This document shows, piece by piece, positions 1-64,000 of a DNA stretch of 64,000 nucleotides. Within the stretch, counting starts at the first letter, position 1; every line of letters starts with the position of its first letter. This DNA comes from Fimicolochytrium jonesii (taxonomy: Eukaryota). The notes under the pieces were generated by a model. That model was not told where the DNA came from. It was given only the letters and a program-made list of their open reading frames with translations, and searched no databases. A program made the translations under genes and the position numbers. Location of the stretch: positions 62,001-126,000 of the forward strand of contig NW_026515694.1 in assembly GCF_025526975.1 (NCBI RefSeq), in the 5' to 3' direction.

Positions 1-3000
1 TTCGGCGAGAATCAATCCAGTCAGCACAATGATCGAAGTGAACAGCGCCATCCGCAGACTGATCCACAGCTTCGCCGAGTCCATCAGTAGCAGCGCTTTG
101 CTCGCGAGGTCGGTGGTGTGTTCCTGTCGGGCGACGAAGCTCGCTTCCCAACGATACGCCTTGATCGATGGTATACCGTAAAACGTCTCGGAACAATGCG
201 CGGAGAGTGGGGACTTGAGAATGGAGGAGAGACGCTTGAGTTCGCGGTACGACCCTTGAAAAAAGCGGAAAGCCCAGACGGAAGGTATCGACAGGATGGC
301 GAAAGCGATCAGGATGTATGGCGTTCCATACGCAACCATGACGACCGCCGAGAAAAACATAATACCGCAGTCAAACAAATTCACAAGATCTGATAACGCA
401 AGTGTTAAGCCAGTCAGACCATGATCGATGTACTAATCAACACTTAAGCTCATACCTTGTGAGAGGGTCAGGTCCATTTGCAAGACGTCGACCGTCATGC
501 GATTGATGATCCTTCCCGCCGGTTGACCATCGAACCATCCCAACTGTTTTCGATTCAGCGTTAGCATTACACCAAAATCCTGCAACGAGCAAAGCAGGTG
601 ATGGAGCACTTACCGGAGCGCGCACTAACGCCGTCAAGGCATTGTGATGATATGCCTTCGAGGCGCGGTAGTTCAAAACATACCAGCACGTAACACTCAT
701 CAGATTAGAAGCCAGTTTGACAGTTCCGACGATCCAGTACAGTTGGAAGTACTGAGAATCCGACCAGCCCCACGAGTTGTCGGACCAGATGACCATGATA
801 ATGTTGCCAAACGCCGCCAAGAACACGGCGAAGGGAAGCCATAGTAACGGGAACAGGGCGAGAAGGAGGCCGCCATTCTTGAAATAGCGCCAAATCACGG
901 CGCCGGAAACAATGCCCTGAAGGAAAAAAGAGCGTGTTAAAGCCCGTCCGAACCCGTAGATGATTGCCCCTCGCCAAATGCTCTTACCTGCTGCCTGTCT
1001 TCGGCAATCAGTTTCTGCTCCTCAAACTTCTTCAAGGCCTGTTCAATCTCTTCCAGGTCCCCACCGTCCTTTTCCTTATCCGGTTCGTCTTGCACGACTT
1101 CATCTTCCCTTCCCTCGACCGCGTAGTTCTTCATCATGTTCGCCAGCACACCTTCTGGCAAGTTCATCAACTCGGTGAAGGTACCCGACTCAGCCACCTT
1201 ACCACCGTTGAGGACGACAACCATATCAGCCTTTGATATCAAATGCAGCTGATGTGTCACGAGCACGACTGTTTTGCCTTTCATGGAACCAAGGATCGTT
1301 TTGTCGAAGATGGTTTTCCCGACTTGAGCGTCCAGCGCCGCAAGTGGGTCGTCGAGCAAGAATATGTCGGCGTTCGACGCAATGGCGCGGCATAGCTGCG
1401 TTCGCGCTTTCTGCCCGCCTGACAGAGATATGCCCTGGAATTTTTGGATGAGAATAAGCCCAACTTTGTAAATCCGCACAATTTATTTTTGGATGGAAGG
1501 GAACCATACCTTCTCGCCGACCCGGGTTCCGAGTCCATGTGGAAAGGCCTCTATGTCGCGAGTCAAACAAGCGGCTTCGACCGCTTTGGAGACGTCGGCG
1601 TGGCTCAAATCGGCGGAGAACCCTCGAATGTTCTCTTCCAAAGTGCCCGATACTACCCAGGGGTCCTGCGCGCAATAACCGATCGAACCGACGAGCGTCG
1701 CAGACCCGGAGCCCACCTTGCGCATGGACCCAACCATCGCAGAGAGCAACGATGATTTCCCGCTGCCTACAGGTCCCACGATAGCAACCAGCGCCCCACG
1801 TGGGATCTCGAGCGTGATGTCAGATAATTTGAAGGCTTCCTTCGGCTTGTCACTGCCAGCTGTCTCGCCTTTGGCCTCCTGCTCCGCCTCTACAACGACG
1901 GTGTTGACCGATGTGGTCTCCTTCTCCCGTTCTTGCATCTCGGCGCCCTTCTTGTCAGCACCCTTCTTTCCTCCCGCTTTGTTTGCTTTGGTTGATCCTT
2001 TGGACGTTTCCTTAAGGTCCTTGGCATCAGGGGTGGTTTCCCAGGAGAAGCTGGCGCGGTCGATAGTAATCGCGGGAAGGTCAGCGGTTTTGGCATCAAG
2101 AGCGAGCCTTTCCGGAACGTCATGAGGGAGGATCTCCTCGGCAAGAAGAAACTTTGAAACTCGCTTGAGTGAAGGGAAGGCTTGCAGTGTGCCCCTGTTG
2201 AAGGCAATTCATTACGAGAGAGTGACAGACAGTGAGTGGAAGGCGAACCCAAGAAAAATGGATCTAAGCGATCCGTCTCACATAACTTGGTCAGGTACTA
2301 CTCACATGACGGCACCTCCCAGCATACCCGAGGGTTCCCCTAGCGCGGCGATTAGCCCAAGGATGGGAAACACCGTGCTGGCGTTGATAGAACCACCGAA
2401 TTGGGTGTATCCTATGATCGTGACGTACGGAAGGAAGTCTTGTTGGATGATGATAGCGAATATCACTCCAAGGAACCACATCGTCATCGTCTTCAGCAGT
2501 TTCAACTGCTCATTCCGCGGCTCTTCGATTCGTGCGGCCTCGTGCTTCTCCGCCGCTTCGAGTTTCAGACTCTTCATTCCGTAAATCAGTTCTCTGAGGA
2601 GTTTTGTGCGCTTGTCCAGATGCTTCATATATTGTCCTTGACATTTGACAAATTCGCGGATGAATTGGAGGGTGAGCACTGTCAGTAGGACAAACAAGCC
2701 TGCTGTGAGGATCGTCGTCACTCCGAGTAACCGGGCGAGTAGATAGAGCGCAAGGACAATCTGTGCCACGCAGGTGATGGATGCGGCTAACATTTTCGGA
2801 AATTTGCTGATCATGAGAACGTCGGTACTGATTAGGCTGTTAACAGTTCCGGGACCGTACTCCTAGGTATCAGGACGGGAGTGAGCCAAATGACGAATGC
2901 GGCGTCTTGCGGACGGCACGAAGGCCTCATTTGATGACTCACCTGTTGGGACTTTGCCGACAGCTTCAGAGCCTTAGAATAACTGATGAGAAATGGTTTA

Positions 3001-3936
3001 GTCCCCAACCCAAGTCTCAGAATACGCAATCGCGAGAACAAACCACTCACACCGCTCCAATGACGATCGCGCGAAGCTCCACGTTGAAGTCCAAATACAT
3101 AGCTTCCTTATTGTAGGCAGCAAAGGCTGTTCCAACCGACAAGGCAAAGTAAAGTAGCCCATAGCCCCATACAGTCTTGATGATGGGACTCGAGTGGTCG
3201 GCCGTAGGATCGAGTAGATTGACGACATCGGAGATTAGCAGCGGCTGGATGATGGCGCTTGCTACGGCGATTCCGGCGAGGACGAGCGATACGATGCTGA
3301 AAGGTTGTGGGGTAATGTTAGGTCATGATGATGGAGAAGATGGATGTCGAGTTGCATCTGTACTCACTATCTGAACAAGAAGTGTCGCACAAGGGCCGAG
3401 GTGAAGCTCGGAGCGTGAGAACCCTCAGTGCTCTTGTATGTCTTGTATTGTGCCCAAAAGTCTTCCAAGACTGGCTTTGCAGTCTGATGGGCGGAGTCCT
3501 TTTCTGACAAATCCGGAAGGTCCTGCATGGAAAGAGAAGGTGAGCGATAATGGGTGGGGATTTCAAGCATAAGCTATCCTGTTCAGAGGCTGCAAGCTAC
3601 GTCCACCTGAGGCCAGTAACCCGTGCACAGAGTCCATGGGGGCAAAGAGACGAGAGGGGAAACCCAGCGAGCAAACCCCCCTGAGCATGGCACTCTTCCA
3701 TGATCGGGCATCTGATCTCTCCCCCGCAGGTCGTTATGCCTAGCGAAGGCCCCGCACTCCCGTAAACTCACCTCCTCCTGCAATGGTGCGCGACTTCCTT
3801 TCTTCAGAAGTGGGGTTATCCACGAAAACGTGATATAGGAGAAGAACGGACGGTGTATGACATCCTTGTGCGAGTGGTCGACGACGGAGTAGGTTGGTTG
3901 CTCGTTGAGCTGTTCAGTCTCCCCTCTCGACGACAT
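1..3936 (-). CDS. ABCC (MRP/Yor1-like) ABC transporter, multi-exon; the 3' part runs off the window start
   Basis: N-terminal 'FFSYITFSWITPLLKKGSRAPLQEE' and TMD exons. NBD1 has Walker A GPVGSGKSS, signature LSGGQKAR and Walker B LLDDPLAALD. GT-AG introns. ATG at 3936. Confidence 0.9.
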
Positions 3937-5524
3937 GGCGGAGCTAGGGTCTTTCCTTCCGGAGGTGACAACTCGGTTGGCGATTACAGACCACTCTTCG
4001 CGTATATCACCAGACGCTGGACAACGTTCGGCTGAAGCAGCAGGTGAAGCAGCGAAGTTGGCCGGCGAGCAGTTTGGCTGAAAAAAGGAGAGGGGAGGAA
4101 AGCACAATGGGCTGCCTTCTTATATGGGGCCCGGCCAGAAAGACAAATGCGCCTGGACCAGTTGGAATGGAGAACAGGCAGCTGCGGAGTCTATGTCCGG
4201 ACTTCAGGCCCTTCCGTCGTCCGTTCTCCGTCCTTCACCAAGTGTACATACAGTTCTTTGAAGGTTGCATCATCCTTCAGCATCCTGAAGCGATATATGT
4301 TTTGACAGTCTTCCAGCCATGGACACTTTTTCCCATGGACGTTCGAACTGCGAAGGCTGGTCCACACCGCATTTTAAATTTAGTGGTCCGCGGTGTTTGC
4401 GGGCTCTCGGTACCTCCCACAAGACGGGTTGACGCCGCGTTGATTCCAGGCTTGTCGTGCGCATCAGGAGTTTCGGCACTCGGAAGCTTGCGCTGGATGG
4501 GCAGGCGCCAGGTCCCAGCATTCTGGGACTGGGTGGACGTAAAAGATCTCCCAATCTTCAACTTGCACAACTGGCGTTCGATTTACAGGAGTCGGCAAGG
4601 GCATCAACAAGATACCCCAGAAGGGTGGAAGGCCATGGAAGGCCCATGGGCGAACATTGTATCAGTACAGTACTGTATGTACTGTACTGTACATGGGCCC
4701 ATGGGCGTACGTTACTGTTGACTGCTATACAGGGCCGACTGAAAAAGATGTACATATGCAGGATACTCAACTGACCCGTACGGAACATGGTGGAAGGACG
4801 CTACGACAGGACCTCCGTCGGGTCCGGCCTTCTTTTACCTTCGACGTCTGATCAGTTCCCCGGGGACGTAATCATTTAGGTCTGATCAGAAAGACATATG
4901 CGTCGACTAATCAAAGGAAGGCAGATGTAATGATTGTGTGGACTGGGCTGTTCAATAGTGTGCGCGGACCTGGCCGCCCGACACCACATACTACAGTACG
5001 TATACTGTACATGTATACTCACGCGCAAGGCAAGTTCCCGAAGGACGCCGTCCCGTGCATCATCATCAGTCGTTCGATAGAGACCCTCGTAGATGACAAA
5101 TTCCCCTGGTGGGCAGCTGGCTGTCGACACGAAGCCGAAGTACCACCATGCCAGGCCCATGCGATGGGATTCACAGTGATAAATTCTCTGTTGGCACGCC
5201 GTCGGTCACGACTCACAGTGCTGTCGTACGCGCACACGTTTGGAGCCGTGGGGGGGGATGAAGTTTGATGAAGGACGCGACGGGTGAGAAGCTGAGAAGC
5301 TGCTCCACCTTCTCCACAAGGGTATGGTGTCCGGCGGTCCTTGTGCAACCACACGCAAGTCACTGGGCACTGGCCAAAAAAGGTCGCATAAAAAGCACAG
5401 AGCGGTTTCGTTGGCAGCCCCACCGGCTAGCGTTCGTGCAAAGCGGCACTGCCATATTCAGGACAATCGATCCCATCTCGCCTTCCCTTCCTTCCCCTAC
5501 AACAACTCAACGCAAGAAATAACA

Positions 5525-6394
5525 ATGTCGGCTTCAGAAGGATCCCAGCTCTCTGGTGCACAGAAGCCGTCCAACTCAGCAGCCGCTCAAGGGAAACGCC
5601 CTTTCCACGGCTCATGCCACTGCGGTGAAATTCGCTACATCGTCTTCCTAGAACTTCCTCCGCGCGTCCTGTCAGTCGACACCACACCGGAAGACCATAC
5701 CGTACGTATATCCCAGGTGCACGGCGCTTCGTTAAGCTTAACGAAGCGGTCTGGAATCGGGCTCACATGAGCTGGAGACTGGGGCGATGCTAGGAAGCTG
5801 GCCACTTCGTACTTGGTGTCCACGAGGTGCTAAACCAGGGTTTATGTATTCCATCTACCCTCGCAGATTCGCATCTACAAGTGCAATTGTAGCTCATGCC
5901 ACAAAGCCGGCTTCTTTCACATCCGGCTTGCGAGTGCGCCTGATGATTTCGTCCTTCTGAGTCCATTGGATCCCATGGAGAAGCTGGGCAACTATACGTG
6001 TTTCTCCGGGAAGCTGAACTTCCTCTTCTGCCGTACCTGCGGTGTACGATGCTTCATTCTCCGGGGAAAAGGAGAGGTGGTGGATGTGGAACCCGGAACC
6101 GACCTAGCCGCCGCGATCGCACGGGTCTCCCCTCAACCGCATCACAAGAATGGAGAAGTCCACTCTGCGCCCGACGGCAAGACGAAAGTGTGGCGACCGC
6201 GGAAGGATGGCTGGATAGAAGGATGTGCCGGAAGTACGTCGTACCTCAGCGTGAATGCTACCTCATTAGACGCAGGACAGGAAGGGTTGGATCTTAGGGA
6301 ATGGCGGGAGAAGCAGTGGATCCTCTATCTGGACTGTTTGGCGGAGAAGGAGGAGGACCGCTTTGATCGTCCTTGTACCGGCGGCCTGTATTGA
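5525..6394 (+). CDS. GFA / CENP-V (Mss4-like, DUF636) zinc-binding protein, 2 exons (5525-5701, 5867-6394)
   Basis: Motifs GSCHCG, KCNCSSC, FCRTCGV and SVNA. Intron GTACGT...CGCAG (5702-5866) joins the exons in frame. Confidence 0.88.
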
Positions 6395-6619
6395 GATGGA
6401 TGCGGTAAGACTCGCAATTCACTATGTAGACTGTATGGTAGAGTCAATATAGTGGCTCATGTTGAGAACGACCAGAGAATGTCAATCAGAAAGCGTTGTC
6501 TTTCGCGTGAATTGGAGAACATTGAATCGATCCTCGAGTACTCTCTACATACATAATAGGCATCGCCAAAATGTTTCAAAGTCACATGTGAGCGGAGGGA
6601 ATAACATCCTCGGATCCTC

Positions 6620-8180
6620 CTACACTCCAACAACCTTCTCCAAAAAGTCATCAACCAACTTTTCCAGCATATCCGCATCCTTCAGCCCCTGCACCCACTC
6701 GCCCGGCAACCCCTCAAAGCCCACACGACACCCCAACAGGGCGCCCGCAACCGTTGCGTTCGTGTCGGCGTCTCCTCCTTCCAGCGTCAACCCCGTAATG
6801 AGGTGTTGGAAAGCTTGCTGAGCCTCAACGTGGGACACTGATGAAGGAGTCTCGACTGATTGAGAAGGTGGGGAAGGAGCGGGCGTTACCCGCGTCAAAT
6901 CCCTCCCAAACACGTACAACCCGGCCCCGAGAGCCTTGTACGTGTACCCCATATGCTTGCTATCGTCCAGTTTGAGCGCGCTGAGTGCCGTGTCTTGGCT
7001 AGTGTAGGCTCTGAACTCCTCTGTTGCGGTCGACGAGGTGTGGAAGTAGGCTTGCAAGGCGACAGGGCCGGCGCGGTGGGGCGGAGTTCCGGTTGTTGTC
7101 GTATTTGAGCTTCCGGAATTGGTGTGGGACCGTGAAGGAGGAACTCGTATTCCTTGCACACGTCCTGGATGAGAGCGGACACAGCCGCGTCGCGTGGAAG
7201 GGTCCCGACGTCTATGGTCGTCGGGGACGAGGGCGAGGATGAAGCTGCTGGAGGTCGGTCGTAACGAGCGAGATAGTTGGGGGGTTTGGCGAGGGTGTCG
7301 TCGTCTGATCCGCCCATGACAAACATGAACAGACGCTCTTTTGCTTTCTTGTCGATGAGAAATCGCGGGCGTCTCGCTGGTGGTGAATTCGTCTGAGAGG
7401 AAGGCGATTCGGCAACCACCGTTGGCGCCGCTACATTGACCGTCTTCAGCTGATCCCTCCCATGCACCATGAGCCATAAGTCCCTCTTTACAGCCTCACC
7501 AAGCGGGGTGACCGTCGCAGACGGAGACCCACCCACCTCCTCCCTCAGCATCCTCGCCACAAGGACACAAACCACCACGCAGCTCAGGACGCATCGTGGA
7601 TCAGCATGCGTACACAGTGCGCAATCTATAGCCATCCTGGCAACCGAACCCTCATCCTGAAACCCCACACATCCCAGAACCGCACACCGCATCACCGCCC
7701 CGTTCGCTGCCGCCGCCCGGCCCGTATCCCGATGCCATGCTCGCCACGCCGCACCTTGCGGATCAGTGCAAAAGTCCTCCTGCCCGATGACGAGGGTCAT
7801 GGTCTTCCCGATCCCATGTGCCGGGTTGCCGAGCTCGGGCAGCCCCTCCTGCGTCCACTTGCGAAGCCTCCGTGCGAAATCGAGCGTGTCGAACTGCGGC
7901 CGTTGCGCATCCTTTGTCGTTGTGCCGAGGAAGCTTTGCAAAACAACAATCATCTGATCCGTATCGTCCGTCCAGCTGTTCTCCGCAAACTTGCTTCGGT
8001 GGTGGTCACGCAGGAAAGGCTCGCCGTCGCGGGAGAGGCCGAACTGGATCGGTCCCGGACCGTACAGGTATTTGCATTCGTCTTGGTCAGGAACTCGCCC
8101 GCGAGCCCCACGGCGTCACCTAGCGCCGCGCCGAAAATGAGACCTTTGATGCGGCCGCGTAGGACGTGGCTTTGGGGCAT
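6620..8180 (-). CDS. ADP-ribosylglycohydrolase (ARH3/DraG-like); two apparent frameshifts (~8085, ~7130), either assembly indels or pseudogenisation
   Basis: GLIFGAALGDAVG, WTDDTDQM, AANGAVMR, THADPRC and GGDADTNATVAGALLG lie in successive different frames, with no obvious introns at the switches. Confidence 0.85.
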
Positions 8181-8584
8181 TTGAGCCGTTTTACGTTGCG
8201 AGTGAGAGGCGGTCATATGTTTGTACGTGCTCTCCTGCGTTACGGATTGATCGGTAATGAGTAGAGGGAGCGCCCTGATACCAGTGTCCTTTTGAGGACG
8301 CTTAGACGGTAAAGGGCTGCTGGCCTGCTGCCATAAAGAAGTGAACTCCGTTTTGTGGTGGAACAGTCACCCATCCATCAGATGCTGTCAGTTCCTGTCG
8401 TTCCTGCCGGCGGTATCATAAGCAAAGGAAGTTTCTGCCTTGCCCGGAACTATAGCTGTGCAGGACTAAAGCCGATGGTTTTTTCACCCACGGTGCATCA
8501 AACCATAGAGCAGTCAACACATGAGGTCCCATAAGCTAGCAGGTTGTTTATAGACCTCATGAACAGCCGACCATCTTCTTCACC

Positions 8585-8861
8585 TGTCGGGGATATCTCA
8601 TATTCACTTGTACTTCGTATTATATTTCTTTTACTTCTACTTGATCCGATACGCGGGCTGGCCATCCGAGCTCTCGGTAATACATTACATAAGGGTCCAA
8701 GGCTCCTCGAAGCCACGCAAGCCCAATACGCAGCTCATACGTAAAGCTGTCAGCCGTGCAGCCGCTGCAGAGGACTTCTTACTCTTTTCTTCACCTGAGA
8801 ATATCGTTCTTCAGCCCTCTTGGAAGAGCCCATTGTCAGTCAAGTTTACTCTGACGTTACA
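8585..8861 (+). repeat. Diverged family-B LTR (solo-like; no PBS, no TSD)
   Basis: TGTCGGGGATATCTCA...CTGACGTTACA, colinear with the LTRs at 24849, 32992 and 45960. Flanks TCACC / GCGGG. Confidence 0.85.
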
Positions 8862-8999
8862 GCGGGTCTTGCCAAAGTTTCAAGTCGCCAAAGAACAAGC
8901 GTGTTGGCTTACTTCGTTTGCTCCCAATTCCCGACCGATGTTGGCACACGATGGGTATGGATCCTGTCTCGATGCCAATAACATGGTCATGGGGGGAAG

Positions 9000-9774
9000 G
9001 TGCATAGTGATGCGTTCTATGCCAGCATTATTGTCTTCATCAACTATCTGTCATCGCGCGCGTACTTTATACCTGCAACATACACGATAACTGCCAAGGA
9101 GTTGGCACAGCTCTACTTCCGTGAGGTATGGCGCCATACAGGTACTGCAGCTGTGATCATCGGAGATCGAGATCCCCGCTACCTGGCAGATTTCTGGAAG
9201 GTGTTTCAATCGTTGCTGGGCACTAAGCAGAGCTTGAGCACGGCACGACACCAACAGACGGATGGAAAAGTCGAACGGTGTATCTCTATCTTGAAGAAGA
9301 TGATTAAACCCTACCATAATGTAACGGGAGACGATTGGGTTGACAAACTGCTGATGTTGGAGTTTGCCTACAACCGTACGCAGAACAGCACCGGATACTG
9401 CCCTTTCGAGGTTGATTTGGGTAGAATTCCGCAGGCGCCGATGCATTGGCAAGTTGACGCAAAGGTGTTGCAACGTATGGACGATACGTCAATCCCATTC
9501 TTGCATAAGTCACAACGTGAGCTCATTGTACAGATGGAGAAGCGTGCTGAGGCATACCGATCCATTGAACTCATAGTGCAGCAGAGACTGCGGGAAGGCC
9601 AGGACAAACAAGCAAAGTATCATGATTGTGGACGTCGTTTACAGAGCTTTAGTCCAGGAAATGAAGTCCTGTTGAACAGCGATGGGATAACGATCCCTGC
9701 TTTCAACAAGAAGCTGCTCAAATTTAGACAGAGCTGGCTCGGACCCTTCATCGTGAAGAGGGAAGGACCACACC
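9000..9774 (+). pseudogene. Ty3/gypsy integrase fragment of a fourth family
   Basis: IIGDRDPRY, STARHQQTDGKVER, LEFAYN and WLGPF (GPY/F motif). Truncated at 9774. Confidence 0.85.
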
Positions 9775-9971
9775 TGTAATGTGGGTTGTCCGGTCTTATT
9801 GGAGAACGACGCGTGAGCAAGACATGTCCCGCCGGGTGTGCCAGACATGTCCCAGACAGTGTTCTCCAGTGGACTCCGACCTCATGGGTACTTTAACAGT
9901 GCTCGTTGCGTGTTCCTATGCACATCGAGTAGTTCTTCTACTACATATCACATAGCAGCGCCGACGAACAC

Positions 9972-10185
9972 TGTAATATTGCTAGGTCCGTTGCCAGAGG
10001 CTAGCTCTGTCTCCGGTTTGATGTATTGAAAGAATTCTAGGGTTTCTACCCCCCGGGGGGCCGCCTGAAGGCTTTTCTTCCCTTCGGGAGTCACCCCAGA
10101 GCGTAGGACTCCAATATAATCTATGCTACACGTGATCTCATGCCCTACGCGCTTCCCCGCACTAAGGTGACATCTGCAGCACCTC
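9972..10185 (-). repeat. Family-C LTR, cut about 6 nt from its end by element A1
   Basis: Reverse complement of 36305-36523; lacks the terminal ATTACA. Confidence 0.88.
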
Positions 10186-10680
10186 TGTTATGGACGACGC
10201 GCCCATACCATAAGCTTACCTACTGACAGCCGCCAATGTCAACCGCCAATGTCAAACGCCATGTCAATGTCAATGTCAGTGTCAATGTCAGTGTCAATGT
10301 CAATGTCAATGCCACTCCCCCTCTCTCCTCTCATTTCGCCAATCCCCCTCGGCTTCTCCACACCCCCCACTACTTCCCCATAGCCAGCAGCTGTAGCAAT
10401 GCTCTCTACGCTCGCCACGCACGCTCTAGGAGCATAGCGGGCGCCCCCCCCAGTCCCCTCTTGTTGTTGTTGTTGTTCTCTGATCTGCTGGGTTGCCTAT
10501 CTATAAATAGCCGGCCTCTCTTTGTCCATTCCCTTCCTCCCCAGCAGATCAACACCAGTTCTTCTCAGCTCTTGTTCTAGTCCTTGTCTCTTCTTTCGCC
10601 AATACAATCCCTTGTCGCCCATCGCTCTCGCCTTGTCTTCTCTACTTCGCTTCTGCCTCAGTCCTCGAGATCATAACAGT

Positions 10681-10690
10681 TTGATCTGCT
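10681..10690 (+). promoter_or_regulatory. Self-complementary primer-binding site of family A (Tf1-type)
   Basis: TTGATCTGCT, 2 nt after the LTR, is the exact reverse complement of AGCAGATCAA at 10543-10552, ~40 nt downstream of the TATA. No TGG tRNA PBS. Confidence 0.7.
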
Positions 10691-10746
10691 CCAACACTGC
10701 AAAGTTCAGAACCCGTCCAGCCCTGCATCCGACAAATCTTTTCGCC

Positions 10747-11745
10747 ATGTCCCAACCCGAATCCGTACCTTTCACCGCCAAGCAATGGAAAGATATGTGC
10801 CAAGCCATCGCCGCCTTGCAAAGCCAAAACGCCAACTTGCAGGCCAACCTAGCGCAAGCCCAAGCCGACGCACAAGCTGCCCAGAGCATCGCCGCCCAGG
10901 TTCAAGCCGATACGTACACCCGTCCCCAAGTCGCCAACCCTGCTCTGGAGCCAAGAATCAGCTCGCCTGAGAAGTTTGATGGTACCCGCAGCAAATTCCG
11001 TGGGTGGTTGAACAACATCCGGTTGATGTTCGCTCTCCGGCCCAACCGCTACCCCAGCGACATCATCAAGATCCAAACGATTGGCACCTACCTCACCGGC
11101 ACTGCGCAAGCCTGGACGGCGCCCCTAGTCGAACGCCAAGATCACAGCCTTCAGAACTTCGATAGTTTTATCGGTCGGATGCAATCTGTCTTCGGAGACA
11201 GCGACAGGGTCCGCACCTCCGAAAACAAGCTCCAGAACCTTCGCCAAACCCGTGCAGCCACCGAGTACGTCGCTGAGTTCCGCCAGCTACAATGCGATGT
11301 CTCCTGGAATGACCAGGCCCTGATTGCGACCTTCCGCCGTGGCCTCAAAGAGGACGTCAAGGACCTGATGCTCACGATGCCTCCTGCTGCCACCATTGAT
11401 GCGGTGATGGAGCAGGCGATCCAGTGCGATAACCGACTGTTTGAGCGCCGCCCGGAACGAAACAGAACCCGCCAGACCTTCCCAGTTCCCCATACCTTGT
11501 TTACCACTACCACCACCGTCGACCACAGCAAGCCCATGCAGATTGACGCCGCTCGTCCCCGCGGCCCTCTGAGCCCCCAGGAACGCCAACGCCGCATTTT
11601 CAACAGCCTCTGCCTCTACTGCGGTGGCGCGGGGCACATTGCAAAGGCCTGCCCAGCCAAGAACAAGACCACCACCCGTGCCGCCAACGTCGACATCAAA
11701 GAAACCTCCACGGAACAGGGTTTTCCCAAGGTCCAGCCGCAGTAA
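10747..11745 (+). CDS. gag: Family A Gag (retrotransposon gag domain plus CCHC zinc knuckle)
   Basis: Open ORF with PEKFDG, PMQID and CLYCGGAGHIAKAC. Confidence 0.9.
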   Translation: MSQPESVPFTAKQWKDMCQAIAALQSQNANLQANLAQAQADAQAAQSIAAQVQADTYTRPQVANPALEPRISSPEKFDGTRSKFRGWLNNIRLMFALRPNRYPSDIIKIQTIGTYLTGTAQAWTAPLVERQDHSLQNFDSFIGRMQSVFGDSDRVRTSENKLQNLRQTRAATEYVAEFRQLQCDVSWNDQALIATFRRGLKEDVKDLMLTMPPAATIDAVMEQAIQCDNRLFERRPERNRTRQTFPVPHTLFTTTTTVDHSKPMQIDAARPRGPLSPQERQRRIFNSLCLYCGGAGHIAKACPAKNKTTTRAANVDIKETSTEQGFPKVQPQ

Positions 11746-14700
11746 AGCCCCAGCGACTGGACAACACACACTCCTCCAGGCCTCCTAACCTCTCAGCTCC
11801 TGCAACAGAAGAGGCCACCCCCCTGGTTCCCGACTCCGTTATAGCCGACACAACCCTCCTAGCCGTCGCCCATGTCGAAAACTCCGAAATTAACCCACAC
11901 GCCATGCTTGCGCTGGGTCCTGCCGAACCCTTCAACTACCCCGTTACCATCATGGTATCATCCAGCCGTGCCCCAATACCTATGTCAGCCATGATCAACA
12001 ATGAGGCCCTGTCCTGCTTCATCGACGAGGACTTTGCCCGCAAGCACCGCATCCCCTTAGTCCAGCATCAGCTTCCTCTGACGATCGAACTCGTTGACGG
12101 TCGACCCAGCTCTGCTGGGCCAATCACCCATCACACCCAACCAGTAGGCATGTTGGTCGACGACCACTTTGAAGAACTCGTCTTCCATGTCACCAAATTA
12201 CCCCACGCTCCAATCCTCCTTGGTCTCTCCTGGGTGCGCCTCCACGACGTTAACCTTGACTTCAAGAACCTTTTGGTCGGTTTCCGTTGCGACTGTCAGT
12301 ACCACGAATTCGCAAATTGGGACTGCTCCCCGGCACCCCCGAGCCCAGCACCCGACAGAACTCCCGAGCCCTTGATCCGCATCCCCCAGGATGAAGTCCG
12401 CGTTGACGAAACATGGTCGATCCCAGTACCCAAGGTATCTCGCTCCAGCACCCCAGAACTGGCTCCCACACCGCTCCGAGTCTCGTTCATCTCCGCCTCA
12501 GCCTTCCGGGTCGCAGCAAGGCATGACCAGGTCTTTGTCACCTACGCCAACCCTGCAAAACCCGAGCTCCCGGCCTCGCCTAGCCCCAGTACCCTCCCAA
12601 CACCCGAGAAAGACATCAAAGACTTCCTGCCCCCCAAATATCAAGATTTCGCCGACGTTTTCGAAAAGAAAAGTGCTGACACTCTCCCCGAGCACCGGCC
12701 CTACGACGGTCCTATCGACCTGGAAGAAGACAAGCAGCCACCTTTCGGCCAGATCTACAGCGTCAGCGAACCAGAAATGAGAGCACTCTGCAAATACCTC
12801 GAAGAAAACCTCGCCAAAGGATTCATCAAACCCTCAAAGTCCCCTGCCGGTGCGCCAGTCTTATTCGTGAAGAAAAAGGACGGTTCTCTCCGCCTCTGCG
12901 TCGATTATTGAGGCCTGAACAGCATCACGGTGAAGAATCGCTACCCCCTGCCCCTGATCAACGGTATCATGGACCGTTTGCGCGGTGCCCGCCGTCTCAC
13001 CAAGATCAACCTCCGCAGCGCTTACAACCTCTTACGCATGCGCCTGGGCGATGAATGGAAGACCGCCTTCCGCTGCCGCTACGGCCTATTCGAATACAAT
13101 GTCATGCCCTTTGGACTCAGCAATGCTCCTGGCGTTTTCCAGTACCTGATGAACCACATCTTCCGCGACATTCTCGATGTGTTTGTTGTCGTCTACCTTG
13201 ATGATATCCTGATATTCTCCAAGAACCCCGAAGGTCACCCCAAGCACGTCCGCGAGGTCTTGTCCCGCCGCCGCCAGCATGGGTTGTACGCCAAACCCGA
13301 GAAGTGCGAATTCAACCGCGAATCTGTCGAGTTCCTAGGCTTTATCATCTCCGAGAAAGGCATCCAGATGGACTCCAAGAAGATCGCTGCCATCACGGAT
13401 TGGGAGCCTCCCAAGAACGTCAAAGGCGTCCAGCGTTTCCTTCGCTTTGCCAACTTCTACCGCCGATTCATCCAAGGCTACTCCAAGATCGCCACCCCGC
13501 TCACAGCCCTGACCCGGAAAGACATCCCGTACGCCTGGACACCCGCCGCAAACACTGCCTTTGAGAACCTGAAGAAATCATTCACCACCGCCCCTGTCCT
13601 TGCTCACCCTGACCCAGAGAAGCCCTTCGTCGTCGAAACTGACGCCTCCGACTTCGCTCTCGGCGCAGTTCTCCTTCAACCTGACCAGGACACTCAGCTC
13701 CACCCTGTGGCCTTCCACTTTCGCAAATTCACGGCCAAAGAAATTAACTACGAGATCTACAACAAGGAACTTCTGGCCATCCAAGACTCCTTTGCCCAGT
13801 GGCGACACCATCTCATTGGCGCCCGTCACAAGATCACCGTTTACTCCGACCACAAAAACCTGCAGTACTTCATGACCACCCGCACCCTGAACCGCCGCCA
13901 AGCCCGCTGGTCGATATTCTTCTCGGATTTTGACTTTGTCATTACCTATCGCCCCGGTTCCCAGCAGCACCAAGCCAATGCCATCTCCCGACGCTCCGAA
14001 CATGAGCTAAAGGAGGGGGAAGAAGCGTTCCGCTCCCAGGCGACCACAATTTTGACTCCCGAACGCCTTCGACTCGCCGCGGCCTACCTCACACCCATGG
14101 ATACTACGCTGCTTGACAAGATTAAGGCCGCCCAGGCCTCTGACCCCCTCGCTAAGACCATCCGCAAAAAGCTCAAGATACCCCTTGCCCAACAGACCGA
14201 GGAAACCCAAGATCGTATCAAGCGGTTCTCCGATGAAGATGGGATCCTGCTGCACGATAACCTTGTCTATGACCCCACCAATGAGCTCCGAGCTGAAGTC
14301 TGCCACGACATGCACGATACACCCCTAGCCGGCCACTTTGGGATGTCCAAGACGCTCGAACTCGCCTCCCGCAACTACTGGTGGCCCAGCCAGTGGCGCT
14401 TTGTCAAGGCCTATGTCAAGTCCTGCGATACCTGTAGCCAAGGGAAATCCAGTCGACACAAACCGTACGGCCTACTCCAGCCCAACAGTATCCCTACCCA
14501 CCCTTGGGGATCTTGGTCCCTGGACTTCATCACCGGTCTGCCTCCCGTTGATGGGTACAACTCCATCCTGAACGTCAACTGTCGCCTCACCAAGATGGCC
14601 CACTTCATCGCCTGCAGCGAGTCAGAATCCGCTGAGTCCACCGCCAACCTAGTCTTCCACAATATCATCCGTCTCCACGGCCTCCCCGACAACATCATCT

Positions 14701-15220
14701 CTGACCGAGGACCCCAGCTCAAGTCCCGTTTCTGGCATCGACTTCTCGAACTCCTTGGGGCGAAAGCCAACCTCTCCTCGGCCTTCTACCCCCAGAGCGA
14801 CGGCCAGACGGAACGCACCAATCAGATCCTGGAGCAGTATCTCCGATGCTTTTGCAACCACCAACAGGACAACTGGAAACAGCTCCTGTCGTCTGCCGAG
14901 TTCGCTTACAACAACACCCACCAGTCCGCCTCCCAGACCACCCCCTTCTACGCCAACAAGGGTCTCCACCCCCACTTCAGTTTCGCGGCCTCTGCTACCT
15001 CCGTCCGTCAACCCCGCCGCTGAAGCCCACGCTAAACAAATCAGGGAAGTCCATGAACAGCTCGCCCTCGAGCTCAAGGAAGCCCAAGATCAAATGAAGC
15101 GCTATGCCGACGCTAAACGAATTCCTGGACCGGACTTCAAGCCTGGCGACCACGTCTGGCTCCTCCGCAAAAACCTCCAGACAACCCGGCCCTCTCAGAA
15201 ACTCGACCATCGCAAGATTG

Positions 15221-15421
15221 GGCCACCCGAGCTCTCAGTGATACATTACATAAGGCGCCAAGCCTCACTGAAGCCACGCAAGCCCCACTGGCAGCCCATA
15301 TATAAAGCTGTCAGTCGAGCGGCCGCTGCGAAGAGCTTCTTACTTTTTTCTTCACTACAATATACTGCTCTCAGCCCTCTCAGAAGGGCCCAATATCGTC
15401 TACGTTTCCTCTGACGTTACA
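15221..15421 (+). repeat. 5'-truncated family-B LTR
   Basis: GGCCACCCGAGCTC...CTGACGTTACA matches the 3' three-quarters of 45960-46234. Confidence 0.88.
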
Positions 15422-15778
15422 TCTACTTCCCCACGACGAACTCTGAGGGGGGGGAAGCGGGAGACGAGTCCGTCATGGACAAGGGAGCCATCCTCATCCT
15501 GGTGGACTACTTATCCAGCCACGTAATCCTCCTCGAGACCCACGCCAATGTGACGGCAAAGGAACTCGCCCAGCTGTTCTTCGACCAGGCCTTGCGCATC
15601 ACGGGCATGTCCCACACGATCATCAGCGATTGGGACACCAAATGGACCGGCGCCTTTTGGAAGCACCTTCTGAAGTGCGCCGGCATAGAGCAGGAACTCT
15701 CGTCGGCACGACACAAACAGACCGACGGCAAGACGGAGAACGTCATCAAGACAATCAAGAAGATGATGGTCCCCTACC
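15422..15778 (+). pseudogene. Family-C integrase fragment
   Basis: Near-identical to 40873-41228 (MDKGA.LILVDYLSS...KKMMVPY). Confidence 0.88.
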
Positions 15779-18700
15779 TGTTAAGATCTCGACGACAGAG
15801 GCGGAAGCGAAGAAGAGAAGACAGAGCGAGAGCGATAGGCGACAAGAGATTGTATTGGCGAAACAAGAAACAAGAACTTGAACAGTAGATGAGAAGAACT
15901 GGTGTTGATCTGCTGGGGAGGAAGGGAATGGACGAAGAGGGGCCGGCTATTTATAGATAGGCAACCCAGCAGGCCAGAGAACAACAACAACAAGAGGGGA
16001 CTGGGGGGGCGCCAGCTATGCTCCTAGAGCGTGCGTGGCGAGCGTAGAGAGCATTGCTACAGCTGCTGGCTATGGAGAAGTAGTGGGGGATGTGGAGAAG
16101 CCGAGGGGGGATTGGCGAAATGAGAGGAGAGAGGAGGAGTGGTGATATTGCAGGAGGATTGGCGAAATGAGAGGGAGAGATGGGGAGTGGCATTGACATC
16201 GACATTGACACTGACATTGACACTGACATTGACATTGACATTGGCGTTTGACATTGGCGGTTGACATTGGCGGCTGTCAGTAGGTAAGCTTATGGTACGG
16301 GCGCGTCGTTCATAACATCACCCCTCTCTTTAGCGGCGGTGGCGGCGGCGTCGAGTTTGGTGTGGCCGCAGAGGAGGTGCTACGGGGACAGAGGAAGGCT
16401 TGTTGGGGTACGCGCTGTGGAAGTCCTGGAGGAGTGCGTCGGTATGGGTGAGGTGTTCCACGGGCTCCCAGGTGTTCTCGGAGTCAGGCCAGCCCTGCCA
16501 TTTGACCAAGTACTGGAGGCAAGGACAATGGATGCGAGAGTCAAGGATGGCTTCGACAACCCACTCTTCTTGACCCTCAACGGTTTCTGGGGGCAGGGGT
16601 TCGGGTTCGTGTCGTTCGGGGATGGTGAAGCGGGGTTCGAGGAGCGAGACATGGAAGACATCGTGGATTTTGTACGTAGGCGGGAGCTTGAGCCGGTAGG
16701 CGACGGGATTGATTTTTTCAACGATGGGGAATGGCCCAATCTTGCGATGGTCGAGTTTCTGAGAGGGCCGGGTTGTCTGGAGGTTTTTGCGGAGGAGCCA
16801 GACGTGGTCGCCAGGCTTGAAGTCCGGTCCAGGAATTCGTTTAGCGTCGGCGTAGCGCTTCATTTGATCTTGGCTTCCTTGAGCTCGAGGGCGAGCTGTT
16901 CATGGACTTCCCTGATTTGTTTAGCGCGGGCTTCAGCGGCGGGGTTGACGGATTCGGAGGTAGCAGAGGCCGCGAAACTGAAGCGGGGGTGGAGACCCTT
17001 GTTGGCGTAGAAGGGGGTGGTCTGGGAGGCGGACTGGTGGGTGTTGTTGTAGGCGAACTCGGCGGACGACAGAAGCTGTTTCCAGTTGTCCTGTTGGTGG
17101 TTGCAAAAGCATCGGAGATACTGCTCCAGGATCTGGTTGGTGCGTTCCGTCTGGCCATCGCTCTGGGGGTGGAAGGCCGAGGAGAGGTTGGCTTTTGCCC
17201 CAAGGAGTTCGAGAAGTCGACGCCAGAAACGGGACTTAAACTGGGGTCCTCGGTCAGAGATGATGTCGTCGGGGAGGCCGTGGAGACGGATGATATTGTG
17301 GAAGACTAGGTCGGCGGTGGACTCGGCGGATTCTGACTCGCTGCAGGCGATGAAGTGGGCCATCTTGGTGAGGCGACAGTTGACGTTCAGGATGGAGTCA
17401 GTACCCGTCCACGGGAGGCAGACCGGTGATAAAGTCCAGGGACCAAGATCCCAAGGGCGGGTAGGGATACTGTTGGGCTGGAGTAGGCCATATGGTTTGT
17501 GTCGACTGGATTTCGCTTGGCTACAGGTATCGCAGGACTTGACGTAGGCCTTGACGAAGCGCCACTGGCTGGGCCACCAGTAGTTGCGGGAGGCGAGTTC
17601 GAGCGTCTTGGACATCCCAAAGTGGCCGGCTAGGGATGTATCGTGCATGTCGTGGCAGACTTCAGCTCGGAGCTCGTTGGTGGGGACATAGACCAGGTTA
17701 TCGTGCAGCAGGATCCCATCTTCATCTGAGAACCGCTTGATACGATCTTGGGTTTCCTCGGTCCATTGGGCGAGGGGTATCTTGAGCTTTTCGCGAAGGG
17801 TCTTAGCGAGGGGATCAGAGGCCTGGGCGGCCTTAATCTTGTCAAGCAGCGTGGTATCCATGGGTGTGAGGTAGGCCGCGGCGAGTCGAAGGCGTTTGGG
17901 AGTCAAAATTGTGGTTGCCTGGGAGCGGAACGCTTCTTCCCCCTTTTTTAGCTCATGTTCGGAGCGTCGGGAGAGGGCATCGGCTTGGTGCTGCTGGGAA
18001 CCGGGGCGATAGGTAATGACAAAGTCAAAATCCGAGAAGAATATCGACCAGCGGGCTTGGCGGCGGTTCAGGGTGCAGGTGGTCATGAAGTACTGAAGGT
18101 TTTTATGGTCGGAGTAAACGGTGATCTTGTGACGGGCGCCAATGAGATGGTGTCGCCACTGGGCAAAGGAGTCTTGGATGGCCAGAAGTTCCTTGTCGTA
18201 GATCTCGTAGTTGATCTCTTCGGCCGTGAATTTGCGAGAGTGGAAGGCCACGGGGTGGAGCTGATTGTCCTGGTCAGGTTGGAGGAGAACTGCGCCAAGA
18301 GCGAAGTCGGAGGCGTCAGTTTCGACGACGAAGGGCTTCTCTGGGTCAGGGTGAGCAAGGATGGGGGCGGTGGTGAATGCTTTCTTCAGGTTCTCGAAGG
18401 CGGTGTTTGCGGCGGGTGTCCAGGCGTACGGGATGTCTTTCCGGGTCAGGGCTGTGAGCGGGGTAGCGATCTTGGAATAACCTTGGATGAATCGGCGATA
18501 GAAGTTGGCAAAGCCGAGGAACCGCTGGACGCCTTTGACAGTCTTGGGAGGTTCCCAATCCGTGATGGCAGCGATCTTCTTGGGGTCCATCTGGATGCCT
18601 TTCTCGGAGATGATGAAGCCTAGGAACTCAACGGATTCGCGGTTGAATTCGCACTTCTCTGGTTTGGCGTACAACCCATGCTGTCGGAGGCGGGACAAGA

Positions 18701-21700
18701 CTTCGCGGACATGTTTGGGGTGATCTTCGGGGTTCTTGGAGAATATCAGGATATCGTCGAGGTAGACGACAACAAACACATCGAGAATGTCGCAGAAGAT
18801 GTCGTTCATCAGGTACTGGGAGACGCCAGGAGCATTGCTGAGTCCAAAGGGCATGACATTGTATTCGAATAGGCCGTAGCGGCAGCGGAAGGCGGTCTTC
18901 CATTCATCGCCCAGGCGCATGCGTAAGAGGTTATAAGCGCCGCGGAGGTCGATCTTGGTGAGACGGCGGGCGCCGCGCAAACGATCCATGATACCGTTGA
19001 TCAGGGGCAGGGGGTAGCGATTCTTCACCGTGATGCTGTTCAGGCCTCGATAATCCACGCAGAGGCGGAGAGAACCGTCCTTTTTTTCACGAATAAGACT
19101 GGCGCACCGGCAGGGGACTTTGAGGGTTTGATGAATCCTTTGGCGAGGTTTTCTTCGAGGTATTCGCAGAGTGCCTTCATTTCTGGTTCGCTGAGGCTGT
19201 AGATCGGGCCGAAAGGTGGCTGCTTGCCTTCTTCCAGATCGATTGGACAGTCGTAGGGCCGGTGCTCGGGGAGAGTGTCAGCATTTCTCTTTTCGAAAAC
19301 GTCGGCGAAGTCTTGATACTCGGGGGGCAGGAAGTCTTTGATGTCTTTCTCGGGTGTCGGGAGGTTACTGGGGCTAGGCGAGGCCGGGAGATCGGGTTTC
19401 GCAGGGTTGGCGTAGGCGACAAAGACCTGGTCATGCCTTGCTGCGACCCGGAAGGCTGGGGCGGAGATGAACGAGACTCGGAGCGGCGTGGGAGCCGGTT
19501 CTGGGGTGCTGGAGCGAGATACCTTGGGTACTGGAATCGACCATGTTTCGTCGACGGGGACTTCATCCTGGGGGATGCGGATCAAGGGCTCGGGGGTTCT
19601 GGCGGGTGCTGGGCTCGGGGGTGCTGGAGAGTTGTCCCAATTCGCGAATTCATGGTACTGACAGTCGCAACGGAAACCGACCGAAAGGTTCTTGAAGTCA
19701 AGGTTAATGTCGTGGAGGCGGAGCCAGGGGAGACCAAGGAGGATTGGAGCATGGGGTGATTTGGTGACATGGAAGACGAGTTCTTCGAAGTGGTCCTCGA
19801 CCCACATGCCTACTGGTTGGGTGTGATGGGTGATTGGCCCAGCAGAGCTGGGTTGACCGTCAACGAGTTCGATCGTCAGTGGACGCTGATGCGGGACTAG
19901 GGCGATGCGGTGTTTGCGGGCAAAGTCTCTGTCGATGAAGCAGGACAGGGCACCGTTGTCGATCATGGCTGAGGTAGGTATCGGGGCGCGGCTGGATGAT
20001 ACCATGATGGTAACGGGGTAGTTGAAGGGTTCGGCAGGACCCAGCGCAAGCATGGCGCGGGGGTTAATTTCGGAGTTTTTGACATGGGCAGCGGCTAGGA
20101 GGGTTGTGTCGGCTATAACGGAGTCGGGAACCAGGGGGGTGGCCTCTCCCGTTGCAGGAGCTGCGAGGTTAGGAGGCCCGGGGCGGTGTGGGTTGTCCAG
20201 TCGCTGGGGCTTTACTGCGGCTGGACTTTGGGAAAACCCTGTTCGGTGGAGGGTTCTTTGATGTCGACAGTTGGCGGCACGGGTGGTGGTCTTGTTCTTG
20301 ACGGGGCATACTTTTGCAATGTGCCCCGCGCCACCGCAGTAAAGGCAGAGGTTGTTGGAAATGCGGCGTCGGCGTTCCTGAGGGCTCAGAGGGCCGCGGG
20401 GACGAGCGGCGTCAATCTGCATAGGCTCGCTGTGGTCGACAGTGGTGGTAGTAGTAAACGAGGTGTGGGGAACCGGGAAGGTCTGGCGGCTTCTGTTTCG
20501 CTCCAGGCGGCGCTCAAACAGCCGGTTATCGCCCTGGATAGCCTGCTCCATCACCATATCAATGGTGACAGCAGGGGGCATTGTGAGCATCAGGTCCTTG
20601 ACGTCCTCTTTGAGGCCACGGCGGAAGGTAGCAATCAGGGCCTGGTCGTTCCAGGAGACATCGCATTGTAGCTGGCGGAACTCAGCGACGTACTCGGTTG
20701 CTGCACGGGTTTGGCGAAGGTTCTGGAGCTTGTTTTCAGAGGTGCGGACCCTGTCGCTGTCTCCGAAGACCGATTGCATCTGACTGATAAAACTATTGAA
20801 GTCCTGAAGGCTGTGATCTTGGCGTTCGACTAGGGGCGCCATCCAGGCTTGCGCAGTGCCGGTGAGGTAGGTGCCAATAGTTTGGATCTTGATGATGTCG
20901 CTGGGGTAGCGGTCGGGCTGGAGAGCAAACATCAACCAGATGTTGTTCAACCACCCACGGAATTTGCTGCGGGTACCATCAAACTTCTCGGGCAAGCTGA
21001 TTCTTGGCTCCAGAGCAGGGTTGGCGACTTGGGGACGGGTGTACGTATCGGCTTGAACCTGGGCAGCGATGCTCTGGGCAGCTTGTGCGTCGGCTTGGGC
21101 TTGCGCTAGGTTTGCCTGCAAGTTGGCGTTTTGGCTTTGCAAGGCGGCGATGGCTTGGCACATATCGTTCCATTCCTTGGCGGTACGGATTCGGGTTGGG
21201 ACATGGCAAAAAAGGTTTGTCGGATGCAGGGCTGGACAGGTTCTGAACTTCGCAGTGTTGGAGCTGATCAAACTGTTATGATCTCGACGACGGGGGCGGA
21301 AGCGAAGTAGAGAAGACAGGGCGAGTGTGATAGGCGACAAGAGATTGTATTGGCGAAACAAGAAACAAGGACTAGAACAGGAGATGAGAAGAACTGGTGT
21401 TGATCTGCTGGGGAGGAAGGGAATGGACGAAGAGAGGCCGGCTATTTATAGATAGGCAACCCAGCAGATCAGAGAACAACAACAACAAGAGGGGACTGGG
21501 GGGCGCCAGCTATGCTCCTTGAGCGTGCGTGGCGAGCGTAGAGAGCATTGCTACAGCTGCTGGCTATGGGGAAGCAGTGGGGGGTGTGGAGAAGCCGAGG
21601 GGGGATTGGCGAAATGAGAGGAGAGAGGAGGAGTGGCGATATTGCAAGAGGATTGGCGAAATGAGAGGACAGAGGGGGAGTGGCATTGACATTGACATTG

Positions 21701-21811
21701 ACACTGACATTGACACTGACATTGACATTGACATTGGCGTTTGACATTTGGCGGTTGACATTGGCGGCTGTCAGTAGGTAAGCTTATGGTATGGGCGCGT
21801 TGTCCATAACA
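15779..21811 (-). mobile_element. Family A copy A2, full-length (5' LTR 21274-21811, 3' LTR 15779-16317), with chromodomain
   Basis: Two LTRs. PPT AAAGAGAGGGGTGA next to the 3' LTR. ORFs: gag-PR (IDNGA), RT-RNH-INT (16860-19058) and chromodomain EWVVEAILDSR..YLVKWQGWPDSENTWEP (16330-16863). A few frameshifts. Flanks are not a TSD. Confidence 0.95.
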
Positions 21812-23130
21812 ATGCTGGATGAACTCAAAGAAGCCGGGATTTCGCTAGTCCGGACACAGCCGTACTCCTCCCAACAAAATGGTATTGCGGAACGGTTCAA
21901 TCGAACAGTTATGGATCAAGTTCGCACCATAATGTGGATGAGTAACGTGCCAGAAAACCTTTGGAATGAATTTGCCGTTTTGGTGAATTACCTCAGACAA
22001 AGGACACCGGCCAGTGCTACTGGCACAACTCCATACCACAAATGGTATGGGAAATCAGCGGATATATTGACTTTGCGGACACCGTTGAGTGAGGCGTTCC
22101 TCCACATCCCTAAACAGAAGAGGAGAAGTAAACTTTCGCCTGGGCACTAGGTCCGTTGCGTTTACTTGGGTATCATGCCACTAAACATGACACTTATCGT
22201 CTCATTGATGAAGATATGCTCGAGATATTTGAGTCTCAGGATGTAACCTTCAACAAAGAAAACAGTCGTAGCGAATCCGTCGCTCCTGGATCAGAAGACC
22301 CTGCAGAATACGCCATTGAGAAAATACTCTTATCGAGTGGAGATGGAGATTTGGGGGAGAAGGAGTACCTCGTCAAGTGGGAAGGTTTTGACGACCCCAC
22401 ATGGAAACCCCTACGAATTTGTAAAAGACGCAGTAGCGTTATCTGAGTTTTTTGGGGGCCGAAGACGACGGTGGTCAGTACACAGGAGCGGAACTCCCTG
22501 GTAGCTACGGTGGACACAGATAAACCCACCACACTGCAAGCCGCTATGAAATCCCCATACTCACGCGAATGGCAAGCCGCTATGGAAGAAGAACTTGCCC
22601 TCTCACGCAAAGAACGGAACTTGGGAATCGTCTGATCAGAAAAACACTGGACACACAGTAGATTCCAAATGGGTCTTTAAAGTAAAGCGCAATCCTGACA
22701 ATTCTATCAAGCAGTTCAAGGCACGTTAGTAGCCAGAGGATTTACGCAAAGAGAGGGAAATAGATTACCACCAAACGTTTGCGCCCGTCGTGAAGTTTAA
22801 TACGTTGCGGATGTTGTTAGCCATCGCAGCGTCACACGACTTGGAGATCCATCAGATGGATGTAAAGGCCGCATTCCTGAATGGGAACCTTGACACCGTA
22901 AAATACCTTCGCCTACCAGACGGGACAACAGTGAAACTCAAACGTTCCCTATACGGGCTGAAACAGTCACCTCAGTTATGGAATAAGGTGTTGGACGCTT
23001 ACCTCCGAGAAAAAGGCTTCAAACGTTTCCAAACCAGACTATGCTCTTTACATAAAGCGCATTGGCCGAGGTTTTATCATCATTGCCGTCTACGTTGATG
23101 ATCTGACAATTCTTTCAACGAGCAAAGGGG
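21812..23130 (+). mobile_element. Ty1/copia fragment (INT C-terminus, chromodomain, RT)
   Basis: QQNGIAERFNRT, WQAAMEEE, SKWVFKVK, HQMDVKAAFLNG, LKRSLYGLKQS and YVDD, in the copia order INT then RT. Several indels. Confidence 0.9.
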
Positions 23131-23132
23131 AA

Positions 23133-25122
23133 ATCTACTTTTCCGAAACAACTGTGTCGAGAATCATGTATGATTCTTTGTTGGCCAGCCATATCTGCTT
23201 CGGTTCGATACGTTTCTTGGGAAATTTGTGCTTTTCGACGAATGTCTTGTCAAGGAATAACCCAGTAGCGCCGCTATCAAAAAGAACACGAGTAAACTTG
23301 TTTCCGATGCGACAATGAGAGACCCTGAGTCCAGCAGACAGTGGTTCGAAGGCAGGTTTATTGGTAGGGATCGTATGTGGTAGGCCGAGCAGAGCTAACG
23401 AGGGGCTCTATCAGACCTTGGAAAAAACTCGAGCTTGATTTTTAGTAGTATCGTAGTATCGCTGAGTTGACGGCGTCATCAAGAATTTCCGTAATGCATG
23501 AACCCAGCATCAACCTGATTGGCTGAACCTTGTTGTTGATTAGGTTGCAACTGGGGCTGCGGAGTTTGAGCGCCACAACCGCAACTGTCGAAGACCCACC
23601 GCGTTCGCTTCTTGGGTTTGCGAGCCTTGCTGGTCAATTTTCGGGATTTGACCAGCATTCAACCTCTCCAATGTCCCATTTTGTTACAAAGGGGACAGGG
23701 AGTCGTTGGACGTTGACGAGGACCGTTGAGTAGCTTGCCAGTGTCCACGTCCGGCGAAAGGGCTGTTGAACGTTGGTAGGGAACTTGACCTGTAGTGATA
23801 CGACTCACTCCAGGGGGATAGTATGACGTACCAAGGGCATTTGAGCCCAAAGGTCATATCATCTAAGTCTTGCTCAAATTCCGTAATTCGAGGATTGGTG
23901 TAAGGGGCGTATCGTCCACCACGACCACCGCCACGACTACCTCGACCGCAACTGGCTCCACGGCCGTCACGAGAACTTGTTGCCAAGGACATCGGACGAG
24001 GTGTATTGGCTTGGTAGCCGTCAGTGAACCCATGAGCCACATGAGCACGACGCGCTGCAGTGATAGCTTGATCGAGCGTGATAGGGGTGTTGATGTTGGT
24101 AGTGCTCGTGACTTCGAAGGTCGTAACGGCTTCAGCGAGATAATGACTGATTACTGTATTCTTGAGCAGACCGGCCTTGAAGTATCGAATCTGATCGATA
24201 AGGGGAGTGGTGCCTTGAGTGTTATCGAGACAATGAGCGGCTTCGAGCTCATTATTGGTGTCTTGAAACTCCTGATATATTTTCGAGAGAGTCACCAAGC
24301 TTGAGGCCAGAAAGCTTGAGCTCAATAGTATTACGCAAGTTGCGTGGATAAAGTGAGCGACAAGAGCCGTTTGAAAAGCTGTCCAACTCAACGGGGGGAG
24401 CGCGGCGGCGTAAGTTGTATTGTACCACTCAAGAGCAGTACCCTTGAGGTAGGTAGTGAGCGTAGGAGCGTACTCTGCCATATTAAAGGCTATGGCAGTG
24501 GCAGTTCCAGTACCGTCTGGTCCAGCTTGTACAGCCGGGACAGTGAGAGACTCGAGGGAGTTGATGTGAGACGTAACAAACTCTTCGATCTCTTTGGCAG
24601 CTTTGGCGCGATCGTATTCGACAAGCTTGTTCTTGCGAGCGTCCATAAGAAGTCTGAAACGCTCGGCTTGTTGGGTGTCTTGCGTAACAGCACGCCCCCA
24701 AGAAGCGAAAGCAGCTGCGACAGCCGCAACGATAGCTTGAGTTTGGTGGTCCATTCTTGCTTGTGAACGAGTGTAAGGGCGACGTCCGGTAGAGGGGCGA
24801 CGTTGACGAGGAATCTCTTGGTGATGCTAGCGGTAGGTGGTGCTACCATGTAACGTCAGAGGAAACATAGACGATATTGGGCCCTTCCGAGAGGGCTGAG
24901 AGCAGTGTATTGTAGTGAAGAAAAAAGTAAGAAGCTCTTCGCAGCGGCCGCTCGACTGACCGCTTTATATATGGGCTGCCAGTGGGGCTTGCGTGGCTTC
25001 AATGAGGCTTGGCGCCTTATGTAATGTATCACCGAGAGCTCGGGTGCCAGCCCGGGTCTCGGATGAAGTAGAAGTAAAGAGGTATAATATGAAATACAAG
25101 TGAAGATGAGATATCCCCAACA
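23133..25122 (-). mobile_element. Family B 5' fragment: LTR (24849-25122), PBS TGGTAGCACCA, gag, start of PR
   Basis: LTR followed by TGGTAGCACCA. Gag MDHQTQ...CPLCNKMGHWR and PR LFDSGATG. Many indels. Confidence 0.9.
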
Positions 25123-25546
25123 ATTAGCTCTTGTCAAGATGTTGGGCCAATCGACCATATCTCATCGGTCGTTACTTCCAATGTTTTAGCGATCACAAGG
25201 CACTCGAATTCATTCAAACGCAACCCCATTTGAGCAGAAGACAAGCCAATTGGGTGGAGAAGCTACAAGAGTATGATTTTGACATCCAGTATTTCCCTGG
25301 ACAATGGAATCATATTGCCGACATGCTCTCCCGCAATCCAATCTATGCGCCTCGGTGTGTAGATTGTCAACGACGCCTCAACATGCATACGCAGATCAGC
25401 ACATGCTTGTCAACGAACCTTCCTCCAATGCTACGACAGAGGATCCACAAAATTCCCCTACCTGCTCAGAAGAAGAATGGAAAAAAGCGCTATGCAAAGA
25501 TCCATATTCGGATTATCTCGATGAAATTTCTCGAAAGCCTCAACAT
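25123..25546 (+). pseudogene. Family B RNase H / linker fragment
   Basis: FSDHKALEFIQTQPHLSRRQANW...NHIADMLSR; reverse complement of 45536-45959. Confidence 0.88.
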
Positions 25547-26261
25547 GCTAATCATCAGTACACCCATGAGTGGTGCGCACGCATGAGGCTCTAGCGCTGA
25601 TATAACCTTCTTTCCCATGCAGCCCTTCTCACTGACGGAGGAATTCACCGCTGTCTACTGTCTGCATTCATTGACACCCGATACAATCGAGATTCGGGAT
25701 GCGCAATCCAAGAAGTTGTCCGGTGTGTACGATTTGCCGTCAATCACTCTCAAAGGAGGCCGCCGAATGATCGCCGAAAATAAGCTGGCCAATGTTGTTT
25801 ACAAGTTTGGGACAGCTAATCCCGGTGCTCTTCCGCGCAACATCTACCCGGTGAGTGAACAAACAACGATGAAAATTGCAACTTTCCGATGTTGACAATC
25901 GTAATGGGCAATGCCCAGAAAGTGGGGTGCACGTGGAGCCACGTGACCCATTTGTGTTGCTGGCACGGCCGTAGTATCTAAAGGCCTTCAAGTTCGTTCT
26001 TTTCTTCCTCCTCACTGGAAAAGCAACGCAGATAGCAATTCAATCAGCTACCCACCCTCCCTTGTTTGCGATGGATGTATGTATATGCGGTGTTGCTAAT
26101 ATATGCGTGCGCGGTTTTGCCCGCGAAGCCGTTCCGTCGGGAGCCACCTATTGGGGTGGTCACCAGGCGGAACGGCAAACCCCAGCCATGGATTGTAAAT
26201 TTCCTTCCCTCAGGCGTGGTTGATGAATCTTACCAAGCCAAATGAACCCTATATCATCGAT

Positions 26262-28567
26262 ATGGCGACCACCGAAATCTACACCGCGATCGCGAGCGTG
26301 GAATACCCCGATACTTGCAATGTAAGAAAGGTAGCTTGAAAGCTAATAGCTCTTTCCGGCCCGGAACTAACGTCTCGAATCATCTTGATTTTTGAAATAC
26401 CCTCAGTCCATCGCGAGATCGGGCTCAAACCAGACTTCAAAGACCCTTCGCGGACATCAACCCGGACAAGAAGGTCAAGCCCTCCTGCAGTCCGTTTACG
26501 AGTTCCCGAAGACGTCGACCTCCTCGTCGGCACACTGGCAGAGGAGCCGAGACCAGACGGTACGGGTTCGGTGACACGGCGTTCCACATCTTCATCCTCA
26601 TGGCTTCCCGGCGATTGTTTCACGGATCGTTTCTTGACTGACGACTACCAAACCCGAGAATATACACCGCGGAGGGTATCAAGTACATCGAGACACAGGG
26701 CAACTTCAAGGGGTTGATCTCACGGCACTTCCCAGAGCTGGCCTCTTCTGTGACTCCGTCGACAACCCTTTCAAGGCCGTGGAAGCTTAGTTCTTGGACG
26801 GAGACTTCCGCGGAGTAGTATAGCAGATTCTTGACCTTTTGACCGATTTGCGGGTCGCATAGCACATTTCTAGTACCCTGGCTATAAACATATGACTGGC
26901 ATTGTGAAAACTGATTACCTAGCACTGTGTCCATCATAGTGTGTTCCCTTTTTTGAGATGTCTTCCCAGTGAGCGACGCGCGGATCTGCCGGCGAGAGTC
27001 GCGCATGAGTTCTTCGCAGCTTTCGGCAGGGAATCAGCATTGGCCTACCACCCACCCAACCCCGCCTACTTCAACGTCAAGAGTCTTAGCGAGCCTCTCA
27101 AAGTGCTTGCACTCCCCCACCAACCGGCCGTCGGTCCGTATGTTCAATGGGACCCCTTTCTACCGTGCAGCATACGTTGCTTTTCGACCTTCTCGACCTG
27201 CTACACAAAGAGGATGACCTCAGACCGCTTCACTACACAGTGTGCGGCAACAAGGGAGGCAGAAAGTATAAGCGGGAGCTCATCAAGGCCATTGTTGAAG
27301 AGGAGGATAACGTGAAGGCTTTGGTCGAGAGAAAACAGGTCCGGACGGACGACCTCAACCATGTGGTCGAACGGTACACTGGACGCAAAAAGGGAAATCA
27401 AGCAGAAGCCCAAAGGGCCTTTTGCGCGCTGTTTGGTATGCGGGGTTCCTTTTACCACTTTAGGAGTCGCTCTATCGCTATATGAATTCCTTATTTTATA
27501 TGATATGCAGAAAAGTCAGGGTTCAAAGGTCCCCGTTTGCAAGACAAGTATGAGTTCCCGTCCGTGTCGGACATCGAAAGAGCGAGTTCTGCTATCCGAC
27601 GAAAGCATTCTTGATAAAGGCTTTCCCAATGGAAGACCTTCGAGGCTTTTGCCGCGATCCCTCTGTTGAGGACGCTCGAGTGGCCGATACCTTGATAGCG
27701 GACAAAGTTCAGCATGAAGGAGTTTATTTGCCTGATCTCGTTCGCGGGTGTATGCTGTTGGAGATTCCGTTCGACCGAGACATGGCCCGACACCGGGAAT
27801 GGTCCCACGACGAGCTTGAAGAGAGAATAGAGGATGCGCTGCGAGTTGTCGTTATGGAAAGGGGGTTTTCCACGCCATACGCAGGTGGCAAAAAGAAGGT
27901 CGGTTTTTCCTTGTTTTTCCGGACACTTATCCTCGCGAAACTAAATCTCATTGTAGGACCCCGTCGAATGCATAGACTTGACGTTTGAAGATATAGGTGT
28001 GTGATGAAAAAAACTGTTATGCGAAGAAATAGGAGCGGTTGCTCACAAGTTCTCTCCAGCCGGTGGGAAAAGGAAGCGGACAGCGGGCGATAATGAGAGT
28101 AAAGTTTTGAGAGTTTTCCTCAGCAAACTCACCAATGGGTTACGGTTGGGGATGGACGAAGAGAAGAAGTCGAAACAAGTAAAAAAACAGAGCAAGAAAC
28201 AAGACGGAGGCTTCTGCGTACGTTTACGAATCCGGAGATTTGTTGCGCCGCTTGTCGATTCCCGACACAGGACTAAATCTTCCTATAGACTACAGCTCAG
28301 TTTCGGCGCCGGTTGACGAAAGCCGGCCTCCGACTGTTACCAGACCAAGACGTCTTACACATCATTGCATCATCAAATGGGGGTGCAGACCACGTCGACA
28401 ACTACCATTGGCTCGGCAACCGGGTTCTCGACATTCAGATGGGAAATAAGACCGATCACATCTATTGCTATCTTGCCGGGCAAGTGATGGCGCGGGCGGC
28501 GGTCAAGATCTCGAAGAAGCACGGAAAACAGGACAGGCATGAAGTACCAAGGGGACGACGCCGATAA
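26262..28567 (+). pseudogene. Decayed, probably intron-containing gene ending in an HNH-like nuclease motif
   Basis: Protein-like ORF pieces at 27147, 27611 and 28313. The last has DVLHIIASSNGGADHVDNY...GNK, an H..GG..N HNH pattern. Stops and frameshifts; the 5' boundary is uncertain. Confidence 0.45.
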
Positions 28568-29843
28568 ACTTCATATAAAAGGTGAAGAGGTTTTCCGAAG
28601 AGCTGCTGCCGACGCCAGAGATAAAAAGCGGCAAAATCTCGGTGCCGCTTGAGTCGAGCAGAGGGTAGAGGGGCTCATCGCCGAGCAAAGGAGCCATCCT
28701 TCCCTTGGAACACTGTTCTGCTGTTACCTTGGACTCATATGCAAGATTCCGTTTCTTGGATTAATGTAGCGTTAGATCTTAGGAGTGGCATAATGAATAT
28801 GCCGGACGAAAACTGCAGAGACTTACCTTCCGTCTCCGGCTTTTATGTAGTTCGCGCTTGTTGATTTCGTTCCGCGCGGATGTCACGCAGCGCAGCGGCA
28901 ACGGTTAACTTCCAGTAGAAGACCGTGCGCATGCATAGCATCACCGCACCGCACCTTACTGCACATGTACATAGTGGGAATGTAAGATCGGCTCAATAAT
29001 GCATACAAAGCACAAATCCTGATGGGAGTCGTCTTTGCAACCTAGTACGTGACGCCATTCGCTTCTTTTTCAACGTTCAGTAGAACCATCCCATTCGATG
29101 ACCCGAGCCGGATACTGCAGATCCAGTTCCGAACCGCAGGCGTTGCCCGTCTTTGAGCTGATCGGCATTCTTGTTCATAGAGTAGGTGACCGAATGGTGA
29201 GAAAGGACTCGGACGGACTTTGGATGATGAGAGAGGCGACGTTTGAGTCCCTCCCCGGTTCCCAACGCGTGATTCATGTCATGACAAAGACGCGTCAAGG
29301 CCGTTGTGCATCCATCATCATTGTACCAGGTCTCCCGAAGTCCACAATCCACAACCCGGCGGAACTATCTATCTTGAGCGTTTCCGTGATGCATCTCCTG
29401 CGTTTCTCCTGTCTCGCTGTTCTAATGCCTCCTGCTTCGTTTTGAGGAACATGAAAGGTGGAACCGCCGGATATTAAAACGAACCGACTTCCGCCCCCGT
29501 TTGGCGCCAGCGGTGGCTCGAGTTCAATCGTTGTCATCTCGAGAGCGCGTGCTGGTGGCAGCGCTTGAATGAGATGGATTGGATGGCCTCGACTCCTATG
29601 ATTCATTTCTGTTCAGAAATGTTTGTAGATTCACGTTCTTTTTTGGTTTTCATTGTTCTTGGGCCTGCTATAGACGATTTGTGTAGAAGCAATTGGATTA
29701 AGATGGCGTAGTATTTACCTACATATCCTCAGTTATGTTATCAAATAACAAACTCGGCTAGTGAACAAGAGTAGTATCTACAGCAGATGCAATTTCAGAT
29801 TTGTTGTAATGAACAGCAAACGCAACCTACGCTACGAGCTACA

Positions 29844-30314
29844 CTACAAGATAACACAATTAACCTTAACCCGCGGCAGCAAGGGGGGTATTGGATGTCT
29901 AACACTCTCAACCCTCTCAACCACAACCCCAACAACAGCTAACAGCCCCAAACACACCACCGCGACCAGCAACCCGCCCATGAAATCCACGATCTGCTGA
30001 TCTCGCCATATCAACAGGGACATCTCCCACACGGTGCGGCCGAGGATCCAGTACTGCACTGCAAAGTAAAGGAGGTAGACGCCCACAATGCTTGTGGTCA
30101 AGACGTCGAAGGCACGGTGTAATCGCGGCCGAAGCCACAGCACCGCCACATGTGCCTTGACTTTGGGCCAGATCAGTGCGTTCCTGCATTGTCGGTGGTT
30201 GCGTTTTGAGTCGTGGTGCAGGAAGAGGGCGGAGGCGATTGTGGCACCTGTTGCGAGGAGTTTGCCGTAGTGGGTGCGTATGAAATCGTAGAGGGGTTCG
30301 AGGGACTCGGGCAT
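29844..30314 (-). CDS. Hypothetical 156-aa membrane protein ending in CaaX (CVIL)
   Basis: ATG at 30314, 2-3 hydrophobic segments, C-terminal CVIL-stop. Overlaps the end of another ORF (30173-30676). Confidence 0.35.
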   Translation of the reverse strand: MPESLEPLYDFIRTHYGKLLATGATIASALFLHHDSKRNHRQCRNALIWPKVKAHVAVLWLRPRLHRAFDVLTTSIVGVYLLYFAVQYWILGRTVWEMSLLIWRDQQIVDFMGGLLVAVVCLGLLAVVGVVVERVESVRHPIPPLLPRVKVNCVIL

Positions 30315-32991
30315 TGGGCGCGGCGGTGGATGATGCGGCGGCGGAGGTTCTCGATGATGGCGCCTGATGTAGCATCTCTGACCTGCTTTGAAGTGGCTTC
30401 CCGGTTGTACTTCACATCGAGTATCAGAGATTGCGGATCGTCCGAGCGTGGTAGGATTCTGCGCGCGGTTTCCAGAGCTGGTGCGAGTGCACTTTTGACG
30501 AGTGTGTCTATTTCTTTCCTCAAGGCCGACTTGGAGATCATGCACAAGTCTTCGTCGCTGGCTAGGAGGGTGCGCAGGGAACGAATGATGACCGTGGTAG
30601 CAGGGCATCCTAGGGTCGCTACGTGACTCCGTGCCCAATCCACATATCTGACAAGACGCACAAAAGTGTCAGCCATCGGAAGGCGAGTGCGTCCTTAACA
30701 GTTCTTGCGCGCAAAGTTCTTTACCTTTCGATGTACAGACTCTTCTTATCAGCAAGCTGTTTCCCCAACAGCACAACACCAGCGCTCTGCTCCGGTTCCT
30801 GCCCCACTCTCGCCGCCAAAATCCGCATCGCTTCCGATATCCTCTTCACCCTGCTGTCCAGGTTATCGATAAAAGCATCGTACGTGATGGTTCGCGGATC
30901 CGGTGGAAGGAGCTGCGAGACCTGGCAGTCGAATATTTCCAGCAGGGGTTGGCGTGATGACCTCACTTTTGGCACGGGAGTTGTGCCGAGTTTACCATCA
31001 GTGACTCGGAGGGTCTCATCATGAACAAGGCTAACAGTTGCCAGCCCGGCTTCGGTCTTCGATTCCAGCGGCTCGGTGGCCCTCAACTCAATTTACCTCG
31101 AAAAGGTCATTTTCATTCGAGACAGTTTGAAGCCTGCCTTTCTGGAAACCAGTGATGCTGGCGTCCCCGCTGAAAGCCTTCATATCGCACTAACCAGCGG
31201 CGATTGAAGATGCGCATCCTCCAAGTACCGGAGCCCGGAGCTGTTTCTCGAATTGATCCCCGCCATGATTCTCGCGAGTAGATCTTGTTACTCGTAAGCA
31301 ACATTCCCTAAGCTAGCCGACAACGTTTCGTGGGGCGCTCAGGTACCGGTTCAGCCGACTTCCTAGGCCGTCTGCGCAAGATGGGTTCGACCAAAGGGCC
31401 GCTTGAAGCGACGGCAGGAATGCCGATGTCAGCTTCCAGCTCTTCAGTTTCGCAAGCGGACGAATCGCGGCTCCAACGGCTTACCCTGGGTTGTTTGGGC
31501 AGTGGGGCCGGTGGCGCTATGACTCCGGTCGTAGGTATCTCAGCCTCCAGGTCTCGCCCTGAACGGCGGGTCGGGGCTTGGCCTATGGCTTCTACCGGGC
31601 GGAGGACAACGTCCTCCACATCCTCCTCTATTCTAGCACATTTGCGAACTCATAACGCCTCGGGCGACCTTTTAGCCTTGCGCTTAGTCCCTCTCGGGAC
31701 CCTCCACCGTCAGATCCACAGCTTTCGGAAGAGTGGGAAAGTCAGGAGGAGTCGGTTGGGGAACAGGCACTTTTGGAGGATCATCGTCCCTGCCGACGGC
31801 TGCTAACCTCCTCCTTGCCCCTATGTCGTCCCATATAACTCTCGCCTTCTTCTTGTCTTGAGCGGTGTACAAAGTGCTGCTGCCGGCTCGCTTCTTTCCC
31901 TGGTTGAAGACTGGCACGGGAGGTGGCTCGTACTTTCGGAACTCGGCGTGTGGGCGTAGGAGCTGGAACGGAGACGAAGGTTGCGTTCTGATCTAGTATG
32001 TCAAAGATCTCATTTCTCTGGCCAGTCCGATCGCTTAGGACCACCGCGTCACGGGGGCTCACAGGTTGAGAAGGCTGCGGTGAGGGCGTGGTGTCACATA
32101 CACCTCCATGGGAACTTCAGCCGTTCGGCCAGGGAACGTTCCGGGCATAACATAGTCTCCTTTTCGGCGCGGGGAACTTGGGCGAGCGGTCAACAACTCC
32201 GGTCGCGACGCCGACTCGATGCGTGCCGTCCATTGGATCTACGCGGATCTCCATCTCTCGCGTCTGAATAACAGGATTGACATTTTTGGTGTTCAGATTT
32301 AGCTTCTCCTCGGGAACCTCCTTCCCCCCACTGGGAGCCTGGAACTGAAGGCCAGTTTGAGCCGTAACTTCAGCGGGGTAGTTGTACACGTAACCTGTCT
32401 GATCAGGGATCGGCAACCCGCTTGTAGAGGTAGAGGGTACCAACGGAGATCGCGGTCCCCGCTCGCCTCGAAGGCGTGATGCGATCCAGGAAACGTTCGC
32501 GTTCACGGTAATCCTTCTCTGCTTTGAGGAACTCCTGGGCATCTTTGTAGGCTTTCGATTGAAGCCTGGCTGCATTGAAGCTTCAACGCTTCAACGGAGG
32601 AGATGACCGTCTCATGTTTTGGAGCGGTGTAGTTCTGTTTAGTAGCGAGGTCCTTCCGGTGGATGTTCCTGTTCCACGCGTACTTCACATTGGGGACACC
32701 CGAACGCGTCGAGATGACCGTAGTCAAGCGCCTGGCCAATCTGATGGCGTTGGAGGTTCGTAATCGGCTTGGGCCGATTGATACCTTGGGCTTCGAGAGG
32801 GTTTGCCCTGTAGATGGCCGCCATTCTCGCACTTTCTAAAGCGATGAGAAAAAATTCTATCCATCATGCTAAGACAGCGAAACCCTCGATGCCCAGTTTC
32901 CTTCAGAACGTCAAGACTAAAGCCCGTCATCTGTTCACGAACGCGCCGTCGTATCTGAACAAGGCGAGAGGGTTCGCTACCCAAGTCGTGA

Positions 32992-33267
32992 TGTCGGGGA
33001 TATCTCATCTTCACTTGTATTTCATATATATATCTCTTTACTTCTACTTGATCCAAGACCCAGGCTGGCCACCCGAGCTCTCGGTGATACATGACATAAG
33101 GCGCCAAGCCTCACTGAAGCCACGCAAGCCCCACTGGCAGCCCATATATAAAGCTGTCAGTCGAGCGGCCGCTGCGATGAGCTTCTTACTTTTTTCTTCA
33201 CTACAATACACTGCTCTCAGCCCTCTCAGAAGGGCCCAATGTTGTCTACATTTCCTCTGACGATACA
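32992..33267 (+). repeat. Family-B LTR (no PBS, no TSD)
   Basis: TGTCGGGG...GATACA; flanks CGTGA / CCAGG; abuts B pol on the minus strand. Confidence 0.9.
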
Positions 33268-35330
33268 CCAGGACTTGAGGAGTGTTGTATCCATCCTTTT
33301 TCGAGCATCGAGGTGATTTGTTTCTTGAGTTCAGCGAGTTCTTCTTTGTTCATGTGCCGAAGAGGTTGCCAAACGGGTTCAGCACCTTCAGTGAGTTCGA
33401 TCTTGAAATCATCTTCTCCGCGATCAGGGGGTAGACCTTCCGGTTCCTTGAAGAGCGTATTGACGTGTTTATTTAGGATATCCTTGAGATGTCCTGGATT
33501 TTTTTTAAGCTCTTGTGGAGCGTCCAGTATTTCGTTAAGAGCGAGGGGACAGACTGGGTCTTTTTCAAACTTGTTCCGTCGCCAAGCCTTATTGAATTGC
33601 TTAAAAGTCATTTCTATGACTTGAGGATTGCGAAGGGCATTGGCTTGAGCAAATCGAGATATATAATGAGGTGCGGCTGGTAGAGGACGAGTATCCACAG
33701 GTTTACTGATCCGAACAGGTCGAACAGGTCTTTTGTCATAGACCGGATCTCGTTGTACATCGAAGTAAGGGTTGTTGTGTTTCGGGATGTATTCGACGTC
33801 TTCCCAGTTTCTTGAAGTTCTTTCGCACTTGATGGTGACAGACTGCGGTGCGTTTGGTATAGGGCCGTAATTGGTCCAGCGAAGGGTAGGTAAGGTACTC
33901 ATCGAGAATTGTTCAGCGTAATTAAAGAAACGCCAGAAAGGCTTTCCAATAATAGCGTCGTAAGCCAGATTACTGACTAGCCAGGGTAGTTGTCCAACTA
34001 AGAAAAGCGACTGAGATTTGAGATCCCATAGATCTAACTTTTCCGAAACGACTGTGTCGACAATCATGTATGATTCTTTGCCGGCCAGCCATATCTGCTT
34101 CGGTTTGATACGTTTCTTGGGAAATTTGTGCTTTCGACGAATGTCTTATCAAGGAATAACCCAGTTGCGCCGCTATCGAAAAGAACACGAGCAAACTTGT
34201 TTCCGAATGCGACAATGAGAGACCCAGAGTCCAGCAGACAGTGGTTCGAAGGCAGGTTTATTGGTAGGATCGTATGTGGTAGGCCAAGCAGAGCTACCGA
34301 GGGGCTCTATCGACCTTGGAAGAAACTCGAAGCTTGATTTTTAGTAGTATTCGTAGTATTCGCTGAGTTGACGGCGTCATCGAGAATTTCCGTAATGCAT
34401 GACCCAGCATCAACCTGATTGGCTGAACCTTGTTGTTGATTAGGTTGGCAACTGGGCTGCGGAGTTTGAGCGCCACGACCGCGCTGTCGAAGACCACCGC
34501 GTCGCTTCTGGGTTTGCGAGCCTTGCTGTCGATTTTTCGGGATTTGACCAGCATTCAACTCTCCAATGTCCCATTTTGTTACAAAGGGGACAGGGAGTCG
34601 TTGGACGTTGACGAGGACCGTGAGTAGCTTGCCAGTGTCCACGTCAACGAAAGGGCTGTTGACGTTGGTAGGGAACTTGACCTGTAGTGAGACGACTCAC
34701 TCCAGGGGGATAGTATGACGTACCGAGGGCATTGAGCCCAAAGGTCATATCATCTAAGTCTTGCTCAAATTCCGTAATTCGAGGATTGGTGTAAGGGGCG
34801 TATCGTCCACCACGACCACCGCCACAACTACCTCGACCTCAACTGGCTCCACGGCCGTCACGAGAACTTGATGCCGAGGCAATCGGACGAGGCGTATTGG
34901 CTTGGTTGCCGTCAGTGAACCCATGAGCCACATGAGCACGACGAGCTGCAGTGATAGCTTGATCGAGAGTGATAGGGGTGTTGATATTGGTAGTGCCCGA
35001 GATTTCAAAGTTCGTAACGGCTTCAGCGAGATAATGACCGATTCCTGTATTCTTGAGAAGACCAGCCTTGAAGTATCAAATCTGATCGATAAGGGGAATG
35101 GTGCCTTGAGTGTTATCGAGACGATGAGCGGCTTCGAGCTCATTATTGGTGTCTTGAAACTCCTTGATACATTTTTTGAGAGAGTCACCGAGCTTGAGAC
35201 CGGAGAGCTTGAGCTCAATAGTATTATGCAAGTTGCGAGGATAGAAGTGAGCGACGAGAGCCGTTTCGAAAGCTGCCCAATTTGCAGGAGGTCCAGCGGC
35301 GTAAGTCGTATTGTACCACTCGAGAGCAGT
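33268..35330 (-). pseudogene. Family B gag(3')-PR-RT(N-terminal) fragment
   Basis: Gag matching 46640-47460, PR LFDSGATG, and EPEGLPPDRGEDDFKIEL..WIQHSSSP. Confidence 0.88.
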
Positions 35331-35467
35331 ACGTTGAGTGCGTGAGTTGAGTGCGTTGAGTGTCAAAAAAAAAGAACGAGGGAAAACAAGCAGTGCGTTT
35401 CACTACACATATTTATTCTATCCTATAAATCTTCCACTTGGGAAGGGTTTGTTTTGTTTTGTGCAAG

Positions 35468-35968
35468 CTAGTAGAGCGGTTAGGTTCGGCGCCCATCTGG
35501 TAATCTCCTCCTTTTATCTTGTTTATTGCTGAGGCCTTCACGCCGTTGTTCATATTGGTACAACTGCGTCCTGTAACATCTAAAACCTTTGTTGACCATT
35601 TGTATGAACTCTTTCTTGATTTGTCCATCCAATACTTTTTTGAAATTGTCGTAGGTCAGAAGATCGACATTCTGTTTCTTATTGGTCCCCTTGCAGCTCA
35701 CCTTGCTGCGCTTCTTGCTCCGTAGGAACTGCTCTTCATCTCCAACCACAAAGTACATCTTGGGTGCCAGGGCAATCAGCGCTGTCCCGGTGAACTCTAT
35801 CTTGAATAGCCCCGGGGTCTTCTCGTTGTATTCATCCCCATCGGCAACCAACCATAACCCGCGTTCCTGTAGAAACTGCTCCTTGAGTTCTGGCCTCACC
35901 AGGGAATCAATGGTGTCACCGGCAAGCGCCATATACATGCTATCTGTGTCCATCTGAAGCAGCTCAGA
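35468..35968 (-). pseudogene. C-terminal fragment of a protein-primed family-B DNA polymerase (Polinton/Maverick-like)
   Basis: ELLQMDTDSMY (motif C), KTPGLFKIEF, ALAPKMY, KVSCKG and DKRRRLPDG..T*PLY*. Cut at 35969 by a C LTR. Confidence 0.82.
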
Positions 35969-36187
35969 TGTAATAATGCTAGGTCCGTTGCCAGAGGCTA
36001 GCTCTGTCTCCGCTCGATGTATTGAAAGAATTCTAGAGTTTCTACCTCCTGGGGCGCCGCCCAAAGGCTTTTCTTCCCTTCAGGAGTCACCCCAGAGCGT
36101 AGGACTCCAATATAATCTATGCTACCCGTGATCTCATGCCCTACGCGCTTCCCCGCACTAAGGTGACACCTGCAGCATCTCATTACA
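35969..36187 (-). repeat. Family-C 3' LTR with adjacent PPT (36188-36195)
   Basis: Reverse complement of 43724-43940, plus the upstream GTGACACTTCGCTCTAAGGGGGG. Confidence 0.9.
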
Positions 36188-39100
36188 CCCCCCTTAGAGC
36201 GAAGTGTCACATCACACATCACACACGACGTCCGCTTAGGGACACCTTTGCCTCAAACACACAAAGGGGACAGCCTAAAGAAGGCTCTCAAGCGACAGCG
36301 AGTGTGTAATGAGGTGCTGCAGGTGTCACCTTAGAGCGGGGAAGCGCGTAGGGCATGAGATCACGGGTAGCATAGATTATATTGGAGTCCTACGCTCTGG
36401 GGTGACTCCCGAAGGGAAGAAAAGCCTTCGGGCGGCGTCCCGGGAGGTAGAAACTCTAGAATTCTTTCAATACATCGAGCGGAGACAGAGCTAGCCTCTG
36501 GCAACGGACCTAGCATTATTACATGGTAGCACCATCCTTAAAGATCTCTCCGGCAACCTACGATGAGCAACTCTCAGGCGGGTGCTAATACCGCCGTCAG
36601 CTCTGCGATAGTTAACAATGACCGCTTAAAGCTTGATCCATTTGAACACCCGCATCGAAGGGCGCAACGGCTCGACAGCGACCAACGCCAAGGCAACGGC
36701 CCCGCAGAGCGTAACCGCCCCTTGCACAGGCGCAGGGGGTCACCCCCGTGGTCGCCACCTGGAAGGAGGCACTCCAGCTCACGCTCACCTTGTCGACGTC
36801 GAAGCCCGGACCCTCGACGCCAGAATCGGACGCCAGAGCGATACAGGCGCGGACGACGAGGTCGCAGGAGCATCTCCCCACCCCGTCGAAGGAGCCGCTG
36901 AGTAAGCCGCTACCGCAGCCGCTCCCCGGCGAGGACCCGAAGCCGCTCCCCCATGCGGCGCACGAGCCGTACCCCAGCCCGACAAGAGAACGGACAGGCA
37001 ACAATCCTCCAAATCCTAGCCCAGCTGGCCAACACCAACGCCCAACTCCAGCAGCAATTCGAGCGCCTGGAGAGGGACTGCCCAGATGACAGCCCCTTCG
37101 CTGGAGTACGGGTTAGCCGCGAGGACCATTTGGCGGCTAGCGAAGAGCGTAAGCGCAAGGCGGCCACCGAGAAGGAGTTCCGAACCACCTTGGCTAAGAT
37201 GCTGACCAAGTTTGACGGTAAGGCTAATGGTAAAGACATGGTCGCCAAACTGGACGAGTTCGTCGACGCCCACCTACGCTATCTGGAAGTTACCGAATTC
37301 AGAACAGAGGACGGGGATGTGAAACACTTCGTAGCCCACTTGTTGGGAGACGCCGCTGAGTGGTGGAAGCTCGAGGCTCGCTCCGGAGAGCCTTCCGCCA
37401 CCCAGGAACGGTTCCTGAAGGCACTCAGGCGCAGGTTCTACCCCGCCAACCTCCGTAATTCGGTCGAGGCGAAACTGGCCGCCCTGAAGTTCAAAGACAG
37501 CATGTCCGACTACGTTCCGGCCTTCAACGTACTGACCACACAGATCGTTATCCTCCCCAAAAAGGAACATCTCACTCCGCGACAGGAACGTGAGTACTTC
37601 CTGAACGGGCTGACCTTCCACCAGGTCGGACGTCGCATCCGTGAGCAGTGCTACCAGTTCATCCTACAACAGGGCAATGAGGACGAAGACATCCCCATCA
37701 AGACCCTTCAGGGAGCCGCCCAGAGGGCCTTCCGCATCGGGGGTTATGCCGACGGGATTGCCCACATTTCGGAGGACGGCAAACGGGTCCAACCCGGAAC
37801 GGCCACTCCGGCCCAGGCTTGCGACAAGCGCGATACGCCCCCCACCTTCAACTCCAACCGAGTACCCCTTGGGAAGGAGAGGAAAACTCAGCGAGGCGAA
37901 TGTCACACTTGCGGCAGCAAGGACCACTACGCCCGGGCGTGCCCTAAGAACCCGGACGGACTCAAGATCTCGGCGGCGCCCGCCAAGGCCTTCAATGATG
38001 ACAACGACAAGTTTCATTTGGCCGCGGAGGAGCCCCCGAGCCGCGCATACTCCATCGACAGTCAGGATTTTCTGCCCAGGGCCTGACCGCCTGCAGCGCC
38101 TCAGCGTCCAGATAACCCGAGGGACCTACCGGACCCCGACTGCAGGACACCATTCCGGAATACCGCCCCACCCCCATCATCGACAAGCTCACGTTCAAGG
38201 TCCATGGACGTGTCGGCGGCATCTTCTGCCGCACCCTCATAGACACTGGTTGCAATACCATGCTCATTAGCGACTCATTTGCCCAACGCCATGATCTTAA
38301 CACGTACGACTGTCCCATGCCCCTTGAGGTGCGCTGGGGTGACAAAGCCGGATCATACGGCACCACGCGGATGATTTGTGCCAACCTCTCCGTCTTCACG
38401 GAGGAATGAATACCTCATAAGACCCCTCGGGTCCCGTTTGTCGTGGCCCCGATCCGCGCGGATGTTATCCTAGGGCTACCCTACATCTTGGACCTTGACC
38501 TCATACGCTTATGGCGCGACAATGGGTTCCCGGCGCTTCAATTTGAGGCTAACGCAACCGTACTAACTTTCCGAGCTAAACCTACCACCCGCCGATGGCA
38601 ACAACCCAGCGCTTGCGCGGCCCGGTTACTCGAACCTCATACGGGCCCTCACCCCCGCCGTTTCTACCCAAAGCGCGCGGCCTTAAATGAGGAGGGCTTC
38701 CTCACGGCCAAACAATTCAAGCGAGGAATCAAGAGGAATAAGGCCACCGAGGTCTATACCGCATGGGTCTCACGCACAGACACGGAGGTGGACCTGGCCA
38801 CAGACGACACCCTCACGGACGTCGCCGAAGCAGAGGCTAACTTCGTTCGCACGGTCGAGGCAAAGAAATGTGCGATCATTGCGGACCGAAAGGCAACGGA
38901 CACCCCTCCGGATACCACCCGGGGGATCCACTCGCATCGGTCGCCCCCGACCACCCTCTTCGCCCGACGTTGGAACAGTTTACAGATACCCTCTTCACCG
39001 AACAGACCGGCCTCCCGCCGGACCGCGACGACGACAACTTCAGCATCAACTTGAAGCCCGGCTCCAAGCCTGTCATGCTCCCACTCCGCCACTTGACCCC

Positions 39101-42100
39101 CGACGAACTCGACGAGCTACGGCAGCAACTCGAGCGCCTATCATCCCGCGGGTGGATCTCCCACTTTAAGAGCCCCTGGGGGGCACCCATACTGTTTGCC
39201 CCAAAGAAGGACGGTGGCCTCCGCTGCTGCATCGACTACCGGGCCCCTCAACAAGATGACCCATAAGGACGCCACGCCCCCTCCCAAACCTCAACGACCT
39301 TCGGGACCGCCTCGTCGGCATGAAGGTCTTCACCGCTATCGACATCCGCGATGCCTACCACTGCATCCTCATGCGGGAGGAAGACCATGAGAAGACTGCC
39401 TTCCAGACGCGCTTCGGCCACTTCCAGTACAACGTACTGCCCTTCGGGCTGACGAACGCCCCCGCGACGTTCCAACGCCTCATGAACAAACTCCTGGGTG
39501 ACAAGTACGATTCATACCTCATCTCTTACCTCGATGACATCCTTATTTTCAGCACCGACATGGACCCACACATCGGGCATGTCACTGATGTGCTCAAGAC
39601 CCTCTCGGCTCACGGCCTTCACGGTAAACCATCCAAATGTCAGTGGGCAGTGGACCAGGTCAAGTTCTGCGGGCACATGGTGGGTAAGGATGGCCTTTCC
39701 ATCGCCCCGTTCAAGGTCAAGGCTGTCCGCGCTCGACCCGAACCCACCAGCGCCCTCGAGCTCCTCTCCTTCATGGGGCTAGTCAACTATGTCAAGGAAT
39801 ACATTCCGCATTATACTGACACAGCCCTCCCACTGACCAACCTTCAATCCGGCACCCGCCCGTGGCAGTGGGGCGCCAAGGAACAAGCAGCCTTCAACAC
39901 CATCAAGGCGCTCGTCGCCGATGCCCCTTGCCGGGCGTTCTTCGACCCCGATAAGTTCCCCCTACGTCTTCTCATGGCTGGATCGTCAGGGCACGGACGG
40001 CGACTTTCCCATGCTGAACCCACTGCCCACCATGAAAAAGGGCCCCAATAACCTTCCGCGCCTCCGCGTCATCTCATATTACTCACGCAAAATGGCTCCG
40101 GCCGACACCCGATACCCGGTGCACTAACAGGAGCTCCTCGCGTTGAACAAAGTGATCCGCGCTAACCGCCATCACCTCATCGGTCGCCAATTCCGTGCAT
40201 TCGTCGACCATGAATCCCTCATATACCTCCAGAATCAGCCTCATCTCTCCCGGCGCCAGGCCGGATGGGTGGAGTTCCTTCAGGACTACGACTTCACTAT
40301 CGAATACCTCCCCGGCGAGTTCAATCACATCGCCGACATACTCAGCCGCACACCACGGTACGCCCCGAAGTGCGCCAGCTGTCAGATGAACGTCGAAGTG
40401 TTCTCCATTGTCACCGGGACACCTCTACCGGACATCACCGGCCGCCTCCCTACCGACACCAAGTGGCTCACTGCACTTGGCGATGACATGTTCTGCAAGG
40501 ACACCCTCGCCCACCTGCAGACCACCATGACAAACCCTGATGACCCCTCTACCCTCTCGGGTTTTGCGCGCCGCCTCACGCGTGACGACCGCGGCTTTGT
40601 TTTGTAGCATGGCCGCTGCTCCGTCCCCGAGGGCCTTCGGGGCCCCCTCCTCAGGTTCTATCATGACTCCCTGGCCAACGGCGGCCACTCAGGTGTCCAG
40701 CGCACCGGCGCCAAACTCCTCGCGCTCTACTACTGGCCCCTCCTCAAGCGCGAGGTCCACCAGTACGTCCGGACTTGTCCCGACTGCCAACGCAACAAGC
40801 AGGCTTCCAACTTCGGGCTCCTACGCAGCATTCCGGTCCCCGACGAGCGCTGGCGTTGCGTCGGCTTGGACATCTACTTCCCCATGACAAACTCTAAGGG
40901 GGGCGAAGCGGGAGACGAGTCCGTCATGGACAAGGGAGCCGTCCTCATCCTGGTGGACTACTTATCCAGCCGCGTAATCCTCCTCGAGACCCATGCCAAG
41001 GCAACGGCAAAGGAACTCGCCCAGCTGTTCTTTGACCAGGCCTTCCGCATCACGGGCATGCCCCACACGATCATCAGCGATTGGGACACCAAATGGACCG
41101 GCGCCTTTTGGAAGAACCTCCTGAAGTGCGCCGGCGTAGAGCAGGAACTCTCGTCGGAACGACACCAACAGACCGACGGCAAGACGGAGAATGTCATCAA
41201 GACAATCAAGAAGATGATGGTCCCCTACCTGAACTACACCGGCTCGAACTGGCGCGAGATGCTTCCCCTCCTTGAGTACACCTACAACAGGACGTCCCAG
41301 ACCTCCACGGGCATGTCACCGTACGAGATCGACATCGGGTACATCCCGAAGGTACCAGACCAATGGGGTACCAGCGACCCAACAGAGCAACTGAAACAGG
41401 CCCATCGAAAGTGCATTGAGGAGCGCATGCAGCAACTGACCGAGGTGAGCCGCATCGTTCAGCACAGACTCCGAGAGGCCCAGGACAGGCAGGCAAGATA
41501 CTACCACAGGAACAAGAATACGGATGCGTTCGTAGTAGGCAACCAGGTCCTGCTGAACCGCGAAGGCATCCAGATCAAGGGGATCTCGGCCCGAAACAAG
41601 AAGCTGTCCGCGCTGTGGATCGGGCCCTTCACCGTCAGCGGAAAAGGGCTCCACCCGGATACCTACAAGCTGGAGCTCTCCCACGAGTTCAGTGGACTAC
41701 ACCCGGTGTTCCATGTCAACATCCTACGCGGGTACAACCCTCCGGAGAACGGCCCATACCAAAAAGTGGACGCGCCACCCCCCCCGGAGGAAGTCAACGG
41801 CAAACTCGAACACCGAGTTGAAGACATCCTCGATTCCAAGTGGGTACGCAACACCGAGATGTTCCTGGTCAGATGGGCCGGCTTCGACGTGTCCCAGAAC
41901 ACCTGGGAGCCACTCCGACACGTCTGTAACACCTCGGCCCACAAGCGATATGTCCGAAAGCAAGCCGTCAAACGCCAGGAGACTTGGGAGACCAAGGCGA
42001 AGGAGAGAGCGGCAGTCTCTCGTCGCCGTAAACGTATCTGAACCTTGTACATACATCAAAACAGAGTTTCTACTGTCCGAAATGATCATTACCATTACGG

Positions 42101-42104
42101 ACTC

Positions 42105-42532
42105 ATGCGGGCGGGCACTAGTACCAAGGCCGATGATGCGGGCGGGTACATTGTACCAGGGCCTATGATGCGGGCGGGTACGTAGTACCAGGACCTATGA
42201 TGCGGGCGGGTACGAGGTACCAGGGCCTATGCGAGCGGGCAAGCGAGGTGTCAGGGCTCATGCGGGCAGGTATGCAATACCAAGGCCTAAGATGCGGGCG
42301 GGTACGAGGTACCAGGGCCCATGCGAGCGGGCAAGCGAGGTGTCAGGGCTCATGCGGGCGGGTATGCAATACCAAGGCCTAAGATGCGGGCCAGTACGAG
42401 GTACCAGGGCCTATGCGAGCGGGCAAGCGATGTGTCAGGGTTCATGTGGGCGGGTATGCAAGACCAAGGCCCAAGATGCGGGCAGGTACAAGGTACCAGG
42501 GCCTATGCAAGCGGGTGCGAGGCACCAGGGCT
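42105..42532 (+). repeat. Tandem array: ~30-bp monomers grading into a 92-bp three-subunit higher-order repeat
   Basis: ATGCGGGCGGG...ACCAGGGCCT monomers; higher-order unit starts at 42200, 42292, 42384 and 42476. Confidence 0.9.
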
Positions 42533-42622
42533 CAGAACGATCGGTGAAGTACCAAAGGGGAATGCTCCGAAGAGATCAAATTCAACAAAATATATACAAG
42601 AAAGAAGAACGATGGCGCCAGG

Positions 42623-43380
42623 CTAAATACCAGCCTGTTTGGCGAGAGACCACTGGCATCGTGTGCCGTGGCAGGCGGTCCTCATGCCACAACGCAGCGG
42701 GACAAACTGCTGGACGTTCATCTGGCTAAAGGGAACGCGTCACGTCAACGGCGGGACCTGTTGAAAATTCCCAACTGTTGTACTTACGCGCGGACATGCC
42801 CCATACACTGGATGTGGTCGCAGGGGAAGACCCGCACGTCCTAGGCCAGACAATCGCAGGCGGGCCACACACAGGTGCAGGGTAGCGCCTGGCAGAAGAG
42901 CAGTGTTTCGCACTCTTCCCCGAAACCGTTGATGTAGCCGCACGTAAACTCACCGACGGTCGTGTCGGTCTGTCGGAAAGAGACGTGAGCTGTCAGTCAC
43001 CTCACAGGAACCACCCATAACATGCGGTTCCTTACGGTGTCATCACAGAGCGGGAGGATGCAAGGCCGGCATATAACGTGCTGGCACGCCGAGAGGAACA
43101 CCTTGCGGGGGCGGTACGTTTTGCAGTTCCAACACGTCGGTCGGGCTGGTGGAGCCGGGGGCTCCGGGGTACTGTCCGAGTGCACCTTGGGGGTGTCCTG
43201 AGATAAAATTGGTCAAACCACGTAAGTTTGGTCAATTGGGCGCCCTCGTGGACTCACCACTCGCTGTTGCTTGAGAGCCTTCTTTAGGCTATCCCCTTCG
43301 GTGGGGCCCTCACCCACCCGCTTCTTGCCCGATGACGGGCCGGCAGCGGTGGGCTTGGCAGGAGGAGCTACGCTGGCCAT
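42623..43380 (-). CDS. Antisense four-exon tandem-RING zinc-finger gene inside element C (~189 aa; one in-frame TAG at 42841-42843)
   Basis: Exons 43380-43258, 43197-43036, 42969-42788 and 42725-42623. GT-AG introns of 60, 66 and 62 nt. GCCATGG start context and an upstream TATAAAAG. Two C-x-H-x2-C-x2-C/H RING-like units. Confidence 0.75.
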
Positions 43381-43940
43381 GGCGAAGAGGAGAACGGCAA
43401 CGGTGAGAGGTTACGAGATTGGGAACAAAAGATATAAGGTCCGAGGACTGGTGGAAAGGTGCCAAGGGGACTACTGCCTTCCTTTTATATGCCGCAGGGA
43501 CAAGGACCATGGCGCCCCACGACCAACTGCGGCCGAATCATCTCTACCTCATATCGGCGTGGATCTGATTGCCATCATGGTGACCACCGGTGACGCCAGC
43601 TGCTCCAGTAGAGCCTTCCGCGTTCCTCATGGCCGACACCTGTGTCAGCTCCACATCAAGCAACAGCGGGGAGCGCTTGACAGGCGCGGTCGGTGTCGGA
43701 GTGACACTTCGCTCTAAGGGGGGTGTAATGAGATGCTGCAGGTGTCACCTTAGTGCGGGGAAGCGCGTAGGGCATGAGATCACGTGTAGCATAGATTATA
43801 TTGGAGTCCTACGCTCTGGGGTGACTCCTGAAGGGAAAAGCCTTCGGGCGGCGCCCCGGGAAGTAGAAACTCTAGAATTCTTTCAATACATCGAAGCGGA
43901 GACAGAGCTAGCCTCTGGCAACGGGCCTAGCAATATTACA

Positions 43941-45959
43941 TTGACGCACTGTGTGATGTGTGTGTTTGAGGCAAAGGCGTCCCTAAGCGGACGTCGTGTG
44001 TGATGTGTGTGTGTAAGGTCGGTTTTTGCGTCGCCGCGCGTGATGTGATGTAGTTTACGTCGCTATTGTCAGCGGTGTGACTGATAGTGAGCGGTTCTTG
44101 CGGCGTGGCGCGTGTGATGTGATATGAGATGCTCTATGCTGTTCGTGCCCATATCCACAAAGATTGTGGGTGAGCTTTTCGTCATCGTTTGTAGGCAGGC
44201 GTGTAGCAAAGTGCGGATTCGGGTTCCCACGTGGGGTGAGGATAAGCGAGCCATTGGACTAGAAGATTTCGTATGGCGCGTCGCTCGTCGATGATATCTT
44301 CTACAACCCATTCAGGTTGTCCGCGTTCTTTGATTGATGGAGGAGGTTGTGGAACTGCACATTGCGGATATTGCTCTTCGCGATGTGGTCGTAAAATATC
44401 GACGTGAAAGACGGGCCAGATGCCGCTGATCTCCGATGGTGATAAATCGAGTTCATAGGTGTCAGGATGTGCTCCCAGTTCAATGATTTTGAATGGTGTG
44501 ATCCACATAGCTGAGTATCGAAGTCCTCTTCGAGCGCCTACTTCTAGGTTGATTCCTTGTCGATTTGTATCAACAAGGTCGCCAATTTTGTATGCGATTG
44601 GCGTTCGACCTTTGTCGTGTTGATGTGCAACTTGATCTTGCGATCTCTGAAGGTTTTCGCGTACGATACAGGCGATATCTTCCTGCCCTTTCTTGAAGAC
44701 TTCGATTTCGTTTCGATCTACAGCTTGAAGTTTGAGTTCCTGGCCTTTGAGTGTTGGATTCCAACCCGGAAGGATTGGAGAGCGTCTGAGATCTATTTCC
44801 AATGGCAATAAACCTTCATATTCCTCCCTCGGAGTAGTGTTGTATGCGAATTTGATTAAAGGCAGTAGTTTCTTCCAATTGCTTTTGTCGGAGTTGAGGT
44901 ATTGCTCCCAAATCCTTTTCAGGGTTTGGATGGCTCGCTCAACTTTGCCGTCAGTTTGCTGATGACGAGCCATAGCAAATTTGTGTTTGACACCGAGGAG
45001 AATATCGAATGCGAGGAAGAAGTCGGAAAGTGGGCAAGGTTCGCGATCCGTAACGAAGACTTTTGGCGTACCGACATGTTTCCAAACATGATCTAAAAAG
45101 ACTTGGGCTAGTTAGCGTCCAGTAATTGTCTTCTTGATTGGTGTCAGAATCACACAACCGGAGAGGTAATCAATGCAGACAAGACAAGAGTTTGTTTCAT
45201 CTACTTCGAAAATGTCGAATCCGATTGTGTGCCATCTTCGAAAAGGTATAGGAAGAGGTCGAAGAAATCCGTGTTGACGATGACCAGGTTTGAATTGTCG
45301 ACAGGATTTGCAAGTTCCAATGTATTTGATGACGTCGGAGCGTACGGTAGGCCAGTAGTAGTCCGTAAGAATTCTCGCGAGGATCTTCTTAACACCAAGA
45401 TGTCCTCCGGTGGCGAGTTCGTCAGGGAATTTCCGCAAAATCTTTGGGCAAATGTCTTCAGGAACGTATAGACGTCCTTCGTGTCGTACTAATCCATTTT
45501 CGAACGTATAACGGAGTTCTTTCGAAGTTTTCTCATGTTGAGGCTTTCGAGAAATTTCATCAAGATAATCCGAATATGGATCTTTGCATAGCGCTTTTTT
45601 CCATTCTTCTTCTGAGCAGGTAGGGGAATTTTGTGGATCCTCTGTCGTAGCATTGGAGGAAGGTTCGTTGACAAGCATGTTGCTGATCTGCGTATGCATG
45701 TTGAGGCGTCGTTGACAATCTACACACCGAGGCGCATAGATTGGATTGCGGGAGAGCATGTCGGCAATATGATTCCATTGTCCAGGGAAATACTGGATGT
45801 CAAAATCATACTCTTGTAGCTTCTCCACCCAATTGGCTTGTCTTCTGCTCAAATGGGGTTGCGTTTGAATGAATTCGAGTGCCTTGTGATCGCTAAAACA
45901 TCGGAAGTAACGACCGATGAGATATGGTCGATTGGCCCAACATCTTGACAAGAGCTAAT
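43941..45959 (-). pseudogene. Family B 3' part: RNH-INT-chromodomain and CA-rich 3' untranslated region
   Basis: GGHLG..YYWP..CKSC, RHQQTDGKVER and WVVEDIIDER..VQWLAYPHPTWEP. Confidence 0.88.
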
Positions 45960-47863
45960 TGTTGGGGATATCTCATCTTCACTTGTATTTCATATTATAC
46001 CTCTTTACTTCTACTTGATCCGAGACCCGGGCTGGCCACCCGAGCTCTCGGTGATACATTACATAAGGCGCCAAGCCTCATTGAAGCCACGCAAGCCCCA
46101 CTGGCAGCCCATATATAAAGCGGTCAGTCGAGCGGCCGCTGCGAAGAGCTTCTTACTTTTTTCTTCACTACAATACACTGCTCTCAGCCCTCTCGGAAGG
46201 GCCCAATATCGTCTATGTTTCCTCTGACGTTACATGGTAGCACCACCTACCGCTAGCATCACCAAGACATTCCTCGTCAACGTCGCCCCCCTACCGGACG
46301 TCGCCCTTACACTCGTTCACAAGCAAGAATGGACCACCAAACTCAAGCTATCGTTGCGGCTGTCGCAGCTGCTTTCGCTTCTCGGGGGCGTGCTGTTACG
46401 CAAGACACCCAACAAGCCGAGCGCTTCAGACTTCTTATGGACGCTCGCAAGAACAACCTCGTCGAATACGATCGCGCCAAAGCTGCCAAAAAGATTGAAG
46501 AGTTTGTTACGTCTCACAGCAACTTCATCGAGTCTCTCACTGTCCCGGCTGTACAAGCTGGACCAGACGGTACTGGAGCTGCCAACGCCATAGCCTTTAC
46601 TATGGCAGAGTACGCTCCTACGCTCACTACCTACCTCAAGGGTACTGCTCTCGAGTGGTACAATACGACTTACGCCGCCGGCGCTCCCGCGAGTTGGACA
46701 GCTTTTCAAACGGCTCCTGTCGCTCACTTTTATCCTCGCAATTTGCGTAATACTATTGAGCTCAAGCTTTCCGGCCTCAAGCTCGGTGACTCTCGCGAAA
46801 AATATATCAAAGAGTTTCAAGACACCAATAATGAGCTCGAAGCCGCTCATTGTCTTGATAACACTCAAGGCACCACTCCCCTTATCGATCAGATTCGATA
46901 CTTCAAGGCCTGTCTTCTCAAGAATACAGTAATGAGTCATTATCTCGCTGAAGCCGTTACGACCTTCGAAGTCTCGAGCACTACCAACATCAACACCCCT
47001 ATCACGCTCGATCAAGCTATCACTGCAGCCCGTCGTGCTCATGTGGCTCATGGGTTCACTGACGGCAACCAAGCCAATACGCCTCGTCCGATTGCCTCGG
47101 CATCAAGTTCTCGTGACGGCCGTGGAGCCAGTTGCGGTCGAGGTAGTTGTGGCGGTGGTCGTGGTGGACGATACGCCCCTTACACCAATCCTCGAATTAC
47201 GGAATTTGAGCAAGACTTAGATGATATGACCTTTGGGCTCAATGCCCTCGGTACGTCATACTATCCCCCTGGAGTGAGTCGTCTCACTACAGGTCAAGTT
47301 CCTTACCAGCGTCAACAGCCCTTTCGTCGACGTGGACAATGGCAAACTACCCACAGTCCTCGTCAACGTCCAACGACTCCCTGTCCCCTTTGTAACAAAA
47401 TGGGACATTGGAGAGTTGAATGCTGGTCAAATGCCGAAAATCGACAGCAAGGCTCGCAAACCTAGAACCAACGCGGTGGTTTTTGAGAGCGCAGTTGTGG
47501 CGCTCAAACTCCGCAGCGCAGTCGCCAACCTAATCAACAACAAGGTTCAGCCAATCGGGTTGATGCTGGGTCACGCATTGCGGAAATTCTCGATGACGCC
47601 GTCAACTCTGCGAATACTACGAATACTACTACAATTCAATCTTCGAGTTTTTTCCAAGGTCAATAGAGCCCCTGGGTAGCTCTGCTCGGCCTACAACATA
47701 CGATCCTACCAATAAACCTGCCTTCGAACCACTGTCTGCTGGACTCTGGGTCTCTCATTGTCGCATCGGAAACAAGTTTGCTCGTGTTCTTTTCGATAGC
47801 GGCGCAACTGGGTTATTCCTTGACAAGACATTTGTCGAAAAGCACAAATTTCCCAAGAAACGT
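45960..47863 (+). mobile_element. Family B 5' fragment: LTR 45960-46234, PBS 46235-46245, gag from 46329, -1 frameshift site, start of PR
   Basis: LTR TG...CA, TGGTAGCACCA, gag with CPLCNKMGHWRVEC, and RVLFDSGATG in the -1 frame. Confidence 0.9.
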
Positions 47864-48283
47864 CGCCACGCCCACCTCCTTCACAAACGCTCCCAACAGA
47901 CTATGCTGCCCCTGACCACCCCGAAAATAGGAAGCCTTCGCAACAACAATCAGCCTGTCCTTTGCATGGGTAAGCGCCACATTCATCCGTCGCTAACTGA
48001 TGACAAAACCCATCCGCGCCGTGCGCACCGCGCTGAAGACAATGATATCCGCTTCTTGTCCCTGCACAGTGTCGACGGTATGCACGCGCTCGTCAGCGAG
48101 GGTGGGTTCTGCGTCGGTTTTGCGGTCGGCGCTGAGGCGGGTGATGCGGTCGCGGAGACGGTTTGCGATTAGTTCTTTTTGGGCGACGTAGGGGGTTATG
48201 AAGAGGAAGTCGGTGGTGAGGTAGTGGGAGAGCATGAGTTTGACGACTGTTCCGGCTTCTTGGGGTAGGACATCGTCGACCAG
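47864..48283 (-). pseudogene. Fragment of an Upf1/Sen1/Dna2-like SF1 helicase (C-terminal RecA2/AAA_12 region)
   Basis: ITPYVAQ, VHTVDTVQGQEADIIVFSAVR and GFVIS*RRMNVALTHAK. Confidence 0.8.
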
Positions 48284-49580
48284 AAAAGAAGACCACAGGC
48301 CGGAGCTGAGGTAACTTCTTCCATTGTCTGACGAGAGTAGGCAGATTCGTAGGGATCGTTTCATCGCCAGAAGGTTGTCCAATCCAGCCAGCAATAGCGT
48401 AGCCTGATGAGTCGGTATAGACGTAAATCGGCTTGGTTTCATCGATTGTTGCAAGCGTAGGCGCATTGATCAACGCTCCTTTCAACTTTTGAAATGCCTC
48501 TTGTTGCTCAGGACCCCATCGAAATTTGACTTTCGAAGATTGAATGCTTGATAGGGGCAGAGCGATGTCCGAATAACCTTGTACGAAGTCAAGGAAGTAG
48601 TTCGTGAACCCGGGAAAGCTTTGAACTCCTTTTGTTGACTTTGGAGTAGCCCAATCCTTAATAGCTTGGATTTTCAAGGGCGTGATGCGAACACCATGTC
48701 TTCCGACAATATGTCCACACCATTCGAGTTCTTCTTTAGCCCATACGCACTTTGAAGGCTTGATGAAAAGGGCGTGTTCTTCAAGTTTCTTCAGGATACG
48801 ATCGACGTGTTCCCGATGTTTGGCTAAGGTCTTCGAGAAAATAAAAATGTTGTCCAGGTAGGTAGCAAGGAATTCGTCATAGTCTTTATGGAAGATCTTA
48901 TTCATAAGACGTTGAAATGCAGCAGGTGCGTTGGTAAGCCTGAACGGCATGACCAAATACTCGAAATGTCCGAAGCGAGTTCGTATTACCGTTTTTTCTC
49001 GATCTTGTTTTCGTATAAGAAGACGATGGTATGCTTCTCGAATATCGATAAGCGTAAACCATTTACAACCTTGAATCCGATCCCGCATCTCACGAATATT
49101 GGGTAAAGGAGTGCAATCTTTCTTGGTGACGGCGTTGAGACCTCGGTAGTCCCAACAGATGCGTAATCCACCATCTTTCTTTTTCGCAAAGACGACACTA
49201 GCTCCCCAGGGACTTGAGGAGTGTTGTATCCATGCTTTTTCGAGCATCAAGGTGATTTGTTTCTTGAGTTCAGCGAGTTCTTCTTTAATCATGTGCCGAA
49301 GAGGTTGCCAAACGGGTTCAGCACCTTCAGTGAGTTCGATCTTGAAATCATCTTCTCCGCGATCTGGGGGTAGACCTTCCGGTTCCTTGAAGAGCGTATT
49401 GACGTATTGATTTAGGATATCCAGGAGATGTCCAGGATTTTTTTTAAGCTCTTGAGGAGCGTCCGGTATTTCGTTAAGAGCGAGGCGACAGACCGTGTCT
49501 TTTTCAAACTTGTTCCGTCGCCAAGCCTTATTGAATCGCTTGGAAGTCATTTCTATGACTTGAGGATTGCGAAGGGCATT
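48284..49580 (-). pseudogene. Family B RT-RNH fragment
   Basis: KKDGGLRICWDYRGLN, MPFRLTNAPAAFQ, YLDN (dead YLDD) and YTDSSGYAI. Confidence 0.9.
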
Positions 49581-50549
49581 TGTTATGATCTCGACGACTG
49601 AGGCGGAAGTGAAGTAGAGAAGACAAGGCGAGAGTGATAGGCAACAAGAGATTGCATTGGCAAAACAAGAAACAAGGACTAGAACAGGAGATGAGAAGAA
49701 CTGGTGTTGATCTGCTGGGGAGGAAGGGAATGGACGAAGAGAGGCCGGCTACTTATAGATAGACAACCCTGCAGATCAAAGAACAACAACAAGAGGGGAC
49801 TGGGGGGGGCGCCAGCTATGCTCCTAGAGCGGGCGTGGCGAGCGTAGGGAGCATTGCTACAGCTGCTACAGCTGCTGGCTATGGAGAAGCAGTGGGGGGT
49901 GTGGAGAAGCCGGGGGGAATTGGCGAAATGAGAGGAGGGAGGAGGAGCGGCGAATGGGGGGATTGGCAGATGAGTGGAGAGCGGGAGATTGGCGAAATGA
50001 GAGGGGAAGGCATTGACATTGACATTCACATTGACACTGACACTGACATTGACATTGGCGTTTGACATTGGCGGCTGTCAGTGTGCTGTCATGAGGTAAG
50101 CTTATGGTATGGGCGCGTCATCCATAACATCACCCCTCCCTTTAGCGGCGGCGGCGGCGGCGTCGAGTCTGGTGTGGTTGCTGAGGAGGCGCTACGGGAA
50201 CAGAGGAAGGCTTGTTGGGGTACGCGCTGTGGAAGTCCTTGAGGAGGGCGTCGGTATGGGTGAGGTGTTCCACGGGCTCCCAGGTGTTTTCGGAGTCAGG
50301 CCAGCCTTGCCATTTGACCAAGTACTGAAGGCGACGACGATGGGTGCGAGAGTCAAGGATGGCCTCGACAACCCACTCTTCTTGACCCTCAATGGTCTCC
50401 GGAGGCGTGGGTTCCGGTTCGTGTCGTTCAGGGATGGTGAAGCCAGGTTCAAGGAGCGAGACATGCAAGACATCGTGGATTTTGTATGTAGCCGGGAGCT
50501 TGAGACGGTAGGCGACGGGATTGATCTCCTCAACGATTGGGAATGGCCC
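49581..50549 (-). mobile_element. Family A 3' end (chromodomain, PPT, 3' LTR 49581-50129)
   Basis: GPFPIVEEINPVAY...EWVVEAILDSR..TWEP, followed by the LTR. Confidence 0.92.
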
Positions 50550-53500
50550 TGTTATGGACGACGCGCCCATACCATAAGCTTACCTCATGACAGCACACTG
50601 GCAGCCGCCAATGTCAAACGCCAATGTCAATGTCAGTGTCAATGTCCGTGTCAATGTCAGTGTCAATGTCAATGTCAATGCCACTCCCCCTCTCTCCTCT
50701 CATTTCGCCAATCCCCCCGCAATATCGCCACTCCTCCATCCATTTCGCCAATCCCCTCATGGCTTCTCCACACCCCCCACTACTTCCCCATAGCCAGCAG
50801 CTGTAGCAATGCTCTCTACGCTCGCCACGCCAGCTCTAGGAGCATAGCTGGCGCCCCCCCCCAGTCCCCTCTTGTTGTTGTTGCTCTCTGATCTGCTGGG
50901 TAGCCTATCTATAAATAGCCGGCCTCTCTTCGTCCATTCCCTTCCTCCCCAGCAGATCAACACCAGTTCTTCTCATCTCCTGTTCGGGTCCTTGTTTCTT
51001 GTTTCGCCAATACAATCTCTTGTTGCCTATCACTCTCGCCTTGTCTTCTCTACTTCGCTTCCGCCTCAGTCGTCGAGATCATAACAGTTTGATCTGCTCC
51101 AACACTGCGAAGTTCAGAACCCGTCTAGCCCTGCATCTGCCACACCTTTTCGCCATGTCCCAATCCGAATCCGTACCTTTCACCGCCGAACAATGGAATG
51201 AGATGTGCCAAGCCATCGCCGCCTTGCAAAGCCAAAACGCCAACTTGCAGGCCAACCTAGCGCAAGCCCAAGCCGACGCACAAGCTGCCCAGAACATTGC
51301 TGCCCAGGTCCAAGCCGATGCGTATACCCGTCCTCAAGTCACCAACCCTGCTCCCGGAGCTCTGGAGCCAAGGATCAGCTCGCCTGAGAAGTTTGATGGT
51401 ACCCGCAGCAAATTCCGTGGGTGGTTGAACAACATCCGGTTGATGTTTGCTCTCCAGCCCGACCGCTACCCCATCGACATCATCAAGATCCAAACGATTG
51501 GCACCTACCTCACCGGCACTGCGCAAGCCTGGATGGCGCCCCTAGTCGAACTCCAAGATCACAGCCTTCAGGACTTCAATAGTTTTATCAGTCAGATGCA
51601 ATCGGTCTTCGGAGACAGCGACAGGATCCGCACCTCTGAAAACAAGCTCCAGAAACCTCGCTAAACCCGTGCAGCCACCGAGTACGTCGCTGAGTTCCGC
51701 CAGCTACAATGTGATGTCTCCTGGAATGACCAGGCCCTGATTGCTACCTTGCGCCGTGGCCTCAAAGAGGACGTCAAGGACCTGATGCTCACAATGCCCC
51801 CTGCTGCCACCATTGATATGGTGATGGAGCAGGCTATCCAGTGCGATAACCGACTGTTTGAGCGCCGCCTGGAACGAAACAGAACCCGCCAGACCTTCCC
51901 AGTTCCCCATACCTCGTTTACCACTACCACCGCCGCTGACCACAGCGAGCCCATGCAGATTGCCGCTGCTCGTCCCCGCGGCCCTCTGAGCCCCCAGGAA
52001 CGCCAACGCCGCATTTCCGACAACCTCTGCCTCTACTGCGGGGGCGCGGCGCACATTGCAAAGGCCTGCCCAGCCGAGAACAAGACCACCACCCGTGCGG
52101 CCAACGTTGACATCAAAGAAACCTCCACGGAACAGGGTTTTCCCAAGGTCCAGCTGCAGTAAAGCCCCAGCGGCTGGACAACAGACACTCCTCCGGGCCT
52201 CATAACCTCGCAGCTCCTGCAACGGAAGAGGCCGTTCCCCCGGTTCCCGACTCCGTTATAGCCAACACAACCCTCCTAGCCACCGCCCATGTCGAAAACT
52301 CCGAAATTAACCCATGCACCCTGCTCGCGCTGGGTCCCGTCAAACCCTTCAACTACCCCATTACCATCATGGTATCATCCAGCCGTGCCCCGATACCTAC
52401 CTCAACCATGATCGACAACGGGGCCCTGTCCTGCTCCATCGACAGAGACTTTGCCCGCAAACACCGCATCCCCCTAGTCCCGCATCAGCGTCCCCTGACG
52501 ATCGAGCTTGTTGACGGTCAACCCAGCTCTGCTGGGCCAATCACCCATCACACCCAACCAGTAGGCATGCGGGTCGACGACCACTTCGAAGAACTCGTCT
52601 TCCATGTCACAAAATCACCCCATGCTCCAATCCTCCTTGGTCTCCCCTGGCTCCGCCTCCACGACATTAACCTTGACTTCAAGAACCTTTCGTTCGGTTT
52701 CCGTTGCGACTGTCTGTACCATGAATTCGCGAATTGGGACAACTCTCCAGCACCCCCGAGCCCAGCACCCGCCAGAACCCCCGAGCCCTTGATCCGCATC
52801 CCCCAGGATGAAGTCCCCGTCGACGAAACATAGTCGATTCCAGTACCCAAGGTATCTCGCTCCAGCACCCCAGAACCGGCTCCCACGCCGCTCCGAGTCT
52901 CGTTCATCTCCGCCCCAGCCTTCCGGGTCGCAGCAAGGCATGACCAGGTCTTTGTTGCCTACGCCAACCCTGCGAAACCCGATCTCCCGGCCTCGCCTAG
53001 CCCCAGTAAACCCCCGACACCCGAGAAAGACGTCAAAGACTTCCTGCCCCCCGAGTATCGAGACTTCGCCGACGTTTTCGAAAAGAGAAATGCTGACACT
53101 CTCCCCAAGCACCGGCCCTACGACTGTCCAATCGATCTGGAAGAAGGCAAGCAGCCACCTTTCGGCCCGCTCTACAGCCTCAGCGAACCAGAAACGAAGG
53201 CACTCTGCAAATACCTCGAAGAAAACCTCGCCAAAGGATTCATCAAACCCTCAAAGTCCCCTGCCGGTGCGCCAGTCTCATTCGTGAAGAAAAAGGACGG
53301 TTCTCTCCGCCTCTGCGTCGATTATCGAGGCCTGAACAGCATCACGGTAAAGAATCACTACCCCCTGCCCCTGATCAACGGTATCATGGATTGTTTGCGC
53401 GGCGCCCGCCGTCTCACCAAGATCGACCTCCGCGGCGCTTATAACCTCTTACGCATGCGCCCGGGCGATGAATGGAAGACCGCCTTCCGCTGCCGCTACG

Positions 53501-55284
53501 GCCTATTCGAATACAATGTCATGCCCTTTGGACTCAGCAATGCTCCTGGCGTCTCCCAGTACCTGATGAACGACATCTTCCGCGACATTCTCGATGTGTT
53601 TGTTGTCGTCTACCTCGACGATATCCTGATATTCTCCAAGAACCCCGAAGATCACCCCAAACATGTCCGCGAAGTCTTGTCCCGCCTCCGACACCATGGG
53701 TTGTACGCCAAACCAGAGAAGTGCAAATTCAACCGCAAATCCGTTGAGTTCCTAGGCTTCATCATCTCCAAGAAAGGCATCCAGATGGACCCCAAGAAAA
53801 TCGCTGCCATCACGGATTGAGAGCCCCCCAAGAATGTCAAAGGCGTCCAGCATTTCCTCGGCTTTGCCAACTTCTATCGCCGATTCCTCCAAGGTTATTC
53901 CAAGATTGCTACCCCGCTCACAGCCCTGACCCGGAAAGACATCCCGTACGCCTGGACACCCGCCGCAAACACCGCCTTCGAGAACCTGAAGAAAGCATTC
54001 ACCACCGCCCCCATCCTTGCTCACCCTGACCCAGAGAAGCCCTTCGTCGTCGAAACTGACGCCTCCGACTTCGCTCTTGGCGCAGTTCTCCTCCAACCTG
54101 ACCAGGACAATCAGCTCCACCCCGTGGCCTTCCACTCTCGCAAGTTCACGGCCGAAGAGATCAACTACGAGATCTACGACAAGGAACTTCTGGCCATCCA
54201 AGACTCCTTTGCCCAGTGGCGACACCATCTCATTGGCGCCCATCACAAGATCACCGTTTACTCCGACCAGAAAAACCTTCAGTACTTCATGACCACCCGC
54301 ACCCTGAACCGCCGCCAAGCCCGCTGGTCGATATTCTTCTCGGATTTTGACTTTGTCATTACCTATCGCCCCGGTTCCCAGCAGCACCAAGCCGATGCCC
54401 TCTCCCGACGCTCCAAACATGAGCTAAAAAAGGGGGAAGCAGCGTTCCGCTCCCAGGCAACCACAATTTTGACTCCCGAACGCCTTCGACTCGCGGCTGC
54501 CTACCTCACACCCATGGATACTACGCTGCTTGACAAGATTAAGGCCGCCCAGGCCTCTGATCCCCTCGCTAAGACCATCCGCAAAGAGCTCAAGATACCC
54601 CGCGCCCAACGGACCGAGGAAACCCAAGATCGTATCAAGCGGTTCTCCAATGAAGATGGGATCCTGCTGCACGACAACCTTGTCTATGTCCCCACCAATG
54701 AGCTCTGAGCTGAATTCTGCCACAACATGCACGATACACCCCTAGCCGGCCACTTTGGGATGTCCAAGACGCTCGAACTCACCTCCCGCAACGACTGGTG
54801 GCCCAGCCAGTGGCGCTTCATCAAGGCCTACGTCAAGTCCTGCGATATCTGTAGCCAAGCGAAATCCAGTCGACACAAACCGTACGGCCTACTCCAGCCC
54901 AACGGTATCCCTACCCGCCCTTGGGGATCTTGGTCCCTGGACTTTATCACTGGTCTGCCTCCCGTTGATGGGTACGACTCCATCCTGAACGTCAACTGTC
55001 GCCTCACCAAGATGTCCCACTTCATCGCCTGCAGCGAGTCAGAATCCGCCGAATCCACCGCCGACCTAGTCTTCCACAATATCATCCGTCTCCACGGCCT
55101 CCCCAACGACATCATCTCTGACCAAGGACCCCACTTCAAGTCCCGGTTCTGGCGTCGACTTCTCGAACTCCTTGGGGCGAAAGGCAACCTCTCCTCGGCC
55201 TTCCACCCCCAGAGCGACGGCCAGACGGAAAGCACCAACCAGATCCTGGAGCATTATCTGCGATGCTTTTGGAACCACCAACAG
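50550..55284 (+). mobile_element. Family A copy A3 (5' LTR 50550-51086, gag-pol with several nonsense codons; 3'-truncated)
   Basis: Colinear with A1; stops at 51662, 52831, 53818 and 54706. Confidence 0.93.
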
Positions 55285-56355
55285 CCCATCCTGGGCTTCC
55301 TTGAGCTCAAGGGCGAGCTGTTCATGGACTTCCCTGATTTGGTTAGCGCAGGCTTCAGCGGCGGGGTTGACGCATTCGGAGGTAGCAGAGGCAGCGAAAC
55401 TGAAGCAGGAGTAAGGACAATGGAGACCCTTGTTGGCGTAGAAGGGGGTGGTCTGGGAGGCGGACTGGTGGGTGTTGTTGTAGGCGAACTCGGCGGACGA
55501 CCGAAGCTGTTTCCAGTTGTCCTGTTGGTGGTTGCAAACGCATCGCAGATACTGCTCCAGGATCTGGTTGGTGCGTTCCGTCTGGCCGTCGCTCTGGGGG
55601 TGGAAGGCCAAGGAGAGGTTAACTTTCGCCCCAAGGAGTTTGAGGAGTCGATGCCAGAACCGGGACTTGAACTGGGGTCCTCGGTCGGAGATGATGTCGT
55701 CGGGGAGGCCGTGTAGACGGATGATTTTGTGGAAGACCAGGTCGGCGGTGGACTCGGCGGATTCCGACTCGCTGCAGGCGATGAAGTGGGCCATCTTGGT
55801 GAGGCGACAGTTGACATTCGGGATGGAGTTGTACCCATCAATGGGAGGCAGACCGGTGATAAACTCCAGGGACCAAGATCCCCAAGGGCGGGTAGGGATA
55901 CTGTTGGGCTGGAGTAGGCCGTACGGTTTGTGTCGACTGGATTTCGCTTGGCTACAGGTATCGCAGGACTTGACGTAGGCCTTGACGAAGCGCCACTGGC
56001 TGGGCCACCAGTAGTTGCGGGAGGCAAGTTTGAGCGTCTTGAACATCCCAAAGTGGCCGGCTAGGGGTGTATCGTGCATGTCGTGGCAGACTTCAGCTTG
56101 GAGCTCATTGGTGGGGACATAGACAAGGTTATCGTGCACTTGTGGGGGGATTGGCGAAATGAGAGGAGAGAGGAGGAGTGGCGATATTGCAGGAGGATTG
56201 GCGAAATGAGAGGAGAGAGGGGGAGTGGCATTGACATTGACATTGACACTGACATTGCCACTGACATTGACATTGACATTGGCGTTTGACATTGGCGGTT
56301 GACTTTGGCGGCTGTCAGTAGGTAAGCTTATGGTATGGGCGCGTCGTCCATAACA
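55285..56355 (-). mobile_element. Internally deleted family A copy (partial 5' LTR ~56143-56355 fused to integrase)
   Basis: LTR start TGTTATGGACG on the minus strand is joined directly to HDNLVYVPTNEL...ELKEAQD. Confidence 0.9.
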
Positions 56356-56618
56356 TCGTCGGACCCTCATCAGACTGCTCGTCCTCAAAATCACCCGCCA
56401 ACGGGTTTTCGGCGGGGGCAGACCGCTTTTCCTTGAGGCCTTCGCGGTACGCCAGGTTGTCAGGGCACTTCGGGCTCTGAATACTCCTACGAGCGATGAC
56501 CTCCGATGCTGATGTGGGTTTGGCCGATGCTGATCGCCCAGCTTTAATGCAAGCTTGGCAAGTGAAGTCCGGAGTCGACTGCGACTTGGTCATGGTGGTT
56601 GAATTGGCGCGGTTAGAA

Positions 56619-56699
56619 ACTCTGCGTATGAGGTTGAGACACAGAGTGAATGGTTTTGGTGTGGACCGCGACTCTGCGTATGAGGTTGAGACACAGAGT
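56619..56699. repeat. 29-bp direct repeat x2 (ACTCTGCGTATGAGGTTGAGACACAGAGT), each with self-complementary ends
   Basis: Copies at 56619-56647 and 56671-56699; partial CACAGAGTC echoes near 56774 and 56796. Confidence 0.8.
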
Positions 56700-57461
56700 T
56701 CCTGGCATGCCCCCAAGGGCCTCTTCAGACCCTGCTTATATACTCCGCTTGTATTTTGATAATTTCAGTGCGACACAGAGTCGGTCTCGGTGCGGCACAG
56801 AGTCAGGATTCATATGTTTTGACACTTTTTGACACTTCCTGACGCGGAGACGTTGTCTTCCCCTCAATCAAGCCCCTTGGTGACTCACTCAGTCGGATTG
56901 GGCGCAAGGAGAGTAGTGAGAGATTGGGGTTCTTCAGTTCGCAATCTTTGCCACTGTTTCGCCCCTCTTTGAACCCTATTCAGACGTCCACCCACTGAGA
57001 CTTTGGCGCGTTTCTGGGACCATATCCTGCTTATTGGACCGAGCCCGTGGCTTTGGATCTGGAACGGCTTTGTTGCGTTTCTGGGGGCTTTATTCTGCTT
57101 ATTGGAGCGATTCCGGAAGTCTTGGGTCGGTACATTTTGAAGCGATTTTGGGTCTGTTTCGAGGGTAAATGACTGTTTCTGAAAAGTGTGGTTATCTGGT
57201 GGCCAATATACTGACGTGTCACGGACTTGGTCACTTTGGCCCTGTTTGGCCGACTTCGTCACCTTCCCAAAAAACAGACAAAGCAGACAAATGGCGTGCT
57301 AAATAAAGCGGTTCACATTGCAGACATCTGTTGCTCACTTTGCCTGATATCTCTGTAAACCAGCAGCCGGGTTCTTTTTTGGGCTCAAGGGGTCTTCAGG
57401 CCTTATTCCAAGTTCTGAAGGGTGCCGAGGACCATCCTTTGAGGCATCTTACCGGCTGTAA

Positions 57462-60400
57462 ATGGCCTCTAGCTCAAGGGTCCCGTCTCCAAGTCCTTCA
57501 ACCAGATCAAATGCGCCTCTTCTGGGACGGCGAGGAAGTGTAGACACCTTGGGAACAATGTCTGGCTTGCACACTCCAGAAGTAGATCCTGATGCCGATG
57601 AACGGGAAGACTTGTTGGCAGCCGCGGCGGCTGCTGGACTGAGTATGCCTAACCGGCCGGGGGCTAGCTCCGTTCGCGAAGCCGAGGAAGGTGCAGGGTA
57701 TGTGTGCACCAATGACACGCTAGCATCTCGACAAGTTGAACAAGACTGATAGAAAGACGTCCAGAAACGCGGAACCGTTCACTTTCAAAAGGAAAGGGCC
57801 ATCGAGACGAAACTCGACTTTTATCAGAAACGGGAGCATTCTCGGTGGACTAGCGGCGTCATGGCGCTCATCGAAGAGTTCTTTAATGGGATCTATTGCT
57901 CCGGCAAGTTTGAGAAGCCCGACGGCCGGAGTATACTATGGGCCCTCTGCCGCCGACAAGGTATGCTGTGATGCCTTGAGGTGGGATGTCAGCGATGAGG
58001 CGGCTGATAGGCTGTTGGCTATCTGTAGGTGGATAGTTATGACCCCAAGTCGGCGGAATGGGCAATGGAAGGAACGGGACGACGTGTAGCGTATGACGAC
58101 TTCACGACAATTGACTGGATACACGACTTTTCGAAAGGTGGGCAGCTGAGTCGACGAATATGCCAACGATTGTGGGTACTGATGGCACTTTCATCTACGC
58201 TGCTGTCAGAACGCGTGAGGATAAGAAAGATGCGTCAACATACGGGGATCCGCGGGAATATCAGAAAGGCCTTTGATGCATGCCAGGCCTGGATCTTGGT
58301 CTTCCTCGTGGGAGCAGTGACAGGGTTGCTTGCAGCATATATCGATCTTGTGTCGGAATGGGCCGGTGACATCAGAGAGGGGCATTGCAAGGAGGGTTTC
58401 TACTTGAATCGGAAGTTCTGCTGTTGGCATGTGGATGGAGACGACGTTTGCGACACATGGGCAGCCTGGGGTGGTGGAGGCGACGGAGCAGCGCATTGGG
58501 CCACAGAGTACTTCTCGTACATGCTTTTTGGAACGGGATTGGCTGTTACGAGTGCTGTGCTGGTGAAAGTTTACGCTCCGTAAGTCGGACATCTCTTGGC
58601 TGATGTGGTGCGGGAAATGTGCTGATGCACGGTCACTTTGTCACTCAGATATGCCGCTGGTTCTGGAATACCGGAGATCAAGACCATTCTGGGTGGCTTT
58701 GTGATCCGGAAGTTCTTGGGTGGATGGACGTTACTGGTACGATATCCAATTGTCAAGAATGGTCACCTGTTTGCCCAAGGCTAACACCCGTCCAGGTGAA
58801 ATGTATAGGAATCTGTTTATCGGTCGGCTCTGGTCTTTCTCTCGGCAAAGAAGGACCATTTGTGCATATTGCCTGTTGCGTCGGAAACATTTTACCTCGA
58901 ATCTTCGATAAGTATGCTAAGAACGAAGCAAAGAAGCGTGAGATATTGGTAAGCATGCTCGTAACGTAGACTGCTCAAGCTGCAAATGGCCAATTGTTCT
59001 GCGTTGCAGAGTGCCGCCAGTGCCGCCGGGGTATCCGTTGCGTTCGGAGCACCCATCGGTGGGGTGTTGTTCTCTCTCGAGGTATGAAACGCGTCTGTAA
59101 GATGAAGGCATAAGCCCGTGGCGATTTGCTCACCATAAACATCCGATTGCAGGAAGTATCATCGTACTTCTCGTACAAGACGATGTGGCGATCCTTCTTC
59201 TGTGCCATGGTGGCTGCCATATCACTGCAACTCGTAAACCCCTTCCGAACGGGAAAGTTGGTGTTGTTTGCAGTAGAGTATAAGCGACCATGGCACGGAT
59301 TCGAGTTGCCTTTCTTTGTCTTGTTGGGGATCTTGGGGGTATGTATGATCGGATATTCCTGTCACCATTCCTTCTCTGACACGTTGATTGGGCGATTCAA
59401 GGGCTTATTCGGCGCGTTCTTCATACGCATGGTACGTCCCCTGCGGTTCTGGAGATGGCGTCTTCACCTTTTGAGCTGATCTCGACATAGAATATACGGG
59501 TTGCCGAGTATCGCAAAAACACACGACTCCGAGATTGGCCAGTCACCGAAGTCTCTGTGATTACGTTCATCACGGTGTTGCTCAGCTTCCTTCATCCCTT
59601 GTTGAGGTACGTTGGCTAGCAATCAATACCCGCTGAGGAAGCTTCGCGCGGCTGACTGTCGGGCGTGCCTGTTTCTAGGGTTGGCAGCGTCGATTTGGTA
59701 GCAAACCTATTCCGAGAATGCGTCGAACATGACTCTAGCTTCTACGGGCTCTGCGAGTGAGTTTTGGTGTTGACTGGAGTCATCTGACATACCGACTGCC
59801 TGACACCTTCGTTTCGTTCGCAGAGAGCCATTGAAGAACGTGCCGAGCGTGATATTCTACCTTATTCTCGCCGCCGGGCTGAAGATTCTGTTCACCATTT
59901 TCACGTTCGGCATCAAAGTGCCCGCCGGCATCTTCATTCCTTCGATGACGATCGGAGCATGCGTTGGTCGTGCTCTGGGGATCATCATGCAAACTTGGCA
60001 GAAAGAGTACCCAAGCTTTTGGTTGTTCAACGTATGTGGCGAGGATTGTGTCACACCGGGAACATATGCGAGTAAGTATGCCACGCGCGAGTCACCGCAC
60101 GTAGTGAAATGCATGTCTGACTGTTTCGGTAGTGGTGGGGGCCGCCGCCGCCTTGGCAGGAGTTACCAGAATGACCGTGTCCCTCACGGTCATCATGTTT
60201 GAACTGACTGGTGCTCTAACCTATAGTAAGTGCATAGTATACTAGGTGAAGTTTACTCAAGACGGCATGCTGACCTTGCAACCAGTTCTGCCCATCATGC
60301 TTACGGTTATGGTCTCCAAATGGGTCGGGGACGCATTCGGCACCGAATCAATCTACGACGCGCACATTCACCTCAATGGATACCCCTTTCTGGATGCCAA

Positions 60401-61085
60401 GGACGAATACGTGTGGAACACGACAGCCGGGTCTGTCATGACTCGCGTTGAGGACTTGGAAGTCATTGTTGGGTCGGGGTGCACTTTGGAATCTCTGCAG
60501 GAACTGTTGCAGGGTACGGCATATAAGGGGTATCCTGTTGTCGATGGCGCGGACTCGATGCGGTTGATTGGGTTCGCTGGCAGAGCTGAATTGCGTTATG
60601 CTATGGGTTAGTTGAGATTCGCGGCGTGCACCTTGTTCATCCTCAAATCTGTGTGCGTGTGTTGGAAGTACTGACCAGCTCCACCTTCCCCGTATGCAGA
60701 ACAAGCTCGCAAAAACGAACTCCCACCCCACACGATCTGCACATTTGCCGAAAGTGCCTCGCCCTCGACGGCCCGTCCCTACTCCACCGCATCCTACGAA
60801 GAAAACGATATCTCCTTCGTCACCGCCACCGATTCTGAAAACCCCGAGTTCAGCGGCGACCACCGCGGCCTCAACACCGAGGACATGTTCCTCGACCTTC
60901 GCCCATGGACCGATCAAACCCCCATGACGATATCGCCACGATTCCCGATGGAGATGGTAATGGAGCTGTTCAAGAAGATGGGGCTGAGATATGTGCTCGT
61001 CTGCAAGGACGGACGGCTGGTGGGAGTTATTACCAAGAAGGACTTGTTGAGACATGTGAACGTCGAGAAGAGTCGATGGCACTGA
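57462..61085 (+). CDS. CLC-family chloride channel / Cl-/H+ antiporter (CLC-3/Gef1-like) with CBS domains, multi-exon
   Basis: [35 protein letters not shown] and C-terminal CBS domains (GVITKKDLL). The start codon is inferred. Confidence 0.93.
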
Positions 61086-61342
61086 GGTTCTTGAGGAGGA
61101 TGTCCTGAAATCTGTAGTTTAAATGTACATATGTAGAGTTTACCGTTTTTCTTAGCGTAATGTAATGTACATAAAGTAGTTTCGCCCGCATCTGGATCGC
61201 AAGAGTACAGTATCTGATTCCTTGATTTTATCAAAAAAAAAAATATTCCGACTCGGCTGTTTCTTTGGGACGCGGAATCGCTCTCTGGGCGATTTGACAC
61301 TCCGAACGTTTAGCCAATTCAAGACCGTGCACCTCAGCAAAC

Positions 61343-62296
61343 ATGGCCGCAAGCAACACCGAAGCCGAAGCCGATGCCCTGGTTATATCGACCAACCCCG
61401 AGCACCCCGCTAACCTCATCCCGGAGCTCTGCAGGTTGTTTTGGACGTTGGGCTGGGTTACAGGGACAGGGTACGTCTATTGGCAGTCGTCTTTTCTCAT
61501 AGCGGTGGTTCCCTGTTAACCCACCACATTACCTTCCCATTACAGAGGAGGCATCACGATAAAAGAGGGCGAAACCATCTACATTGCCCCATCGGGAGTC
61601 CAGAAGGAGCGCATGGAGCCTCATCACCTCTATGTCCTCACCCTATCCCTTCCCCGCCGCGTCCTCCGCTCCCCACCGCCATCTCTAGGGTTCAAACCAT
61701 CACAATGCACACCTCTATTTGCAAATGCATATGATATGCGTGGGGCAGGAGCATGCATCCACACGCACTCCCAGAACGCCGTCATGGCAACGTTGCTGTA
61801 TCCCGGGAAGGAGTTTGTGATAACACATCAGGAGATGATTAAGGGGATCAGGAGGGGGAGCTCGAAGGAGTCGTTTAGGTATTTTGATCGGCTGGTGGTG
61901 CCTATTGTAGAGAATACGGCGCAGGAGGAGGATTTGAAGGATCGGATGGCTAAGGTGCGTAGATGGACTATTGCGGTCACATCACTGAACGTATGCTGAT
62001 ACCTGGCAATATAGGCGATTGCGGACTATCCTGAAACAAATGCCGTTTTGGTGAGGAGGCATGGCGTCTATGTCTGGGGAGAGAACTGGCAAAAGGGTAA
62101 GTGGCATCGCACATGGCGTTCCGCAATGCTGAGTCCTGTATGCAGCGATAACCTCAAACATTTCTCGTCAGCCAAATCCATGACCGAATGCTACGACTAC
62201 CTGTTTGAGATTGCTGTGAAGATGAAGAGCGTAGGGCTGGACCCAACCCAAGTCCCAGATGATAGCGAATACCGTGACGTTTGCCAGCAGCATTAG
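61343..62296 (+). CDS. MDE1: Methylthioribulose-1-phosphate dehydratase (methionine salvage)
   Basis: [54 protein letters not shown] and [10 protein letters not shown]; introns. Confidence 0.93.
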
Positions 62297-62618
62297 ATCT
62301 TAGATTGTAGAATTCTCGCCTGAGGTCGAAAACAGCGTAGCAACCGAAACATACGAAGTCATATACGGCCTCGGTACGCCGCGCTTTGTCGCAGTCCTTC
62401 AAAAACGGGTATTATGGCGCTCATATCACAATCGCTCTTGAAAGCTCCATTCGACTACGCTTTCCGCTGATCAACAGAGCCAGCCAGCTCGTATTACAGT
62501 TCATGAACCAATGTTCTTATTCAAATGCAGTAGGGTGATGATTGTCACAGTGTGCATATGTACAAGGACTTCCGGGCTATATATGACTATCCCTGGAAGC
62601 TGCGGTAATCTCCGAAAG

Positions 62619-63484
62619 TTAAAGGAACCATGAGAATGCCTCCTTGAAGGCCTTCTCCGCATCCGTCTCAACGATCGTGCCGTGGCATGGGACTGTTGGA
62701 GGTATAAGCAAGCAAAATCAGGGATCTGATTCAAGAGGAATGAGCCCTTAGATCGGGATCACTTACTAATGCGATCAAATTTCCAGTTGTCAAGAACATG
62801 CTTGACATCGCTCTTCATCTGCTCGGTATCCGCGTTCATCAGGTAGCGGTTGAAGAGCTTATGCGCCCCCGCGTCTGGTTTCAAGAACAGCTGCATGGCG
62901 CCATTGAAGATATCACCGGCAGTCCCGCTTGGCCCACCTTGCTCCTTCGGAAGCGGGAAATTGATCATCAAATCGGCAGTAAGGAGCGTCTTTGATGGGC
63001 GGTGCAAGTAAAGCGTGTCCTGGTTGCGTTGTCCGCTGAAATGGCGATAGCTGATCTCGTCTTCAAATCCGATGCGCTTTGGCGGGACAGCCGGTGCCGG
63101 GTTGGCGGCATCAATGGGTTTCACGCCCTCTACGATGACATCGAACTTGACATCATCCCTCTTTTCTTGAAGACCCGGAACACCGATGAGCACAGCGTCG
63201 GGCCACTTTTGCTTGTACTCTGCGGCATGGAGATGGTGGACGATGTTGGGGCACACGACGTATTTGACCTTGCCGAGTTTCTCCAGTTCGGCGAGTGTGG
63301 TCGTCCCGTTCGCATCGGTCGTGTCGCCGAGCGGCGTGGGTGAGACGACGAACAAGTCGCCGTTTTGCAGACGCACGGCGGTCATGCGCATGCCGACCGG
63401 CATGACCCCGCGGGTGACGAAGGATTTGGAGAACGTTGTGACGGCGTTGTCCAAGTGCCGGACGGTGGTGGTTTGGGTCGACAT
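62619..63484 (-). CDS. DUF4336-like metallo-beta-lactamase-fold protein, 2 exons
   Basis: GMRMTAVRLQNG, PNIVHHLH, HRPSKTLLTADL and WKFDRI|IPCHG...AFSWFL*. Confidence 0.8.
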
Positions 63485-64000
63485 GGTGGTTGAGAGCTTC
63501 TCGTATTCGAGGGTAATATCGAAGCGCTGTAAGGCGTACAGGTATGTGCAAGCAGGATGACGTTCAGGGTATGAAGAGAACAGGGCAATGCTTTGATATG
63601 TACAGGCTGTGAAAGGAGGGTAAGATGATCTCGATGGGTGCTTCGGAAAAAATTGCGAGAGGGTGAAACTCTGGGAGACTTTCTATGATGTCAACAGTGT
63701 CAACGCGTAAAACGGGTGGTATGTTCGTAACAGGTAAACAGCAATGATATATCTGAGGCTACAGTATTCCGGCCTTAGTGAAGTGATTTCTGAACGACAG
63801 CCCCCCAGAGCACTGCGGAAACAGCCATACGAAACTCAAGATGCCAGTAGCAAAAGCACACCTCGAAGAGGCTATCAAGTCCAAGCTGGAAGCCGAGCAC
63901 GTTGTAAGTCTCTGACGTGTAATTGCCGCATTTATTGCCTTTGCACTCTCGCTAAACCGTACCTTTCCCACCTTAGGACGTGATCGACACATCAAACGGC

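Follow-up and report, generated by a model that had tools for sequence, protein, structure and literature searches.

Open reading frames lying antisense between pol and the 3′ LTR are already known from LTR retrotransposons. One is brtn in Boty-like Ty3/gypsy elements of Botrytis cinerea and Sclerotinia (Zhao et al. 2011, as cited in PMC7264820 and PMC8365987), and the plant aORF-3R genes include Grande gene23 and the ORFs of RIRE2 and Retand TRP28 (PMC7264820, PMC11963269). Such antisense accessory genes are an open question, since their products hardly ever resemble proteins whose function is known (PMC7264820). Accessory cargo may also move between element classes, as in the extra ORFs of bdelloid rotifers, where the accessible part of PMC5408684 describes an esterase, an exonuclease or an env ORF3 among retroelements. 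A further described system is that of the Polinton-like MELD viruses, six genomes of which were assembled from one Powellomyces dataset; as far as the available text of PMC8502044 goes, polymerase B is a gene type that they carry, and oncoids, named for short motifs like those of tumour-virus oncogenes, are reported as recurring genes near PolB.

Here we describe a spliced gene of four exons that almost certainly exists; it runs opposite to gag-pol in the segment from pol to the 3′ LTR of an LTR retrotransposon (element C) in a 64-kb window, i.e., the whole 64,000-nucleotide stretch of DNA analyzed. In position, orientation, a putative promoter of its own and an adjoining tandem array, it resembles the antisense ORFs of the plant and Boty elements (PMC7264820, PMC11963269), whereas the cargo domains of the plant genes differ; Retand belongs to a non-chromovirus lineage, unlike element C, and neither "RING" nor "intron" occurs in PMC11963269. 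No sequence relationship to brtn was found, all matches being from Powellomyces; the gene here has four exons and two RING-like units, and its host is probably an early-diverging fungus. In contrast to the rotifer cargo, it is a spliced zinc-finger gene in antisense orientation, shared with a dsDNA virus. An env-like ORF3 would lie in sense orientation and encode a membrane protein; the product here is antisense, small and rich in cysteine and histidine. The antisense layout is thus already known from Botrytis brtn, but the RING cargo and the link to a virus were not found in print: a literature search, largely without subscription journals, returned neither an LTR element with an antisense gene for a RING protein nor an interpretation of the oncoid as a spliced gene.

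Architecture of element C and its antisense gene

Element C is a decayed Ty3/gypsy chromovirus. Its LTRs, primer site, purine tract, gag, reverse transcriptase and RNase H, in the order gag to reverse transcriptase–RNase H–integrase, are all present, which confirmed the preliminary description of an LTR retrotransposon with an integrase-chromodomain. The 5′ LTR (36305–36523, plus strand, TGTAAT...ATTACA) is followed by the primer-binding site from 36524. Gag-pol (36902–42041, plus strand) encodes capsid, reverse transcriptase, RNase H, integrase, SH3 and chromodomain, as judged by Pfam and by tblastn with relatives; the chromodomain at the integrase C-terminus matched PF00385 above the cut-off (E=4.6e-9), and the coding sequence is interrupted by internal stops and changes frame near 39950. 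The stretch from the pol stop to the antisense gene's 3′ end contains a tandem array of a 92-bp unit (42105–42534; 3.8 copies, subunits of about 31 bp), found in run X1 too. The polypurine tract (43716–43723, plus strand) adjoins the 3′ LTR (43724–43940, plus strand), which is identical to its partner at 208 of 216 aligned bases. No target-site duplication was found for the element (flanks CGAGTG versus TTGACG); the left flank is rearranged.

On the minus strand, a TATA box, TATAAAAG (43482–43489), recognized from the letters only, precedes a CT-rich leader and an ATG at 43380 in the context GCCATGG. Exon 1 (43258–43380) contributes the start codon, a low-complexity arm and two basic clusters that may act as a nuclear signal. 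It is followed by intron 1 (43198–43257; 60 nt, phase 0, GTGAGT..CTCAG), exon 2 (43036–43197), which carries the first six ligands of zinc unit 1, and intron 2 (42970–43035; 66 nt, phase 0, GTAAGG..CTGAC..ACAG). Exon 3 (42788–42969) completes zinc unit 1, carries most of unit 2 and contains a premature TAG at 42843–42841; beyond intron 3 (42726–42787; 62 nt, phase 2, GTAAGT..TTTAG), exon 4 (42623–42725) supplies the last ligand pair of unit 2 and the end stop at 42625–42623. The spliced product has 189 residues, interrupted by that one TAG. Each intron contains an in-frame stop if left unspliced (TGA, TGA and TAA, respectively). The promoter, start codon, intron ends, in-frame stops and spliced product all lie where the preliminary description had placed them.

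The introns are also distinct in composition, with a GC content of 48–53% against 59–65% in the exons. A donor–branch–acceptor pattern, composed after the introns were known and hence generous to them, matched three times in 43720–42560; of 3000 simulations under a first-order Markov model, 1 gave as many. Those introns of host genes elsewhere in the window that fit this pattern measure 60–71 nt. A six-frame scan of the 64-kb window for the motif C-x-H-x2-C-x2-C/H gave two occurrences, both within the antisense gene, of which the window contains a single full copy. An alternative acceptor for intron 3, 4 nt further on, was rejected because the exon-4 match would be lost. Intron-like matches in another family (46540, 46310, 46156 and their copies) were attributed to chance, having weak acceptors and lying within gag or an LTR, and a plus-strand ORF at 43226–43717 found no support.

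Several other features of the surroundings were recorded. At least four gypsy families are densely nested at 8500–56400 between host genes, which comprise an ABC transporter (1–3935), an ADP-ribosylglycohydrolase (about 6620–8180), a class II aldolase (61520–61996) and a DUF4336 gene (62762–63682); degenerate gene fragments occupy 25550–33000. Further C sequence is present as a 362-bp integrase piece (15419–15780, 95%) and a truncated LTR (9972–10185), the latter following another chromovirus integrase, as does element C at 43941. The primer-site start TGGTAGCACC is common to two different families, at 36524 and 46234, so both probably use the same tRNA primer. Within 43702–43760, the bases just 5′ of the purine tract and those that begin the 3′ LTR complement each other (GTGACAC/GTGTCAC, CTAAGG/CCTTAG), and a hairpin around the plus-strand primer site is possible. 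Rfam gave no match in 35–45 kb of the window.

Relatives in Powellomyces and a diverged copy in run X1

To find relatives, the read-through of exons 1–3, with X at stops, was searched against 1,835,955,588 protein representatives. Three matches were obtained at E≤0.001, all from Powellomyces. The best-scoring was DAC81638.1 (P0057; E=2.4e-23), the "oncoid" of the Polinton-like Powellomyces chytrid fungus MELD virus 1, annotated as a single unspliced ORF of 197 aa within a 21,205-bp dsDNA virus record (Starrett et al., PMC8502044). The other two, KAI8911323.1, whose cluster includes KAI8903067.1 (partial) and KAI8921334/5.1, and KAI8904226.1, come from Powellomyces hirtus. These five P. hirtus accessions lie on contigs that have four different lengths and are 91–94% alike where shared; one is partial and one loses the match midway. 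A profile search added no relatives (3 of 3451 candidates), a word-index search with the read-through protein gave 0 of 39 candidates, and neither phage records nor, for the RING proteins, PHROGs yielded a match. Five scans of viral contigs, with the integrase alignment, P0058, P0057, the polymerase remnant described below and alignment A3, found nothing.

The homologues fix all three intron positions and support a genuine spliced antisense gene, as had been proposed. The P. hirtus gene models have nothing that corresponds to translated introns 1 and 2 (intron 1 is absent from P0058, intron 2 from P0058 and P0061), and P0058 runs on past intron 3 into a C-terminal segment 47% identical to exon 4 over 30 aa. 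The virus oncoid, in contrast, has inserts at the places of introns 1 and 2, the second of 25 residues, and ends where intron 3 begins, like the unspliced frame of the window. Judged from the proteins, the three introns occupy the same positions in these relatives as in the window, and the published oncoid appears to be a read-through of a spliced four-exon gene, minus its last exon.

The window protein is 40–41% identical to the P. hirtus proteins and 42% to the virus (143 aligned residues), a true homologue with all shared zinc ligands; P. hirtus and virus proteins are 52–53% identical, and the P. hirtus copies 94% identical to each other. From the first zinc ligand on, P0058 retains 18 of the window protein's 22 cysteines and histidines, compared with 34 of its 99 remaining residues (Fisher p=7e-5), in support of the two zinc units proposed earlier.

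The window copy itself is dead, broken by one stop. Run X1 has a sense codon at the place of the premature TAG, which identifies the TAG as a lesion of the window copy, as previously suspected. The pieces from X1 are unlinked 151-bp contigs at depth 2; six of 134–151 bp over 41625–43134 show 46 differences in 885 bases (among the 8 of 17 pieces listed) and span the integrase end, the array and exons 2–3 at 92–97%. No long piece covers 36300–41600, a gap that proves nothing. Intron 2 carries a 1-nt deletion in X1. The exon differences listed comprise six amino-acid changes, one change at the stop and two silent ones, none at the 18 conserved ligands; six replacements against two silent changes give no selection signal. 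Among the 12 integrase differences listed, 8 are changed and 4 silent, and a dN/dS estimate from X1 was discarded because both copies look decayed. One host piece has 3 differences in 151 bases, indicating that the organism or a close relative is in X1. Element pieces differ by 5.2% (p=0.10 overall against that host piece; p=0.018 for the exon-3 piece alone), and the X1 pieces may represent an orthologous insertion in a related strain and not a paralogue.

Predicted fold of the two zinc units

Pfam RING families matched exon 2 and its homologues, all below cut-off (for exon 2, zf-RING_5, E=9.5e-5), and the best sequence match of solved structure was the PCGF5 RING (E=0.011). A six-row model of P0058 was usable for residues 56–111 only (pLDDT about 55–71). 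Its best structural neighbour reached Z 5.5 with an rmsd of 3.0 over 59 residues, and 22 titles among the best 50 neighbours name RING, E3 or ligase. Foldseek searches of PDB and of viral models gave no hit at E≤0.001; their top rows were RINGs nonetheless. A single-sequence fold of the read-through was discarded (mean pLDDT 35). The preliminary description had proposed a tandem RING: unit 1 does model as a RING, but unit 2 gave no confident model (pLDDT under 50). The predicted structure supports a RING fold for unit 1 with medium confidence, and one is likely for unit 2.

In unit 1, the eight C3HC4 ligands are conserved, and the hydrophobic helix position is kept as Leu in the window and in P. 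hirtus. Its last cysteine pair is C-x9-C in the window and C-x4-C in Powellomyces (P0057/P0058/P0061), not the C-x2-C of a canonical RING-HC, and Glu or Gly follows the eighth ligand in place of the linchpin Arg. According to the accessible part of PMC5462532, last-pair spacing and the linchpin residue define canonical RING-HC E3s. The same part describes, for RBR RING1 domains such as those of HHARI/Ariadne, a C3HC4 core with an extended last loop and no linchpin; the Powellomyces C-x4-C agrees with this extended loop II, whereas the window loop exceeds the quoted length of 2–4. The element C product differs from RBR proteins in being under 190 aa, with a unit 2 pattern of its own and no detected IBR or RING2 (no Pfam match at E≤1–10). 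That pattern, C-x4-C..C-x-H-x2-C-x2-H..C-x5-C, runs parallel to unit 1 and is kept in all full homologues. Units 1 and 2 are not significantly alike in sequence (530 of 5000 shuffles reach the score; hhalign probability 0.1). Beyond its eight ligands, unit 2 has two conserved Cys/His that could be catalytic.

On these sequence and model features, we lean towards a role of the product in the ubiquitin system. A less probable view, still to be taken seriously, accepts the same gene and vehicle but treats the product as an adaptor with zinc fingers, or as a decoy for E2s, that has no ligase activity and acts on element transcription, RNA or particle traffic. Arenavirus Z, a RING protein described as lacking ligase activity, is the pertinent precedent, and its chains rank 6, 22, 26 and 48 among the best 50 neighbours (Z 3.8–4.9), near the best E3 RINGs. 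The non-canonical last cysteine pair, the missing linchpin Arg and the lack of an IBR/RING2 Pfam match that could supply an RBR catalytic cysteine point the same way. Against it stand the structural neighbours, mostly E3 RINGs, the retained Leu of the helix position and the two additional Cys/His of unit 2, which might themselves be catalytic.

Vehicle and history of the gene

The antisense gene is probably carried by the C lineage. Its several copies in P. hirtus, nearly identical, scattered and in part broken, look like mobile cargo and not like a single host gene. The closest named organism among 55 integrase relatives of element C is also P. hirtus, and for each of the four nearest that were tested (P0002, P0003, P0005, P0040), family C gave the best fit among the elements of the window. 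This closeness may simply reflect kinship of the host to Powellomyces. Divergence from P. hirtus is of similar order for the zinc region (43–44%) and the integrase (47–50%), a comparison that assumes genes from the same elements. A metagenome scan with the integrase returned 63 loci at 20–33% identity, too distant to bear on family C; none contained the C-x-H-x2-C-x2-C/H motif, tblastn with the exons (best E 0.19) or with four homologues gave no match in any of them, and 15 of the 21 longest loci checked had at least 1.5 kb downstream.

A second copy of the exon-1 end had been offered as evidence that the gene belongs to the family. The 41-bp piece exists at 36264–36304 with both differences described for it, ends exactly at the exon-1/intron-1 boundary and abuts the 5′ LTR. 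As evidence of family membership, however, it is weak, since it sits in a mosaic (35969–36304) made of an inverted C LTR with its purine tract, a 56-bp match to 44013–43959 and the 41-bp match to the exon-1 end. The 56-bp piece is DNA from just outside the 3′ LTR of element C, with no other copy in the window. All pieces match 43258–44013 in one orientation, with junctions overlapping by 0–3 bases, so that the 41-bp copy may derive from this locus and is no independent proof; a local repair event would explain the segment as well as a second element does.

The inverted LTR of this mosaic cuts, at 35968, the 3′ end of a DNA polymerase B gene (35480–35968, minus strand; 162 aa, DTDS motif; phrog_1907 DNA polymerase, E=1.2e-4), and a T run and another retroelement come next. 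We take the remnant to be of the protein-primed type of family B; as a polymerase of Polinton/MELD type, it would be a sign of an endogenous DNA virus in the genome. In this genome, C elements have thus come into direct contact with viral DNA of that kind. The window copy does not share the setting reported for MELD oncoids: it lies inside an LTR element, and the only PolB sequence is this remnant, 7 kb away.

The same insertion raises the possibility that the virus oncoid belongs to a retrotransposon inserted into an integrated virus, with no gene exchange between virus and retrotransposon. We consider this rather doubtful, although retrotransposons nest in the endogenous virophages of Cafeteria, as the available text of PMC8547959 describes, and the Fig. 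5 legend of PMC8502044 gives Gag/protease-like genes for some element. That legend mentions no reverse transcriptase, oncoids are reported there as recurring near PolB, and the 21,205-bp record is presented as a virus genome.

Less probable again is that the gene is at home in chytrid MELD/Polinton-like viruses, the P. hirtus copies being endogenous viral ones, and that C acquired it once or in one sub-lineage. The oncoid is indeed the best-scoring relative, one Powellomyces dataset yielded six MELD genomes, the C LTR interrupts a polymerase B remnant 7 kb from the gene, and LTR elements are known to capture DNA-virus genes, as the accessible part of PMC5408684 records. Yet the P. hirtus models, at 52–53% to the virus and 94% to each other, were not copied from it; the gene neatly occupies the customary antisense position, complete with promoter and 3′ end and unaccompanied by other viral DNA; and three spliceosomal introns would point to a long nuclear history. 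Capture of a host gene by this single C copy, decaying with it while the virus made a separate capture, is very improbable: the introns and promoter are of host type and the one full copy and the X1 pieces could be a single insertion, but the search of 1.84 billion proteins gave no relative outside Powellomyces, P. hirtus has several scattered copies, nearly identical and in part broken, and captured genes are usually in sense orientation (PMC7264820).

Taken together, the explanation that we favour, by a modest degree and on sequence grounds, is that the four-exon antisense gene is an inherited accessory gene of a chromovirus lineage, whose product would be a small nuclear protein with two RING-like units acting on the ubiquitin machinery. 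Its own TATA promoter would produce a spliced mRNA opposite to the genomic RNA, of which the spliced P. hirtus gene models give an indirect indication, and the introns would survive retrotransposition, since it is the opposite strand that is packaged as RNA. Unit 1 may bind an E2 as an RBR RING1 does, and unit 2 a partner or substrate, with the effect that a host restriction or silencing factor would be blunted; an anti-silencing role specifically can be put forward only tentatively. The gene might have passed between the lineage of element C and a Polinton-like virus of these fungi, a transfer eased by insertion of C into viral DNA.

With a recognizable predicted fold and intact natural homologues in a culturable fungus, the element C gene is open to direct assay of E2 binding and ubiquitin transfer. 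The MELD homologue with identical intron positions suggests either exchange between a retrotransposon and a Polinton-like virus or a retrotransposon hidden in a published virus genome, and in both cases the oncoid annotation needs correction to a spliced four-exon gene. More speculatively, and on present evidence improbably, a chytrid chromovirus and a Polinton-like dsDNA virus would share a portable tandem-RING effector of the ubiquitin system, moved with its three introns intact and disarming host defence against both.
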